Translations under genes and position numbers: made by a program
Shown: piece after piece, positions 1 through 36,013 of the stretch
Position numbering within the stretch: position 1 is the stretch's first letter
How the letters are laid out: each line of letters opens with the position of its first letter
Assembly: GCA_008632985.1 (NCBI GenBank)
Contig: QPGO01000083.1
Location: forward strand, 62,001 to 98,013
Reading direction: 5' to 3'
Source: Psammoneis japonica
Taxonomy: Eukaryota
DNA length: 36,013 nucleotides
The notes under the pieces: generated by a model
What the model was told of the DNA's origin: nothing
Databases searched by the model: none
Seen by the model: the letters and a program-made list of their open reading frames with translations, nothing else

Positions 1-157
1 GGAGTAGACAAACATTTGCCTCATTGACCGACGACACTGTTGCATCTATCTGGGGCAAAAATTACTAGACTATGGGAACAGACAGATGTTATATGAATAG
101 CGTTGTGCTAACTTTGTTACTCGAGCCACATCATGGACTGAGAACGACCCACAGTTC

Positions 158-1999
158 TCAATTCTGATTAAAGACATTACAGTACCCATCCGAATTTACG
201 TTCTCGTACCATCTCGGGTCTCTGTTAGGAGAGCCTACAGAAGGAGTGGAGTAGTATGCATTCGGGCTGTTGTAGGGATTTGGGTGTTGCGATGGTTGTC
301 TGCCAGTAATGCTTCGCGAGAAGGAGTTTCTTGCCCTTCCATTGTAGTACGGGCTTCGGTTCTGAGCGGACCCTGCTGCACCTCCAGCGGCGTAGATGCC
401 CATGCCACTGCTCGTCGAAGGACGACTCTGAGAAGATTCGGCAGCTTGGGCTATATCTGCCTCCTTGGCATTAGAGTTGGAAAGATTCTGAGGGGATCTT
501 CTGTCTAGAGAAGCGGATGGGTCTCTACCTTTGACATTTGAAGGATTCCGGCTTGATCCTGTTACTTGAGATGCGTAGGAGGTCCCATAAGGCGGCGTCC
601 TGCCACCGTAATGCGAATTTTGGTATCGAGTCCCTTGAGCAGCATATGCACTGCTGCCACCGAGATACGGAGGTGTCCTGCCACCATAGTAAGAGTTTTC
701 ATATCGATTGTATCCACCCATCATGCTTGAAGAATACCAGTCATGGTATCGAGCTGGTTCTTTGCCTTGTGAAGCATATGGTCCCCTTCCAGTGTAAAAC
801 GAGCTATCGTTCTGAGGATACCCAATACCTTGAGAAGCGTACGGTCCTCTGCCGCTGAAGTAAGAGTTTTGGCTCCGAGAGAATCCCCCACCTTGAGACG
901 TGTATGGGCCGCTGCGATCGGGATATGGCGGGTTCTCGTGCACAGGGGGGCGCTGGCTGCTGACACCAGCACCGATGGGTTGCAAACTGGCTTTGATTGG
1001 ATAGGTAATAGGCCCGACATTTCTGATGGCAATTGTGCTTCCTGACATCCCCGTGAATTCATAGCCGGGTGTTTCAATCATTGTAGTAAAGGGACTCTCA
1101 CGCCCATCGTCCACGTAGACCTCGGCCACTTGTTGAACATTTGAAGGACCTTGCCAGAGCTCGAGGATGGCCATGAGAGGAAGACCGTCGGTTTCAAGGT
1201 GAACTCGTACACGATCAACTGAATGGTCAAATTGAAATGTTTTAAGAGCACCACCATCAATAGTTTCTTTCTGGAGATGCATTGCTTCCTCTCTTTTCGC
1301 TGGATCAGTATCCTCCACAGTAGCCACAGCAGGGAACTCCATGGTGCCCAAATTACGAACCTGCATTGTGCCAGGATATCCTCCATATCGGCTTGAGCTC
1401 TCAAACTCGGCCTGAAAAGGACGAAGCCATCCGTCCATGCTCCATGTCCTAACACGTTGCGGGGTGTTCCCCGGTCCTTGCCACAATTCGACTTCAGCTT
1501 CAACAGGACTGTGCGGTCTTCCACTTCCCAAGTTTACCAATGTTCGCTCGGGGCTTGCTTCAAAGTGCTCTCGAGATCCGGCTCCTTGAATTGGCTTGGT
1601 AAAGGAATAAAACGGTACATAGCCATCATCACCACCGAACTCCGGCCCAAGCATCATTCCATCCGGTTCTTCCATTCGCTCGGGTCCAAACACTGTCTCT
1701 GGGCCGCTACTACTCGGATCGTAACGGTATCCCGTTTTCTGGCCGGCACCACTACTCGTTGCTTTTGATTCAGAAGGTCGCGCTTTCTCAGGGGCATACA
1801 GGCTTCCCGCTGGCTTGGCGATTCCTGGTGGAGCACTTGACACGGAAGGCTTTGCAATGCCCGGAGGCGCCGCGGCAGAATCCAGTTGCATGGTACGACA
1901 TGCTTTGTAGACTAGGCTGGTTGGAGCAACAAAGCCAGTTGCAGTCCAAGCGCACTCCGACAAGGCACTTAGCGCAAGCACTGTACTGAATCTCCTCAT
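158..1999 (-). CDS. Diatom-type protein of unknown function with signal/possible plastid-targeting peptide, two tandem homologous domains and a Tyr/Gly/Ser-rich repetitive tail
   Basis: 613-aa ATG-to-stop ORF with normal TpA/Tyr content. Hydrophobic N-terminus ends ATG-FVAP (ASAFAP-like). Internal duplication VELWQGPGNTPQ / LELWQGPSNVQQ. C-terminal RGPYASQG and YYGGRTPPY-like repeats. Confidence 0.8.
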   Translation of the reverse strand: MRRFSTVLALSALSECAWTATGFVAPTSLVYKACRTMQLDSAAAPPGIAKPSVSSAPPGIAKPAGSLYAPEKARPSESKATSSGAGQKTGYRYDPSSSGPETVFGPERMEEPDGMMLGPEFGGDDGYVPFYSFTKPIQGAGSREHFEASPERTLVNLGSGRPHSPVEAEVELWQGPGNTPQRVRTWSMDGWLRPFQAEFESSSRYGGYPGTMQVRNLGTMEFPAVATVEDTDPAKREEAMHLQKETIDGGALKTFQFDHSVDRVRVHLETDGLPLMAILELWQGPSNVQQVAEVYVDDGRESPFTTMIETPGYEFTGMSGSTIAIRNVGPITYPIKASLQPIGAGVSSQRPPVHENPPYPDRSGPYTSQGGGFSRSQNSYFSGRGPYASQGIGYPQNDSSFYTGRGPYASQGKEPARYHDWYSSSMMGGYNRYENSYYGGRTPPYLGGSSAYAAQGTRYQNSHYGGRTPPYGTSYASQVTGSSRNPSNVKGRDPSASLDRRSPQNLSNSNAKEADIAQAAESSQSRPSTSSGMGIYAAGGAAGSAQNRSPYYNGRARNSFSRSITGRQPSQHPNPYNSPNAYYSTPSVGSPNRDPRWYENVNSDGYCNVFNQN

Positions 2000-2263
2000 T
2001 TCAAACGCTTACACAAATGCAACTTTTCCTCTCGTAGATCCCAGACGATTGTTTGCAATGACATTGAAAATGTCGGAGGGAGACTTCGTTTTCGAAAGTT
2101 GCATTGACGTCACCTCGGAGGCGAAACTGCTGACGTGTTGGCGGGAAACAGCTGTCCGGATTCCGTGCCTTCTCGTTACACGTCGGATTTCAATTTGGCG
2201 CGCAAAAAGCCGTGCGCCAAATGTCGTCTGGCCTGAGTCTACATATTATGGTACTGCCGTGCG

Positions 2264-2665
2264 TTAAGGGGGGTCATCCCCGCGTTTATCCTAAAATTAC
2301 CGTTGCATTTGAATAAGGTTTTTTATAGTGTTTATTTTTGAATACAAGAATTATTCATAGTCACACCCGATCGCGCACGAAAACGAGAACCATCAACACC
2401 GCGATCGAAGCACGACGATGATGACAATCATCGATATTTCTCAAAAACGTAGTTTGCCGTCTACCAACTTTTCATGTATATACAATCTTTGATACATAAC
2501 AAACATAAAATAAATGAGAGTTGGTAGACGGACCACCTCCGTCACAGACTTATGGCTTGTTGTTTTCACCACGGTGAAGCACGGTGAAATTCAGGAAAAA
2601 TCATGCAAAACACGAGCTATTCGGCCGAATTCGAGCTAAAAAAAGTAGCAACCGACCACCCTTAA
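2264..2665. mobile_element. Possible non-autonomous DNA transposon/MITE with TTAA-flanked ends
   Basis: AT-rich and non-coding. Left end TTAAGGGGGGTC matches the reverse complement of the right end TTAAGGGTGGTC at 11/12. Internal 13-bp inverted repeat CCGTCTACCAACT (2457-2469 / 2519-2531). Confidence 0.35.
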
Positions 2666-3086
2666 GTCTTTGTTCATCGCGACTCAGTCTGAAACATCAT
2701 TACTATACAAAACTCGACGTTAAATGTATTGTTTTATTTAACCATGAGAAGCCATTTGGAAAAACCCGCCTCTAAATGTTCATTAATATTTATTCGGAAG
2801 AACCCTTAAACATTTCTCCATATTTGTCCAAAAACAGCTCAAAAACTGTCATTCTTCGATTTCGGACATCTTTCCACTCACAATCCGCAAAAATTAAAAT
2901 GCGAGTACCCGTACTGTATGACAAGCAACGCGAAAGATAGAGTACCTACCGGGCGGTAACGGTATGGGGCCCTACAACCTACAACCTACATCGTCACAAG
3001 AAAACATCAGATCAGATCATCAAGATATAACCCAAAAAGTCTACAGATAGATTCAGAAACGTACCGTACGACCGTGGAACCAAGGA

Positions 3087-4952
3087 ATGATGATCTTGTA
3101 TAGGTGCTGCACATTGGCATTCGTCATGGCATCCTTCACTTCTTCCTCAGCACAAAAGGCGACGAAGCCTAATTTCATCCTCATCATGACGGATGATCAG
3201 GGCATGGATGATTATGGCTTTCGCCAGCCGCCGCTGGAGACACCAAACTTGGACAAGCTAATGAAAGATGGGGTGCAATTCACCCGATTCTACACGGGAA
3301 CCGCATGCGCTCCGACCCGGTCTCAGCTAATGACAGGAAGGCACTTTTTGCGCACGGGAACAGTTGGAGTAGGTTTCGGGAGAGATGCACCGCATCTGAA
3401 CGAGTACATGCTTGGAGAGGCCCTTCAGGATGCCGGATATGTTACTGGCATGGTTGGAAAGTGGAATCTCGGCACCTCAGACGCTGAATTGCCCCATCGA
3501 CGTGGCTTCAACGAAACATGGGAACTGACAGAAGAAGAACTTCGAAACCGCGGCAAGTACAACCACTTTAACGCCCCTTTTACTCACAATGGCATACCTC
3601 GTGGTATTGAGCCAGGCTGGCAGGTAGAGCACGTCACAGACAAAGCACTCCATTTCATTAACAGCAACAAGGAAGAACCATTCTTTCTTTACATTCCATA
3701 CGCACAGCCACACGAACCGTGGCTATGCCGAAAGGAACTCCAAGAAAAGTACATTGAAAAAGGCATCGGAGAATCGTATGCTATGCTCCTTGGCATGCTG
3801 GAGCACATTGACATGCAAGTTGGGCGAATTCTTGATGCACTGGAGCAGCATCGTCTCTCCAACAATACCATAGTCATCTTTTATGGTGATAACGGTCCTA
3901 CTCCAGAGACAAGGCTCCTTGCTCAGGACAGAGATGGTAACTTCAAGCCAACTGGTGAAAGGTATGAAATGAATGACACAGAATGGGCGGCACGTAACCC
4001 GACAGGTTTGCGATCCAAGAAGGCAACCTGTTGGGAGAACGCTGTTCGCAACCGGCTCTCCTTCTATTGGCCGGCAAGACTTAACGCCAAAGTGGTCCAA
4101 GACATGACCATTGTATATGATATTTTTCCGACGTTGCTCCAATTGGCCGGACACTACCAACATTACAAGAACAAAACTGGCGTGCCACGCTTGGACGGCC
4201 AAAGTTTCTGGCGATTGCTTTTTCAAGACAACCCCAGCTGGCCGCAAGACCGTGAGTACCTTGTTGCAAAGCTCGCAATACCTACTAATCATCTAGCTCC
4301 AGATGGCTGGTACTACCGCTTCACTAAGGAGCATTCTCTTCGATTAGAAAAGTCGGAATGCGCACTCGTTTCAGGTCACTGGGTGGTCGTCAACGAAGTA
4401 GGTACATGGAGTTTGTACGACCTTTCGAGTGATCCCGGTCAGGAGAACGACCTCAAATCGGTCCTGCCTGAAAAGTTTCTTCAAATGGCAAACAAATTTT
4501 ATTCTGTGCTGTATGATGTAAGCCACGACACGCATTCGTGGTCGCACCCAATCCAAGTAATTGGACTTCCTGGCATTGAACATCCATACTTGGAGATGTG
4601 TTACATGTATCGCTTCAAGGGTGGGAACAGAGTTTCATGGTTTTACACATTCTTCGAAGAGGTCGGGGCCACTCAGGATCTGGCAGTTCATGTGCTCGAG
4701 TCCGGTACATACAGTGTGATACTTCGCACAGTGCCTGTTCCTGTACGAACCATGGTTCAGTTTCATGTCGGGCAGCAAAAAAAGATTTCCCTTCTCAACA
4801 AGGGCGGTCGCATGCATAACCTTGGTAAGTTTGACTTTGGAAGGGGCAATTATAGCATTGGAATGACCATTGTTGAGTCGGCGAACCTTGAACAACTCCA
4901 AAGAGTGGCTTTCTTCAGTCTCCTTTTGAATAAAGTGAGTGGAGAGACGTAA
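3087..4952 (+). CDS. Secreted formylglycine-dependent (family S1) sulfatase, arylsulfatase A-like
   Basis: 621-aa intronless ORF with signal peptide. Motifs KPNFILIMTDDQG, catalytic CAPTRSQLMTGR (CxPxR), GYVTGMVGKWNLG, PFFLYIPYAQPH, GDNG and LYDLSSDPGQ. Confidence 0.95.
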   Translation: MMILYRCCTLAFVMASFTSSSAQKATKPNFILIMTDDQGMDDYGFRQPPLETPNLDKLMKDGVQFTRFYTGTACAPTRSQLMTGRHFLRTGTVGVGFGRDAPHLNEYMLGEALQDAGYVTGMVGKWNLGTSDAELPHRRGFNETWELTEEELRNRGKYNHFNAPFTHNGIPRGIEPGWQVEHVTDKALHFINSNKEEPFFLYIPYAQPHEPWLCRKELQEKYIEKGIGESYAMLLGMLEHIDMQVGRILDALEQHRLSNNTIVIFYGDNGPTPETRLLAQDRDGNFKPTGERYEMNDTEWAARNPTGLRSKKATCWENAVRNRLSFYWPARLNAKVVQDMTIVYDIFPTLLQLAGHYQHYKNKTGVPRLDGQSFWRLLFQDNPSWPQDREYLVAKLAIPTNHLAPDGWYYRFTKEHSLRLEKSECALVSGHWVVVNEVGTWSLYDLSSDPGQENDLKSVLPEKFLQMANKFYSVLYDVSHDTHSWSHPIQVIGLPGIEHPYLEMCYMYRFKGGNRVSWFYTFFEEVGATQDLAVHVLESGTYSVILRTVPVPVRTMVQFHVGQQKKISLLNKGGRMHNLGKFDFGRGNYSIGMTIVESANLEQLQRVAFFSLLLNKVSGET

Positions 4953-5879
4953 TCATTTCGAGAGCAGAGAATGTTTAGCATCAGTTGGGTTGGACATGGA
5001 AGCCTCAGATTACTTTTCAAAGCCACACATATATAGAACAACAGTTGCATGAGATTGCTGCAATATAAGTCGTGAACACACAGTGATGCACACACTGTGC
5101 TTGGACATTATTTGTACTGCTTCCTCCCCATATTCTAGATCCACCGGGACCAGCAGAAATGGGAAATTGCTCACTGATTATGGCACCATCTGAACAAGCC
5201 ACCCACGAACATCTTAGAAATAGAGTTTGCGCAGATTCCGCGCCGTATTCAAAGGAAAAGTGTAGTTTGGTGGTATTCTAATCGAGCACGAGTGTCAAAA
5301 GGGGAGCTTACATGCTTCTGTTCTAGATGTCGCATGAACTACGTAGGTAAATGGAGTTCAACGTGCCTTCAACGCACTGATGTGAGCATCATTCTGATGA
5401 AAATAGCACCGGACTGTTGTAAGCCGCCGGTAGAAGAATCGCGGCGGGGTGAAGCAAAAAATCACGCTCAACAGTCGCAGCTTGCTTGCTGAAGAGGGCT
5501 TATAAAGTCGGCTGAACAACTCTTGAGCAACCAAAAACTGAGAATGCGCGGGTGTGCTCTTTATGCGTGCTGCTTCTTACCGTACTCATCAGATCGGAGG
5601 TACTGCAGTATATCCAAGAAGTCACGTCTCATGGACCATTGCAGTGGGAAGAGAGCTAATCTGAATTCAGGGAGGGTTCAACAAAATATGCACCAACCGC
5701 CAAGCCCAAGCATGTAAATTTCATTTCATGTACTACTCATGAAAAACAACGCTGTCCAAAGTGTCGTCATAACTATCTCTCCATACGTTATCCAGGCAAA
5801 TCCCACTGAACCAGCCCACGTGACATAATTACAAAGGCTCTTTGAACCTATTTAAAGGCACCGTCATCACCTTCACACC

Positions 5880-6236
5880 TGTCCTTTAGTGCGTCGTTGC
5901 AGCAACGACCTCCGACACGGCACGCTCCAAGCTCGTCGAATACGGGCATGCAGGTTACATCTTTACAAAGAGGCCATTCGGACCTTCGAAGACCTCCTCA
6001 AGAATTACATTGTCCACCACCATCTTTCAGGACGTCGTCGATGCAAGTCCCATTGTTATACCATCATATTCGACCATCCATCGCTGTCCCCAGGCTCGCT
6101 GGCTGTTTCCGTACTTGACTGCCTTTCTGAGGTCTCGCTTACCAATGTCGCGTTGCTCCCGGCGGAGCCTTCCATGTTCCGACGATAAGATCGTGATCAA
6201 GCTTGTATTTTTATTCGAAAAGTTCATCCTTTGCAA
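5880..6236 (-). pseudogene. Truncated remnant with DUF4258-like N-terminus
   Basis: TILSSEHGRLRREQRDIGKRDLRKAVKYG...RWMVEYDGI resembles the S-x-H-(G/A)-x-x-R-x-x-(E/Q)-R-x-I pattern. The ORF stops after 69 aa; downstream frames contain stops. Confidence 0.45.
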
Positions 6237-7347
6237 AGAATGAGAAGGGTCAACGAATTCGACAGCTCGTACTTCTGCCTAAAGATCGCGCCCTAGCTGT
6301 AGTTCAACAAGAGTCAGCTAGAGCTTTTGTTCCTACGGGCCGAAATTTTCTTATCAGAGCCGGTAGGCCAAAGTACTAGGTCAAATTTGCTGGACACATT
6401 CCCCTACGGGACCAATAGCTCTCGATAGACCAATGTGTCACAAGCATTCTGTGTATCAGATACGAATCGCTCGCCAACCATTCGTACGAGTCGTCGCATG
6501 GTATGTACTCATCTCCACAAAGCCGAGCATTCTGATCCGTAGAACCCTGCTACTAGAGGGTAGTCTATCCTCTGTCTTTGTTTTGCTGGGACAGAGAGGC
6601 TGTTTTGGGCGAGGTGAGAGTGAGAGGAGAGAATTGCTCATGTCGGCATATCAATGCATTTGTTCTCGTCGTTCTAAACACACGAACTCAACCACCATTC
6701 GAACGCATATTCGTCTCACGGCATGTCAAGTACCGCCGCCCTCGTAGTCTCCTCTCATAGCAATTGCAAAGCTAAGACAACCACTGTCGTTGTGAATTTC
6801 TGTGCGTTTCCCGTTTCCAGTTGTGTATTTGAAAAGCTAAAAACTTCTACTACCAGGTCCTTATCGGAGCAAAATTCTGGAAACTGCTTGGCCAATAGAG
6901 AAAAGAGTCACGTCTGAACTTGAGGAACGGGCTAAATCCAGAATCCAGCCACATTGTGCTGACGAGACGGGAGCTTGGTCCATTTACCACCAGGCTGTTG
7001 AACAAAGTATTCATTGGCAGCGCGAATCACGTGTCCGCATTCCTGTTGTTGAAACAGTGGAGCTCCTTCTGTACATCCTCTCCAGCGGCACCCCTCATAA
7101 CAAAAAAGGTTTTTTGCCATAGAGGTATCGAACTCAACATTAAACGAACTTTTTCTCGTATCGTCTTCTGGCGGTGCTTCTTGAGCTGACCAACAGGCGT
7201 CTCGTACTGCACCTCTTGAGCATTCTTCATGTGACGTTCTTTTCCCCGCGATGCATGCATTTTCTGGACCTGCGATCCATTGACTCGAGCCATTTGGGTT
7301 TTGTGCTTTGAGACGCGCCGCCTTCGCACCTTCAAAAGAGGAAGATC

Positions 7348-8797
7348 TCTTAGTGGATCGTGTCATTCCTACTACTTCTACAGTACTTAGATGCAGCACA
7401 TCTGTGCTGTGCAGGATCTCTATCAGGTTATGAGCAACGCTTACACAGACGTGCAAGCAAGGCTCCTCTACCACTGCCGACAACACATTTTCCTCTCGTT
7501 TCGTTGTCGACGACACCGGCAGAGAGCGTTTACATCGTAAACTTTGCCGCTCTATCGACGACAACGACGTCTGCGTCTCGGATGCTGATTCACGCCATTG
7601 CTGTTTGTTTTTGCGGCTGCTTGCGTGGGTGTCAGCATGCCTTCTACGCACATCGCGATCTCCCTGGGTACATGCCACAGAGATCCGACACATGCTGCCC
7701 CTACGTGGTGGAACCGACATTGATTTTTATTTTCATTGTCGCTCACCATGGCCCCTGCTAACAGCACCCGTTCGAAAACGGCATCCTCTTGGCGGGACAC
7801 TCTGTCGTCACTCCAGGCCGCCACATCACCTGTGTCGGCCGACGACTCCCCCGTCTCTCCTCCTCCGGCGGAGACTGACCCTGCTTCTGCTGGTGACGCA
7901 ATGGTGGAGGATGCTTCGGTGCCTCACGATGCGCCCACAGCAGAGGATGCAATCGAGGCGGAAGCCACCATTGCGGCGAATGTCGCTGCTCCGGAAGCTG
8001 ATGCGAGCCCTGAACAGATGGAAACCCCTGCCTCTCTCTCGGAACAGCCGCCGCTGCCAGTGCTCCCAACCCTGCCTCCACGCTTGCCGCCTGCCCTGCC
8101 TCCTGAGTGGCCTCACACGCCTCCTGGCAATCCCCCGCAGCCTGAGGAACCTCCCGACCCTCCACACTTTCCTCCGACATCGCCTCGGGCTCTTCTCAAA
8201 ATGCATGAGAGTCATCTTGGCTCGGCTGTTGCCCGCATCCACGAACACAAACGGGCACTGGATGTCTCTACGGAAGAAGTTTCCAGGCTCAAGCGGGAGC
8301 TGCGTGACATCCGTTCGGTCACGAATGATCACGCCTTGGCCACCGCGGATCTCAAACATGCTCGTGATTTTGACCTCCTCCGCACCGAGGTTCAGACCCA
8401 AATGAAAGCAACTGCGGATGAAGCCATCGCTTTGGCTGGCGATGCGGCCAACAAAGCTTTGGCGACACGTGATGCCCAATTCCTGGCAGCTCTCAACAAG
8501 AAGATTGTTCTGGTTTATGAAGCCGCGGAAGCAACGATGCTCGAACGCATCCGTGCCACATCGACGAATGCACAAAACAACATGGCGTCTTTTGTGGCGG
8601 ACCAAACCAGCCGGCTGGAATCGGCTGCCTCGGAAGCCATCCGTGCTGTGGGTGACCACATCGGTGCCACCCGTAAAAAGTTCCAGGCTCGGCTCAAGCA
8701 CGACGTTAAACTGCAAACGGACGACCTGGATGTCTCCTGGTGTGGGGGGGTCTTAGTGGATCGTGTCATTCCCACTCAGACACAGGGATCTCTGTCA
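7348..8797 (+). mobile_element. Internally deleted mini LTR retroelement (Copia-type PBS; TRIM-like)
   Basis: Direct repeats TCTTAGTGGATCGTGTCATTCC...GGATCTCTRTCA at 7348-7425 and 8751-8797. 5-bp TSD AGATC at 7343-7347 and 8798-8802. PBS GGTTATGAGC at 7426-7435, complementary to the tRNA-Met anticodon arm as in half-tRNA-primed Copia. G7 polypurine tract at 8744-8750. Confidence 0.85.
7748..8750 (+). pseudogene. Truncated Gag-like ORF1 (Pro-rich N-terminus plus coiled coil)
   Basis: ORF MAPANSTRSK... lies between the PBS and PPT and runs directly into the PPT/3' LTR with no pol motifs. Confidence 0.6.
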
Positions 8798-9022
8798 AGA
8801 TCTGACAAAATGCTGCCATGGCCGGTTGCCACGAGTGCAATTGTGGATTGTGGCGGCTGACCGCTGGCTGCCGCAAGCGCAAAACAATCAAAATCACAGG
8901 TGCTCTGCGGCACTGTAGATGGAAGCCACGGGAAAGTCAGGTCGTCTGGCCATGACTCGGCTGTGGGCGGGTGGTGCAACCCAGAGAGCAGTGTCGCAGG
9001 AACAACTCCTGCAATCTTGAGA

Positions 9023-10666
9023 CTAAAACAACAGCATTGTCAGCAGCTTGTCATTCCAAACAACACACTGTCTGCCACTCTGTTGTGTTGCAAGAATCAG
9101 TTGCACGGCGCTGCATGAACTCCAGGCCCGCAGGTCACTGAAGCTGGCGTCTTCCAAGCCATCACTTGGAACAGCATTCCTGCTGCCACCCCACACCCTG
9201 CGACCCGGTGAACCAAAGAAGCTCTTTGTCCTTGCCTTCTGTTTCTTCTTGGGTTTGTCCAAGCTCTGGCAAGTCAGAGAGAGCTGTTTTGGCACTGGCT
9301 TGGGTGCTCCATCTCTGTCGACATCGTCCTCAGCTTCTTCATCAAAATCATCCAACAGGGGATGCAATCCAAGATTCAGAATCCCCTCATCACCATCATT
9401 GTTTAGAGGATCAATGAAGCCACCATCCTCACATTGGAAAGGTGGAGGGATCAATGCCGTCTTCTTCAACGTCTCGTCCTCTTCCTGTGAAGCCAGGCAG
9501 TTGATGCAGGCTTGCCTGCCTTTTTTCAAGGCTTGATGCTTGGGGGGTGGTTCTCATCAAATCCAACAACACCTTCATGCTCAAAAAGAAGGTTGTCAGG
9601 GTTGACGTCTCGTCCTCTTCCTGTGAAGCCAGGCAGTTGATGCAGGCTTGCCTGCCTTTTTTCAAGGCTTGATGCTTGGGGGGTGGTTCTCATCAAATCC
9701 AACAACACCTTCATGCTCAAAAAGAAGGTTGTCAGGGTTGACAATGTCAGCCCTGGTTGATGCCGGAGCTCGAATTCTTACAGCATGACTGCCTTCCAAG
9801 ATCTTGGCTTCCATGTGATGGGTCTTGACAGCGCAAGTAAATTCCACATGCAAAGCAACATAATTGATGCCATCGTCTGGGTCTGTCCATGCAAAAACGG
9901 AGGTCGTGAATGCCTTGTCAGTGTGAACTTTGAAGTGCAATGAAACCTGCAGCTTTTTTTGCATTTCGGATGCCAACACATCATCCATGCTGCCAGTGTC
10001 ACTGCCTTTCTCCTTCTTCTTGCCACTGGCAGGGACTTGGGTGGGAGGCTCAGATGGTGCTTTTTTGCAAGCCGCTGTTGTGGTGGCCTTCTTCTTGACA
10101 CTCGTCTTTGCCACGATGTCTTTGGCTTCTCCATCTTTGTCTTTGCCAGCGTTGCTGTCTTCTTCATCGGCTTCTTCCTCCTCGACTGCTTCTTCTTCTG
10201 CCACTGCCACTTCCTCCACAACGTCCTTGTCTTCTCCTTCTCCTTCAGCACTTCTGCCTTTTGCTTTCCCATTTCACTCTTTTCAGACTTGCACTTTGCT
10301 GCAAATGTCGCAAAATGCATGGGTTGCAAGCAAACAGCATGGCAAAATGACATCAACACATCACAACAGAAAAAGGAACGCACATCTGCTGATGCCGTCT
10401 TTCACCAGCTTTACAAAATGCTCACAGGCAGCTTGTCTATGTCCACCAATGGCTTTGTCTGAGTTGGAGTTCCTTTGGTGGCCTCTGAGGTTTTTGTGCA
10501 AGAAAGGATGAACCACGTCGTTGGCCTGGAACTTGTCTTTGATGCAGGCAGGTTCTGCATTGGAGGGATCCCACCCATGCTCTCCTTCAGTCAGAGTGAA
10601 CTGATTGAAGTGCTTGACACACTCTTGAGCTTGTTGTTTCTTCCAGCGGGGCACTTTCAATGACAT
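9023..10666 (-). pseudogene. Accessory ORF of the DDE transposon, disrupted
   Basis: MSLKVPRW...GWDP exon, probable intron 10383-10299 (GTGCGT...TTGCAG), acidic/Lys-rich linker, C-terminal domain AWTDPDDG...PPFQCED. Broken by a frameshift, a stop and a 136-bp duplication. Confidence 0.55.
9471..9742. repeat. 136-bp perfect tandem duplication (2 copies)
   Basis: 9471-9606 repeats as 9607-9742 (GTCTCGTCCTCTTCC...GGGTTGAC) with AC microhomology at the junction. Confidence 0.95.
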
Positions 10667-10849
10667 TGGCTCAGAACTGAGCAAACAAACGCTGAAATGA
10701 CATGAGTGTAAAATGAAAAATCTGAGCACAGTGGACACAGCGAGTGCTGAGCGTGGAATGAGTCTCAACATTTTTGGCACGCTTCGTTTTGTCGGAGAGC
10801 ACTGGCACATGTTCTGTTTTCCAGCCAAATTGGCCGGAAATCGATTTTT

Positions 10850-11305
10850 TGCCGGAAAATGGAATTCCGGCCAGAAATTCTTAAAAAGTCTGTTTGCGTT
10901 TTCCCGCCACTTTGATGCAAGTGATTGCCTCGAGAGAGGGAACTGCGAAGAATCCCATGGCAAAACACAAAAGAAGGACATCAGTGGTGCATAAAACAAT
11001 GGGCAAATTGAATGCAATGCTTCCATGTGAGATGTCACTGTCATCCAAACAAGCCGGAAAACCACTTTTAACAGCCCAAAACCGGCCTGTTTAAGTGCTG
11101 ATTAAATCTTGCAAAGAGGCATTGACTGAACCTGCCCTGTGATTTCATGCATCAGTTACACAGGTCTCTTGTGTGCTGCCATGCACTTCTTTGTGACATC
11201 CTCTTTCCTTGCCGTTGCTCGCATCAAAGTGGCCTGAAATCGCAACAAAAAATGCCGGCAAAATTGGCCGGAAAACCAAGTTCCAGCCGGAATTCCAAAT
11301 TCCGG
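10850..11305. repeat. Long imperfect inverted repeat between the divergent transposon ORFs
   Basis: GGAATTCCGGC (10861) pairs with GCCGGAATTCC (~11286). GCCACTTTGATGC (10906) pairs with GCATCAAAGTGGC (11221). CATGGCAAAACACAAAAGA (~10956) pairs with TCTCTTGTGTGCTGCCATG (~11166). Confidence 0.8.
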
Positions 11306-11675
11306 ACCAAATGAGTAATGTGCTCATTCACATTTTTTAAAGCAGCATGCACAACACAGCAAATGGTGTGTGAAGGTGTCATCAATGTTTGTGTCAACGA
11401 ACAGTCGCATCCACCACAGGTGTTTGGGGGGGTGCTGCCAGCTGGAGTGCCACAGAGGGCTGTTGAGCGATGGTGTTTGCAAACGCACTGGAATGCTGCA
11501 TGAAAGGCCACATGGCAGGGCCCTGCTCTGTCACCAGCAACATGCCAGCGGCTGCCGATTGAGAAGAAAATGAGACACAACACACAAAACGCAAAGCAAA
11601 AAACGTTGACCGACACGGCACCCGCACTGTTGTTGCTGCATTCTGTGTCATTCGCTGACCTGCAACACATCCGAG

Positions 11676-12846
11676 ATGATCACCCAAGTCATTCATGCTG
11701 GCATTGTCACTTGCATTGTGTCTCAACCGGTGTCAAAGAGAACCAAAATCTCCATTTGTGTGACAGAGGATGATTTTGCTTCGCTCGGCAGTGAAGTCAT
11801 GAATCGATTTCCGTGGACAGGAAGCGACACGGTCTTCATTCGGCGATGGGTCTCCCATTTTGTCATTGAACCGGTGGCATGTTCCATCACTTGGAAACTG
11901 CTCAACATCAATCAGCAGGAGCCTGATGATCCGGATGACAAATGTGCTAAACCGGTCCATCTTCTTTGGGCATTGTTGCTGCTTAAGATGCATGGCAGCG
12001 AACACGAGCTCGCAGGGAAGTGGGGTGCTGATGAGAAAACATTCAGAAAATGGGCCTGGATTTTTGTGGAGAAGGTTTCATGCTTAGAGCTTGAGGTGGC
12101 AAGTGGCAACACCAGCATCAGAAAAGTGTTCAACCAAGATGCCAACACAAGAAACTCTCACAACTCAGTTGCTGCTTTTTTGTTGCTGGCTGACATCTGA
12201 CGTCAGATGCTGTGGGCCAATCATTTTGCCGGAGACCAAGGGAATGATTGTGTTGCCACAGTTGATTCTGCAGATTGCAAGACAACAAATCAAGGGAAAT
12301 CTCAGAAGTCATTTCATTTGTTCAAGTTCAAGAAGGCGGGACTGCGATGTGAGGTCTGTGCGAACATTCTAACTGGCGATTTTTGCATGGATTCATGGGC
12401 CTTTTCCTCCCGGAGAATGGCCAGATCTTGCCATCTTCTGACACAGTCTAAAGCACAATGTTGAGAAGAATGAGCAGCTTGAAGCAGATGATGGATGTGG
12501 TGCAGAGGACCCTGACTTTGTAAAGACTCCTGCTGGCATTCGACACATGGAGCCAAAGGCAGTTGCCAGGGCCAGATCCATTGCCAGGAACAAGGAAGAG
12601 ACAGCCAATGACCGTCTCAAGCTCTTTAAGTGTCTTTCCAAATGTTTTCACCACAACATTGAACTTCACAGCCAACGCTTCCGAGCCTGTGCCGTCGTGA
12701 CACAGTTGTCTTTCCAGCATGGCAAGGGCTTGTTCAGCACAGCAGACGAGTGCGGCGCCCTGCAGAAAGCTGCCGATTTGAAGGATGTTCCTCTTCCAAG
12801 CACACTTGAGGATGATTTGCAGCAGAACAATTGTTCTCTTTTGTAA
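11676..12846 (+). pseudogene. DDE_Tnp_4-like (IS5/ISL2EU/Harbinger-related) transposase, hypermutated
   Basis: Motifs HLLWALLLLK, DEKTFRKWAW, TVDSADC (VDGTD), FKFKKAGLRCEV (GLRYEV), GEWPDLAIF, EADDGCG (EADDGY) and EETANDRLK (HETVNxRxK). Intron 12099-12206 has donor GCAAGT. Contains a frameshift and a TGA. Confidence 0.85.
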
Positions 12847-14227
12847 ACTGGGCTGTTTCTGAAAACATGCGATCATGCCCGATGCCGTGCGAACCAAGCA
12901 CCTGCCTTGCCCGAACCTTTTGCTGTCTTGCTTTGTGTGTGTGCATGTGGCGTGCATTCAGTCTCTGTGCTGCAACATGACATGAGTGCAATCAATGAGG
13001 CAGGTTTTGATGCATTTTGTTGAATCGGCCATCATTTGGTGAAACCGCCGGCACCGGGGACAAAAGGTTGACCCGCATCATGGCCAGACGACCTCTGACT
13101 TTCCCGCAGCTTCACAGAGTGAAAACACAGTCACAATGACATCTGGCTCATGGCTCATGATCACTTCTGTGAGTTAGCCAGGGTGGGGCCGGTTGGTCAC
13201 ACACGTTTGGGTTCGATCCAACCATGCAACCAGCCACACCCTGCAGGAAAAGCTGTTGGGGGATTGGTGGCGCGCGAGCAGAAGCAACAAAGCAAAAACA
13301 TGGCATGGTCAAAATGTTGTGAAGCACACAACAACAAGCAATGAGAAGAAACCCAACTTGACCCAGGAAAAGCACATAAATGTTATCCAATGGCTTTGTC
13401 ATTATCTGGAAATACCCGCTCGTAGAGCCGTGAACGGTGTTCGCGTTGTTCGCTATGGTGTGTTGGGCGTTTTGGTTTTCGTGTTGTTTGCCGATAGTTC
13501 ATCTGTTTTCGTGATAGTAGATGTTTTACTGTATACAATCTTAATATATTTTGAGAAGCGCTTCGCGACGACTCTGTTCGGACCGTTAAATGGAAATTTT
13601 TTTATACAGATTCCAGACTTTTTTCGGGGTGTTCTCAGACTTTTGAATAGAAAATTTTTATGTTATGTAAAAGCTTCAGAGAACAACATAAATTAATCTT
13701 CCCTGTAGACCGCGTAGATTTTGCACGGACGAAAATCCACAATCCACCGCATGTCAACTCACTCAGTAGTAATTCTACGTATATTCTACTTACACCTCAC
13801 ACACGCACGCGCGCACACTGAATAACCTCTTATGTAGTATTTATTGATCATAAGTCATTCATAGTCATAAAGAAAACACGTTCGTTAAACAATTCTTCCT
13901 TAAATAGTTGCATTATTTAACGTGGAAAAGTATTTATAAGTCGCGTTTTGCTTTGTATGTTGCACCGTACTGTAGATAGTAGAGATTCTACTTGCAGTAG
14001 TAGTACTATACTCTACAGTAGCTAGTAGTAGCTAGCAGTAGACTAATCTCACAAAACACAGAAAAAGAGCAATCCAAAGCAAATACGAAAAGAAAGTTTT
14101 AGTCGAAATAAAGCGACGATAACACAGGCACAGGCTTGTCCCCATTTGCCACGCCTAACGTGCTTTTCTGTTGAAAAAAGAACGATCAAAATCACTGCTT
14201 TTGATGCAATTTGAAACCGGAATAATC

Positions 14228-16868
14228 ATGCGGCGTTCCTTTGGAGTCGTGTTCTTCTTGACCGCTCTGGTGTGTTCCAGCTTGCGGGACTTGATTGGCG
14301 TTCACCATACGAGCTTCTTGTGTCTTGCCGAGGAGGAACGAAAAGAATTACATTCCGAGCGCAGGCCTGCTGGGTTGTTGAGAACCAGATCCAACCGTTT
14401 AGAAGATCTTCAACCTCTGGCGAAGAGGAACTTGGCAGTAGCAAGGGAAAAGAAGATTGAGAGGTGCTTTACCTGGTGTACCAAGAACAAACCGAGTGGT
14501 GAAAAGAGAAGTAACTGTGAAAACAGATGCCAAAATAAGTTCGATGTAAACGTTGATGAATCAGGAAGCGTTGATGAATCAGGAAGCGTTGATGAATCAG
14601 GATCCGATCCGTTCATCGTAGAGCGTCGACCGTTCAGTGCATCAGACGCCAAGGGATACGAGAGCTGCAATGCTCTAAGAACTGATATCATAAATGCTTT
14701 GAAATCGCTAGCGAATTCCATAATCTTTGATGGAAGGTATGATCGCTGCAATTACGGAAGATTAACCAGACGTCCAAGATTTTTCAGAAGTCAAGGTCCA
14801 GCCTCAGCCGAGGTAGAATCCACTACAAAAAGCAATGCAGAACCAGAGGATAGTTTTGAAGCGAACAACCAAGAAGCAGGTGTGGATGAGGGAGACATTG
14901 TCAAGTCCAACAGTGAAGTTGTTTGTGCTGCATATGGTGACATCCTATATCAGTGGGATGCTAAAACAGGAAAGGTGCTGACTCGTACTACCATGACCAC
15001 CATCCCTACTAGGCGTGAGCCGAGGGTAGTCTACCCGCCATACACTTCCAAGCCTCAGATCAAGGCGCTACTTCTTCACGAAAATCGATTGGTAGTGATT
15101 GTCGGTTGGTACCAGAGCTATTACCGCTACGGTTTCATAGACCCAAGGATTCTAGGAGGACGAGAGAAGCTGCAGCTGCGTGTTTATGACATGTCTGAAA
15201 CAAAACCAAACGTTGTTGACAAGACCGGTGTTCCGGAGATGAAATTGCTCGCACACCAAGACTTGCAAGGGCGATACATTGCCTCCCGGTCCATCTCGGC
15301 AATTGGACACATAGTTACAATGTCCAACTTGAACTGGTTTCAACATTACTCTCAGCATCTTCAAAGATGTGCAGAAGATTATCAAGGAATGGACACAGAG
15401 ACGTACCGAAGAGCTGCAAAGGCAAAAGCGAATGCCCTCATCCCCACCGTCATCAAACGACTTGCAGAAGAGTTAGGTTTCGGTGGAAACTGCCGCAACT
15501 TTGCAAAAATATCGTCTTTGACGACCGGTAGCACTACAGAGGACAAGGTACCCGGCTTTTACCACAACATTGATATACTGACAACTCTGACCAAACTCAC
15601 AAGCTTCGATATAGATGAACACTTTGATGACAACAGAATCACTCTTTCGTCGATGAATGCTTTTCTCCCGACGAGCTCGGTGGATGTGTACGTATCACAA
15701 AATGTCCTCGTCGTGGCTGGACGAGGCTGGAGGCAGTGGTTCAACGACTGGCGCAACTGGAAAGAACGCACTTACCTATTTGTATTTGAATTGCAAGACG
15801 ATGGAAGTGCTGCGAAGGGAGTGGGTGGTGCGGAGGTTGCCGGATATGTTCTGAATCAGTTCTCCATGGATTTCTATGACGGTTATCTGCGGGTGGCTAC
15901 CACGAACAGTGCTCAATGGAGCTGTCTCCCACCAACCACTCGTACCGAAACAACTCTCCCCTGCCGGTGGATGACCATCAGCGACTCTTCAAGTCAAATA
16001 TCCATTCTTGACTTCAACAAGCCATCAGGAGATTCAAAGAACTTTGGCAAACGCGTTGGGTTTGCGGAGGGTCTTGGAAAGGGAGAACGGATATATGCCG
16101 TCAGGTTCTTCGACGACAAGGCATTTGTCGTGACTTTTCGCCAGGTTGATCCACTATACGCAGTAGATTTGAAAGATCCTACCAACCCTGAAGTCAAGGG
16201 CGAGTTGAAGATAACGGGTTTCTCCAACTATCTGCACCCCGTCGACGACAACATGCTCATCGGAATTGGACAGGATGCGGATGCAGCCACGGGTCGCACC
16301 AACGGTGAGCAATTATTCCTGGATCCATCAAACCTTCAAGGTTAAAAGAGATCCAAGCGACTAGTAAATTTTCTGATTCGAAACTGAAATTATTTTGGTT
16401 CATTTTACAGGTTTTCTAGTGAGCTTGTTCAATGTTTCTGATCTGACTGCTCCGAGTTTGGTGCAACGATACAAAGTGGATGCTCCTTATTCGTACAGTG
16501 ATGCACAGAGGAACCATCTTGCCTTTCGCTACCTACAGAGGTCAAAGATTCTTATTGTCCCTCTTCAAATCTACCTCTATGGACATCGATACAACTATGA
16601 CGGCTTTAGCTTGTACCGCGTCGACGTCGATGGCATCGAGCCTCTTTTCAACATATCGCACGTTGAACCTAGCCGCATCATTAGCTGGCGGACATACTGC
16701 TGGTACAACGCACGCATCCCCGCAAGGAGTTTGGTTCACAAGGGGCAACTGACGACAATGAAGAGTCACACTGTTCAAATCCATGACCTTGCCACTCAAA
16801 AACATGTAGCAAGTATCAACTTGGATGACGGATTACCTATCAAGGACTGTTATGGCTATTGGGGATAG
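14228..16868 (+). CDS. Secreted beta-propeller domain protein (PF09826 Beta_propel/COG4880-like), copy A; exons 14228-16304 and 16411-16868
   Basis: Signal peptide. Motifs NNQEAGVDEGDIVKS, LNQFSMDFYDGYLRVATT and GERIYAVRF...VVTFRQVDPL...GELKITGFSNYLHP. Removing the 106-bp intron GTGAGC...TTACAG restores colinearity with copy B. Confidence 0.92.
14551..14604 (+). repeat. 18-bp in-frame repeat x3 (VDESGS)
   Basis: CGTTGATGAATCAGGAAG repeated three times (the third ends GATC). Copy B has a single ADESGS. Confidence 0.9.
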
Positions 16869-17244
16869 CTGGTTCTTCATGAATCTATAAGGAAGCGAAG
16901 ACGAGGGTGCATATGATTTACATGTGATGGAAGCAATACACAAATGCATGGTTTATTGGAGGATTTGTTTCGTGTTGATTTTGTATCAAGGAGCGAAGGC
17001 TTTCACATATTTCCAAGTCACAGAAAAATGCGGTAATAGCAAGCGAAGGGAAAAGCCAACACAAAGAAAGAAACGCATTGGTAGTAGAATAGCACATGAG
17101 CAAACCAAGGATATTTTAGAGAAGAAATTGCACAGGACTAAAAATGAATACTAGAGGTTGCAACTGGCTTGATGGGATCCTCCACGACACTCTCTAGAGT
17201 AGAGAGTGGAGGTGTGCATCATGCTTTGATCTTCTGCAGGCTGT

Positions 17245-17900
17245 GCTCGAGGCTTCTCGGCTCCAACCGCACGTAGCTTTCTCGCGCTTGACATGTTGTG
17301 AATCGCGCGTCATCAAACGGCAATGTTTGGCGTCTGCAAGAAGGGTGAATTCTGTGCCCAGCCATTGGCAAAAATGATGGAGTCTTCTGTGGGCTGCGAA
17401 CATGCAAGCTGAGCTCCGAAAATGTCACTGCCTTGCCCCACTCAATGAAACAATAAAAATGCCCAAGTTTCCTCCTGATGCACTCAGCACTCACCATGGA
17501 AAAGGCCAGGATGCAAAATCCAGCTGTTTTGATTGGCTGTTGACTGTGTGTGGTCCACAAGGCACCACACGTTGTCACATCCAGTGGATGTTGCCTCTTC
17601 TTCTTCTTTGCCACCGACAATTTCTGTTGCATGGACAGTGCAGCCACGAGAAAGCAATCACATGCACAACCAATGTTGTGCTTTTGCGGTTCTCTCTTGC
17701 TCACTGCATCCAAACAAATGTCTTGCATGGTCTCTTGTTGTGAAAGCTGTTTTCTGCACCAGCAACCAAGTTGTGGAGCACTTCATCTTTTGCATTAAAG
17801 CCAGTTTTCAGCATCATGAGCAGTGCCACCCCAACAACATCTTTGGTCAAGCTCCCACAAAGCCCAGCTTCATGGGCAACTTCAGCATGCTGCTCTGGTT
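17245..17900 (-). pseudogene. Decayed unknown ORF, paralogous to 33075-34100
   Basis: Shares TCAAACGGCAATGTTTGGCGTCT, CTGCCTTGCCCCACT and CAATAAAAATGCCC with 33140-33345. Peptide GHFYCFIEWGKA...RRQTLPFDDA. Confidence 0.45.
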
Positions 17901-18327
17901 GAACTTGAGTGAGGACATGCTGCTCCCAACATCAGCAGCAAACAACTCTTGAATGGAGCTTCTGACCATGCACTCACGCACCTGTCCAACCCTGCAGAAA
18001 CTTGGCTGTCAAGAGTGAACAGTCTCTAGAAAGTTTGCAAGTGGTGGGCCAATGTCAATGGCACAACTCTCACCGGAGCTTTGTTTGATTCCAAGCATTT
18101 GCGGCATCAAAGAAAATTGCAGCAGTGAACACAACAACTGCCTCAACCTCCTGACCAACAACAAAGACAGAGATGGCACACCTCATGCAAAGAGGAAGAT
18201 GACAGCCAATCTCCCTCTCACAGAAAAAAAACACTGGGCTGCCTCAATTGGCACTCAACATTGGACCCAGCAATGCAACAAACCCCTTTGACAGGGATTG
18301 CCCATGCCACAACAGGGTGGCGGGGCT

Positions 18328-18593
18328 TGACAGAAATTGAAAAAGAGTCAGATGGAAGGAAAACAACAGCCCTTGCTGCTGTCTAAACAGCAGATGTGTG
18401 CCTCCATGCAGAGGCCATTGCAGCGGCCAAGAGACATGTGTTGTGATGTTGGTGCTGCTGTTGTTGTTTTTGTGAGTCATGTGGCTTGTTGTGCAACAAT
18501 GCGTGGAGCCAGGAGCACAGATGTCTGTGTGTGACAAACCAATGTAGCACATGACAAATGCCACACAACTGAAACCCTGTTCAAATCCTGTCA
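18328..18593 (-). repeat. LTR of outer Copia
   Basis: Homologous to 20268-20513 and 24305-24550, with TG...CA ends. Confidence 0.85.
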
Positions 18594-20267
18594 CTCCTCA
18601 TTTTGCTTGAGGAAGCCACAGAAATGGATTCAAAGTTGGATTGGCTGAGAGCCTTGGGATCAAAGTTCCAAAACATGAGAGGATGGAGCAGGTTCCACAT
18701 TTGGGAACAACCTCAGTGTTTGCTGAGAATGTCAGCAGGGTGTTGTAAGAGCCTTCAATGAAATGAAATTTGAGGCAACCATCAGAGGCAATTGCCTCAT
18801 GAGTGTGGTGGCAGAACAAGAGGGTTGTGTGTCGTTTGTGCATCTTGGAGTGCAGGATGGTGGCACTGTCTGCAACTGACTTTTGGTCCCCAAACATGTG
18901 ACAAGTGCAGTGGATCACAATGATGGGGCAATGCAGCATGCAGCACAGTGCTGGCAATCTGCTCCATGCAAGGCCTTGCAGCAGCAAATTTGGACCTGCA
19001 AATTGCAGTTTTGATGACAACATGCTGCCATCAAGATCATGGGAAAAGTTGCAGCCAATGCAATGCTTGATTGGTCCGGTGCTCTTGAGTTTCAACTTGT
19101 GCTTCTCAGCAAGAGCATCAATGACGGCTTGAGAACCCTTCATGGCAAAGGCCAAGTCATCCACATGCACAGCCATGCATTCACAGCAATCTCCATTCCT
19201 GCTGCATGTCCAGATGTTGGGCTCACCATGGCACTGGAAGAAGAAGCCTCTTTGCACTCAAACAATTGGCAAAGTGTTTGTGCCACCTGAGGCCAGAGCT
19301 GTGGAGGCCATGCAGAGCCTTGTGGATGACAACAATGTGACCTTCCAATTTCCCAAATTGAGAACCCACAACAATGCACCGCTTCTCCTTGGTCATGGCT
19401 TTGAGGTGCACATTGCCAATGTCAGCAGCCCAGGTCTCCAACTTGTTGAGTTTGGCCCAAAAAATTGTCAATCCAAGGCTGCAGAGGAACACTGCTCCAG
19501 AGCAGACACTGTCAACTGGGACACATTGGTGAGGTGGCTGTCAGCAGTTGGTCATGCTTTGTGCAGGCTGTCATGTTTCACATCATGCACAAGGTGCACC
19601 TTGATCTTCTTGTGACCTGCAGGAGCACTTAAATCCTTGCAGTGTTCACAGCAATGGAAGATGGTGTGCTCATCAAGATGGGTCATCTCAAGGTCTGTTT
19701 TGTCTCCCCATTTGCAGTTGCCACTGTGTTTGTCAAGGGCCATGGTGTGCTTGCAGTGTGCCCACACTTGCAGCATGACACAGTGCAGAAGGAGCAGAGC
19801 TTGGCCTGGTTAGCCATGCAAAATGGCTTCTTCTGTCATCTTGCAATGGCACAAAAATGTCCCCATCTTTTGGCATCAAGAAGGCCATTCTCACGTGTGT
19901 GAATGGCACAAGTGATGGGGTTGTCCTTGGCAATGATGGCAAGGGGTTTGAATGTGATTTCCTCCTCTCTCGAATGGAGCATGATGTTGTGGCTCAAGCC
20001 TTTCCAAGAGGGGTCATGAGGTCTCAGCAGTTCTTTGTGTGTGGCATGATGTGGCACAACTTCCAGATGGTGGTGATGTCATCATCTTCTTGCTCAATGT
20101 GAAGAACAACATGGTTGCAGGGGCCAGGACTTGCTCACATTCATCATTGTTGATCATGGAGCAAACAAACTTGGTGAGTTCCAGGTTGTCACCAATTTCC
20201 CAACTGTGGTTCTCAATGTTTTTGACAATGTGGCTCTGCAGTGCTGTCCACCACCCTCCTGTGGCTG

Positions 20268-23200
20268 TGGCAGAAATTGAAGATGACTGGGTGGAAGAAA
20301 ACAACAACTCCTTGCTGCTGTCTAAACAGCAGATGAGTCTCCATGCAGAGACCATCACAGGAGCCAAAAGACTGGTGTCGTTGACATCGGTGCTGCTGTC
20401 ATTGTTCTTGTGAGCTGAGTGGCTCAAAAGCAAACTGCATCACGTGACACACATGGAACTAAGAGCACACACAATTGTGTGTGACAAACTAAAATCTTGT
20501 TCAAATCCTGTCACTCCCCAGTTTGCTTGAGGGGTCAACAGCAACAGATTCAAGGTCAGATTGGTTGAAAGCCTCGGGATCGAAGTTCCAAAACATCAGA
20601 GGACAAAAGAGGCTCCAGACTTGAGAGCAACCCCAGTGCTTGTTGAGAATGTCAGCTGGGTTGCGGGAGCCTTCGATGAAATGAAACTCGGGGAAACCGG
20701 AGGCAATTGCCTCACGCACATGATGGAACAAGAGGGTGGTGTGTTGCTTGTGTAACATGGAGTGCGGGATGGCAGCACTGTCCACAACCAACTTGTTGTC
20801 CCCAAACATGTGACATGTTTCACAAATGGGGATGCCAAGGCAACGCAAAGTGATGTGAAGATTGTCAATGGGTGCCTCTGTGAGGTGTCCATCAGCAACA
20901 AGAGTTGCGTCTTGTGCCATCCGTCATGTTTGACGTTGCAGATGAGATGCACCCTGATCTTCTTGTGTCCTGAGTCCTTGCAGTGTCCACAGTTGTAGAG
21001 AACCTTGCACTCACCCAGCTGAGTCATCTCAAGGTCTGTTGCGTCTCCCCTTTTGTGGTTGCCATTGCGCTGATCAAGGGCCAAGGCATGCTTGCAGTCC
21101 CGGGGCACTTCACACCCGTGCTTGCATCGTGGCACAGCACAAAAGGAGTGCAACTTGGCTTGCTGATTGGCCATGCAGAATGGCTTCTTCTGGTGCAGAG
21201 CTGCAGCCCGGAAGCATTTCCAGCCATTGGTCTTGAGCAAACCGTGTTCGCGTGCATGAATGGCACAGGTGACGGGATCGTCCTTGGCAATGATGGCAAG
21301 GGGTTCAGACGTGATCTCCCCATTCTCCCATTCAAGCATGACGTTGTAGCTTGAGCCTTTCCAAGAGGGATCATGAGGTTGCAATGGTCCTTCATGCAAT
21401 GCGATGTGTTGGAACTTCCAGAGGGTGGTGTCCTCATCTTCTTGCTTGATGTGGTGCATGATGTCATTGCAGGCTGGGACTTCCTCTCATTCATCATTGT
21501 TGACAGAGCAAATGAACTTGACTGGTTTGGGGTTGTCTTCAATTTTCCAGTCATGGTCCTCAACAACGGCTTTGATGGTGCAAGCTCTGTGGCTTTGTTG
21601 GTCCTCTTGCGGCTTCATGAGGAAGGTGCGTCCAATGATGTCCTCGGGGTCAAAGACCGGCATTTTGGGCATCCTGATTGCATCCCCATCTGGTGAATCC
21701 AGTGAATCCGCGGAGTCATGTTGGGAGTTGATGATGGGTTCAGCTGATTTCTTGTCAGGAGGGTCAAGATGCAGGTTTGGGGTGGACGGATCACGGGCAG
21801 AACATACGTTGGAGCAACAGAGAATCTTCTGGGTGTCATCAGAGAGGATCTTGAATGTCATCTGATGACCGACATGTTCAGCAATGCCAACAAAGTGACC
21901 ACGCAACTCGCAGGATTTGGACAGCCAGTCAGAATTGTCGAGGTGGCAACACGCAGGTTCCCACCATTCAAAGCGCAGGAGCGAGCTGATGTTGGGCAAG
22001 AGAAGATGCTGTAGATTGCCAGGCGGCAGAGGCTTGCACTCTGTGACATTTGCCAGGATGAGGTTGTTGTCCCTTTTGTTGTGTGCATCAGTGGGTGGTG
22101 CAGTGGTTGAGGCAAGATCATGAGTGTTGGCATGCAAATTGACATCGCCATCACTTCCAAGATGGAGGTTGTGGAGGCTGACAGCTTCCAACTTGTGGCA
22201 GTTGCCGGAACAAGGGGTGCGCAATCCAAGGATGGCGGCCTTGGTGGACTGCGGCAGGCTGTCCCAAATGCACTGGTGGTCTGGCAAAATGCGGCACCAC
22301 TGTTCCTGGGTGAGAGAAGAACTGTGGGTTTGAGCAGCACAAGCCTGAATGATGTCAATGTCACTGTCAATGTTGAAGAACACATCATCATCAGGGTTGT
22401 CCGGAGCCAGGTCATGTGCGCAGATGGCACAGCATGGGGCGCGTGGAGCCTTCTTGGGAATGAACGTGCTGTCACACTTTGCCACTGCTGAAAGTGGGAG
22501 CCCACAGCACTGTTTGTGTGAGAGGCCTCTGCCATTCTGCGTGCAAAACTGATCAGCTTGGTTCTTTGTTGAACGAAGTTCTTCCACAGGATGAATGGTG
22601 TTCTCAAGCATGATGTGTTTCTGGCCAGCAGAGAAGTGGTCTGCACTTGGAATGAGAGCTTCAAACTTGCAAAGCTGGTCCTGCCAGTGAAGTGTGAAGG
22701 CACAGGTGGATCCTTTCCAGGTGCCATCACCAAGGCGAGCAGTGGCAAGATGTGTGAGAAGAGTCGAGGACTCCATGGATGTGCAAGCAGATGCAAGGGC
22801 GCACTTGGACTCATGACACACTGCTTGAGCATCAGAGGAGCCAACATGTTCACAAACAAGTGCCTTGCCTTTGTCATTCTGCAAGATGCATTCAAATGCG
22901 GCGAACATGTGCTTCTGTTGTTCATTGAACAGGGCCTTGTCCTCAGCTGCAGAGGGCTTGTACGTTGGGTCGAGAATGCAGTCGATGTCCTGGGAGCGGG
23001 CCTGTGCGATGACAGAGGTGTGCCACGTGTGCCACTGTTTGTCGGACTTGAGAGTCGTGAAGGTGAGGGGTCATGTTTGATGCCTCATTTAAAGTCACGC
23101 ATGGGGTCACATGGTTTTGGGGGCATTGAGCCAGGAGTGGGAGCAGATGGTGCTGCACCCATGGAGAGGGATGCTGCGTGCTTGGGACTGAGATGACAGT

Positions 23201-24550
23201 CAGTGAACTCCTCATGTGTGAACAAGTTGGGGTTGTTGCCAACATCAGCACCACCGCACGCTTTTGCCATGTGCAGACTAGTCAATGCAGCCATCTGTGC
23301 TTTGCATCCATGTGGCAAGGGCATTTGGTTTGTGCCGTTGTTGCAAACCAGGGCATCCAGTTGTGTCGGAGTAAAAGTGAAGAGATTCTGGTGCAAGTCA
23401 GTGCTGTCAATGTTGAGGGTGGAGCGCAATGGACTGTCTGTGGCTTGATTCAGAACAGTGCCTAAAATTTGTTGCTGCCTGGCGAGAATCATGGTGCAAC
23501 CGTGTGGGTGTCAGGACTGACCAGAGTCGGAGGGTGAGCTTGAAATGACTTGAAACTTGACTTGAAGTCTTGGACCATCTCATGAGTCAGAAGCCACCAG
23601 GCTGTGATGTCCCATTCACAGTCAAATGCCAAGCTTCCTGTCCGGTCCGCAGAGTTGTGCCGGCAAGTCCGAACCTGCAGCTGGCGATGCTTTGGGTTGC
23701 CTGAGAGCAGAGCAATGGGTTAAAAACCCCTGCTGACAAGCCAGTCAGAGGTGGACAAGACCTCCAAACCGTTCTCATTTTACATTGGTTGGATGACCTG
23801 ATCAGGCTGGCCAAATTTGGCACTGTGGAGGGATGAACAAATGTGGGAAATGTGCACCCTCGCCCCAACGCAGGCTGTGATCACGAACTGCTTCCTCCCA
23901 CAGTTGTCCTCATGGACCTTGTAGAACTGCAGAAGACCAGCAATCCGGTGCAGATACGAGGCAGTGGACTTGGCGTGCGTGGAGCAGGGCCAGAGTCAGA
24001 CGATTGTGCAGTGTGCACGTGAACGCATTGGTCTGTCTGCCAATCAGGGTAGAATCCACTGCAGGGAATCCAGAATCTCAGATGTCTGAGAGTTTGGGAA
24101 TTCCTGACCAAACAAATGTCGTCCGTTGAACAAAAGTGTCCAACGACGGCAGGCATTGGATGAATCCAAACGTGTGGGTTCAATCCAATGTCCAGCAGTG
24201 AAGAAGGCAGGTGTGTGCTTCCACCACCAATGTTGCACGTCGTCGAAATTTTCCGATGACGATGATGAATGCTCAATGGATGAAAATGAGCGAGACTGTT
24301 GATCTGACAGAAATTGAAGATGACTGGGTGGAAGAAAACAATGACTCTTTGCTGCCATCTAAATGGCAGGTGAGTCTCTGTGCAGAGACCGTTGCAGCAG
24401 CTGAAAGACTGGTGTCATTGATGTTGGTGCTGCTGTTGTCATTCTTGTGAGCCAAGTGGCTTGAAAGCAAACCACATCACGCAACGCATGCGGAAATGAG
24501 AGCACACACAATCATGTGTGACAAACTGAAATCTTGTTCAAATCCTGTCA
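20268..24550 (-). mobile_element. Nested, internally deleted CoDi-type Ty1/Copia element
   Basis: 246-bp LTRs at 20268-20513 and 24305-24550. TSD GGCTG at 20263-20267 and 24551-24555. PPT AAACTGGGGAG. Gag DFK*GIKHD...DKGKALV; pol FEWWEP, FVGIAEHVGH, LEWENGEITSEPL, VKHDGWHK, FGDNKLVV, HHVREAIA. Protease, integrase core and most of RT are not seen. Confidence 0.92.
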
Positions 24551-24626
24551 GGCTGCACAAGGAAAGCGCACCCGACAATGTCCTTGGGATCAAAGACTGG
24601 CATCTCAGGCATCCCAGCAAATCAGC

Positions 24627-24690
24627 AAAATCCTGCTCAAATTCTGTCACTCTTGATTTTGCTTGAGGAAGCCACTGAAACATGTTCGAA
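24627..24690 (-). repeat. Fragment of a further PPT/LTR junction of the same Copia family
   Basis: CTCAAATTCTGTCACTCTTGATTTTGCTTGAGGAAGCCAC matches 18580-18620. Confidence 0.7.
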
Positions 24691-26267
24691 GTCAGAAGAA
24701 AGACAATGATTCTGCTGTCCAGTTCCTGGCACACAAGGTGGAGTTGCCAAATCTGAGGAATTGTGGCAAGCTCCTGTCCACACCTGTTCTCCTTTTCCTG
24801 TCATCTTCCCACTGGCATTTTGAGCCAAGACTGCCACTGGATCTGGCCACACACCTGCTTGATGCCCTCCCAGAAGCCCCAAGATGGCAGGGCATGATTG
24901 TCTTGTTGAAGGTCTCTCAGTGAAGTTGGAGCTGGACGAGTGCTGGGAGTGGGGGTCAACACAAATGCTGCTCCTTCTGCCAACACCAACAAAGCCATCA
25001 AAGTCAGAGCCAAGATGCCATCTGTCTGTGCTTCTTGATGGCCAATGCACTCCAGCAGCTGTGCACATGTGTGAGTGTGTGCTGCACAAAAAACAGACAA
25101 TTCTCTTCAATTTTTGCTCAGTCACCAACTTGCCACATGATTGCTTCATTGAGTGGCATTAAAGAACAGTGTCTTCCCTTGCACATTTGCCAATGTTTTG
25201 TCACACTTGCAAAAACCGCTGCAGCACACAAAAACGAGTGGCTGCTTTTCATTTCCCGGCGTTTTCATTGTGTGCTGGTTGCATTGCTGCACAATGGTTC
25301 ATTGACTTTGGGAGCAATGTTCTGTTTGTGCTTGTGAGCAAATGAGTTGTCAAAACACAACAAGTGAGTTTGAGGTGCATCTGCAATGTTGCAAATCAAA
25401 CAGTTTTTCTTTTGGCTGGCACAAAGAGCAATTTTGAACCATTGACAAAAGTTGCACAGTTCACAGGCATGCCACATGTGAAACTTTGCATGGAGTGACA
25501 CACTTTTTTGTGCAAGTCACCACAGCGGTGTGCAGTTGTTGTTTTCAATGGGTTTTCTTGATTTTGTGACTGCAGCAGTGGCACCAAATGACAAGCATGT
25601 GGAGCAAACACAACATGTTTCATGAAGAAAATGTGGTGAGTTGTGGTGTTTTTCATGCCCAAAACAGACATGTTGCATTCACAGGATTTTGCATGTTTTT
25701 CATGCACCACAGAAAGCCAGGGCACAAGGTCCCTGAAACAGATCTGTGTGGCACAGAAATGACCACACAGAGTTGAAAGCATTGACCAAGAAGAGGGTGC
25801 AAAAATTTTGCACTTAAAAGTTGGTTGCTGAAATCTCTGCAAGTTTGCAGCTGCTGCACTGAACAAGAGAGAAATGGGGCTTGCAAACAAAACAAAATTT
25901 TGTTGCTCTGATGGCATTGTGTTTTGTTCTCATGAAGCGGAAAGCAGCCAATGCTTTGTGCCGCCAATTTGCTGTTGTGCTGCAGGTGTGCTGTTTGTTG
26001 CTTGTGTTGGGAGTTTGCTTCTCACCAATCATTTGGCAAAATTCCATCATTGGATGATGTCTGCTGCATGGGCTCTCAACAAAGTGTTGGTCAAAAATCT
26101 GAAAACAGAGCTTTGAAGCATTTGTGAATGGAATCATGTTGCTCAGACAAACACTGTCATGTGGAGTGTCAATGGTTTCAGGGGAAAAGCATTCCTTGAG
26201 TCTGAGGCATCAGCCAAGCAGAGAAGCACAGCAGAAGCACAAGAAAAACATCGGCCCAAACCCTTTT

Positions 26268-26288
26268 TGTGTGTGTGTGTGTGTGTGT
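26268..26288. repeat. (TG)10 microsatellite
   Basis: Direct reading; flanked by T runs. Confidence 0.9.
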
Positions 26289-26799
26289 TTTTTTTTCAAC
26301 AAAAGAAGTCCATGTGATTTTGGACCAGTGCACATGGCTGTTGTTGGGAACAGGAAAAATTGGCAGCAAAGACAATGGAGCATCATGAGACCAAATTTGC
26401 CAGAAGACATTGCTTGTGGTGTCAACCACAGCTGGAGGAGATGCTGACAGAGAAAGATCAGGGAGAGACTCCAGGGGACACAGAGTCTGCTGCATTGTGA
26501 GAGGGAGCACATCAAACAAGCCAGTGTTCAACCTGATGTGCAAAAACTCTTCAGACTCCCAATGATGTGCATGAAAGGACATGCACATCTGTGGCAAGAC
26601 TCTGCCCACTGACCCAGTGGAAGCTGCAGTTCAGAGGTGTCATCTTCACAAAACAAGGAACACAATGCTCAACGCCATTTCCAAGCACTGTTGCAGATGG
26701 AAGTGCTTGCTTGACTGGGCTCAGAGAAGATGTGCTCCTGAGGAGAGCGTGCTGGCCATCCAGCTTGAATCTGTCCACAGAATGACCATTGGGCAGAGC

Positions 26800-29700
26800 A
26801 GCATCAGACATGGCAAGAGCTCAGAGATGCAGACAGCAACAGCTCACCCAGCGCACTTTGCGATCTGAAAACAGGCCAGAATCTGGTGACACACATTGTT
26901 GAAATTGATGTGTGCAGTTGTGCAAACAAGAAAGGAGCAAAGAGAAATGAACCATCAAGACTCATGAGGCAACTTGTTTGAGTGCACATCATCAAGAAAA
27001 CTGATGCCAGTGCCCAGATGAAATTGAGTCCAAACGACCATGATCTGGGACAAAACTTGAGGTTGGCCTGCACCATGCCAATGTCAAAGGAACTACAGAA
27101 CTTGAGCAATGCACTGCTCAACATCCAAAGATTGGAGGCCTCTGCCTCCCGGAGCACAGGAGCTGCATGGGGCATCTCTCTCAGTGTTGGCTTGCAGTTG
27201 TGGCTGCACTTGGCATGAATCACACTCACTGCTTTCTGCCAAGTCTCCAATGCAAAAGCTCCTTTTTTGAGAAATGGGTGTTTGGAAAAACACATGCAGC
27301 TGGCAACAAACTGCAGGCAAGATGGCAAGTTCACACCTTGTGTTTTGTTGATCTAAAGGGCACAACTGGAGGAACAAATTGAGTTTTCTGAGTGCCCGCT
27401 GGGAGCTTGTGATGACCGAGTCTCTTGTGTGAAGAGCACACTGGCAGTTGTGTGCTGGAGCACTTGGTGGGGTGATCTGTTGAGCACACTTTAATGTTGA
27501 GCTCTTTGTCATGCAGATGGAGGTGGGGCTTGCCATCATCAGAGAACATCCACTCAATGGAGTGAAAGGAGCAACACTTGGGCAACTCAAGCTCATGATG
27601 TGCAACATTGAGAAGGTTGCACCAGAGTTGATTGTCCTCCTTCCCTTTTAGAGAAAGGACTCCCTTGGATTGGTTTTTTTTTTTGCACTGGAGTTGCACA
27701 TCACCTGGCACTGGCAGAACATGTCAACTCAGCAAAATCCGAGATCCCAGTTTCAAGTGCTCTACAAATGAATCCTGGTGTGACTTTGTGTGCATGTTGG
27801 ATTGCTCTATTGCTGAGTGAGTTCTTTCTAGACAAGATCTGCAGTGGGGTGAATCTCATCACTTTGGAGCTGCAAAATGTGATGATCCAAAGCACTGTTG
27901 CATGACCCAATTTTGCTGTCTCCAGCTCTCACTGCAGTTTGCAAATGGAGAGCACTGACAGACACAGAGAAGCAAGGAAAAAGAACAAGCAAAGCTGAGC
28001 AAATGTTCTGTGATTGACCAGTTGCTCATGTGATCCAGAAAACACAAGACAAGGCCAGCTGCGTCCAGAGCCACAGCACTGTTTAAATCTGGCATGTTGC
28101 AGATGATGAGCTTTGCCTTGTGCTGGACGATGTTCAGCCCAGTTGTTGTGTCATCTCCTTGGCAATGTGTGGCATGTTGTGTGAGAGTCAAGGCCTGTTG
28201 AGCAGCACCAAAACAGTGTTCAATGTGCCCACCAGTTGGTTTGCAGGGGGCATGGAATGAGCCTGCGGACAGCACCATGTGGGGACAACCTGCCATGCCA
28301 CCAATTGTCTGCTGCATGAGTTTTCATTTGTGTGCTTGTGCATGGAACAACAGGTTGTCAAAGCAAAACACCTGCAATGGCAAAACAATGTGCCTTGGCC
28401 AATGTCTTGCAAGATCAAGCAAATGAAAGATGCGAGTCAGGATGTTGTCACTCTGCCATGGTTCCACATTTCCACCCAAGAAATGCTCAGCCTCACACTC
28501 AGTTTTTTGTGCAATGACAGTGCACAGTCCAACCTTTTGGACATCATGCAGCTCAATTTTCCCAAAGTTTTGGTTGCACGGTGTGGCAAACATGGCAAAT
28601 TCACCCAAATCAACAGCGTCCCCATGCATGACAACATCTGCTCTGCACTGATGTGGGAGTCTCCTGTTTTAGCATCTGGGTTGGTGGGCTTGAGTGTGGA
28701 GCGGCTGTGCTTTTGTGTCAGTCTCCAAGAACCTCTGTCTCTCTGCTCTGGCAGTTTGCTTGAGATGGCTTGTGAAATCAACCTTGGCAGCAGCACAAAA
28801 AGACACCAATCTTGGAAGCCATTGCTTTTGGAAATGAAGTGCAAGTGGTGGCTGTGGGCACACCACATCTCAGAGTGCCTGCACACGATGGTTTCCTTTT
28901 GCCATTCTTCAAGTCAGCACAAATGGCAAAGATCTTGTTCACAATGTCCCCAAAGACAAGTCATCCCATGGCTTGCCCCAGCGACTCTGCTGGACACTTG
29001 CACCCCCTCCTCCCACCATCATTGTGTTGTCACTGCACTTCTCATTTTGCACTTGTTGTTGATTGTCAGACGGAGAAAATGTGATGGCTGTGCAACCATG
29101 TGCCCACTGGTGGCACAAACGAGGGACAATGGAGGGGGAAGAGCAAATGCGAGCATGTTTTGTGTGCAAAAATTGACAAGTGATTTGCAGTTTGCAGCGT
29201 GCCTCAAGAAAACATTCATCGTTTGTTCACGCCTCACATTCTGCATGTGTGAAAAACAAGAACAAGTGTCTGGGGCCAAACAGAAAGTGGGAAAGGCAGT
29301 GAATGTTGAAAAGTTGGGCAGTGCCAACTTGACAAAGGAAGAGCAAGAAGAAGTCCCAGACTTTGGCACCAATGCTTTCAAGTTTTGTCAAGCACCTGCT
29401 GAAAACCCTGCTGCGTCCAGCGGTGCCTTTTCTTCTCTTGTTGGCAAGCAAGGGCTTTTTGGGCACTTTTTCAATCACCCAAGCTGGGAGAGATCATGCA
29501 AAATTCATCTGAGACATGGTGACTGCAGCAATTTTGGCTTAAAGATGCTCAACTGAATGAACAGCAGAGTTCTCAGAACTTTGTGGCTGAGGTTGCAAAA
29601 GCCATCGTCTGTGCCCTGGAGCTGCCCCCCTGTGGAAGATTTGTGGCACTGCTGTTCTGCTGCTTGGCACTGTTTTGTGGTGCCATCACATCTCTGAACA

Positions 29701-29960
29701 TTGCAGCATCTTTCATCCTGCCATGTTGTGCCACTGCAATGGGTTTGTGTGCAACACCTGCGAGCCTCACAAGCAGCTCACAGAGGGCCGGGCTTCTTCA
29801 GTGTCACCGAGGTTACCCAACAGGAGCAATGTCCTTTCTCAGCTCTGCTTGCAATTCTCCAAAATGTCAAGCTGTCTCAAGCTGGATCTTGCAATTTGCA
29901 AGCCCTGGTTTTGTGTCATTATTTGAAAACAATGCTGAGAGCACCCTGACGGTCATTGGT
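26800..29960 (-). pseudogene. Heavily hypermutated, unidentified coding remnant
   Basis: Colinear minus-strand protein-like fragments (MTVRVLSALF..., DAVDLGEFAMFATP..., QQTIGGMAG..., ELELPKCCSFHSIEW) separated mostly by TGA stops and frameshifts. No family recognised. Confidence 0.3.
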
Positions 29961-30197
29961 TGTCACACGACATATAACGACTCGACGACTCGTTCGTTCT
30001 TTCAATCAAGTGGCTTCGCATTTCTCACCCAGCGGCGTACGAGCACAGTGCTACATTACCGTACGTAGGCGTTGCTACTGTAGCACGTACCTGCAGCAAT
30101 CTCACATAACACACAACAAATAACAAAACAAAATAATCCCACCAAACGAAAAGAAGGTAATCAAAGTAAAGACAATACTTGTAACACAGACGCAATC

Positions 30198-32666
30198 ATG
30201 CGGCGTTCCTTTGGTGTCGTATTCTTGTTGAGTGCTATGGCATGTTCCGGCTTGCGGGACTTGCTTGGCGTTCACCATGCCAGCTGCTGGTGTCTTGCCG
30301 AGGAGGAGCGAAAAGAATATCATCCCAAGCGGGGGCTTGCTGGGTTGTTGAGAACCAGATCCAATGGTTTACAAGATCTTCAGCCTCTGGCGAAGAGGAA
30401 TTTGGCACTATCAAGGGAAGAGAAGATTGAGAGGTGCTTTGCCTGGTGTACCAAGAACAAACCGAGCGGTGAAAAGAGAGAGAAATGCGAAAACGGATGC
30501 CAAAATAAGTTTGATGTAAACGCTGACGAATCAGGATCCAATCCGTTTATCGTAAAGCGTCGACCATTCAGTGCATCAGATGCCAAGGGGTACAAGAGCT
30601 GCAATGCCCTAAGAACGGATATCACAAATGCTTTGAAATCGCTAGCGAATTCCATAATCTTTGATGAAAGGAATGATTATTACAATCTCAGACCAAAAAC
30701 AAGCATTACAACGGCCCTGCCGGACGTTACTGCAGCAAGCAATGCAGAACCAGAGGATAGTTTTGAAACGAACAACCAAGAAGCAGGTGTGGACGAGGGA
30801 GACATTGTCAAGTCCAATAGCGAAGTTGTTTGTGCTGCGTATGGTGACATCCTATATCAATGGGATGCTACAACAGGAAAGGTGCTGACTCGTACTACCA
30901 TGACCACCACCATCCCTACTAGGCGTGAGCTGAGCGTCATCTACCCGCCACACACTTCCAAGCCTCAGATCAAGGCGCTACTTCTTCACGAGAATCGATT
31001 GGTTGTGATTGTCGGTTGGTACCAGAGCTATTACCGCATAGACCCAAGGATTCTAGGAGGACAAGAGAAGCTACAGCTTCGTGTTTATGACATTTCTGAA
31101 ATGAACCCAGGCGTTGTTGACAAGAGTGGTGTTCCAGAGATGAAGTTGCTCGCACTTCAGGACATGCAAGGGCGATACATTGCTTCCCGGTCCATCTCGG
31201 CTATTGGACACATTGTTACAATGTCCAATTTGAATTGGCATCAACATTACTCGCAGTATCTTCAGAGATATGCAGAAGATTATCAAGGAATGGACACAGA
31301 GACGTACCGAAGAGCTGCAAAGGCCAAAGCGAATGCCCTCATCCCCACTGTCATCAAACGACTTGAAGAAGAGTTAGGTTTCGCTGGAAACTGCCGCAAC
31401 TTCGCGAAGATATCGTCCTTGACGACAGGCAGCACTACCGAGGACAAGGTACCGGGATTTTACCACAACACTGAGATACTGACAACTTTGACCAAAATCA
31501 CAAGCTTCGATATAAATGAAGACTTTGATGACAACAAAATCACTCTTTCGTCAATGAATGCTTTTCTCCCGACGCACTCGGTCGATGTGTACGTATCACA
31601 AGATGTCCTCGTCGTTGCCGGACGAGGCTGGAGGCAGTGGTTCAACGACTGGCGCAACTGGAAAGAACGCACTTACCTATTTGTATTTGAATTGCAAGAC
31701 GATGGAAGTGCTGCGAAGGGAGTGGGTGGTGCGGAGGTTGCCGGATATGTTCTGAATCAGTTCTCCATGGATTTCTATGACGGTTATTTGCGGGTGGCTA
31801 CCACGAACAGTGCTCAATGGAGCTGTCTCCCACCAACCACTCGTGACGAATCAACTCGAACCTGCACGTGGCAGATCATCAGCGACTCTTCAAGTCAGAT
31901 ATCCATCCTTGACTTCAACAAGCCATCAGGAGATGATTCAAATAGTTTTGGTGAACTCGTTGGGTTTGCGGAGGGTCTTGGTAAGGGAGAACGGATATAT
32001 GCCGTCAGATTCTTTGACGACAAGGCCTTTGTCGTGACCTTTCGCCAGATTGATCCACTATACGCAGTAGATTTGAAAGATCCTACCAACCCTGAAGTCA
32101 AGGGCGAGTTGAAGATAACGGGTTTCTCCAACTATCTGCATCCCGTCGATGACGACAAGCTCATCGGAATCGGACAAGATGCGGATGAAGACACCGGTCG
32201 TACCACTGGTTTTCTCGTGAGTTTGTTCAACGTTTCTGATCTGACTGCTCCGAGTTTGGTGCAGCGATACAAAGTGGATGCTCCTTATTCGTACAGCGAT
32301 GCACAGGGGAACCATCTTGCCTTCCGCTACCTACAGAGGTCAAAGGTTCTTATTGTCCCTCTTCAAATCTACCTCTATGGTCATCGACACAACTATGACG
32401 GCTTCAGCTTGTACCGCGTTGACGTCGATGGCATCGAGCCTCTTTTCAACATATCGCACGTTGAACCTAGCCGCATCATTAGCTGGCGGACATACTGCTG
32501 GTACAACGCACGCATCCCCGCAAGGAGTTTGGTTCACAAGGGGCAACTGACGACAATGAAGAGCCACACTGTTCAAATCTACGATCTTGCCACTCAAAAA
32601 CATTTAGCAAGCATCAACTTGGATGACGGGTTACCTCACGAGAACTGTTATGGCTATTGGGGATAG
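30198..32666 (+). CDS. Secreted beta-propeller domain protein (PF09826/COG4880-like), copy B, intronless
   Basis: 822-aa ORF colinear with and highly similar to spliced copy A, with the same motifs. Confidence 0.95.
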   Translation: MRRSFGVVFLLSAMACSGLRDLLGVHHASCWCLAEEERKEYHPKRGLAGLLRTRSNGLQDLQPLAKRNLALSREEKIERCFAWCTKNKPSGEKREKCENGCQNKFDVNADESGSNPFIVKRRPFSASDAKGYKSCNALRTDITNALKSLANSIIFDERNDYYNLRPKTSITTALPDVTAASNAEPEDSFETNNQEAGVDEGDIVKSNSEVVCAAYGDILYQWDATTGKVLTRTTMTTTIPTRRELSVIYPPHTSKPQIKALLLHENRLVVIVGWYQSYYRIDPRILGGQEKLQLRVYDISEMNPGVVDKSGVPEMKLLALQDMQGRYIASRSISAIGHIVTMSNLNWHQHYSQYLQRYAEDYQGMDTETYRRAAKAKANALIPTVIKRLEEELGFAGNCRNFAKISSLTTGSTTEDKVPGFYHNTEILTTLTKITSFDINEDFDDNKITLSSMNAFLPTHSVDVYVSQDVLVVAGRGWRQWFNDWRNWKERTYLFVFELQDDGSAAKGVGGAEVAGYVLNQFSMDFYDGYLRVATTNSAQWSCLPPTTRDESTRTCTWQIISDSSSQISILDFNKPSGDDSNSFGELVGFAEGLGKGERIYAVRFFDDKAFVVTFRQIDPLYAVDLKDPTNPEVKGELKITGFSNYLHPVDDDKLIGIGQDADEDTGRTTGFLVSLFNVSDLTAPSLVQRYKVDAPYSYSDAQGNHLAFRYLQRSKVLIVPLQIYLYGHRHNYDGFSLYRVDVDGIEPLFNISHVEPSRIISWRTYCWYNARIPARSLVHKGQLTTMKSHTVQIYDLATQKHLASINLDDGLPHENCYGYWG

Positions 32667-32799
32667 CTGGTTCTACATGAATCTATACTGGAAGGAGGCA
32701 AAGAGGAGGGTGCATATGATTTACATGTGATGGAAGCAATACACATACGTATATTTTATTAGAGTTTTTCTTTCAAGTTGATTGCATCATGGAGCGATA

Positions 32800-33055
32800 T
32801 CTATGGCCATTGATACAACTATGATGGCTTTAGCCTGTACCGCGTTGACGTCGATGACATCGAGCCTCTTCTCACAACATATCGCACGTTGAACCTAGCC
32901 GCATCATTTTAGCTGGCGGAGCTACTGCTGGTACAATGCTCGCATCCCTTCAAGGCGTTTGGTTTCACAAGGGGTAACTGACAACAAAATGAAGAGCCAC
33001 ACTGTTCAGATCCACGACCTTGCCACTCAAAAACATGTAGCCAGCATCAACTTGG
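32800..33055 (+). pseudogene. Partial third copy of the 3' end of the beta-propeller gene
   Basis: CTATGGCCATTGATACAACTATGATGG...CATCAACTTGG matches ~32375-32622 with several small insertions and a CGA>TGA change. Confidence 0.9.
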
Positions 33056-33074
33056 TGTAGGCTCTCTGGGGACA

Positions 33075-34100
33075 GCTCCGAGGCTTCCCGGCTCCAACCA
33101 CGTAGCTTTCACGCACTTGATAGTGTGAATCTCAGCGTCGTCAAACGGCAATGTTTGGCGTCTACCGCTCAGGTTGTCGACCCAAGTTGCAAGGGCTCCC
33201 GTTCACAAGACGGGTGGATACCGAGACACCAGACATTTGCAACTGGGAGAAGAATGATGGAGCCTTCTGCGCGGTTCGAGTATGCAAGCTGAAAGTCCGA
33301 AATGGCGCTGCCTTGCCCCACTAAATAGCACAATAAAAATGCCCTAGCTTCATCCTGATACAGCCAGCACTCGCAGGGTGCAAGCTCCGGCTGTTTCAAA
33401 TTGGCGCCGTGCATTGATGTTTGCTTCTTCTTCTTCGTCACTAATCATTTCTGATGTAAAACAACAGGATGGGACATTTCTTACAGTAGCACAGGCTTCA
33501 TTGCTTGATTGGAGGCACTGACAAGACCGCCACGGGGGGCTAGACCGCAGGTCGGCCCTTCGCACACATTATGGTAGAATTCCTTTCAGAGCTTTCGCCA
33601 TAGTTTGGAGAAAGAATTGAATGTGTCTTGTTTTGCCGAGAGTAGAAAGGCAAAGGTGTCATCATTATAGCTCGCGAGATTATGGTTGAAGGTTTCTCCC
33701 CACTTGGTCAAGGATTGCATGTAACCCATCTCTTGGACGAATCAGCTCCGGCTCTTGTCTCTTGTGTCGTTGTTTCCTACTTGTACCAGTAGGCACTTGG
33801 TAAGCTGCAGCGACTTGTCTAGATCAACCGTAGTTTGCGATGGATCCTTCTCTACACGTGTCCCTTTCGATGCATAATAGTCGCGAGCACTGTCTCGAAG
33901 ACTGTCCAAGCCAACTCGTATCCACTTGGAGCTACGAATGGGACTATTGGCAATGATCAAAGCCATCGTATCAACGTCGTCAGACGAAGTCGACAGCAAG
34001 GGACTGATGAAATGGTGTGCACGTCGCATTCATCGGTACAGTAGTTTCTTCTTCTTCCTGAAAAGTCGCCCTGCAAGATTCCAATATATTTCGCATCGTA
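33075..34100 (-). pseudogene. Decayed unknown ORF (TpA-intact paralog of 17245-17900)
   Basis: Long minus-strand frame with scattered stops (…MALIIANSPIRSSKW…MGYMQSLTKWGETF…) and nucleotide homology to 17245-17620. Confidence 0.45.
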
Positions 34101-34286
34101 AGGAGCTCTTGTGTAAAAAAGCCGAAAGACGGAATCTTGATGGACTCAAAAAAACGAATCTTTCCTCGCACATTCAACATGCTGCAACCTGCATCCCACG
34201 CAATCAAGAGTTGTCGCAAAAAGCAAACAGGTGGAAGGAGGTGTCAAAACAACGTTGACAGCAGCAGACAAATCAGAACACGCACC

Positions 34287-36013
34287 ATGAGTCAGCCACC
34301 GAATTCTTTTCAAGTGCCTCGTAAAAAGCCACGGAACGACCTGGACGCGCCGCCCGCTCAGCACAGGTTCCGGCAAGAGCAGCAGCAAGAAGACAACACC
34401 CGTTGCCATGGAAGCTACGGTGCAGGCCACAACCGCCACCATGGAAGCCATCGTCCTGGTGGTGGCAATCACCATCCGAGGGCGCATCATGGTGGACACC
34501 AGTGGCCAAGAGATGGCAACCGACCCACTCATCAGAACAGAGGTGGGCATGGACAGGGTCATGCTCAACACAACCAGAAGAAACACGGGCGGGAACAGCA
34601 GGCGCCCAACCGGCATGGAGGAAACAGAGGCACCCTTGGCTTGAACCAGGATCGACTGCCGGAAGAAGAATCATCACGGGCTGCGAATCGTGTGGACCCT
34701 GACATCACCAAACAAGACTTTGAACAGCTCGATTTCAAGGCCAAGATCGACCATCAACTCCATGAGGCACGAGTGGAAGGATGCCCCGAGGATGCCATTA
34801 CATTGCAGGACACCCAATCGCACTGGGAAAAGAAACAAAATGCATGCACGGCGGCCTGGGAGATGCTGTCTGCAGAGATTGAAGAACAGTTCAAGCCCCA
34901 TCCAGATGCTGTTGACAAAGATTATAGTTCAGATGAAGGTGAGATTATCAGCCCGAAAACCAGGCGTCAGGATCGGGTCAGGCAAGTGTTGAGGGCCCTG
35001 CCGTACAATCTAGTGTTTAACATGGGCTTCTGGGCAGATGCATCAACTGACTTGGTGAATCGGACATGGTGTCCTGTGTCCAATTGCATGACAATGTGGA
35101 AGCGGCATCACGGACTCCTCGACTGCAGTTGCAGCAGCAACTACAAGAGGGTGAGTGAACACGTGCACAATGTTGTTGCACTTTTCAGTAAACTCCAAAT
35201 GTGCGCTTTGTTGAATTTTGCTTGCAGGGCACTCCTGAAGCTCTTGTGCAGCATCTTAAAGACGTTAATTGCATTGTCCATCGCACAATTTTTGTGTATG
35301 TTAAGTCCTTGTACGGCAATCACCATGGAATGGGCATTGACCATCGAGCCCTCTACCCTTTGAACAGCCCAGAACATGCCAAAGCGGTCAGAATGGAGAA
35401 TGCGAAACAAGAACGGTGCGATGTTTCGTGTGACATTGTGCTGTTTCTTTTCTTTATGCAGTTGTCATTGACATCTTTTTGCTGTGGCACACATTTCAAC
35501 AGCATTAAAGAAGATTATGAACGCAAGCTGAAAGCTTTGCAGGAGCAAAACGAAAGATTTGAGAGGCTGCAGATGCTGCAGAAAGCAGATCCTGAACGAG
35601 GAGATCAGGTGAAGGAGCTTCAGGAGACCTTTAGTCGACTGAGCATTGATCTAGTCAAGGAAGAAGCAAAGGTTGATGACAAAGAATTGGAAAGGTGTCG
35701 GGACCAACTCGGATTTGCGATTGATTCAATCCAGCTTGGAAATGCGATTGAAATGGATGAAGACTACGACATGGCGAAAGACCCAAATGTGGAGATTGAA
35801 ATCCCTCAGCCATTCTCCCTGCAGCATGTGCTTGACAGCATGTATCACAATTACTGTGGGGCAGAAAAGAAAGACAAAAACGCGAAACATTTTCCTTTAT
35901 TCGCCAGCCTCACCAACAACGATTTTGCCAACGATGACATCGCCATGATGGTGGAACCATGGAAAATCAATGTTGCGGGTAAGTCTCGTGTCGAGGCAAG
36001 TGTTTAATCGTGC
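34287..36013 (+). CDS. Multi-exon protein of unknown function, 3'-truncated by the window; partly TpA-eroded and possibly pseudogenising
   Basis: ATG at 34287. In-phase introns 35151-35227 (GTGAGT...TTGCAG) and 35416-35502 (GTGCGA...CAACAG); third donor GTAAGT at 35979. Contains a His/Gly-rich N-terminus, a Cys/His cluster (WCP...C...CSC...H...CIVH) and a coiled coil. Confidence 0.65.

Follow-up and report, generated by a model that had tools for sequence, protein, structure and literature searches.

A mutational process that turns TpA into TpG or CpA is known from the alga Bigelowiella natans (Mettrop et al., 2026, bioRxiv 10.64898/2026.01.13.699255). According to the available part of this preprint, the changes arise de novo and are confined to integrated viral DNA, and living lines show a measured, episodic excess of new mutations of about 1000-fold. 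In this alga, domains of DDE endonucleases and reverse transcriptases are over-represented among the TpA-depleted genes. As far as that part of the text goes, it is the one report, from 2026 and from one alga, of a natural process on double-stranded chromosomal DNA that changes A:T to G:C at a single dinucleotide in parasitic sequence only. It makes no mention of diatoms or stramenopiles, and no account of a TpA signature in diatoms was found in the literature searched, whose coverage lies mostly outside subscription journals.

Here we describe three TpA-poor blocks with sharp edges in a window of 36,013 nt from Psammoneis japonica (NCBI GenBank assembly GCA_008632985.1, contig QPGO01000083.1, positions 62,001 to 98,013 of the forward strand). 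All inferences are based on fixed differences within this one 36-kb window. The reading that we prefer, with a probability of about 0.8, is an in-chromosome mutational process that is specific for 5'-TA-3', changes A:T to G:C on either strand and has come near saturation in block A. Viewed on one strand, it would convert TA to TG or to CA. The features of the window are collected in Table 1.

Table 1. Features of the window, with positions counted from its first letter
Feature	Position	Strand	Details
TpA-poor block A	~7760-13377	no strand	31 TpA vs 336.5 expected, o/e 0.092
TpA-poor block B	17460-29920	no strand	39 TpA vs 811 expected, o/e 0.048
Block C, partly TpA-depleted, weaker	34100-36013	no strand	o/e 0.24
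Orphan ORF, 370 aa, in multi-copy sequence	7748-8860	+	TpA-poor
ATG adjoining left arm	8919-8921	no strand	possible 3-bp target duplication partner
Left arm, best inverted-repeat pair (candidate terminal inverted repeat)	8922-8956	+	pairs with 13077-13113
Fragmented second conserved ORF of the element	9194-10681	-	also present in L001 and L002, the two closest relatives
Tandem duplication, 136 bp, perfect, within the element	9469-9740	no strand	repeat comparison
Transposase pseudogene, exon 1	11745-12098	+	homology to relatives starts at ~11745
Transposase intron, 108 nt, GCAAGT...CAG	12099-12206	+	gap of 32-36 residues vs intron-less P0097 and P0143
Transposase exon 2, first part, with VDxxD region	12207-12380	+	alignment to relatives
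Transposase exon 2 after frameshift at 12381-12387	12388-12747	+	alignment to relatives
Right arm, inverted-repeat pair	13077-13113	-	pairs with 8922-8956
ACA adjoining right arm	13114-13116	no strand	possible 3-bp target duplication partner
5-bp target duplication GGCTG	20263-20267 and 24551-24555	no strand	flanks copia-like element
Copia-like LTR retrotransposon	20268-24550	-	LTRs, 5-bp target duplication, homologs with RVT_2
LTRs, 246 bp each, TG..CA	20268-20513 and 24305-24550	-	copia-like element
527-aa ORF	21490-23070	-	PF07727 (RVT_2) in 2 of 20 homologs

Extent of the TpA depletion

The initial annotation had outlined a TpA-erased domain at 8751-13380. Its depletion is clear: these 4630 nt hold 28 TpA, and 298.9 are expected from base composition (observed/expected ratio, o/e, 0.094). 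TpG and CpA are in excess, each with 469 occurrences (o/e 1.61 and 1.63), and CpG occurs 133 times (o/e 0.48). Outside the TpA-poor blocks, 53 1-kb windows give a background TpA o/e of 0.64 +/- 0.08 with a minimum of 0.50, and at this background ratio the region would contain 191 TpA against the 28 present (Poisson P ~2e-49). Genes between the blocks have a TpA o/e of 0.5-0.8. The left limit does not hold, as the block begins about 1 kb further left and is ~5.6 kb long. Its right edge is sharp; the last TpA gap spans 13175-13377, after which the density is normal. The parts of the block that were taken for its flanks are depleted as well, with one TpA vs 9.7 expected in 8803-9018 and two vs 24.4 in 12966-13380.

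Most of the blocks are poor in CpG too (o/e 0.23-0.48). In the left part of block A (7760-8921), CpG is near normal with an o/e of 0.86 and TpA is at 0.12, so that TpA loss is separable from CpG decay. We reject CpG decay as the sole source of the TG/CA excess: it can take away neither TpA nor Tyr codons, and CpG persists in the left part of the block.

Strand symmetry and sequence context

Both products occur at similar frequency. Block A contains 546-548 TG and 538-544 CA (P=0.83 for 546/538, no heterogeneity), and block B contains 1501-1512 TG and 1337-1345 CA. The count of TG versus CA per strand that had been suggested for 8751-13380 comes out equal, and a strong strand bias is absent. 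Within one gene, Tyr is replaced twice by His and twice by Cys. The earlier claim that both products are made with no strand bias is supported by block A and by this gene.

TpA loss depends on context, with TAT lost most and TAA surviving best. Half of the TpA left in blocks A and B (35/70) lie in TTAA or CTAA/TTAG, compared with 68/718 in the background (Fisher P 1.5e-15). Counted strand-wise among the survivors, TAA is 2.6-fold over-represented and TAT is at 0.18-fold.

A Harbinger-like DNA transposon in block A

PIF/Harbinger transposons make a 3-bp target duplication, usually TWA, and their second ORF encodes a Myb-like DNA-binding protein. From its homologs, the core of block A is read as a probable decayed PIF/Harbinger-type DDE transposon with two genes. 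The ORF at 11610-12200 has 1666 homologs at E<=0.001. Of its long homologs, 18 were scanned for PF13359 (DDE_Tnp_4); two pass the curated cut-off, P0097 (2.5e-11) and P0133 (1.2e-6), and two more fall just below. Both passing homologs align to the window across 11745-12747. The transposase pieces of the window and other ORFs of block A give no Pfam match at E up to 10, and the family assignment therefore rests on the homologs. The cut-and-paste DDE element proposed earlier under the TpA-poor block is supported on this basis.

The ends of the element had been placed at 9018 and 12966, where only a 6-base inverted match is found. They are replaced by the arms listed in Table 1, which match at 32 of 36 aligned positions (E 1e-08 in a pairwise search), and one mismatch pair between the arms is CA vs TG. 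A canonical TWA target duplication was not found at the element ends. The adjoining triplets ATG and ACA are equal only if both come from ATA by TpA change; ATA is not TWA, and the two triplets may possibly represent one 3-bp target duplication ATA resolved in two ways.

The second ORF, on the minus strand, matches an ORF of the relative L002 with an E of 8e-25, and neither it nor the L002 ORFs match any Pfam family. The transposase carries an in-frame TGA at 12439, where six of seven relatives have Arg. CpG-type changes in this gene include CGA>TGA and CGT>CAT.

TpA loss as a derived state

Of 80 loci from metagenomes that encode transposase relatives, 79 have a TpA o/e of 0.36-1.08. The remaining one, the environmental contig L076, is depleted like the window (o/e 0.08). 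Four alignment columns are mostly Tyr in the relatives (70/73, 37/51, 51/54 and 22/25), and the window has CAT, CAT, TGT and TGT at these positions. Tyr is absent from all 373 aligned codons of the window transposase vs 2.4% in 150 homologs. Five Tyr of the L002 second ORF align to C, F, H, H and H in the minus-strand ORF of the window. Across the family, the intron donor occupies a conserved position, 57 nt past the FRKW motif. At this site, 71 relatives have GTAAGT in 32 cases, GTGAGT in nine and GCAAGT in none, and the window has GCAAGT (12099-12104), in agreement with the donor change from GTAAGT that the initial annotation presumed. Judged against the relatives, the TpA loss is shown to be derived and not ancestral.

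Retroelement and paralog pairs in block B

Block B holds a copia-like retroelement, and therefore both transposon classes are affected. The 527-aa ORF of this element has no direct Pfam match, and the family is read from its homologs (Table 1). The LTRs of the retroelement disagree at 42 positions out of 246, and 40 of these differences are transitions. Thirty of the transitions lie in 15 TG/CA doublets, nine in one direction and six in the other. When 42 transitions were placed at random in 20000 simulations, they produced 1.6 doublets on average and seven at most. At two further sites, TA of one LTR stands opposite TG of its partner. These are the only direct TA-versus-TG sites of the pair, and the doublets may stem from ancestral CpG as well as from TpA; with CpG depleted in most of the blocks, only part of them can be credited to TpA. 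Because the LTRs belong to one insertion with a target duplication, the doublets place the change in chromosomal DNA and on both strands. Action on chromosomal DNA in situ, and a mutator that is not specific for retroelements, had both been claimed from block A; the LTR pair bears out the former, and the presence of a DDE transposon in block A and a copia-like element in block B the latter. The process is symmetric between strands, acts after integration, affects both classes of transposons and stops sharply at the block edges.

Across 542 bp and 636 bp of other paralog pairs in block B, 15 and 29 doublets are counted, respectively, while a host segmental duplication has three in 2006 bp and none in 588 bp. 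The copy of this duplication that abuts block B (17248-17492) was compared with 33079-33372 to look for spread into non-TE DNA, and the two are 67.6% identical. Of ~10 TpA in 33079-33372, two are kept and ~3 are TG/CA in the copy beside block B, the rest being transversions or ambiguous, and the transition-tolerant alignment beyond ~17620 is unreliable. A 26-bp direct repeat has TA in the copy outside block A (7370) and CA in the copy inside. Comparison of other genomic copies of the left repeat with the window gives TG/CA doublets at 7649-50, 7905-06 and 8326-27.

Flanking and multi-copy sequence

Block A is a mosaic of an orphan multi-copy ORF, the dead two-gene PIF/Harbinger-type transposon and a further repeat. 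For the orphan ORF (7748-8860), neither Pfam at its default cut-off nor a search for homologs of similar length gave a match, and the atlas offered no lead. The flanks of the transposon had been described as free of transposable elements. Part of each lies inside the inverted repeats, and the remainder is multi-copy in run X1, the only public run with the region, where up to 13 distinct contigs cover 7204-9009 and up to 21 cover 12923-13825. Spread into unique host DNA is therefore not supported. Over its left 550 nt (7204-7759), the multi-copy sequence has normal TpA density in the copy of the window, so targeting does not simply follow repeat boundaries. Contig joints of run X1 (for example 7323 to 8800, with 20 other letters between, a side of 37 and 85% likeness) were considered as an empty site and rejected as too short and loose.

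Four Logan contigs from the public run match 8747-9274, 10038-10647, 11022-12334 and 12583-13293. Over 3162 nt in total they have one other letter, with contig word-depths of 56-74, so that the sequence is no peculiarity of this one assembly; the run, which has no recorded library type, may however be the source sample of the window itself. No RNA dataset is listed among the public runs containing the region.

Alternative explanations

A base modified at TpA and miscalled as G, or a polishing error, would produce the same letters. It is generally known that base callers err at modified motifs, and the confirming run may be the assembly's own sample. Such an artefact is nevertheless highly improbable. 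The contigs of an independent assembler agree with the window at the depths given above, and miscalling of one strand would leave the reads in conflict rather than produce clean TG and then CA sites. The transposase also has a frameshift and CpG-type changes, and the unrelated metagenome contig L076 is in the same state. It is harder still to believe that there is no mutator at all, and that the family is TA-poor by nature or had its TA removed by selection through codon use or UpA avoidance. All genomes under-represent TpA somewhat, as the background of the window does, but nearly all relatives of the transposase keep their TpA, and conserved Tyr codons, the splice donor and non-coding parts are all altered here. 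Selection on the coding sequence of the transposase cannot act, because the gene is dead by frameshift and stop.

ADAR- or APOBEC-like enzymes might have edited the RNA or cDNA of transposons before these integrated, with the edits brought in by retrotransposition. This would fit a retroelement, and one of the affected elements is of this kind. ADAR-type enzymes moreover prefer U before the edited A, according to the accessible part of the preprint (bioRxiv 10.64898/2026.01.13.699255). However, the DNA transposon is affected just as much and both TG and CA occur within single genes. The LTRs, identical at integration, now differ by 15 TG/CA doublets, which contradicts this route, and we give it very little chance. 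An altered thymine has more in its favour. The thymine of TpA could be modified, for example oxidised to 5-hydroxymethyl- or 5-formyl-uracil, and mispair with G to give T>C; a TET/JBP-type enzyme is a possible thymine oxidiser. Since A>G read from one strand is T>C when read from its complement, the two are inseparable by sequence, and the outcomes are symmetric. The context effect reads equally well as loss of ATA and GTA with TTA kept. Against it stands the sole published account of the signature, which, in its available part, proposes adenine deamination, and we regard thymine chemistry as unlikely.

Proposed mechanism and implications

A TA-specific process in the chromosome remains our preferred reading. 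It would have struck the copia-like element after its integration, which means that it is not tied to reverse transcription or RNA. The adenine of TpA may be deaminated to hypoxanthine, a base read as G. A candidate for the enzyme would be an ADAT2/TadA-type polynucleotide adenine deaminase recruited to silenced repeats or foreign DNA; polynucleotide adenine deaminase chemistry is likewise proposed for B. natans in the part of the preprint available (bioRxiv 10.64898/2026.01.13.699255). The role would be genome defence by destruction of Tyr codons and GTAAGT donors, and ordinary CpG decay alongside would add stops, as in CGA>TGA.

Tentatively, and with chances that we put a little short of even, red-plastid microalgae of diatom/haptophyte type share with Bigelowiella a chromosomal, TpA-directed adenine-editing defence. 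It would be an old and widespread eukaryotic counterpart of fungal repeat-induced point mutation (RIP) with opposite chemistry, aimed at all transposon classes and at viruses, and saturating. TAT and TAC would be edited well and TAA poorly, with single sites on either strand edited independently. The saturated footprint in a distant PyShell-bearing alga and the state of L076 suggest a widespread system and no curiosity. DNA transposons and retrotransposons alike would be silenced by it. The TG/CA doublets between LTRs of one insertion supply a simple in-genome assay, and the context rule can be used against candidate deaminases. For annotation, TpA-poor blocks look like long open reading frames, having lost TAA and TAG, and they escape Pfam: at E up to 0.01 none of 40 block B ORFs is recognised, nor is any transposase ORF.

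Comparison with known systems

Decay of methylated CpG likewise gives TpG and CpA and occurs in the same blocks, but it cannot remove TpA. ADAR and APOBEC resemble the process in P. japonica in their deaminase-type transitions, neighbour preference and parasitic targets. They act on RNA or single-stranded cDNA and leave strand-biased tracks, whereas in P. japonica the changes affect both strands of a DNA transposon and of integrated LTRs. Ascomycete RIP is also a chromosomal, dinucleotide-specific transition hypermutation of repeats on both strands that kills transposons and leaves sharp, skewed blocks. Its direction is opposite: it converts CpA to TpA and yields AT- and TpA-rich DNA, while the blocks described here lose TpA and rise in G+C (0.49-0.59 within the blocks), and fungal RIP is rejected as the identity of the process on these grounds. 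A duplication trigger and a premeiotic stage are features of RIP.

The likeness to B. natans, as far as the accessible text of the preprint shows, is closest. In both algae the changes consist nearly only of A>G and T>C, fall at TpA on both strands and lie in chromosomal blocks of foreign DNA, and the clusters are TpA-poor and rich in CpA and TpG. The hosts differ, P. japonica being a PyShell-bearing alga of diatom/haptophyte type and B. natans a chlorarachniophyte. By that account, the targets in B. natans are single-copy inserts of giant viruses and virophages, and the giant-virus insert is so far only mildly depleted (Rho 0.45); in P. japonica they are transposons of both classes. The mutations of B. 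natans were caught de novo in mutation-accumulation lines, while P. japonica presents a fixed state near saturation (o/e 0.05-0.09), in which, in distinction from the available B. natans account, the 3' neighbour has a visible influence and CpG decay occurs in parallel.

TpA-poor blocks in the window

A TpA-specific A:T>G:C process has acted on integrated DNA of the window, on both strands. It is confined to blocks of repeat DNA, depends on sequence context and is independent of CpG decay. Sliding 1-kb windows and a listing of all 824 TpA reveal three near-TpA-free blocks (see table). In 8751-13380, the region that the initial annotation described as TpA-erased, TpA occurs 28 times against 298.9 expected from base composition (o/e 0.094), CpG 133 times (o/e 0.48), and TpG and CpA 469 times each (o/e 1.61 and 1.63, respectively). 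The 53 overlapping 1-kb windows outside the blocks have a TpA o/e of 0.64 +/- 0.08 with a minimum of 0.50; at this ratio the region would hold 191 TpA, and the Poisson probability of the shortfall is ~2e-49. The stop triplets show a like pattern (109 TGA, 19 TAA and 5 TAG) and, together with the dinucleotide counts, confirm the shortfall. The depletion stands, while its start has to be moved, as block A begins ~1 kb further left. On the right the block ends sharply: TpA stand at 13175 and 13377, and the density is normal beyond. Over three unrelated pieces of block A the TpA o/e is uniform (0.12, 0.09, 0.07), while the CpG o/e differs (0.86, 0.47, 0.36).

Coordinates of the blocks and elements in the window
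Feature	Position	Strand	Remarks
Block A	~7760-13377		TpA nearly absent
Block B	~17460-29920		TpA nearly absent
Block C	~34100 to window end		weaker depletion
Putative transposase exon 1	~11745-12098	+	tblastn homology
Putative transposase intron	12099-12206	+	108 nt, GCAAGT...CAG; 32-36 residue gap vs intron-less homologs P0097 and P0143
Putative transposase exon 2	12207 to ~12747	+	frameshift 12381-12387, TGA at 12439
Copia-like LTR retrotransposon	20268-24550	minus	LTRs, 5-bp target duplication and RVT_2-carrying homologs
LTRs	20268-20513, 24305-24550		246 bp each, TG start, CA end

Block C (34100-36013) is partially depleted, with a TpA o/e of 0.24, and contains two long ORFs without a Pfam family. 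TTAA is again favoured among the TpA that survive there (6/29), and this target may be younger, or less exposed. With TAA and TAG lost, blocks A and B carry stop-to-stop ORFs of 200-500 aa in several frames on both strands, as with three overlapping ORFs of >300 aa in 7434-8860, and gene finders will over-call genes inside such blocks.

The TpA-free sequence is reproduced by a second assembler. A public sequencing run, X1, contains 88% of sampled words from 6500-14500, and four of its Logan contigs cover 8747-9274, 10038-10647, 11022-12334 and 12583-13293 with one differing letter in 3162 nt in total; X1 may be the source sample of the window and hence not independent DNA. The host is a PyShell-bearing alga of the diatom/haptophyte type. 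The minus-strand ORF 158-2008 has an E-value of 6.7e-50 to PF25192 (diatom pyrenoid shell protein), and its best database match has only 46% identity. A preprint places PyShell homologs chiefly in diatoms and haptophytes, with others in some pelagophytes, dictyochophytes and alveolates (bioRxiv 10.1101/2023.10.25.564039). The remaining genes of the window are one sulfatase and two paralogous beta-propeller genes. The latter (PF09826) lie with ~0.7 kb of downstream sequence in a segmental duplication, 14224-16996 / 30194-32797, of 88-92% identity. A TpA-poor block follows each copy, and the homology extends weakly into the block B edge (17248-17492 vs 33079-33372, 67.6%).

The DNA transposon of block A

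At an E threshold as loose as 10, the ORFs of the window in 9000-12900 still match no Pfam model. A search of 1.84 billion representatives with ORF 11610-12200 finds 1666 homologs at E<=0.001 (242 at <=1e-10), and homologous proteins align by tblastn to ~11745-12747. Among 18 of the 150 matches listed (1666 in all), chosen as the longer ones and the top matches, four carry PF13359 DDE_Tnp_4; P0097 (2.5e-11) and P0133 (1.2e-6) pass the curated cut-off and the other two fall just below it. The two closest environmental relatives, the metagenome loci L001 and L002, share with the window a further ORF, at 9194-10681 on the strand opposite to the transposase (E 8e-25 to the L002 ORF), which matches no Pfam family. 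This gives a two-gene layout, which is typical of PIF/Harbinger elements. The proposed ends at 9018 and 12966 share only six inverted bases, and the best inverted-repeat pair is 8922-8956 vs 13077-13113, with 32/36 positions matched. These features support the annotated DDE cut-and-paste element as a putative transposon with corrected ends. The inverted repeats are bordered by ATG and ACA, which, on the assumption that each goes back to ATA, could be a 3-bp target duplication. Within the transposon, 136 bp are perfectly duplicated in tandem (9469-9740); the copies show no TG/CA discordance, so the duplication post-dates the erasure or was homogenised.

The transposase family is not TA-poor by nature. 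A contig scan using an alignment of 15 homologs finds 80 metagenome loci that encode relatives, and 79 of them have a TpA o/e of 0.36-1.08. The sole exception at 0.08, L076, is a 1067-nt contig with 5 TpA and a CpG o/e of 0.82 that retains Tyr at two conserved codons. A second erased copy therefore exists in the environment, and the same process has been at work in another, unsampled genome. In the window transposase, Tyr is found at 0/373 aligned codons, compared with 2.4% in the 150 homologs listed, and Cys and His are raised instead. Four mostly-Tyr columns (Tyr in 70/73, 37/51, 51/54 and 22/25 loci) have CAT, CAT, TGT and TGT in the window. On the coding strand TAY>CAY is a T>C change and TAY>TGY an A>G change, and both occur in this single gene. 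The five Tyr of the minus-strand ORF in L002 align with C, F, H, H and H in the window.

The splice donor points the same way as the initial annotation had presumed. In 71 of the 80 loci an [FY]RKW motif is present, and the site exactly 57 nt past its first codon reads GTAAGT in 32, GTGAGT in 9 and GTATGT in 1; in 10 loci the donor lies 3 or 6 nt further upstream, and in 19 it is missing from this place, several of them being intron-less. GCAAGT, present in the window at 12099, occurs in 0/71. A TpA>CpA change from GTAAGT to GCAAGT is thus well supported by comparison with relatives. The TGA at 12439 stands where 6/7 relatives have Arg; this CGA>TGA change is of the kind that CpG decay produces.

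Repeats and edges of block A

The initial annotation treated 8803-9018 and 12966-13380 as non-TE flanks into which the changes had spread. This does not hold: about half of each lies inside the inverted-repeat-bounded element and the remainder is repeated DNA by X1 contig counts, so spread into unique host DNA is not demonstrated. Variants are carried by as many as 13 distinct X1 contigs in 7204-9009 and by as many as 21 in 12923-13825. The summed word-depths are 255-836 and 551-2598, respectively, vs 56-74 for single exact contigs; the multi-copy call is based on contig counts, as word-depth does not equal copy number. The sequence 13378-14158, adjoining the right edge, is AT-rich (G+C ~0.40) and highly repeated in X1, where as many as 21 contigs cover a single site; its TpA is nevertheless not depleted (o/e ~0.8). 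Repetition alone is therefore not sufficient for erasure.

On the left, the multi-copy sequence reaches to ~7204, and in the window copy its first 550 nt (7204-7759) have normal TpA. Erasure begins near the start codon (~7760) of a 370-aa orphan ORF, 7748-8860 (+), which lies within this multi-copy sequence and is TpA-poor with near-normal CpG. It has a Pro/Ala-rich N-terminus and a helical-looking remainder, and searches give no homolog, no Pfam family and no atlas lead. A 26-bp direct repeat, 7348-7373 / 8751-8776, lies 1403 bp apart and is 25/26 identical; the sole mismatch is TA outside block A (7370) vs CA inside. In one X1 contig 7323 is followed, after 20 other letters, by 8800, so some copies may lack this 1.4-kb piece. 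Left-hand repeat copies in X1 differ from the window by doublets (TG in one copy, CA in the other) at 7649-50, 7905-06 and 8326-27, and the inverted-repeat arms differ by one CA/TG pair.

Action on chromosomal DNA

Three repeat copies in block B led to a complete copia-like element, with GGCTG directly outside both ends. Its ORFs have no Pfam match because they are so heavily mutated; PF07727 RVT_2 is carried by 2/20 homologs of a 527-aa ORF between the LTRs. Another member of this family, truncated at its 5' end, occupies ~18324-20216.

The LTRs of one insertion are identical at integration. Here they differ at 42/246 positions with zero gaps, and 40 of the 42 are transitions. Thirty of these form 15 adjacent TG-vs-CA doublets, nine in one direction and six in the other, and two further sites have TA in one copy and TG in the other. 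Random placement of 42 transitions gives a mean of 1.6 doublets and a maximum of 7 in 20000 simulations. A doublet arises when a self-complementary step (TA or CG) becomes TG in one copy and CA in its partner, once the two have separated. Doublets number 15 over 542 bp and 29 over 636 bp in other block B paralog pairs, and 3 over 2006 bp and 0 over 588 bp in the host segmental duplication of the window. Along the LTR, TG and CA outcomes follow one another in an order that looks random by eye (8 runs vs 8.2 expected for 9 and 6); in this small sample, that suggests separate, independent hits at single sites and not a single processive sweep.

Editing of sense RNA would be expected to leave a one-sided TG/CA outcome, of which blocks A and B show no sign in 400-nt bins. 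Block A has 546 TG and 538 CA (P=0.83 vs 1:1; heterogeneity P=0.62), and block B has 1501 and 1337, or 53:47 (heterogeneity P=0.84). The initial annotation's claim of both products without strand bias is borne out by these counts and by the two Tyr outcomes in one gene, that of action on chromosomal DNA in situ by the LTR doublets, and the view that the mutator is not retro-specific stands on stronger evidence than was offered for it. Its observation is confirmed, and its interpretation is partly supported.

Sequence context and possible mechanism

Seventy TpA survive in blocks A and B, including 17 in TTAA and 18 in CTAA/TTAG. Together these contexts make up 35/70 survivors vs 68/718 in background (Fisher P 1.5e-15). 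ATAT accounts for 0/70 survivors and for 61 in background. Counted strand-wise, TAA is over-represented 2.6-fold among survivors, with TAG at 1.2-fold, TAC at 0.64-fold and TAT at 0.18-fold. One LTR retains three TpA, each of them in CTAA, and at two of these the other LTR already has TGA. The process acts preferentially where the A is followed by a pyrimidine, and slowly at TAA.

The adenine of TpA would be deaminated enzymatically, with the resulting hypoxanthine pairing as G, and an ADAT2/TadA-like deaminase directed to silenced chromatin may be responsible. The effect would be to disable parasitic genes, here by removing every conserved Tyr and changing a splice donor. Chemistry directed at the thymine of TpA would leave an identical footprint, and we consider it unlikely.

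Comparison with known systems

The closest classical analogue is fungal RIP, which runs in the opposite direction, CpA>TpA. The TpA signature itself was described in April 2026 in Bigelowiella natans. In that preprint, A>G or T>C make up 230/231 new mutations in two integrated viral regions, which arose in some lines only, and its authors state that all GC-biased changes fall on TpA. They also report 324 TpA-depleted coding sequences, enriched in DDE endonuclease and reverse transcriptase domains, and propose an ADAT2 homolog as the enzyme; the abstract, Results and Discussion name neither diatoms nor stramenopiles (bioRxiv 10.64898/2026.01.13.699255). We found no published account of the signature in diatoms in a search of a library with few subscription journals. 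The process is thus already in print for one alga; here the host lineage is new and the state is saturated. An assay based on LTR doublets and a context rule of TAT over TAA are useful additions.

Follow-up and report, generated by a model that had tools for sequence, protein, structure and literature searches.

TpA dinucleotides of a dead Ty1/copia retrotransposon in a diatom genome were very probably mutated in place after insertion, sparing the edge next to unmutated DNA

The window, i.e. the whole stretch of DNA analysed here, comprises 36,013 nucleotides of the diatom Psammoneis japonica (positions 62001-98013 of contig C84, GenBank QPGO01000083.1, from the 91-Mb genome assembly GCA_008632985.1 in 597 contigs); labels such as C7, C84 or C317 denote contigs of this same assembly, and labels such as L032 loci cut from them. 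Among its host genes are a DiatomPyrShell-domain (pyrenoid-shell) protein at 158-2008 on the reverse strand (domain E 7e-50) and a sulfatase at 3051-4952 on the forward strand, both TA-normal, as are the two copies of a duplicated beta-propeller gene (Beta_propel, PF09826; 14159-16868 and 30084-33055) that flank a large erased block. The observed/expected ratio (o/e) of TpA amounts to 0.63-0.68 in the gene regions of the window, compared with 0.05-0.16 in two blocks of transposable elements (TEs), where CpA and TpG are raised. The first TpA-erased domain (7801-13376) shows an o/e of 0.07-0.16 in its four segments: the 3' part of a copia element, a 124-bp spacer, an element with 34-bp terminal inverted repeats (TIR) and the start of the next repeat. 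This TIR element (8922-13113), likely a DNA transposon and presumably Harbinger-like by motif, is the erased block adjoining the 3' long terminal repeat (LTR) of the copia element; searches of Pfam and PDB returned nothing for its frames. A perfect 136-bp tandem duplication inside it (9469-9740) is either younger than the mutations copied with it or an assembly slip. The right edge of the domain lies in a multicopy repeat (13170-13808, forward strand). A second and older domain at 17400-29900, with a TpA o/e of 0.05 and a CpG o/e of 0.23, contains copia-like remains.

Positions 7348-8797 are a Ty1/copia retrotransposon of the diatom, dead and internally deleted, whose features are described here along the forward strand. 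It is enclosed by identical target-site duplications AGATC (7343-7347 and 8798-8802). The 5' LTR (7348-7425) is 78 bp long and consists of 47 family bases and two insertions. One of these, of 14 bp (7374-7387, its placement being ambiguous by a few bases), is missing from the other aligned LTRs of the family and is possibly an excision footprint or a repair patch; the other, of 17 bp (7397-7413), is a remnant of the left end of a 2.64-kb Crypton-like element, as C341, C32 and C265 have these 17 bases at the corresponding place of the LTR, followed there by more of the insert. Next follows a primer binding site (PBS; 7426-7435) that complements the anticodon arm of the host tRNA-Met(CAT) over 10 nt. 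The 5' part of the first open reading frame, in the position of gag, extends from 7748 to 8737, where it is cut by the internal deletion, and yielded nothing in Pfam and PDB searches. The deletion junction, a shared stretch of 5 bp (8733-8738), marks the loss, between 8737 and 8738, of about 6.5 kb present in the C317 copy, including integrase (IN) and reverse transcriptase (RT). A polypurine tract (8739-8750) and a 3' LTR of 47 bp with the termini TC...CA (8751-8797) complete the element. Contigs from a public sequencing run cover 7276-7443 and 8747-9274 with zero differing letters, which, as the run is possibly of the source sample, serves as an assembly check only.

The repeats of the window element are true LTRs, because they come with a target duplication, a PBS and a purine tract, and because relatives carry gag, IN and RT between the same repeats. 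One such relative is a 7.9-kb copy on C317 (L032:776-8676) with LTRs of 47 bp at 776-822 and 8630-8676, both starting with TC, and full gag-IN-RT coding between them; gag_pre-integrs, SH3_retrovirus and then RVT_2 follow one another in copia order, the gag_pre-integrs and RVT_2 matches being under the Pfam cut-off. Its RT relatives are all RVT_2, and the named ones are mostly diatom proteins. Terminal direct repeats with target duplications of 4-6 bp, integrase before RT (as seen in the C317 copy, this part being deleted in the window copy), a PBS and a polypurine tract are thus the copia features found. Indeed, identical 5-bp target duplications also accompany the copies on C7, C317, C341, C181, C84b and C32, and one mutated pair was found, on C278. 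The LTR termini depart from the usual TG...CA in that the family has TC...CA, while a sister family at C32 has TG. The CoDi group of Ty1/copia elements in diatoms (Maumus et al. 2009, PMC2806351) is described with the same order of IN before RT, a short target duplication, a PBS and a polypurine tract. Its LTRs, however, measure 153-844 bp compared with 47 bp here, and 23 of its 26 families have TG/CA ends (3/26 do not), in contrast to TC...CA; the 47-bp LTR is therefore an oddity of its own. A literature search for the shortest known LTR gave no usable minimum. Eleven relatives from metagenomes all have normal TA levels (o/e 0.64-1.03). A terminal repeat over 74 bp is present in one, and as a complete LTR pair was seen in none, the 47-bp LTR was traced within this genome only.

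Over the 47 positions shared by the two LTRs of the window element there are four differences (7370 TA versus 8773 CA, 7388 TA versus 8777 CA, 7392 TG versus 8781 CA, and 7421 TA versus 8793 TG), and a fifth TA (7351/8754) is kept on both sides. The original prediction gave these letters and differences correctly, although its abridged quotation passed over the 14-bp and 17-bp insertions of the left LTR. It also held that twin LTRs suffice to polarise the direction of mutation. We dropped this part: a pair times a change, but TA versus CA could equally have arisen by C>T, and polarity from the pair alone is logically impossible for TA/CA differences. Only the TG/CA site narrows the ancestor by itself, to TA or CG; the other sites of the pair give timing, not direction. 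Retention of TA at four of the five family sites in the left LTR and at one of five in the right is, for this pair alone, within chance (Fisher p=0.21).

Judged by the family alignments, TpA is the ancestral state at the changed sites, as predicted for all four that differ between the LTRs; three-state family sites, conserved tyrosines and the PBS agree in this. The prediction had named a consensus of CA/TG or CG in other copies as the outcome that would speak against it. No such consensus is seen in 19 LTRs of the family (19 of 20 loci found by pattern; C86, a misfit to the LTR expression, was left out): TA, CA and TG occur at all five sites, with 22 TA, 29 CA, 44 TG and no CG among 95 cells, and the LTR at C265 has TA at all five. 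Likewise, an alignment of ten copies to C317 has 2611 columns at depth >=6, of which the 41 with any TA hold 95 TA, 74 CA, 123 TG and no CG cells. Internal sites that bear CG form a separate class, without TA at depth >=6 and with two mixed sites at depth >=5. The protein level was considered in 12 tyrosine columns conserved in 120 RT-RNaseH proteins from outside this genome (120 listed of 371 hits). In the copies of this genome, the 68 cells of these columns contain 36 Cys, 19 His, 6 Tyr, 6 Trp (all in one column) and 1 Ser, so that 55 of 68 are Cys or His, and the fate differs from copy to copy; in columns of conserved His, by contrast, 34 of 35 cells kept His and none became Tyr. Finally, the PBS pairs with the host tRNA-Met(CAT) only when position 7429 begins a TA, which the window copy has kept and which has become TG in seven and CA in two of nine other copies.

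In ascomycete fungi, repeat-induced point mutation (RIP) destroys DNA rich in repeats where it lies, through transitions at particular dinucleotides of both strands. A reading opposite to ours, in which ancestors with CA/TG or CG became TA by RIP or by CpG decay and the left LTR is the more mutated one, is permitted by the twin LTRs by themselves. We give it practically no weight: tyrosines turned into Cys or His without the reverse change from His, the PBS needs TA for its match, CG is absent from the LTR sites, and young copies have TA in the majority with private CA and TG. CpG decay does occur in these elements, at separate sites, and the C:G>T:A changes creating TpA that characterise RIP are not those found.

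The changes were made on chromosomal DNA after insertion rather than on RNA or cDNA, because members of an LTR pair and sides of a target duplication differ, CA and TG are about equally frequent, and strand runs are lacking. In this respect the original prediction was right. Apart from the window element, 15 of 21 differences within five other LTR pairs are at TA sites, and the two sides of the C278 target duplication differ solely by TA-type changes. In each copy, CA and TG occur in roughly equal numbers. A test for same-strand clustering in ten copies gave p=0.025 for one and no signal for the rest, with a concordance of 0.50 at distances of 31-1000 bp; in young Crypton-like copies (see below) 37 of 74 pairs were concordant. 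Agreement at distances of 2-10 bp (216 of 373 pairs) may reflect sequence context. Same-strand processivity was thus seen neither in the copia copies nor in the young copies, and ADAR- or APOBEC-type editing of RNA or cDNA before integration was rejected on the equality of CA and TG in each copy, the differences within LTR pairs and the mutated target duplication.

Within the window element, retention of TA depends strongly on position. The stretch 7348-7800 (TpA o/e 0.70) forms a spared edge of the hypermutated domain: of the TA sites that the remaining copies alone define for the family, 9 of 16 survive left of 7800, where 2.2 would be expected, and 2 of 36 to its right, where 3.8 would be (p=1.2e-4). 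The 450-bp cut was chosen once the data had been viewed, and cells are not fully independent across copies. Defining the sites without the window copy replaced a version of the test in which site classes depended on it (p=0.001). The left part itself is graded, with 6 of 7 sites kept and then 3 of 9. Across the family, the number of TA sites kept in an LTR correlates with the TpA o/e of its outer flank (rho 0.64, p=0.002, n=20 LTRs), also without the window element (rho 0.60-0.61, p<0.01, n=18). The claim that the LTR nearer the erased block is the more mutated one is therefore true for a positional reason, namely the edge gradient and the flank correlation, and not on the strength of the pair. 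The C317 copy is the mirror image of the window copy, since its spared LTR, facing normal DNA, is the 3' one; position therefore decides, not the identity of the LTR or a 5'/3' bias of reverse transcription. Where erased DNA surrounds the 5' end of other copia copies, about 1 of 7 sites survives there. On the right side of the window element, the spacer (8798-8921) has a single TA, and the repeat at 13170-13808 keeps 2 of 7 TA sites up to 13400 and 23 of 27 beyond. This right edge, some 230-260 bp into the repeat and shorter than the left one, is estimated from five near-identical comparators with a post hoc cut. The left flank (6055-7345) has a paralogue of about 83% identity on C8 (L050) without the copia insertion; TA changes between the two go both ways (4 versus 3 in the last 500 bp), with no clear spill.

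The 2.64-kb Crypton-like element appears to show the same process at an early stage. It has a GATAC-type target and occurs, whole or in part, at one LTR position in the window remnant, C341, C32 and C265, and elsewhere as seven young copies. In the copies compared, a short direct repeat of the GATAC type is present at both ends, without TIR or LTR (the right end of L079 was not located, and the left end of L077 is altered). Its open reading frame matches Phage_integrase clusters by features (0.94) in a language-model protein atlas and has no match in Pfam or PDB; we call the element Crypton-like, a putative tyrosine recombinase being suggested by these language-model features together with sequence motifs. 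CryptonS tyrosine-recombinase transposons (PMC3212892) are described as likewise having short direct repeats at their termini, lacking TIRs and long repeats and showing integrase-like features, but with TATGG termini, which differ from the AGATAC-like termini here. At loci L071-L080 the left end has a hairpin, and two copies carry its 2-base loop in inverted form. The LTR with the insert on C265 (L073) stands alone with all its TA sites intact, and five flanking bases on each side mismatch, so that it is not a simple solo LTR.

The seven young copies are 98-99% identical and reside mostly in TA-normal DNA. Mutated cells amount to 81 of 763 at TA sites (50 CA and 31 TG), compared with 6 of 917 at CG and 8 of 8162 for other A/T transitions. 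TA changes therefore precede CpG decay. Per base, TA is about 50-fold more active than other A/T bases. The load ranges from 1 to 27 mutations per copy, and 15 of 37 sites were struck in both ways, to CA and to TG; the uneven loads hint, as a suggestion only, at a process that is on in some lines. The outermost 500 bp at either end hold 7 mutated cells of 349, the interior 74 of 413 (site-level p=7e-6; context predicts 59.9 at the ends). Even L075, only 200 bp from an erased block, has 0/21 hits at that end and 10/59 inside. Since young copies in TA-normal DNA are mutated in their interior while their ends are largely spared, the process is set off inside an element and does not depend on a neighbouring block. 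An older copy, inserted on C32 within an erased domain, is erased to its ends, with 1 of 28 left-end sites kept.

The base that follows matters. In the young copies, T-A-pyrimidine was mutated in 65 of 525 cells, compared with 9 of 301 for TAR, and a purine before the T is weakly preferred (57/525 versus 17/301). The TTAG sites of the LTR survive best because the mutated A prefers a 3' pyrimidine. In the copia family, A>G is near background at AA (82/3261) and at GA (96/4724); the row for CA context was left out of use as biased, CA>CG sites being classed separately. Polymerase eta leaves a WA signature, and the unraised rate at AA argues against a signature of this kind.

A close counterpart is known from the rhizarian Bigelowiella natans (Mettrop et al., bioRxiv 10.64898/2026.01.13.699255), for which TpA-specific T/A>C/G changes giving TpG or CpA are reported in integrated NCLDV and virophage DNA. 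In mutation-accumulation lines, the same preprint reports a de novo rate about 1000-fold over background in two viral regions, in some lines only; it proposes ADAT2 as the enzyme, as a proposal only, and names RIP as an analogue. The two cases are alike in that transitions are restricted to TpA and confined to regions, the preprint describing TE domains as enriched among TpA-poor sequences; here, too, the TpA-restricted transitions affect both strands and are confined to foreign or selfish DNA, in the blocks whose o/e is given above. They differ in that TpA persists in the rhizarian (Rho 0.45, as given in the preprint), whereas in the diatom LTR, Crypton-like and TIR elements are erased to an o/e of about 0.05-0.1. 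The preference for TAY, the spared edge of about 0.5 kb, the lack of strand runs and the lead over CpG decay are seen here and were not found in the main text of the preprint. No report of such mutation in diatoms was found in the literature searched, which was mostly open-access and included a word search of bioRxiv 2025.10.24.684338; the B. natans preprint alone was returned. Compared with RIP, the chemistry is opposite: RIP changes C to T and creates TpA, whereas here TpA is removed, G+C is raised and same-strand runs are absent.

Taken together, we consider it probable that, in the dead copia copy, TA was turned into CA or TG in place after insertion, some 450 bases beside unmutated DNA being spared, through the likely action of a chromatin-guided DNA adenine deaminase. 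The descriptive part of this explanation we hold with high confidence. An enzyme of the TadA/ADAT fold that converts A to inosine would be the likeliest candidate, put forward with something short of even confidence. An A:T pair of either strand becomes G:C, site by site and without same-strand runs. Mutation starts in the interior of an element and leaves an edge of about 0.5 kb beside an unmutated flank. Between closely spaced elements, as at the 3' LTR of the window copy, 124 bp from the erased TIR element, domains fuse and the edge vanishes, so that the window copy combines a spared left edge with a fused right side. The domain would correspond to silenced TE chromatin with CG methylation and H3K9/H3K27 marks, which would steer the deaminase. 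A profile search of the genome for MafB19-deam gave five matches, which we take to be an ordinary deaminase set, including ADAT2-like and TadA-like frames, as in most eukaryotes. A deaminase acting on single strands might leave same-strand clusters, and that none were found is a point against it. We favour a TadA/ADAT-fold deaminase guided by silent chromatin because engineered TadA-derived editors are reported to leave A>G/T>C changes at TA motifs genome-wide (PMC13225742) and because diatom TEs are described as CG-methylated islands overlapping H3K9/H3K27 marks, with methylation by DNMT5 (PMC9998398). CG methylation itself would account for CG>TG/CA only, the TA changes being at separate sites and earlier. 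The C5 DNA methyltransferase family has 27 matches in the genome, eight of them at E < 1e-28 and some clustered on C297 and C10.

The data are better explained by a domain whose edges are spared than by spreading, and no neighbouring block is needed. That mutation entered the copia copy from the right-hand erased block and faded towards the left LTR, as the original prediction had it, would explain the monotone gradient along the copy, the erased spacer and first 230 bp of the next repeat, the mutated target duplication of C278 and one TA>TG that, by comparison with the C8 paralogue, lies about 53 bp beyond the left LTR; we nevertheless judge it unlikely, given that mutation starts from the middle of young Crypton-like copies whose flanks are TA-normal, that L075 is free of hits on the side of its erased neighbour and that TA changes are present in both left-flank paralogues. 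What stands of the predicted spreading is a spill-over into neighbouring DNA over long times, evident in the mutated target duplication, the erased spacer and the edge of the next repeat; as a source of mutation it is not required by the young copies, which spare about 500 bp per end. Spreading may be a slow second phase of one process rather than an alternative. Nor do we see much room for a homology-sensing process like RIP with reversed chemistry, in which repeats would be mutated upon pairing, except at the ends of the paired stretch. Multicopy targets and spared ends would suit this very unlikely reading, but ends within erased DNA are not spared (the copia 5' ends and the insert on C32), one high-copy repeat stays largely TA-rich, and the hypermutated NCLDV region of B. 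natans is reported as single-copy (bioRxiv 10.64898/2026.01.13.699255). RIP itself responds to duplicated sequence during the sexual cycle; here, indirect evidence favours position over homology.

As to the base attacked, the sequence is equally compatible with an attack on the A or on the T, the change from TA to CA/TG being symmetric and T>C indistinguishable from A>G. An oxidised or alkylated thymine that mispairs with G, for which the link of 5hmU to TE silencing in dinoflagellates (PMC11572971) offers a parallel, or an error-prone polymerase during repair in methylated DNA, where the 27 methyltransferase matches would be in its favour, seems rather improbable to us. A Tet_JBP profile search of the genome gave zero matches, but its control was also silent. 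Against a polymerase stand the near-background rates at AA and GA and the scarcity of changes outside TA in the young copies, and since TA changes precede CpG decay, repair of deaminated 5mC is not needed. It is highly improbable that the left 450 bp were refreshed from an unmutated copy, whether through gene conversion or through recombination with cDNA: an all-TA LTR does exist at C265 and insertions and deletions have shaped the left LTR in the past, but the closest matches elsewhere reach about 92% identity and are mutated without exception, with no unmutated internal donor among 50 matches, the left part is itself partly mutated as a gradient rather than a tract, and the edge effect recurs in other LTRs and in another TE class.

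The twin LTRs of the window element illustrate, on a small scale, a genome-wide process. What had been measured in a single rhizarian alga, and there in two viral regions, now extends to the transposons of a diatom, where it is near completion. The preference for TAY, the lack of strand runs, the lead over CpG decay and the spared edges of about 0.5 kb are testable rules that limit which enzymes, and which ways of targeting, come into question. Such mutation removes TAA and TAG stops as well as tyrosines and adds no stops; dead elements consequently keep long open frames and escape RIP-type indices. Divergence between LTRs is inflated, so that LTR dating fails in such genomes. More tentative still than the enzyme is a wider proposal, namely that diatoms and chlorarachniophytes may share a natural DNA adenine deaminase dedicated to genome defence. 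Steered by silent chromatin, it would edit TpA in new transposons of every class, starting in their interior earlier than CpG decay sets in and halting about 0.5 kb from active DNA. If true, an equivalent of RIP acting on A:T pairs would be spread across SAR lineages, and adenine base editors could be modelled on a natural enzyme.

Follow-up and report, generated by a model that had tools for sequence, protein, structure and literature searches.

Near-erasure of TpA by transition to TpG and CpA in transposon-bearing tracts of a diatom genome

The window analysed here is a stretch of 36,013 nucleotides from a contig of the diatom Psammoneis japonica. It contains tracts of DNA in which the dinucleotide TpA has been nearly erased. 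These tracts carry copia and Harbinger-like relics as well as two segments with no assigned origin (7760–9000 and 24696–29972), and the selfish DNA stands in sharp contrast to the normal genes flanking it. The features are as follows, with O/E denoting the ratio of observed to expected dinucleotides.

7760–13376, no strand: second TpA-erased tract (tract 1), with 31 TA against 336 expected (O/E 0.09)
11742–12735, forward strand: relic of a PIF/Harbinger-like DDE transposase, with frameshifting and in-frame TGA stops (phmmer, tblastn)
14159–16345, forward strand: Beta_propel paralogue 1, an unaffected host gene serving as control (PF09826, E 1.5e-80)
17201–29972, no strand: main TpA-erased tract (tract 2), 12.8 kb, with 42 TA against 830 expected (O/E 0.05)
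18324–20258, reverse strand: Ty1/copia relic, copy A, from the RT to the C-terminus with a terminal repeat at 18324–18636 (tblastn, motifs, repeats)
20259–24695, reverse strand: Ty1/copia relic, copy B, with an internal deletion and LTR-like repeats at about 20259–20560 and 24296–24695
24696–29972, no strand: TpA-erased DNA, origin not assigned (TA O/E 0.04, CG O/E 0.14)
30084–32666, forward strand: Beta_propel paralogue 2, an unaffected host gene (PF09826, E 6.9e-104)
34115–36013, no strand: third tract, partly depleted and extending past the window end, with 28 TA against 118 expected (O/E 0.24)

Homology to RVT_2 polyproteins identifies the elements in 18324–24695 as relics of Ty1/copia LTR retrotransposons. 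In copy A, residues 1200–1912 of protein P0001 map to 20229–18644 (tblastn), and the terminal repeat is covered by repeat families D2, D4 and D6–D9. In copy B, residues 16–543, 1051–1452 and 1813–1924 of the same protein are collinear with 23483–20528 (tblastn), and the ORF at 20599–21486 on the reverse strand matches RVT_2 polyproteins of about 1900 aa annotated with PF07727 (E 3.8e-65). The LTR-like sequences of copy B, compared over 20259–20513 and 24296–24550, are 82% identical. The copia ORFs of the window match no Pfam family at an E-value of 0.1 or better, which we attribute to their mutation load. An exhaustive phmmer search with 11610–12197 (forward strand) gave 1666 matches, the best with E 4.9e-33. 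The longer matches P0218, P0254 and P0264 carry DDE_Tnp_4 (PF13359), the first two above the Pfam curated cut-off and P0264 just under it (23.8 against 24.8 bits), and their tblastn alignments cover 11742–12735, where one Arg codon has become a TGA stop. The ORFs of this transposase relic themselves have no Pfam match, and a word-based search was also empty. A Pfam search of 24696–29972 found no family, and neither the homologue search nor the atlas search matched its 431-aa ORF at 28261–29553. The word depth of this segment in X1, a read-derived data set discussed below, is about 67–90, that of single-copy DNA, with exact contigs. For the ORF at 34062–35360 in the third tract no family was found.

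The initial annotation of this DNA had claimed that TpA is nearly erased in 17400–29960, and our counts bear this out. TpA occurs there 41 times where base composition predicts 819 (O/E 0.05), and the two TA counted by hand in 24362–27093, at 25160 and 25815, are indeed the only ones present. In the same interval CG is also reduced (174 observed, 748 expected, O/E 0.23), TG and CA are in excess (1523 against 839, O/E 1.82, and 1354 against 731, O/E 1.85), and all remaining dinucleotides lie between 0.84 and 1.22; AT, AA and TT are not depleted. Ratios for the whole of tract 2 are 0.25 for CG, 1.81 for TG and 1.85 for CA; within it, TA and CG stand at 0.04 and 0.07 in copy A and at 0.07 and 0.41 in copy B. 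Tract 1 has CG 0.57, TG 1.60 and CA 1.52, and its sub-block 7760–9000 has TA 0.12 but CG 0.84. In the third tract the pattern is weaker than in the others (CG 0.69, TG 1.56, CA 1.45). The three flanks (1–7350, 13377–17200 and 29973–34114) show TA O/E of 0.63–0.68, CG 0.90–0.95, TG 1.12–1.18 and CA 1.16–1.26. The edges of tract 2, placed from the positions of TA, are sharp, with the switch falling within about 100 bases at both ends. TA is dense again from 29973, and the ORF of Beta_propel paralogue 2 begins about 110 bases past the tract end. The flank holding this gene has a TA O/E of 0.63 and that holding paralogue 1 has 0.68; the two genes are 87.6% identical (14159–16345 against 30194–32205). 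Between the edges, depletion is uniform over both copia copies, the single-copy DNA without assigned origin, and the junctions.

The direction of change was read from codons for conserved amino acids, with ancestral states inferred from protein homologues 50–58% identical rather than from DNA ancestors. Tyr was taken as conserved where 80% or more of no fewer than 15 copia homologues have it. Of the 33 columns so defined, the window retains Tyr in 2, while 15 now encode Cys (TGY) and 10 encode His (CAY). Other conserved residues are largely kept (His 27/29, Lys 35/38, Ile 20/21, Trp 20/23), but conserved Arg is retained at only 9 of 45 columns, and 28 of these now read His, Cys, Gln, Trp or TGA. 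Single transitions account for 122 of the 224 changed conserved columns. They include 66 CpG transitions, 18 C>T or G>A changes outside CpG, and 38 A>G or T>C changes, of which 33 lie at TpA (18 TA>TG and 15 TA>CA) and 5 in other contexts. The enrichment at TpA that the initial annotation had named as a check is thus present, and TA was lost to TG and CA specifically. The remaining 102 columns require a transversion or more than one substitution, so the relics are also old and generally decayed. The RT motif changes reported earlier, YVDD to HVDD and KALYGL to KALHGL, are found in copy A at 19156–19167 and 19304–19321 (both reverse strand). Those reported for the transposase, GLRCEV at 12339–12356 and DDGC at 12487–12498 (both forward strand), are present as well, although they fall in tract 1 and thus outside the 17400–29960 to which they had been ascribed. 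All four sites have Tyr in intact homologues. Compared with P0218, P0254 and P0264, the transposase relic has Cys for Tyr at GLRYEV, Cys at DDGY/DKGY and His at LKTY. Surviving TpA sites show a flank preference, which the outcomes at Tyr codons do not reproduce, and in the host-derived stretch 17248–17492 the TA losses are a mixture of transitions and transversions.

Copia loci from metagenomes separate the loss of TpA from the loss of CpG. TA O/E is 0.31–1.02 in 77 of 78 such loci and 0.02 in the remaining one, L046. This locus retains Tyr at 1 of 24 columns and Arg at 31 of 33, and a second locus, L065, retains Tyr at 10 of 23 and Arg at 34 of 37; both have therefore lost TpA only. In L006 the opposite is seen, with Tyr at 28 of 29 columns and Arg at 27 of 47, that is, CpG loss only, and the control L062 keeps every Tyr and Arg (Tyr 22/22). 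A protein from another data set, P0113, shows the same Tyr to His or Cys pattern as the window. Both L046 and L065 are at most 78% identical at the DNA level to any other fetched locus, and the sole match of L046 to the window is 106 bases at 82%. Since L046 and L065 show TpA loss alone and L006 CpG loss alone, the two losses are separable processes. In copy B, TpA loss is already saturated while CpG still stands at 0.41. The TpA loss without loss of CpG or Arg codons in L046 and L065, and possibly in 7760–9000, gives no support to a dependence on methylated DNA such as the error-prone repair suggested earlier would have. Within the window the two losses coincide over most of the tracts, and in this organism one process of dual specificity may lie behind both.

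We read the tracts as the near-saturated end state of a targeted process converting TpA to TpG or CpA, overlaid by CpG decay and likeliest to work by adenine deamination; our probability for this statement as a whole is about 0.6. We consider it very probable that a genuine process is at work, acting regionally and specifically on TpA, and give about even odds to adenine deamination as its chemistry. Under this reading, the substrate would be silenced transposon relics as double-stranded DNA in the chromosome, whose TpA would be attacked on either strand, site by site, through many independent events. An enzyme would deaminate adenine to hypoxanthine at TpA, which would then be read as G, and its recruitment might depend on chromatin state or on recognition of foreign DNA. 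A slower and separate loss of CpG to TpG or CpA would be superimposed, as expected from cytosine methylation. The initial annotation had proposed a strand-symmetric A>G process at TpA aimed at transposon chromatin. Its transitions, symmetry and confinement to transposon-bearing tracts held up; the enzymatic nature, the deamination of adenine and the targeting through chromatin or foreign-DNA recognition are what we infer.

The best-surviving alternative, which we consider unlikely, places the chemistry on thymine. The T of TpA in silenced DNA would be the substrate of a TET/JBP-type dioxygenase, and the 5-hydroxymethyl- or 5-formyl-uracil formed by its oxidation would mispair with G or be misrepaired, giving T>C. 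Because TpA is palindromic, every count made here scores a T>C on one strand as an A>G on the other, and the two cannot be told apart. In dinoflagellates, 5-hydroxymethyluracil replaces T preferentially at TpA, which counts for this route; our literature search returned no paper on that preference. The search likewise gave no evidence of such a base in diatoms, and no paper either way on whether oxidised thymine is mutagenic enough. The sole study of the signature favours adenine deamination, likewise without proof (10.64898/2026.01.13.699255).

Comparison of copies shows where the changes were made. Between copia copies, CA against TG is the commonest dinucleotide difference (15, 29, 15 and 7 in four alignments), and it lies outside the twelve commonest differences in both control alignments of gene paralogues. 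The LTR-like sequences of copy B show CA opposite TG at 15 of their 64 aligned YR dinucleotides; their palindromic YR sites are saturated, whereas 8 of 127 other positions differ. Cys and His at former Tyr codons number 15:10 in the window, 7:10 in L046 and 7:5 in L065, 29:25 in total, and the TG and CA outcomes form no runs (z = -0.21; chi-square 41 on 41 df). The changes at TpA thus arose in place, independently at each site and after the copies had separated, and both strands were altered about equally. These data largely refute an origin in RNA, in which an ADAR- or ADAT-like enzyme would edit A to I in transposon transcripts and reverse transcription with reinsertion would fix the result. 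Copia elements have an RNA stage, and ADAR prefers U 5' of the edited A (10.64898/2026.01.13.699255). Such editing, however, predicts only A>G on the sense strand, that is, Tyr to Cys, and not the 25 His found beside 29 Cys. Moreover, adjacent copies differ as CA and TG at the same sites, the DDE transposon relic and the single-copy DNA without assigned origin are equally depleted, and the composite tract is depleted uniformly up to sharp outer edges. We therefore regard RNA editing as highly improbable.

A comparably low probability attaches to an artefact of sequencing or basecalling, in which the genome really contains TA and CG at these sites and a modified base in transposon chromatin has been misread. 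Transposon DNA is frequently modified, and X1, the only read-derived data set listed for this sequence, is possibly derived from the same sample as the window assembly, with the platform of both and the amplification not on record. Read-derived X1 contigs (k-mer depth about 67) nevertheless reproduce the TA-free sequence over 17000–18468, 18659–19941, 24523–26256 and 26305–30641, with exact matches in the first three of these and 2 differences in the last. The region 24939–30075 has single-copy word depth in X1, as seen at 85% likeness or better, a level at which further-diverged copies are invisible. Because X1 contigs at a depth of about 65–70 agree with the assembly, the absence of TA is not a consensus artefact; 0–2 differences over kilobases would be unexpected from noisy long reads, and the concern about basecalling raised in the initial annotation is largely answered, platform and amplification records apart. 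A read-strand-dependent error should also yield a mixed consensus rather than clean TG or CA, and L046 and P0113 carry the same Tyr to His or Cys pattern in other data sets.

A polymerase of the eta type, brought to the tracts for error-prone repair (WA>WG), would yield A>G at TA and was among the candidates proposed earlier. It should turn AA into AG as often as TA into TG; yet 18 of the 20 inferred A>G changes follow T, only 2 lie outside TpA, and AA has an O/E of 1.22 both in 17400–29960 and in tract 2, and we hold this mechanism to be still less probable. Least credible is the absence of any targeting, with elements poor in TA through selection or through slow neutral decay under a mild genome-wide bias: TA is mildly low throughout the window (0.63–0.68 even in the flanks), but the controls refute this reading, since intact relatives keep Tyr (22/22 in L062) and a normal TA content (O/E up to 1.02), as the initial annotation had asked to see, the RT motif reads HVDD where Tyr is conserved in intact homologues, tandem host gene paralogues (88–92% identical) share 59 and 25 TA sites with CA against TG at only 3 and 0, and the LTR-like pair is saturated only at its palindromic YR sites.

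The initial annotation left open whether the signature had been described, and the same kind has in fact been reported in Bigelowiella natans, where integrated viral DNA undergoes TpA-only A>G/T>C hypermutation (Mettrop et al., bioRxiv 10.64898/2026.01.13.699255, 2026). In mutation-accumulation lines of this alga, 230 of the 231 mutations in the two viral regions were A>G or T>C changes, every one of them at TpA, and de novo events occurred at about 1000 times the genome baseline rate; coding sequences low in TpA were enriched for RT and DDE Pfam families (10.64898/2026.01.13.699255). In the diatom, an elevated rate is hinted at only indirectly, by saturated palindromic YR sites beside 8 differences at 127 other sites of the LTR-like pair. 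The preprint proposes an ADAT/TadA-like deaminase, as did the initial annotation, and its main text makes no mention of CpG, diatoms or flanking context (10.64898/2026.01.13.699255). Both organisms share regional TpA to TpG/CpA change aimed at foreign or selfish DNA and its long-term trace of low TpA with high CpA and TpG (0.05, 1.85 and 1.81 in tract 2). They differ in that B. natans is a rhizarian with giant-virus and virophage insertions as main targets, whereas the diatom is a stramenopile and its targets are transposon relics. Depletion is mild in the B. natans viral region (rho TpA 0.45, against 0.05 here), and the process was caught in action there, through de novo events; in the diatom it is known from the end state alone. 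The near-absence of other mutation types in B. natans is not matched by the CpG transitions and complex columns of the diatom relics; these are best read as added CpG decay and age, since L046 and L065 show TpA loss only. No report of the signature in diatoms was found in the literature searched.

Fungal RIP acts on repeats, before meiosis, with a DNMT-like enzyme. It resembles the diatom pattern as an in-place, context-specific destruction of transposons by transitions only, leaving a dinucleotide scar and a sharp regional contrast. However, RIP converts CpA to TpA and hence creates TpA (PMC2621366), which in the diatom tracts is erased, and C>T or G>A changes outside CpG are few there; RIP is rejected as the cause. 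RIP also requires repeats, and 24696–29972 has single-copy depth, although copies that have diverged below 85% likeness may exist. Deamination of 5-methylcytosine accounts for the CpG to TpG/CpA half of the pattern, in the Arg columns of the window as in L006, but is unable to remove TpA, and L046 and L065 lose TpA without CpG decay. ADAR hyperediting and APOBEC editing of retroelements and viruses are also innate defences built on deaminases, and they too mark selfish nucleic acids with clusters of transitions. Their substrate is a single strand of RNA or cDNA and their clusters are strand-coordinated, in contrast to the diatom tracts, where both strands are changed equally without runs and a DNA transposon is affected too.

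In erasing TpA, a mutator of this kind mirrors fungal RIP, and in the literature searched it has so far been described in one 2026 preprint and one alga. In the diatom the signature is saturated, and it marks relics of retrotransposons as well as of a DNA transposon. This extends the phenomenon beyond integrated viruses to ordinary transposons, and beyond Rhizaria to Stramenopiles; the TpA-only environmental contigs separate it from cytosine methylation. In such tracts TAA and TAG stops vanish, so long false ORFs appear; together with the loss of Pfam-detectable domains, this will bias transposon annotation and gene calling in these genomes. Since some lineages have lost TpA alone, others CpG alone, and others both or neither, the enzyme could be identified by phylogenetic profiling. 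Some diatom species are transformable, so that the enzyme, the attacked base and the recruiter are approachable by comparative genomics and knock-outs. We suggest, tentatively and as somewhat less probable than its negation, a TpA-directed DNA-editing defence across SAR (Rhizaria and Stramenopiles) that acts independently of cytosine methylation and silences transposons and integrated viruses by erasing TpA and, with it, their Tyr codons. If so, the diatom tracts would represent its saturated end state and the environmental copia contigs its intermediate stages, and a candidate enzyme would be testable in transformable diatoms.

Sliding 1-kb windows gave observed/expected (O/E) TpA ratios of 0.00–0.10 across approximately 17.5–29.5 kb, compared with 0.48–0.84 in the adjoining genes. 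TA positions place the limits of this tract (tract 2) at 17201 and 29972, and the switch occurs within approximately 100 bases at either end. A manual count in the initial annotation of just two TA in 24362–27093, at 25160 and 25815, proved exact on recount. That annotation did not include the loss of CpG in the tracts or two further tracts. Tract 1 (7760–13376) has a like signature, with an O/E of 0.09 for TA and 0.57 for CG, and tract 3, from 34115 to the window end, has a weaker one (TA 0.24, CG 0.69). TG and CA together gained roughly as much as TA and CG together lost, and the GC content remains close to 0.49. Biased gene conversion was dropped as an explanation because AT, AA and TT are unaffected and the GC content of 0.49 is near the flank value.

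Dinucleotide counts in 17400–29960 (observed / expected from base composition, O/E)
TA: 41 / 819, 0.05
CG: 174 / 748, 0.23
TG: 1523 / 839, 1.82
CA: 1354 / 731, 1.85
All other dinucleotides: O/E 0.84–1.22

Tract 2 sits between tandem Beta_propel gene paralogues (14159–16345 and 30084–32666), both compositionally normal. The tandem duplication includes the downstream flank (14224–16996 and 30194–32797, 88–92% identical), and the transposon tract occupies the gap between the copies, stopping approximately 110 bases short of the second ORF. A 250-base sub-repeat is present three times near these genes (16576–16824, 32374–32622 and 32800–33055). Pfam found no family at E ≤ 0.01 in the six read-through frames of 17200–30100 and none above the curated cut-off in 148 ORFs from the three tracts, with weak matches (E 0.01–0.1) scattered among the latter. 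The ORF 20599–21486 (minus strand) matches polyproteins of approximately 1900 aa annotated with RVT_2 (PF07727; E 3.8e-65, 58% identity), and tblastn found two minus-strand copia relics in tract 2, copy A (18324–20258) and copy B (20259–24695). Copia matches beyond 18.5–23.5 kb were not found in the window. Short terminal repeats recur at 18324–18636, 20259–20560 and 24296–24695.

Ordinary host genes and copia matches in the window
158–2008, minus strand: diatom pyrenoid shell protein (PF25192, E 6.7e-50), ordinary host gene that marks the host as a diatom
3051–4952, plus strand: sulfatase (PF00884), ordinary host gene
20229–18644, minus strand: copia copy A (tblastn, residues 1200–1912)
23483–20528, minus strand: copia copy B, internally deleted (tblastn)

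Within tract 1, the segment 11610–12197 (plus strand) served as query in an exhaustive phmmer search, which returned 1666 matches (best E 4.9e-33); the longer ones carry DDE_Tnp_4 and align over 11742–12735. These homologues mark a PIF/Harbinger-like transposase relic, where the initial annotation had read a transposase. A perfect 138-base tandem duplication (9469–9606 and 9605–9742, 100% identity) lies inside the same tract, and either postdates the mutation or reflects the assembly. No homologue of the 431-aa ORF 28261–29553 or of the read-through 12373–12843 came up in a word-based search, the ESM atlas gave no usable match for 7724–8857 (best score 0.76) or for the protein P0121, and PDB sequence search found nothing for 34062–35360 or 7724–8857. 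Homology, ESM atlas and PDB sequence searches thus assigned no identity to 24696–29972, 7760–9000 and tract 3. The block 7760–9000 has a GC content of 0.59, a TA O/E of 0.12 and a CpG O/E of 0.84, and its overlapping long minus-strand ORFs (7434–8402, 7724–8857 and 7829–8752) matched no family; it is either a TpA-only hit within the window or a GC-rich gene. Long ORFs lie in several frames on both strands within the tracts, for example 28261–29553, 21490–23070 and 21861–23084. Erasure of TAA and TAG, leaving TGA as the sole stop, accounts for these ORFs.

The direction of change was read from the window codons at conserved columns, defined by at least 80% agreement among at least 15 copia homologues. 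Since every Tyr codon contains TA, the loss of Tyr shows that these sites were originally TA and that transitions removed it. Each of 224 changed conserved columns was then classed by the single change that explains it. As the initial annotation had predicted, A>G changes are enriched at TpA, where 33 of the 38 A>G or T>C changes lie. This concentration argues against the WA>WG signature of a Pol eta-type polymerase, which had been listed among its candidates. In the Harbinger-like relic, motifs inspected in alignments changed in the same way: the Tyr of GLRYEV, DDGY/DKGY and LKTY became Cys, Cys and His, respectively, and one Arg reads as TGA.

Conserved residues in the window copia relics
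Tyr: 33 columns, 2 kept; now Cys (TGY) 15, His (CAY) 10
Arg: 45 columns, 9 kept; 28 now CAY, TGY, CAR, TGA or TGG
His: 29 columns, 27 kept
Lys: 38 columns, 35 kept
Ile: 21 columns, 20 kept
Trp: 23 columns, 20 kept

Classes of change among the 224 changed conserved columns
TA>TG, 18; TA>CA, 15
CG>CA, 46; CG>TG, 20
A>G elsewhere, 2; T>C elsewhere, 3
C>T elsewhere, 8; G>A elsewhere, 10
One transversion, 49; two or more changes, 53

The loss of TpA can be separated from that of CpG by comparison with other copia loci. Metagenomes scanned with 24 aligned intact polyproteins gave 78 loci, the best-scoring of 210 relatives. This selection under-samples degenerate copies, so that one to three in 78 should be taken as a minimum frequency. 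Among these best-scoring loci, 77 of 78 had a TA O/E of 0.31–1.02, and locus L046 had 0.02 along its entire 2.8 kb. L046 and a second locus, L065, share at most 78% DNA identity with any other fetched locus, and L046 matches the window over one stretch alone, 106 bases long and 82% identical. The Phe (TTY) at six of the 24 conserved Tyr positions in L046 could reflect lineage variation or Tyr replacement under TpA-directed pressure. The mutated ORF of the window itself recovered no relative in a metagenome scan, nor did alignment A2 in a scan of viral_contigs.

Conserved residues kept in metagenome copia loci
L046: Tyr 1 of 24 (now His 10, Cys 7, Phe 6), Arg 31 of 33; TpA loss only
L065: Tyr 10 of 23 (now Cys 7, His 5), Arg 34 of 37; partial TpA loss only
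L006: Tyr 28 of 29, Arg 27 of 47; CpG loss only
L062 (control): Tyr 22 of 22, Arg 28 of 28; neither loss

Within the window, the adjacent copies A and B, which belong to one family, differ six-fold in CpG O/E (0.07 and 0.41), with both TpA-saturated at a TA O/E of 0.04 and 0.07. This contrast, the patterns of L046, L065 and L006 and the composition of 7760–9000 set TpA loss apart as a separate process. TpA loss seems to reach saturation earlier than CpG loss, on which it does not depend. CpG-only decay is common in the copia family of environmental loci, with codon-level confirmation in L006; six loci (L006, L077, L005, L003, L001 and L056) have a CpG O/E of 0.05–0.24 with ordinary TpA (0.50–0.70). 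P0113, a predicted 559-aa copia ORF on an 84.6-kb contig of another public assembly, contains 0.2% Tyr and has no precomputed Pfam domain. It keeps Tyr at 1 of 11 and Arg at 6 of 20 conserved columns, a double signature like that of the window, of which it may or may not be independent.

The place and timing of the mutations can be seen in repeated sequences. CA versus TG is the commonest dinucleotide difference in four alignments between window copia copies (15, 29, 15 and 7 sites), and falls outside the twelve commonest differences in both gene-paralogue alignments. In the LTR-like pair 20259–20513 and 24296–24550, CA/TG differences occupy 15 of the 64 aligned YR dinucleotides, and the remaining sites differ at just 8 of 127. 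In the two gene-paralogue controls such differences number 3 and 0, and 59 and 25 TA are shared. Doubling the 15 puts the ancestral count of palindromic YR sites at approximately 30 over the 255 bases, which is close to the TA plus CG density of intact copia loci (approximately 119 per kb). Each copy was therefore hit on its own at essentially every such site, once the copies had parted. Depletion is uniform through copy A, copy B, single-copy DNA of no identified family and the junctions, indicating that the process acted on a chromosomal region and not on the elements before insertion. Along tract 2, TG and CA outcomes alternate at random (runs test z = −0.21; heterogeneity over 300-base bins, chi-square 41 on 41 df), and Cys and His outcomes are balanced. 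These data point to many single-site hits on either strand rather than one processive single-strand burst.

The 72 surviving TpA in 7760–13376 and 17275–29972 comprise 38 YTAR, 31 mixed and 3 RTAY, compared with 94, 387 and 220 of the 701 TpA in the flanks (chi-square 77.8), and TTAA is 7.5-fold over-represented among them. In the window, the product classes fit a mutator that prefers a pyrimidine following the hit A. This YTAR bias may reflect a flank preference of the mutator, although the Tyr-codon outcomes give no such preference (18:16 versus 11:9, p = 1) and the product classes of L046 run opposite to it. At the left edge of tract 2, the host-derived flank 17248–17492 has 2 TA and 13 CpG, compared with 10 and 18 in the paralogue 33079–33372. 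TpA loss may spread approximately 250 bases into host DNA there, with changes that mix transitions and transversions. The paralogue was dropped as a DNA-level ancestor of this flank because the sites are few and the change types mixed.

Public sequencing run X1, whose library type is not on record, contains 81% of sampled words of 20500–30400; no RNA run is listed among the public runs that contain the stretch. Contigs derived from X1 reads reproduce the window almost exactly. Since X1 may be the source sample of the window, this agreement is read-level support and not an independent replicate. Noisy modification-sensitive reads would not be expected to give clean kilobase contigs at this depth. 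In the copia part the depth of X1 is 1000–95000, indicating that the copia family is highly repeated.

Contigs derived from X1 reads (word depth approximately 65–70)
17000–18468: 0 differences from the window
18659–19941: 0 differences
24523–26256: 1 difference
26305–30641: 2 differences

Transitions make up 494 of the 601 variant places among contigs matched to the window, and these totals alone are relied on. Forty of the 601 sites, a mixed, non-random sample, include 13 transversions, 2 sites with TG in the window and TA in the others, and 7 with TG or CA in the window and CG in the others. Contigs of two other public runs, X2 and X3, leave nearly all of the stretch uncovered and are uninformative either way. 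Over 17335–17420, at the left boundary of tract 2, X1 and X2 contigs carry 136 other letters in place of 84 bases and represent an alternative allele or a paralogue.

From these sequence patterns the tracts are read as the putative end result, at saturation, of a TpA mutator aimed at particular regions, together with a separate CpG decay. Such a mutator would act on silenced selfish elements in chromosomal DNA while it is double-stranded. The other known systems match the tracts less closely: CpG decay is unable to touch TpA, fungal RIP runs in the direction opposite to the erasure of TpA, and ADAR- and APOBEC-type editing is single-stranded and clustered. Adenine deamination would be the most economical chemistry. 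tRNA editing by TadA/ADAT has a universal U33-A34 context, and so an enzyme of this type might favor TpA. A thymine-centred route may take the place of adenine deamination, since TpA is palindromic and the sequence does not distinguish thymine from adenine as the target; the literature searched contained nothing on 5-hydroxymethyluracil at TpA.

The initial annotation had left room for the TpA-directed mutator to be undescribed, but a process of this kind was described in 2026 in Bigelowiella natans, the one directly relevant work found in the literature searched (10.64898/2026.01.13.699255). According to this preprint, two integrated viral regions in mutation-accumulation lines mutate approximately 1000 times as fast as the remainder of the genome, A>G or T>C at TpA accounts for 230 of the 231 mutations there, and RT and DDE domains are over-represented in coding sequences with low TpA. 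Its authors put forward a DNA adenine deaminase resembling ADAT2; diatoms, CpG and flanking context are not mentioned in the main text. No diatom report of TpA hypermutation was found in the literature searched, and terms for it are absent from two papers on diatoms, 10.1101/2025.10.24.684338 and PMC9998398. One of these two notes that DNMT4 enzymes akin to the fungal RIP machinery occur in some diatoms, a lead that concerns only the CpG half.

Gene callers will output false proteins, rich in Cys and His and free of Tyr, from such tracts. Our data add a diatom host to this kind of mutation and ordinary transposons as its main target, together with the degree of saturation and the demonstrated independence of TpA loss from CpG loss.
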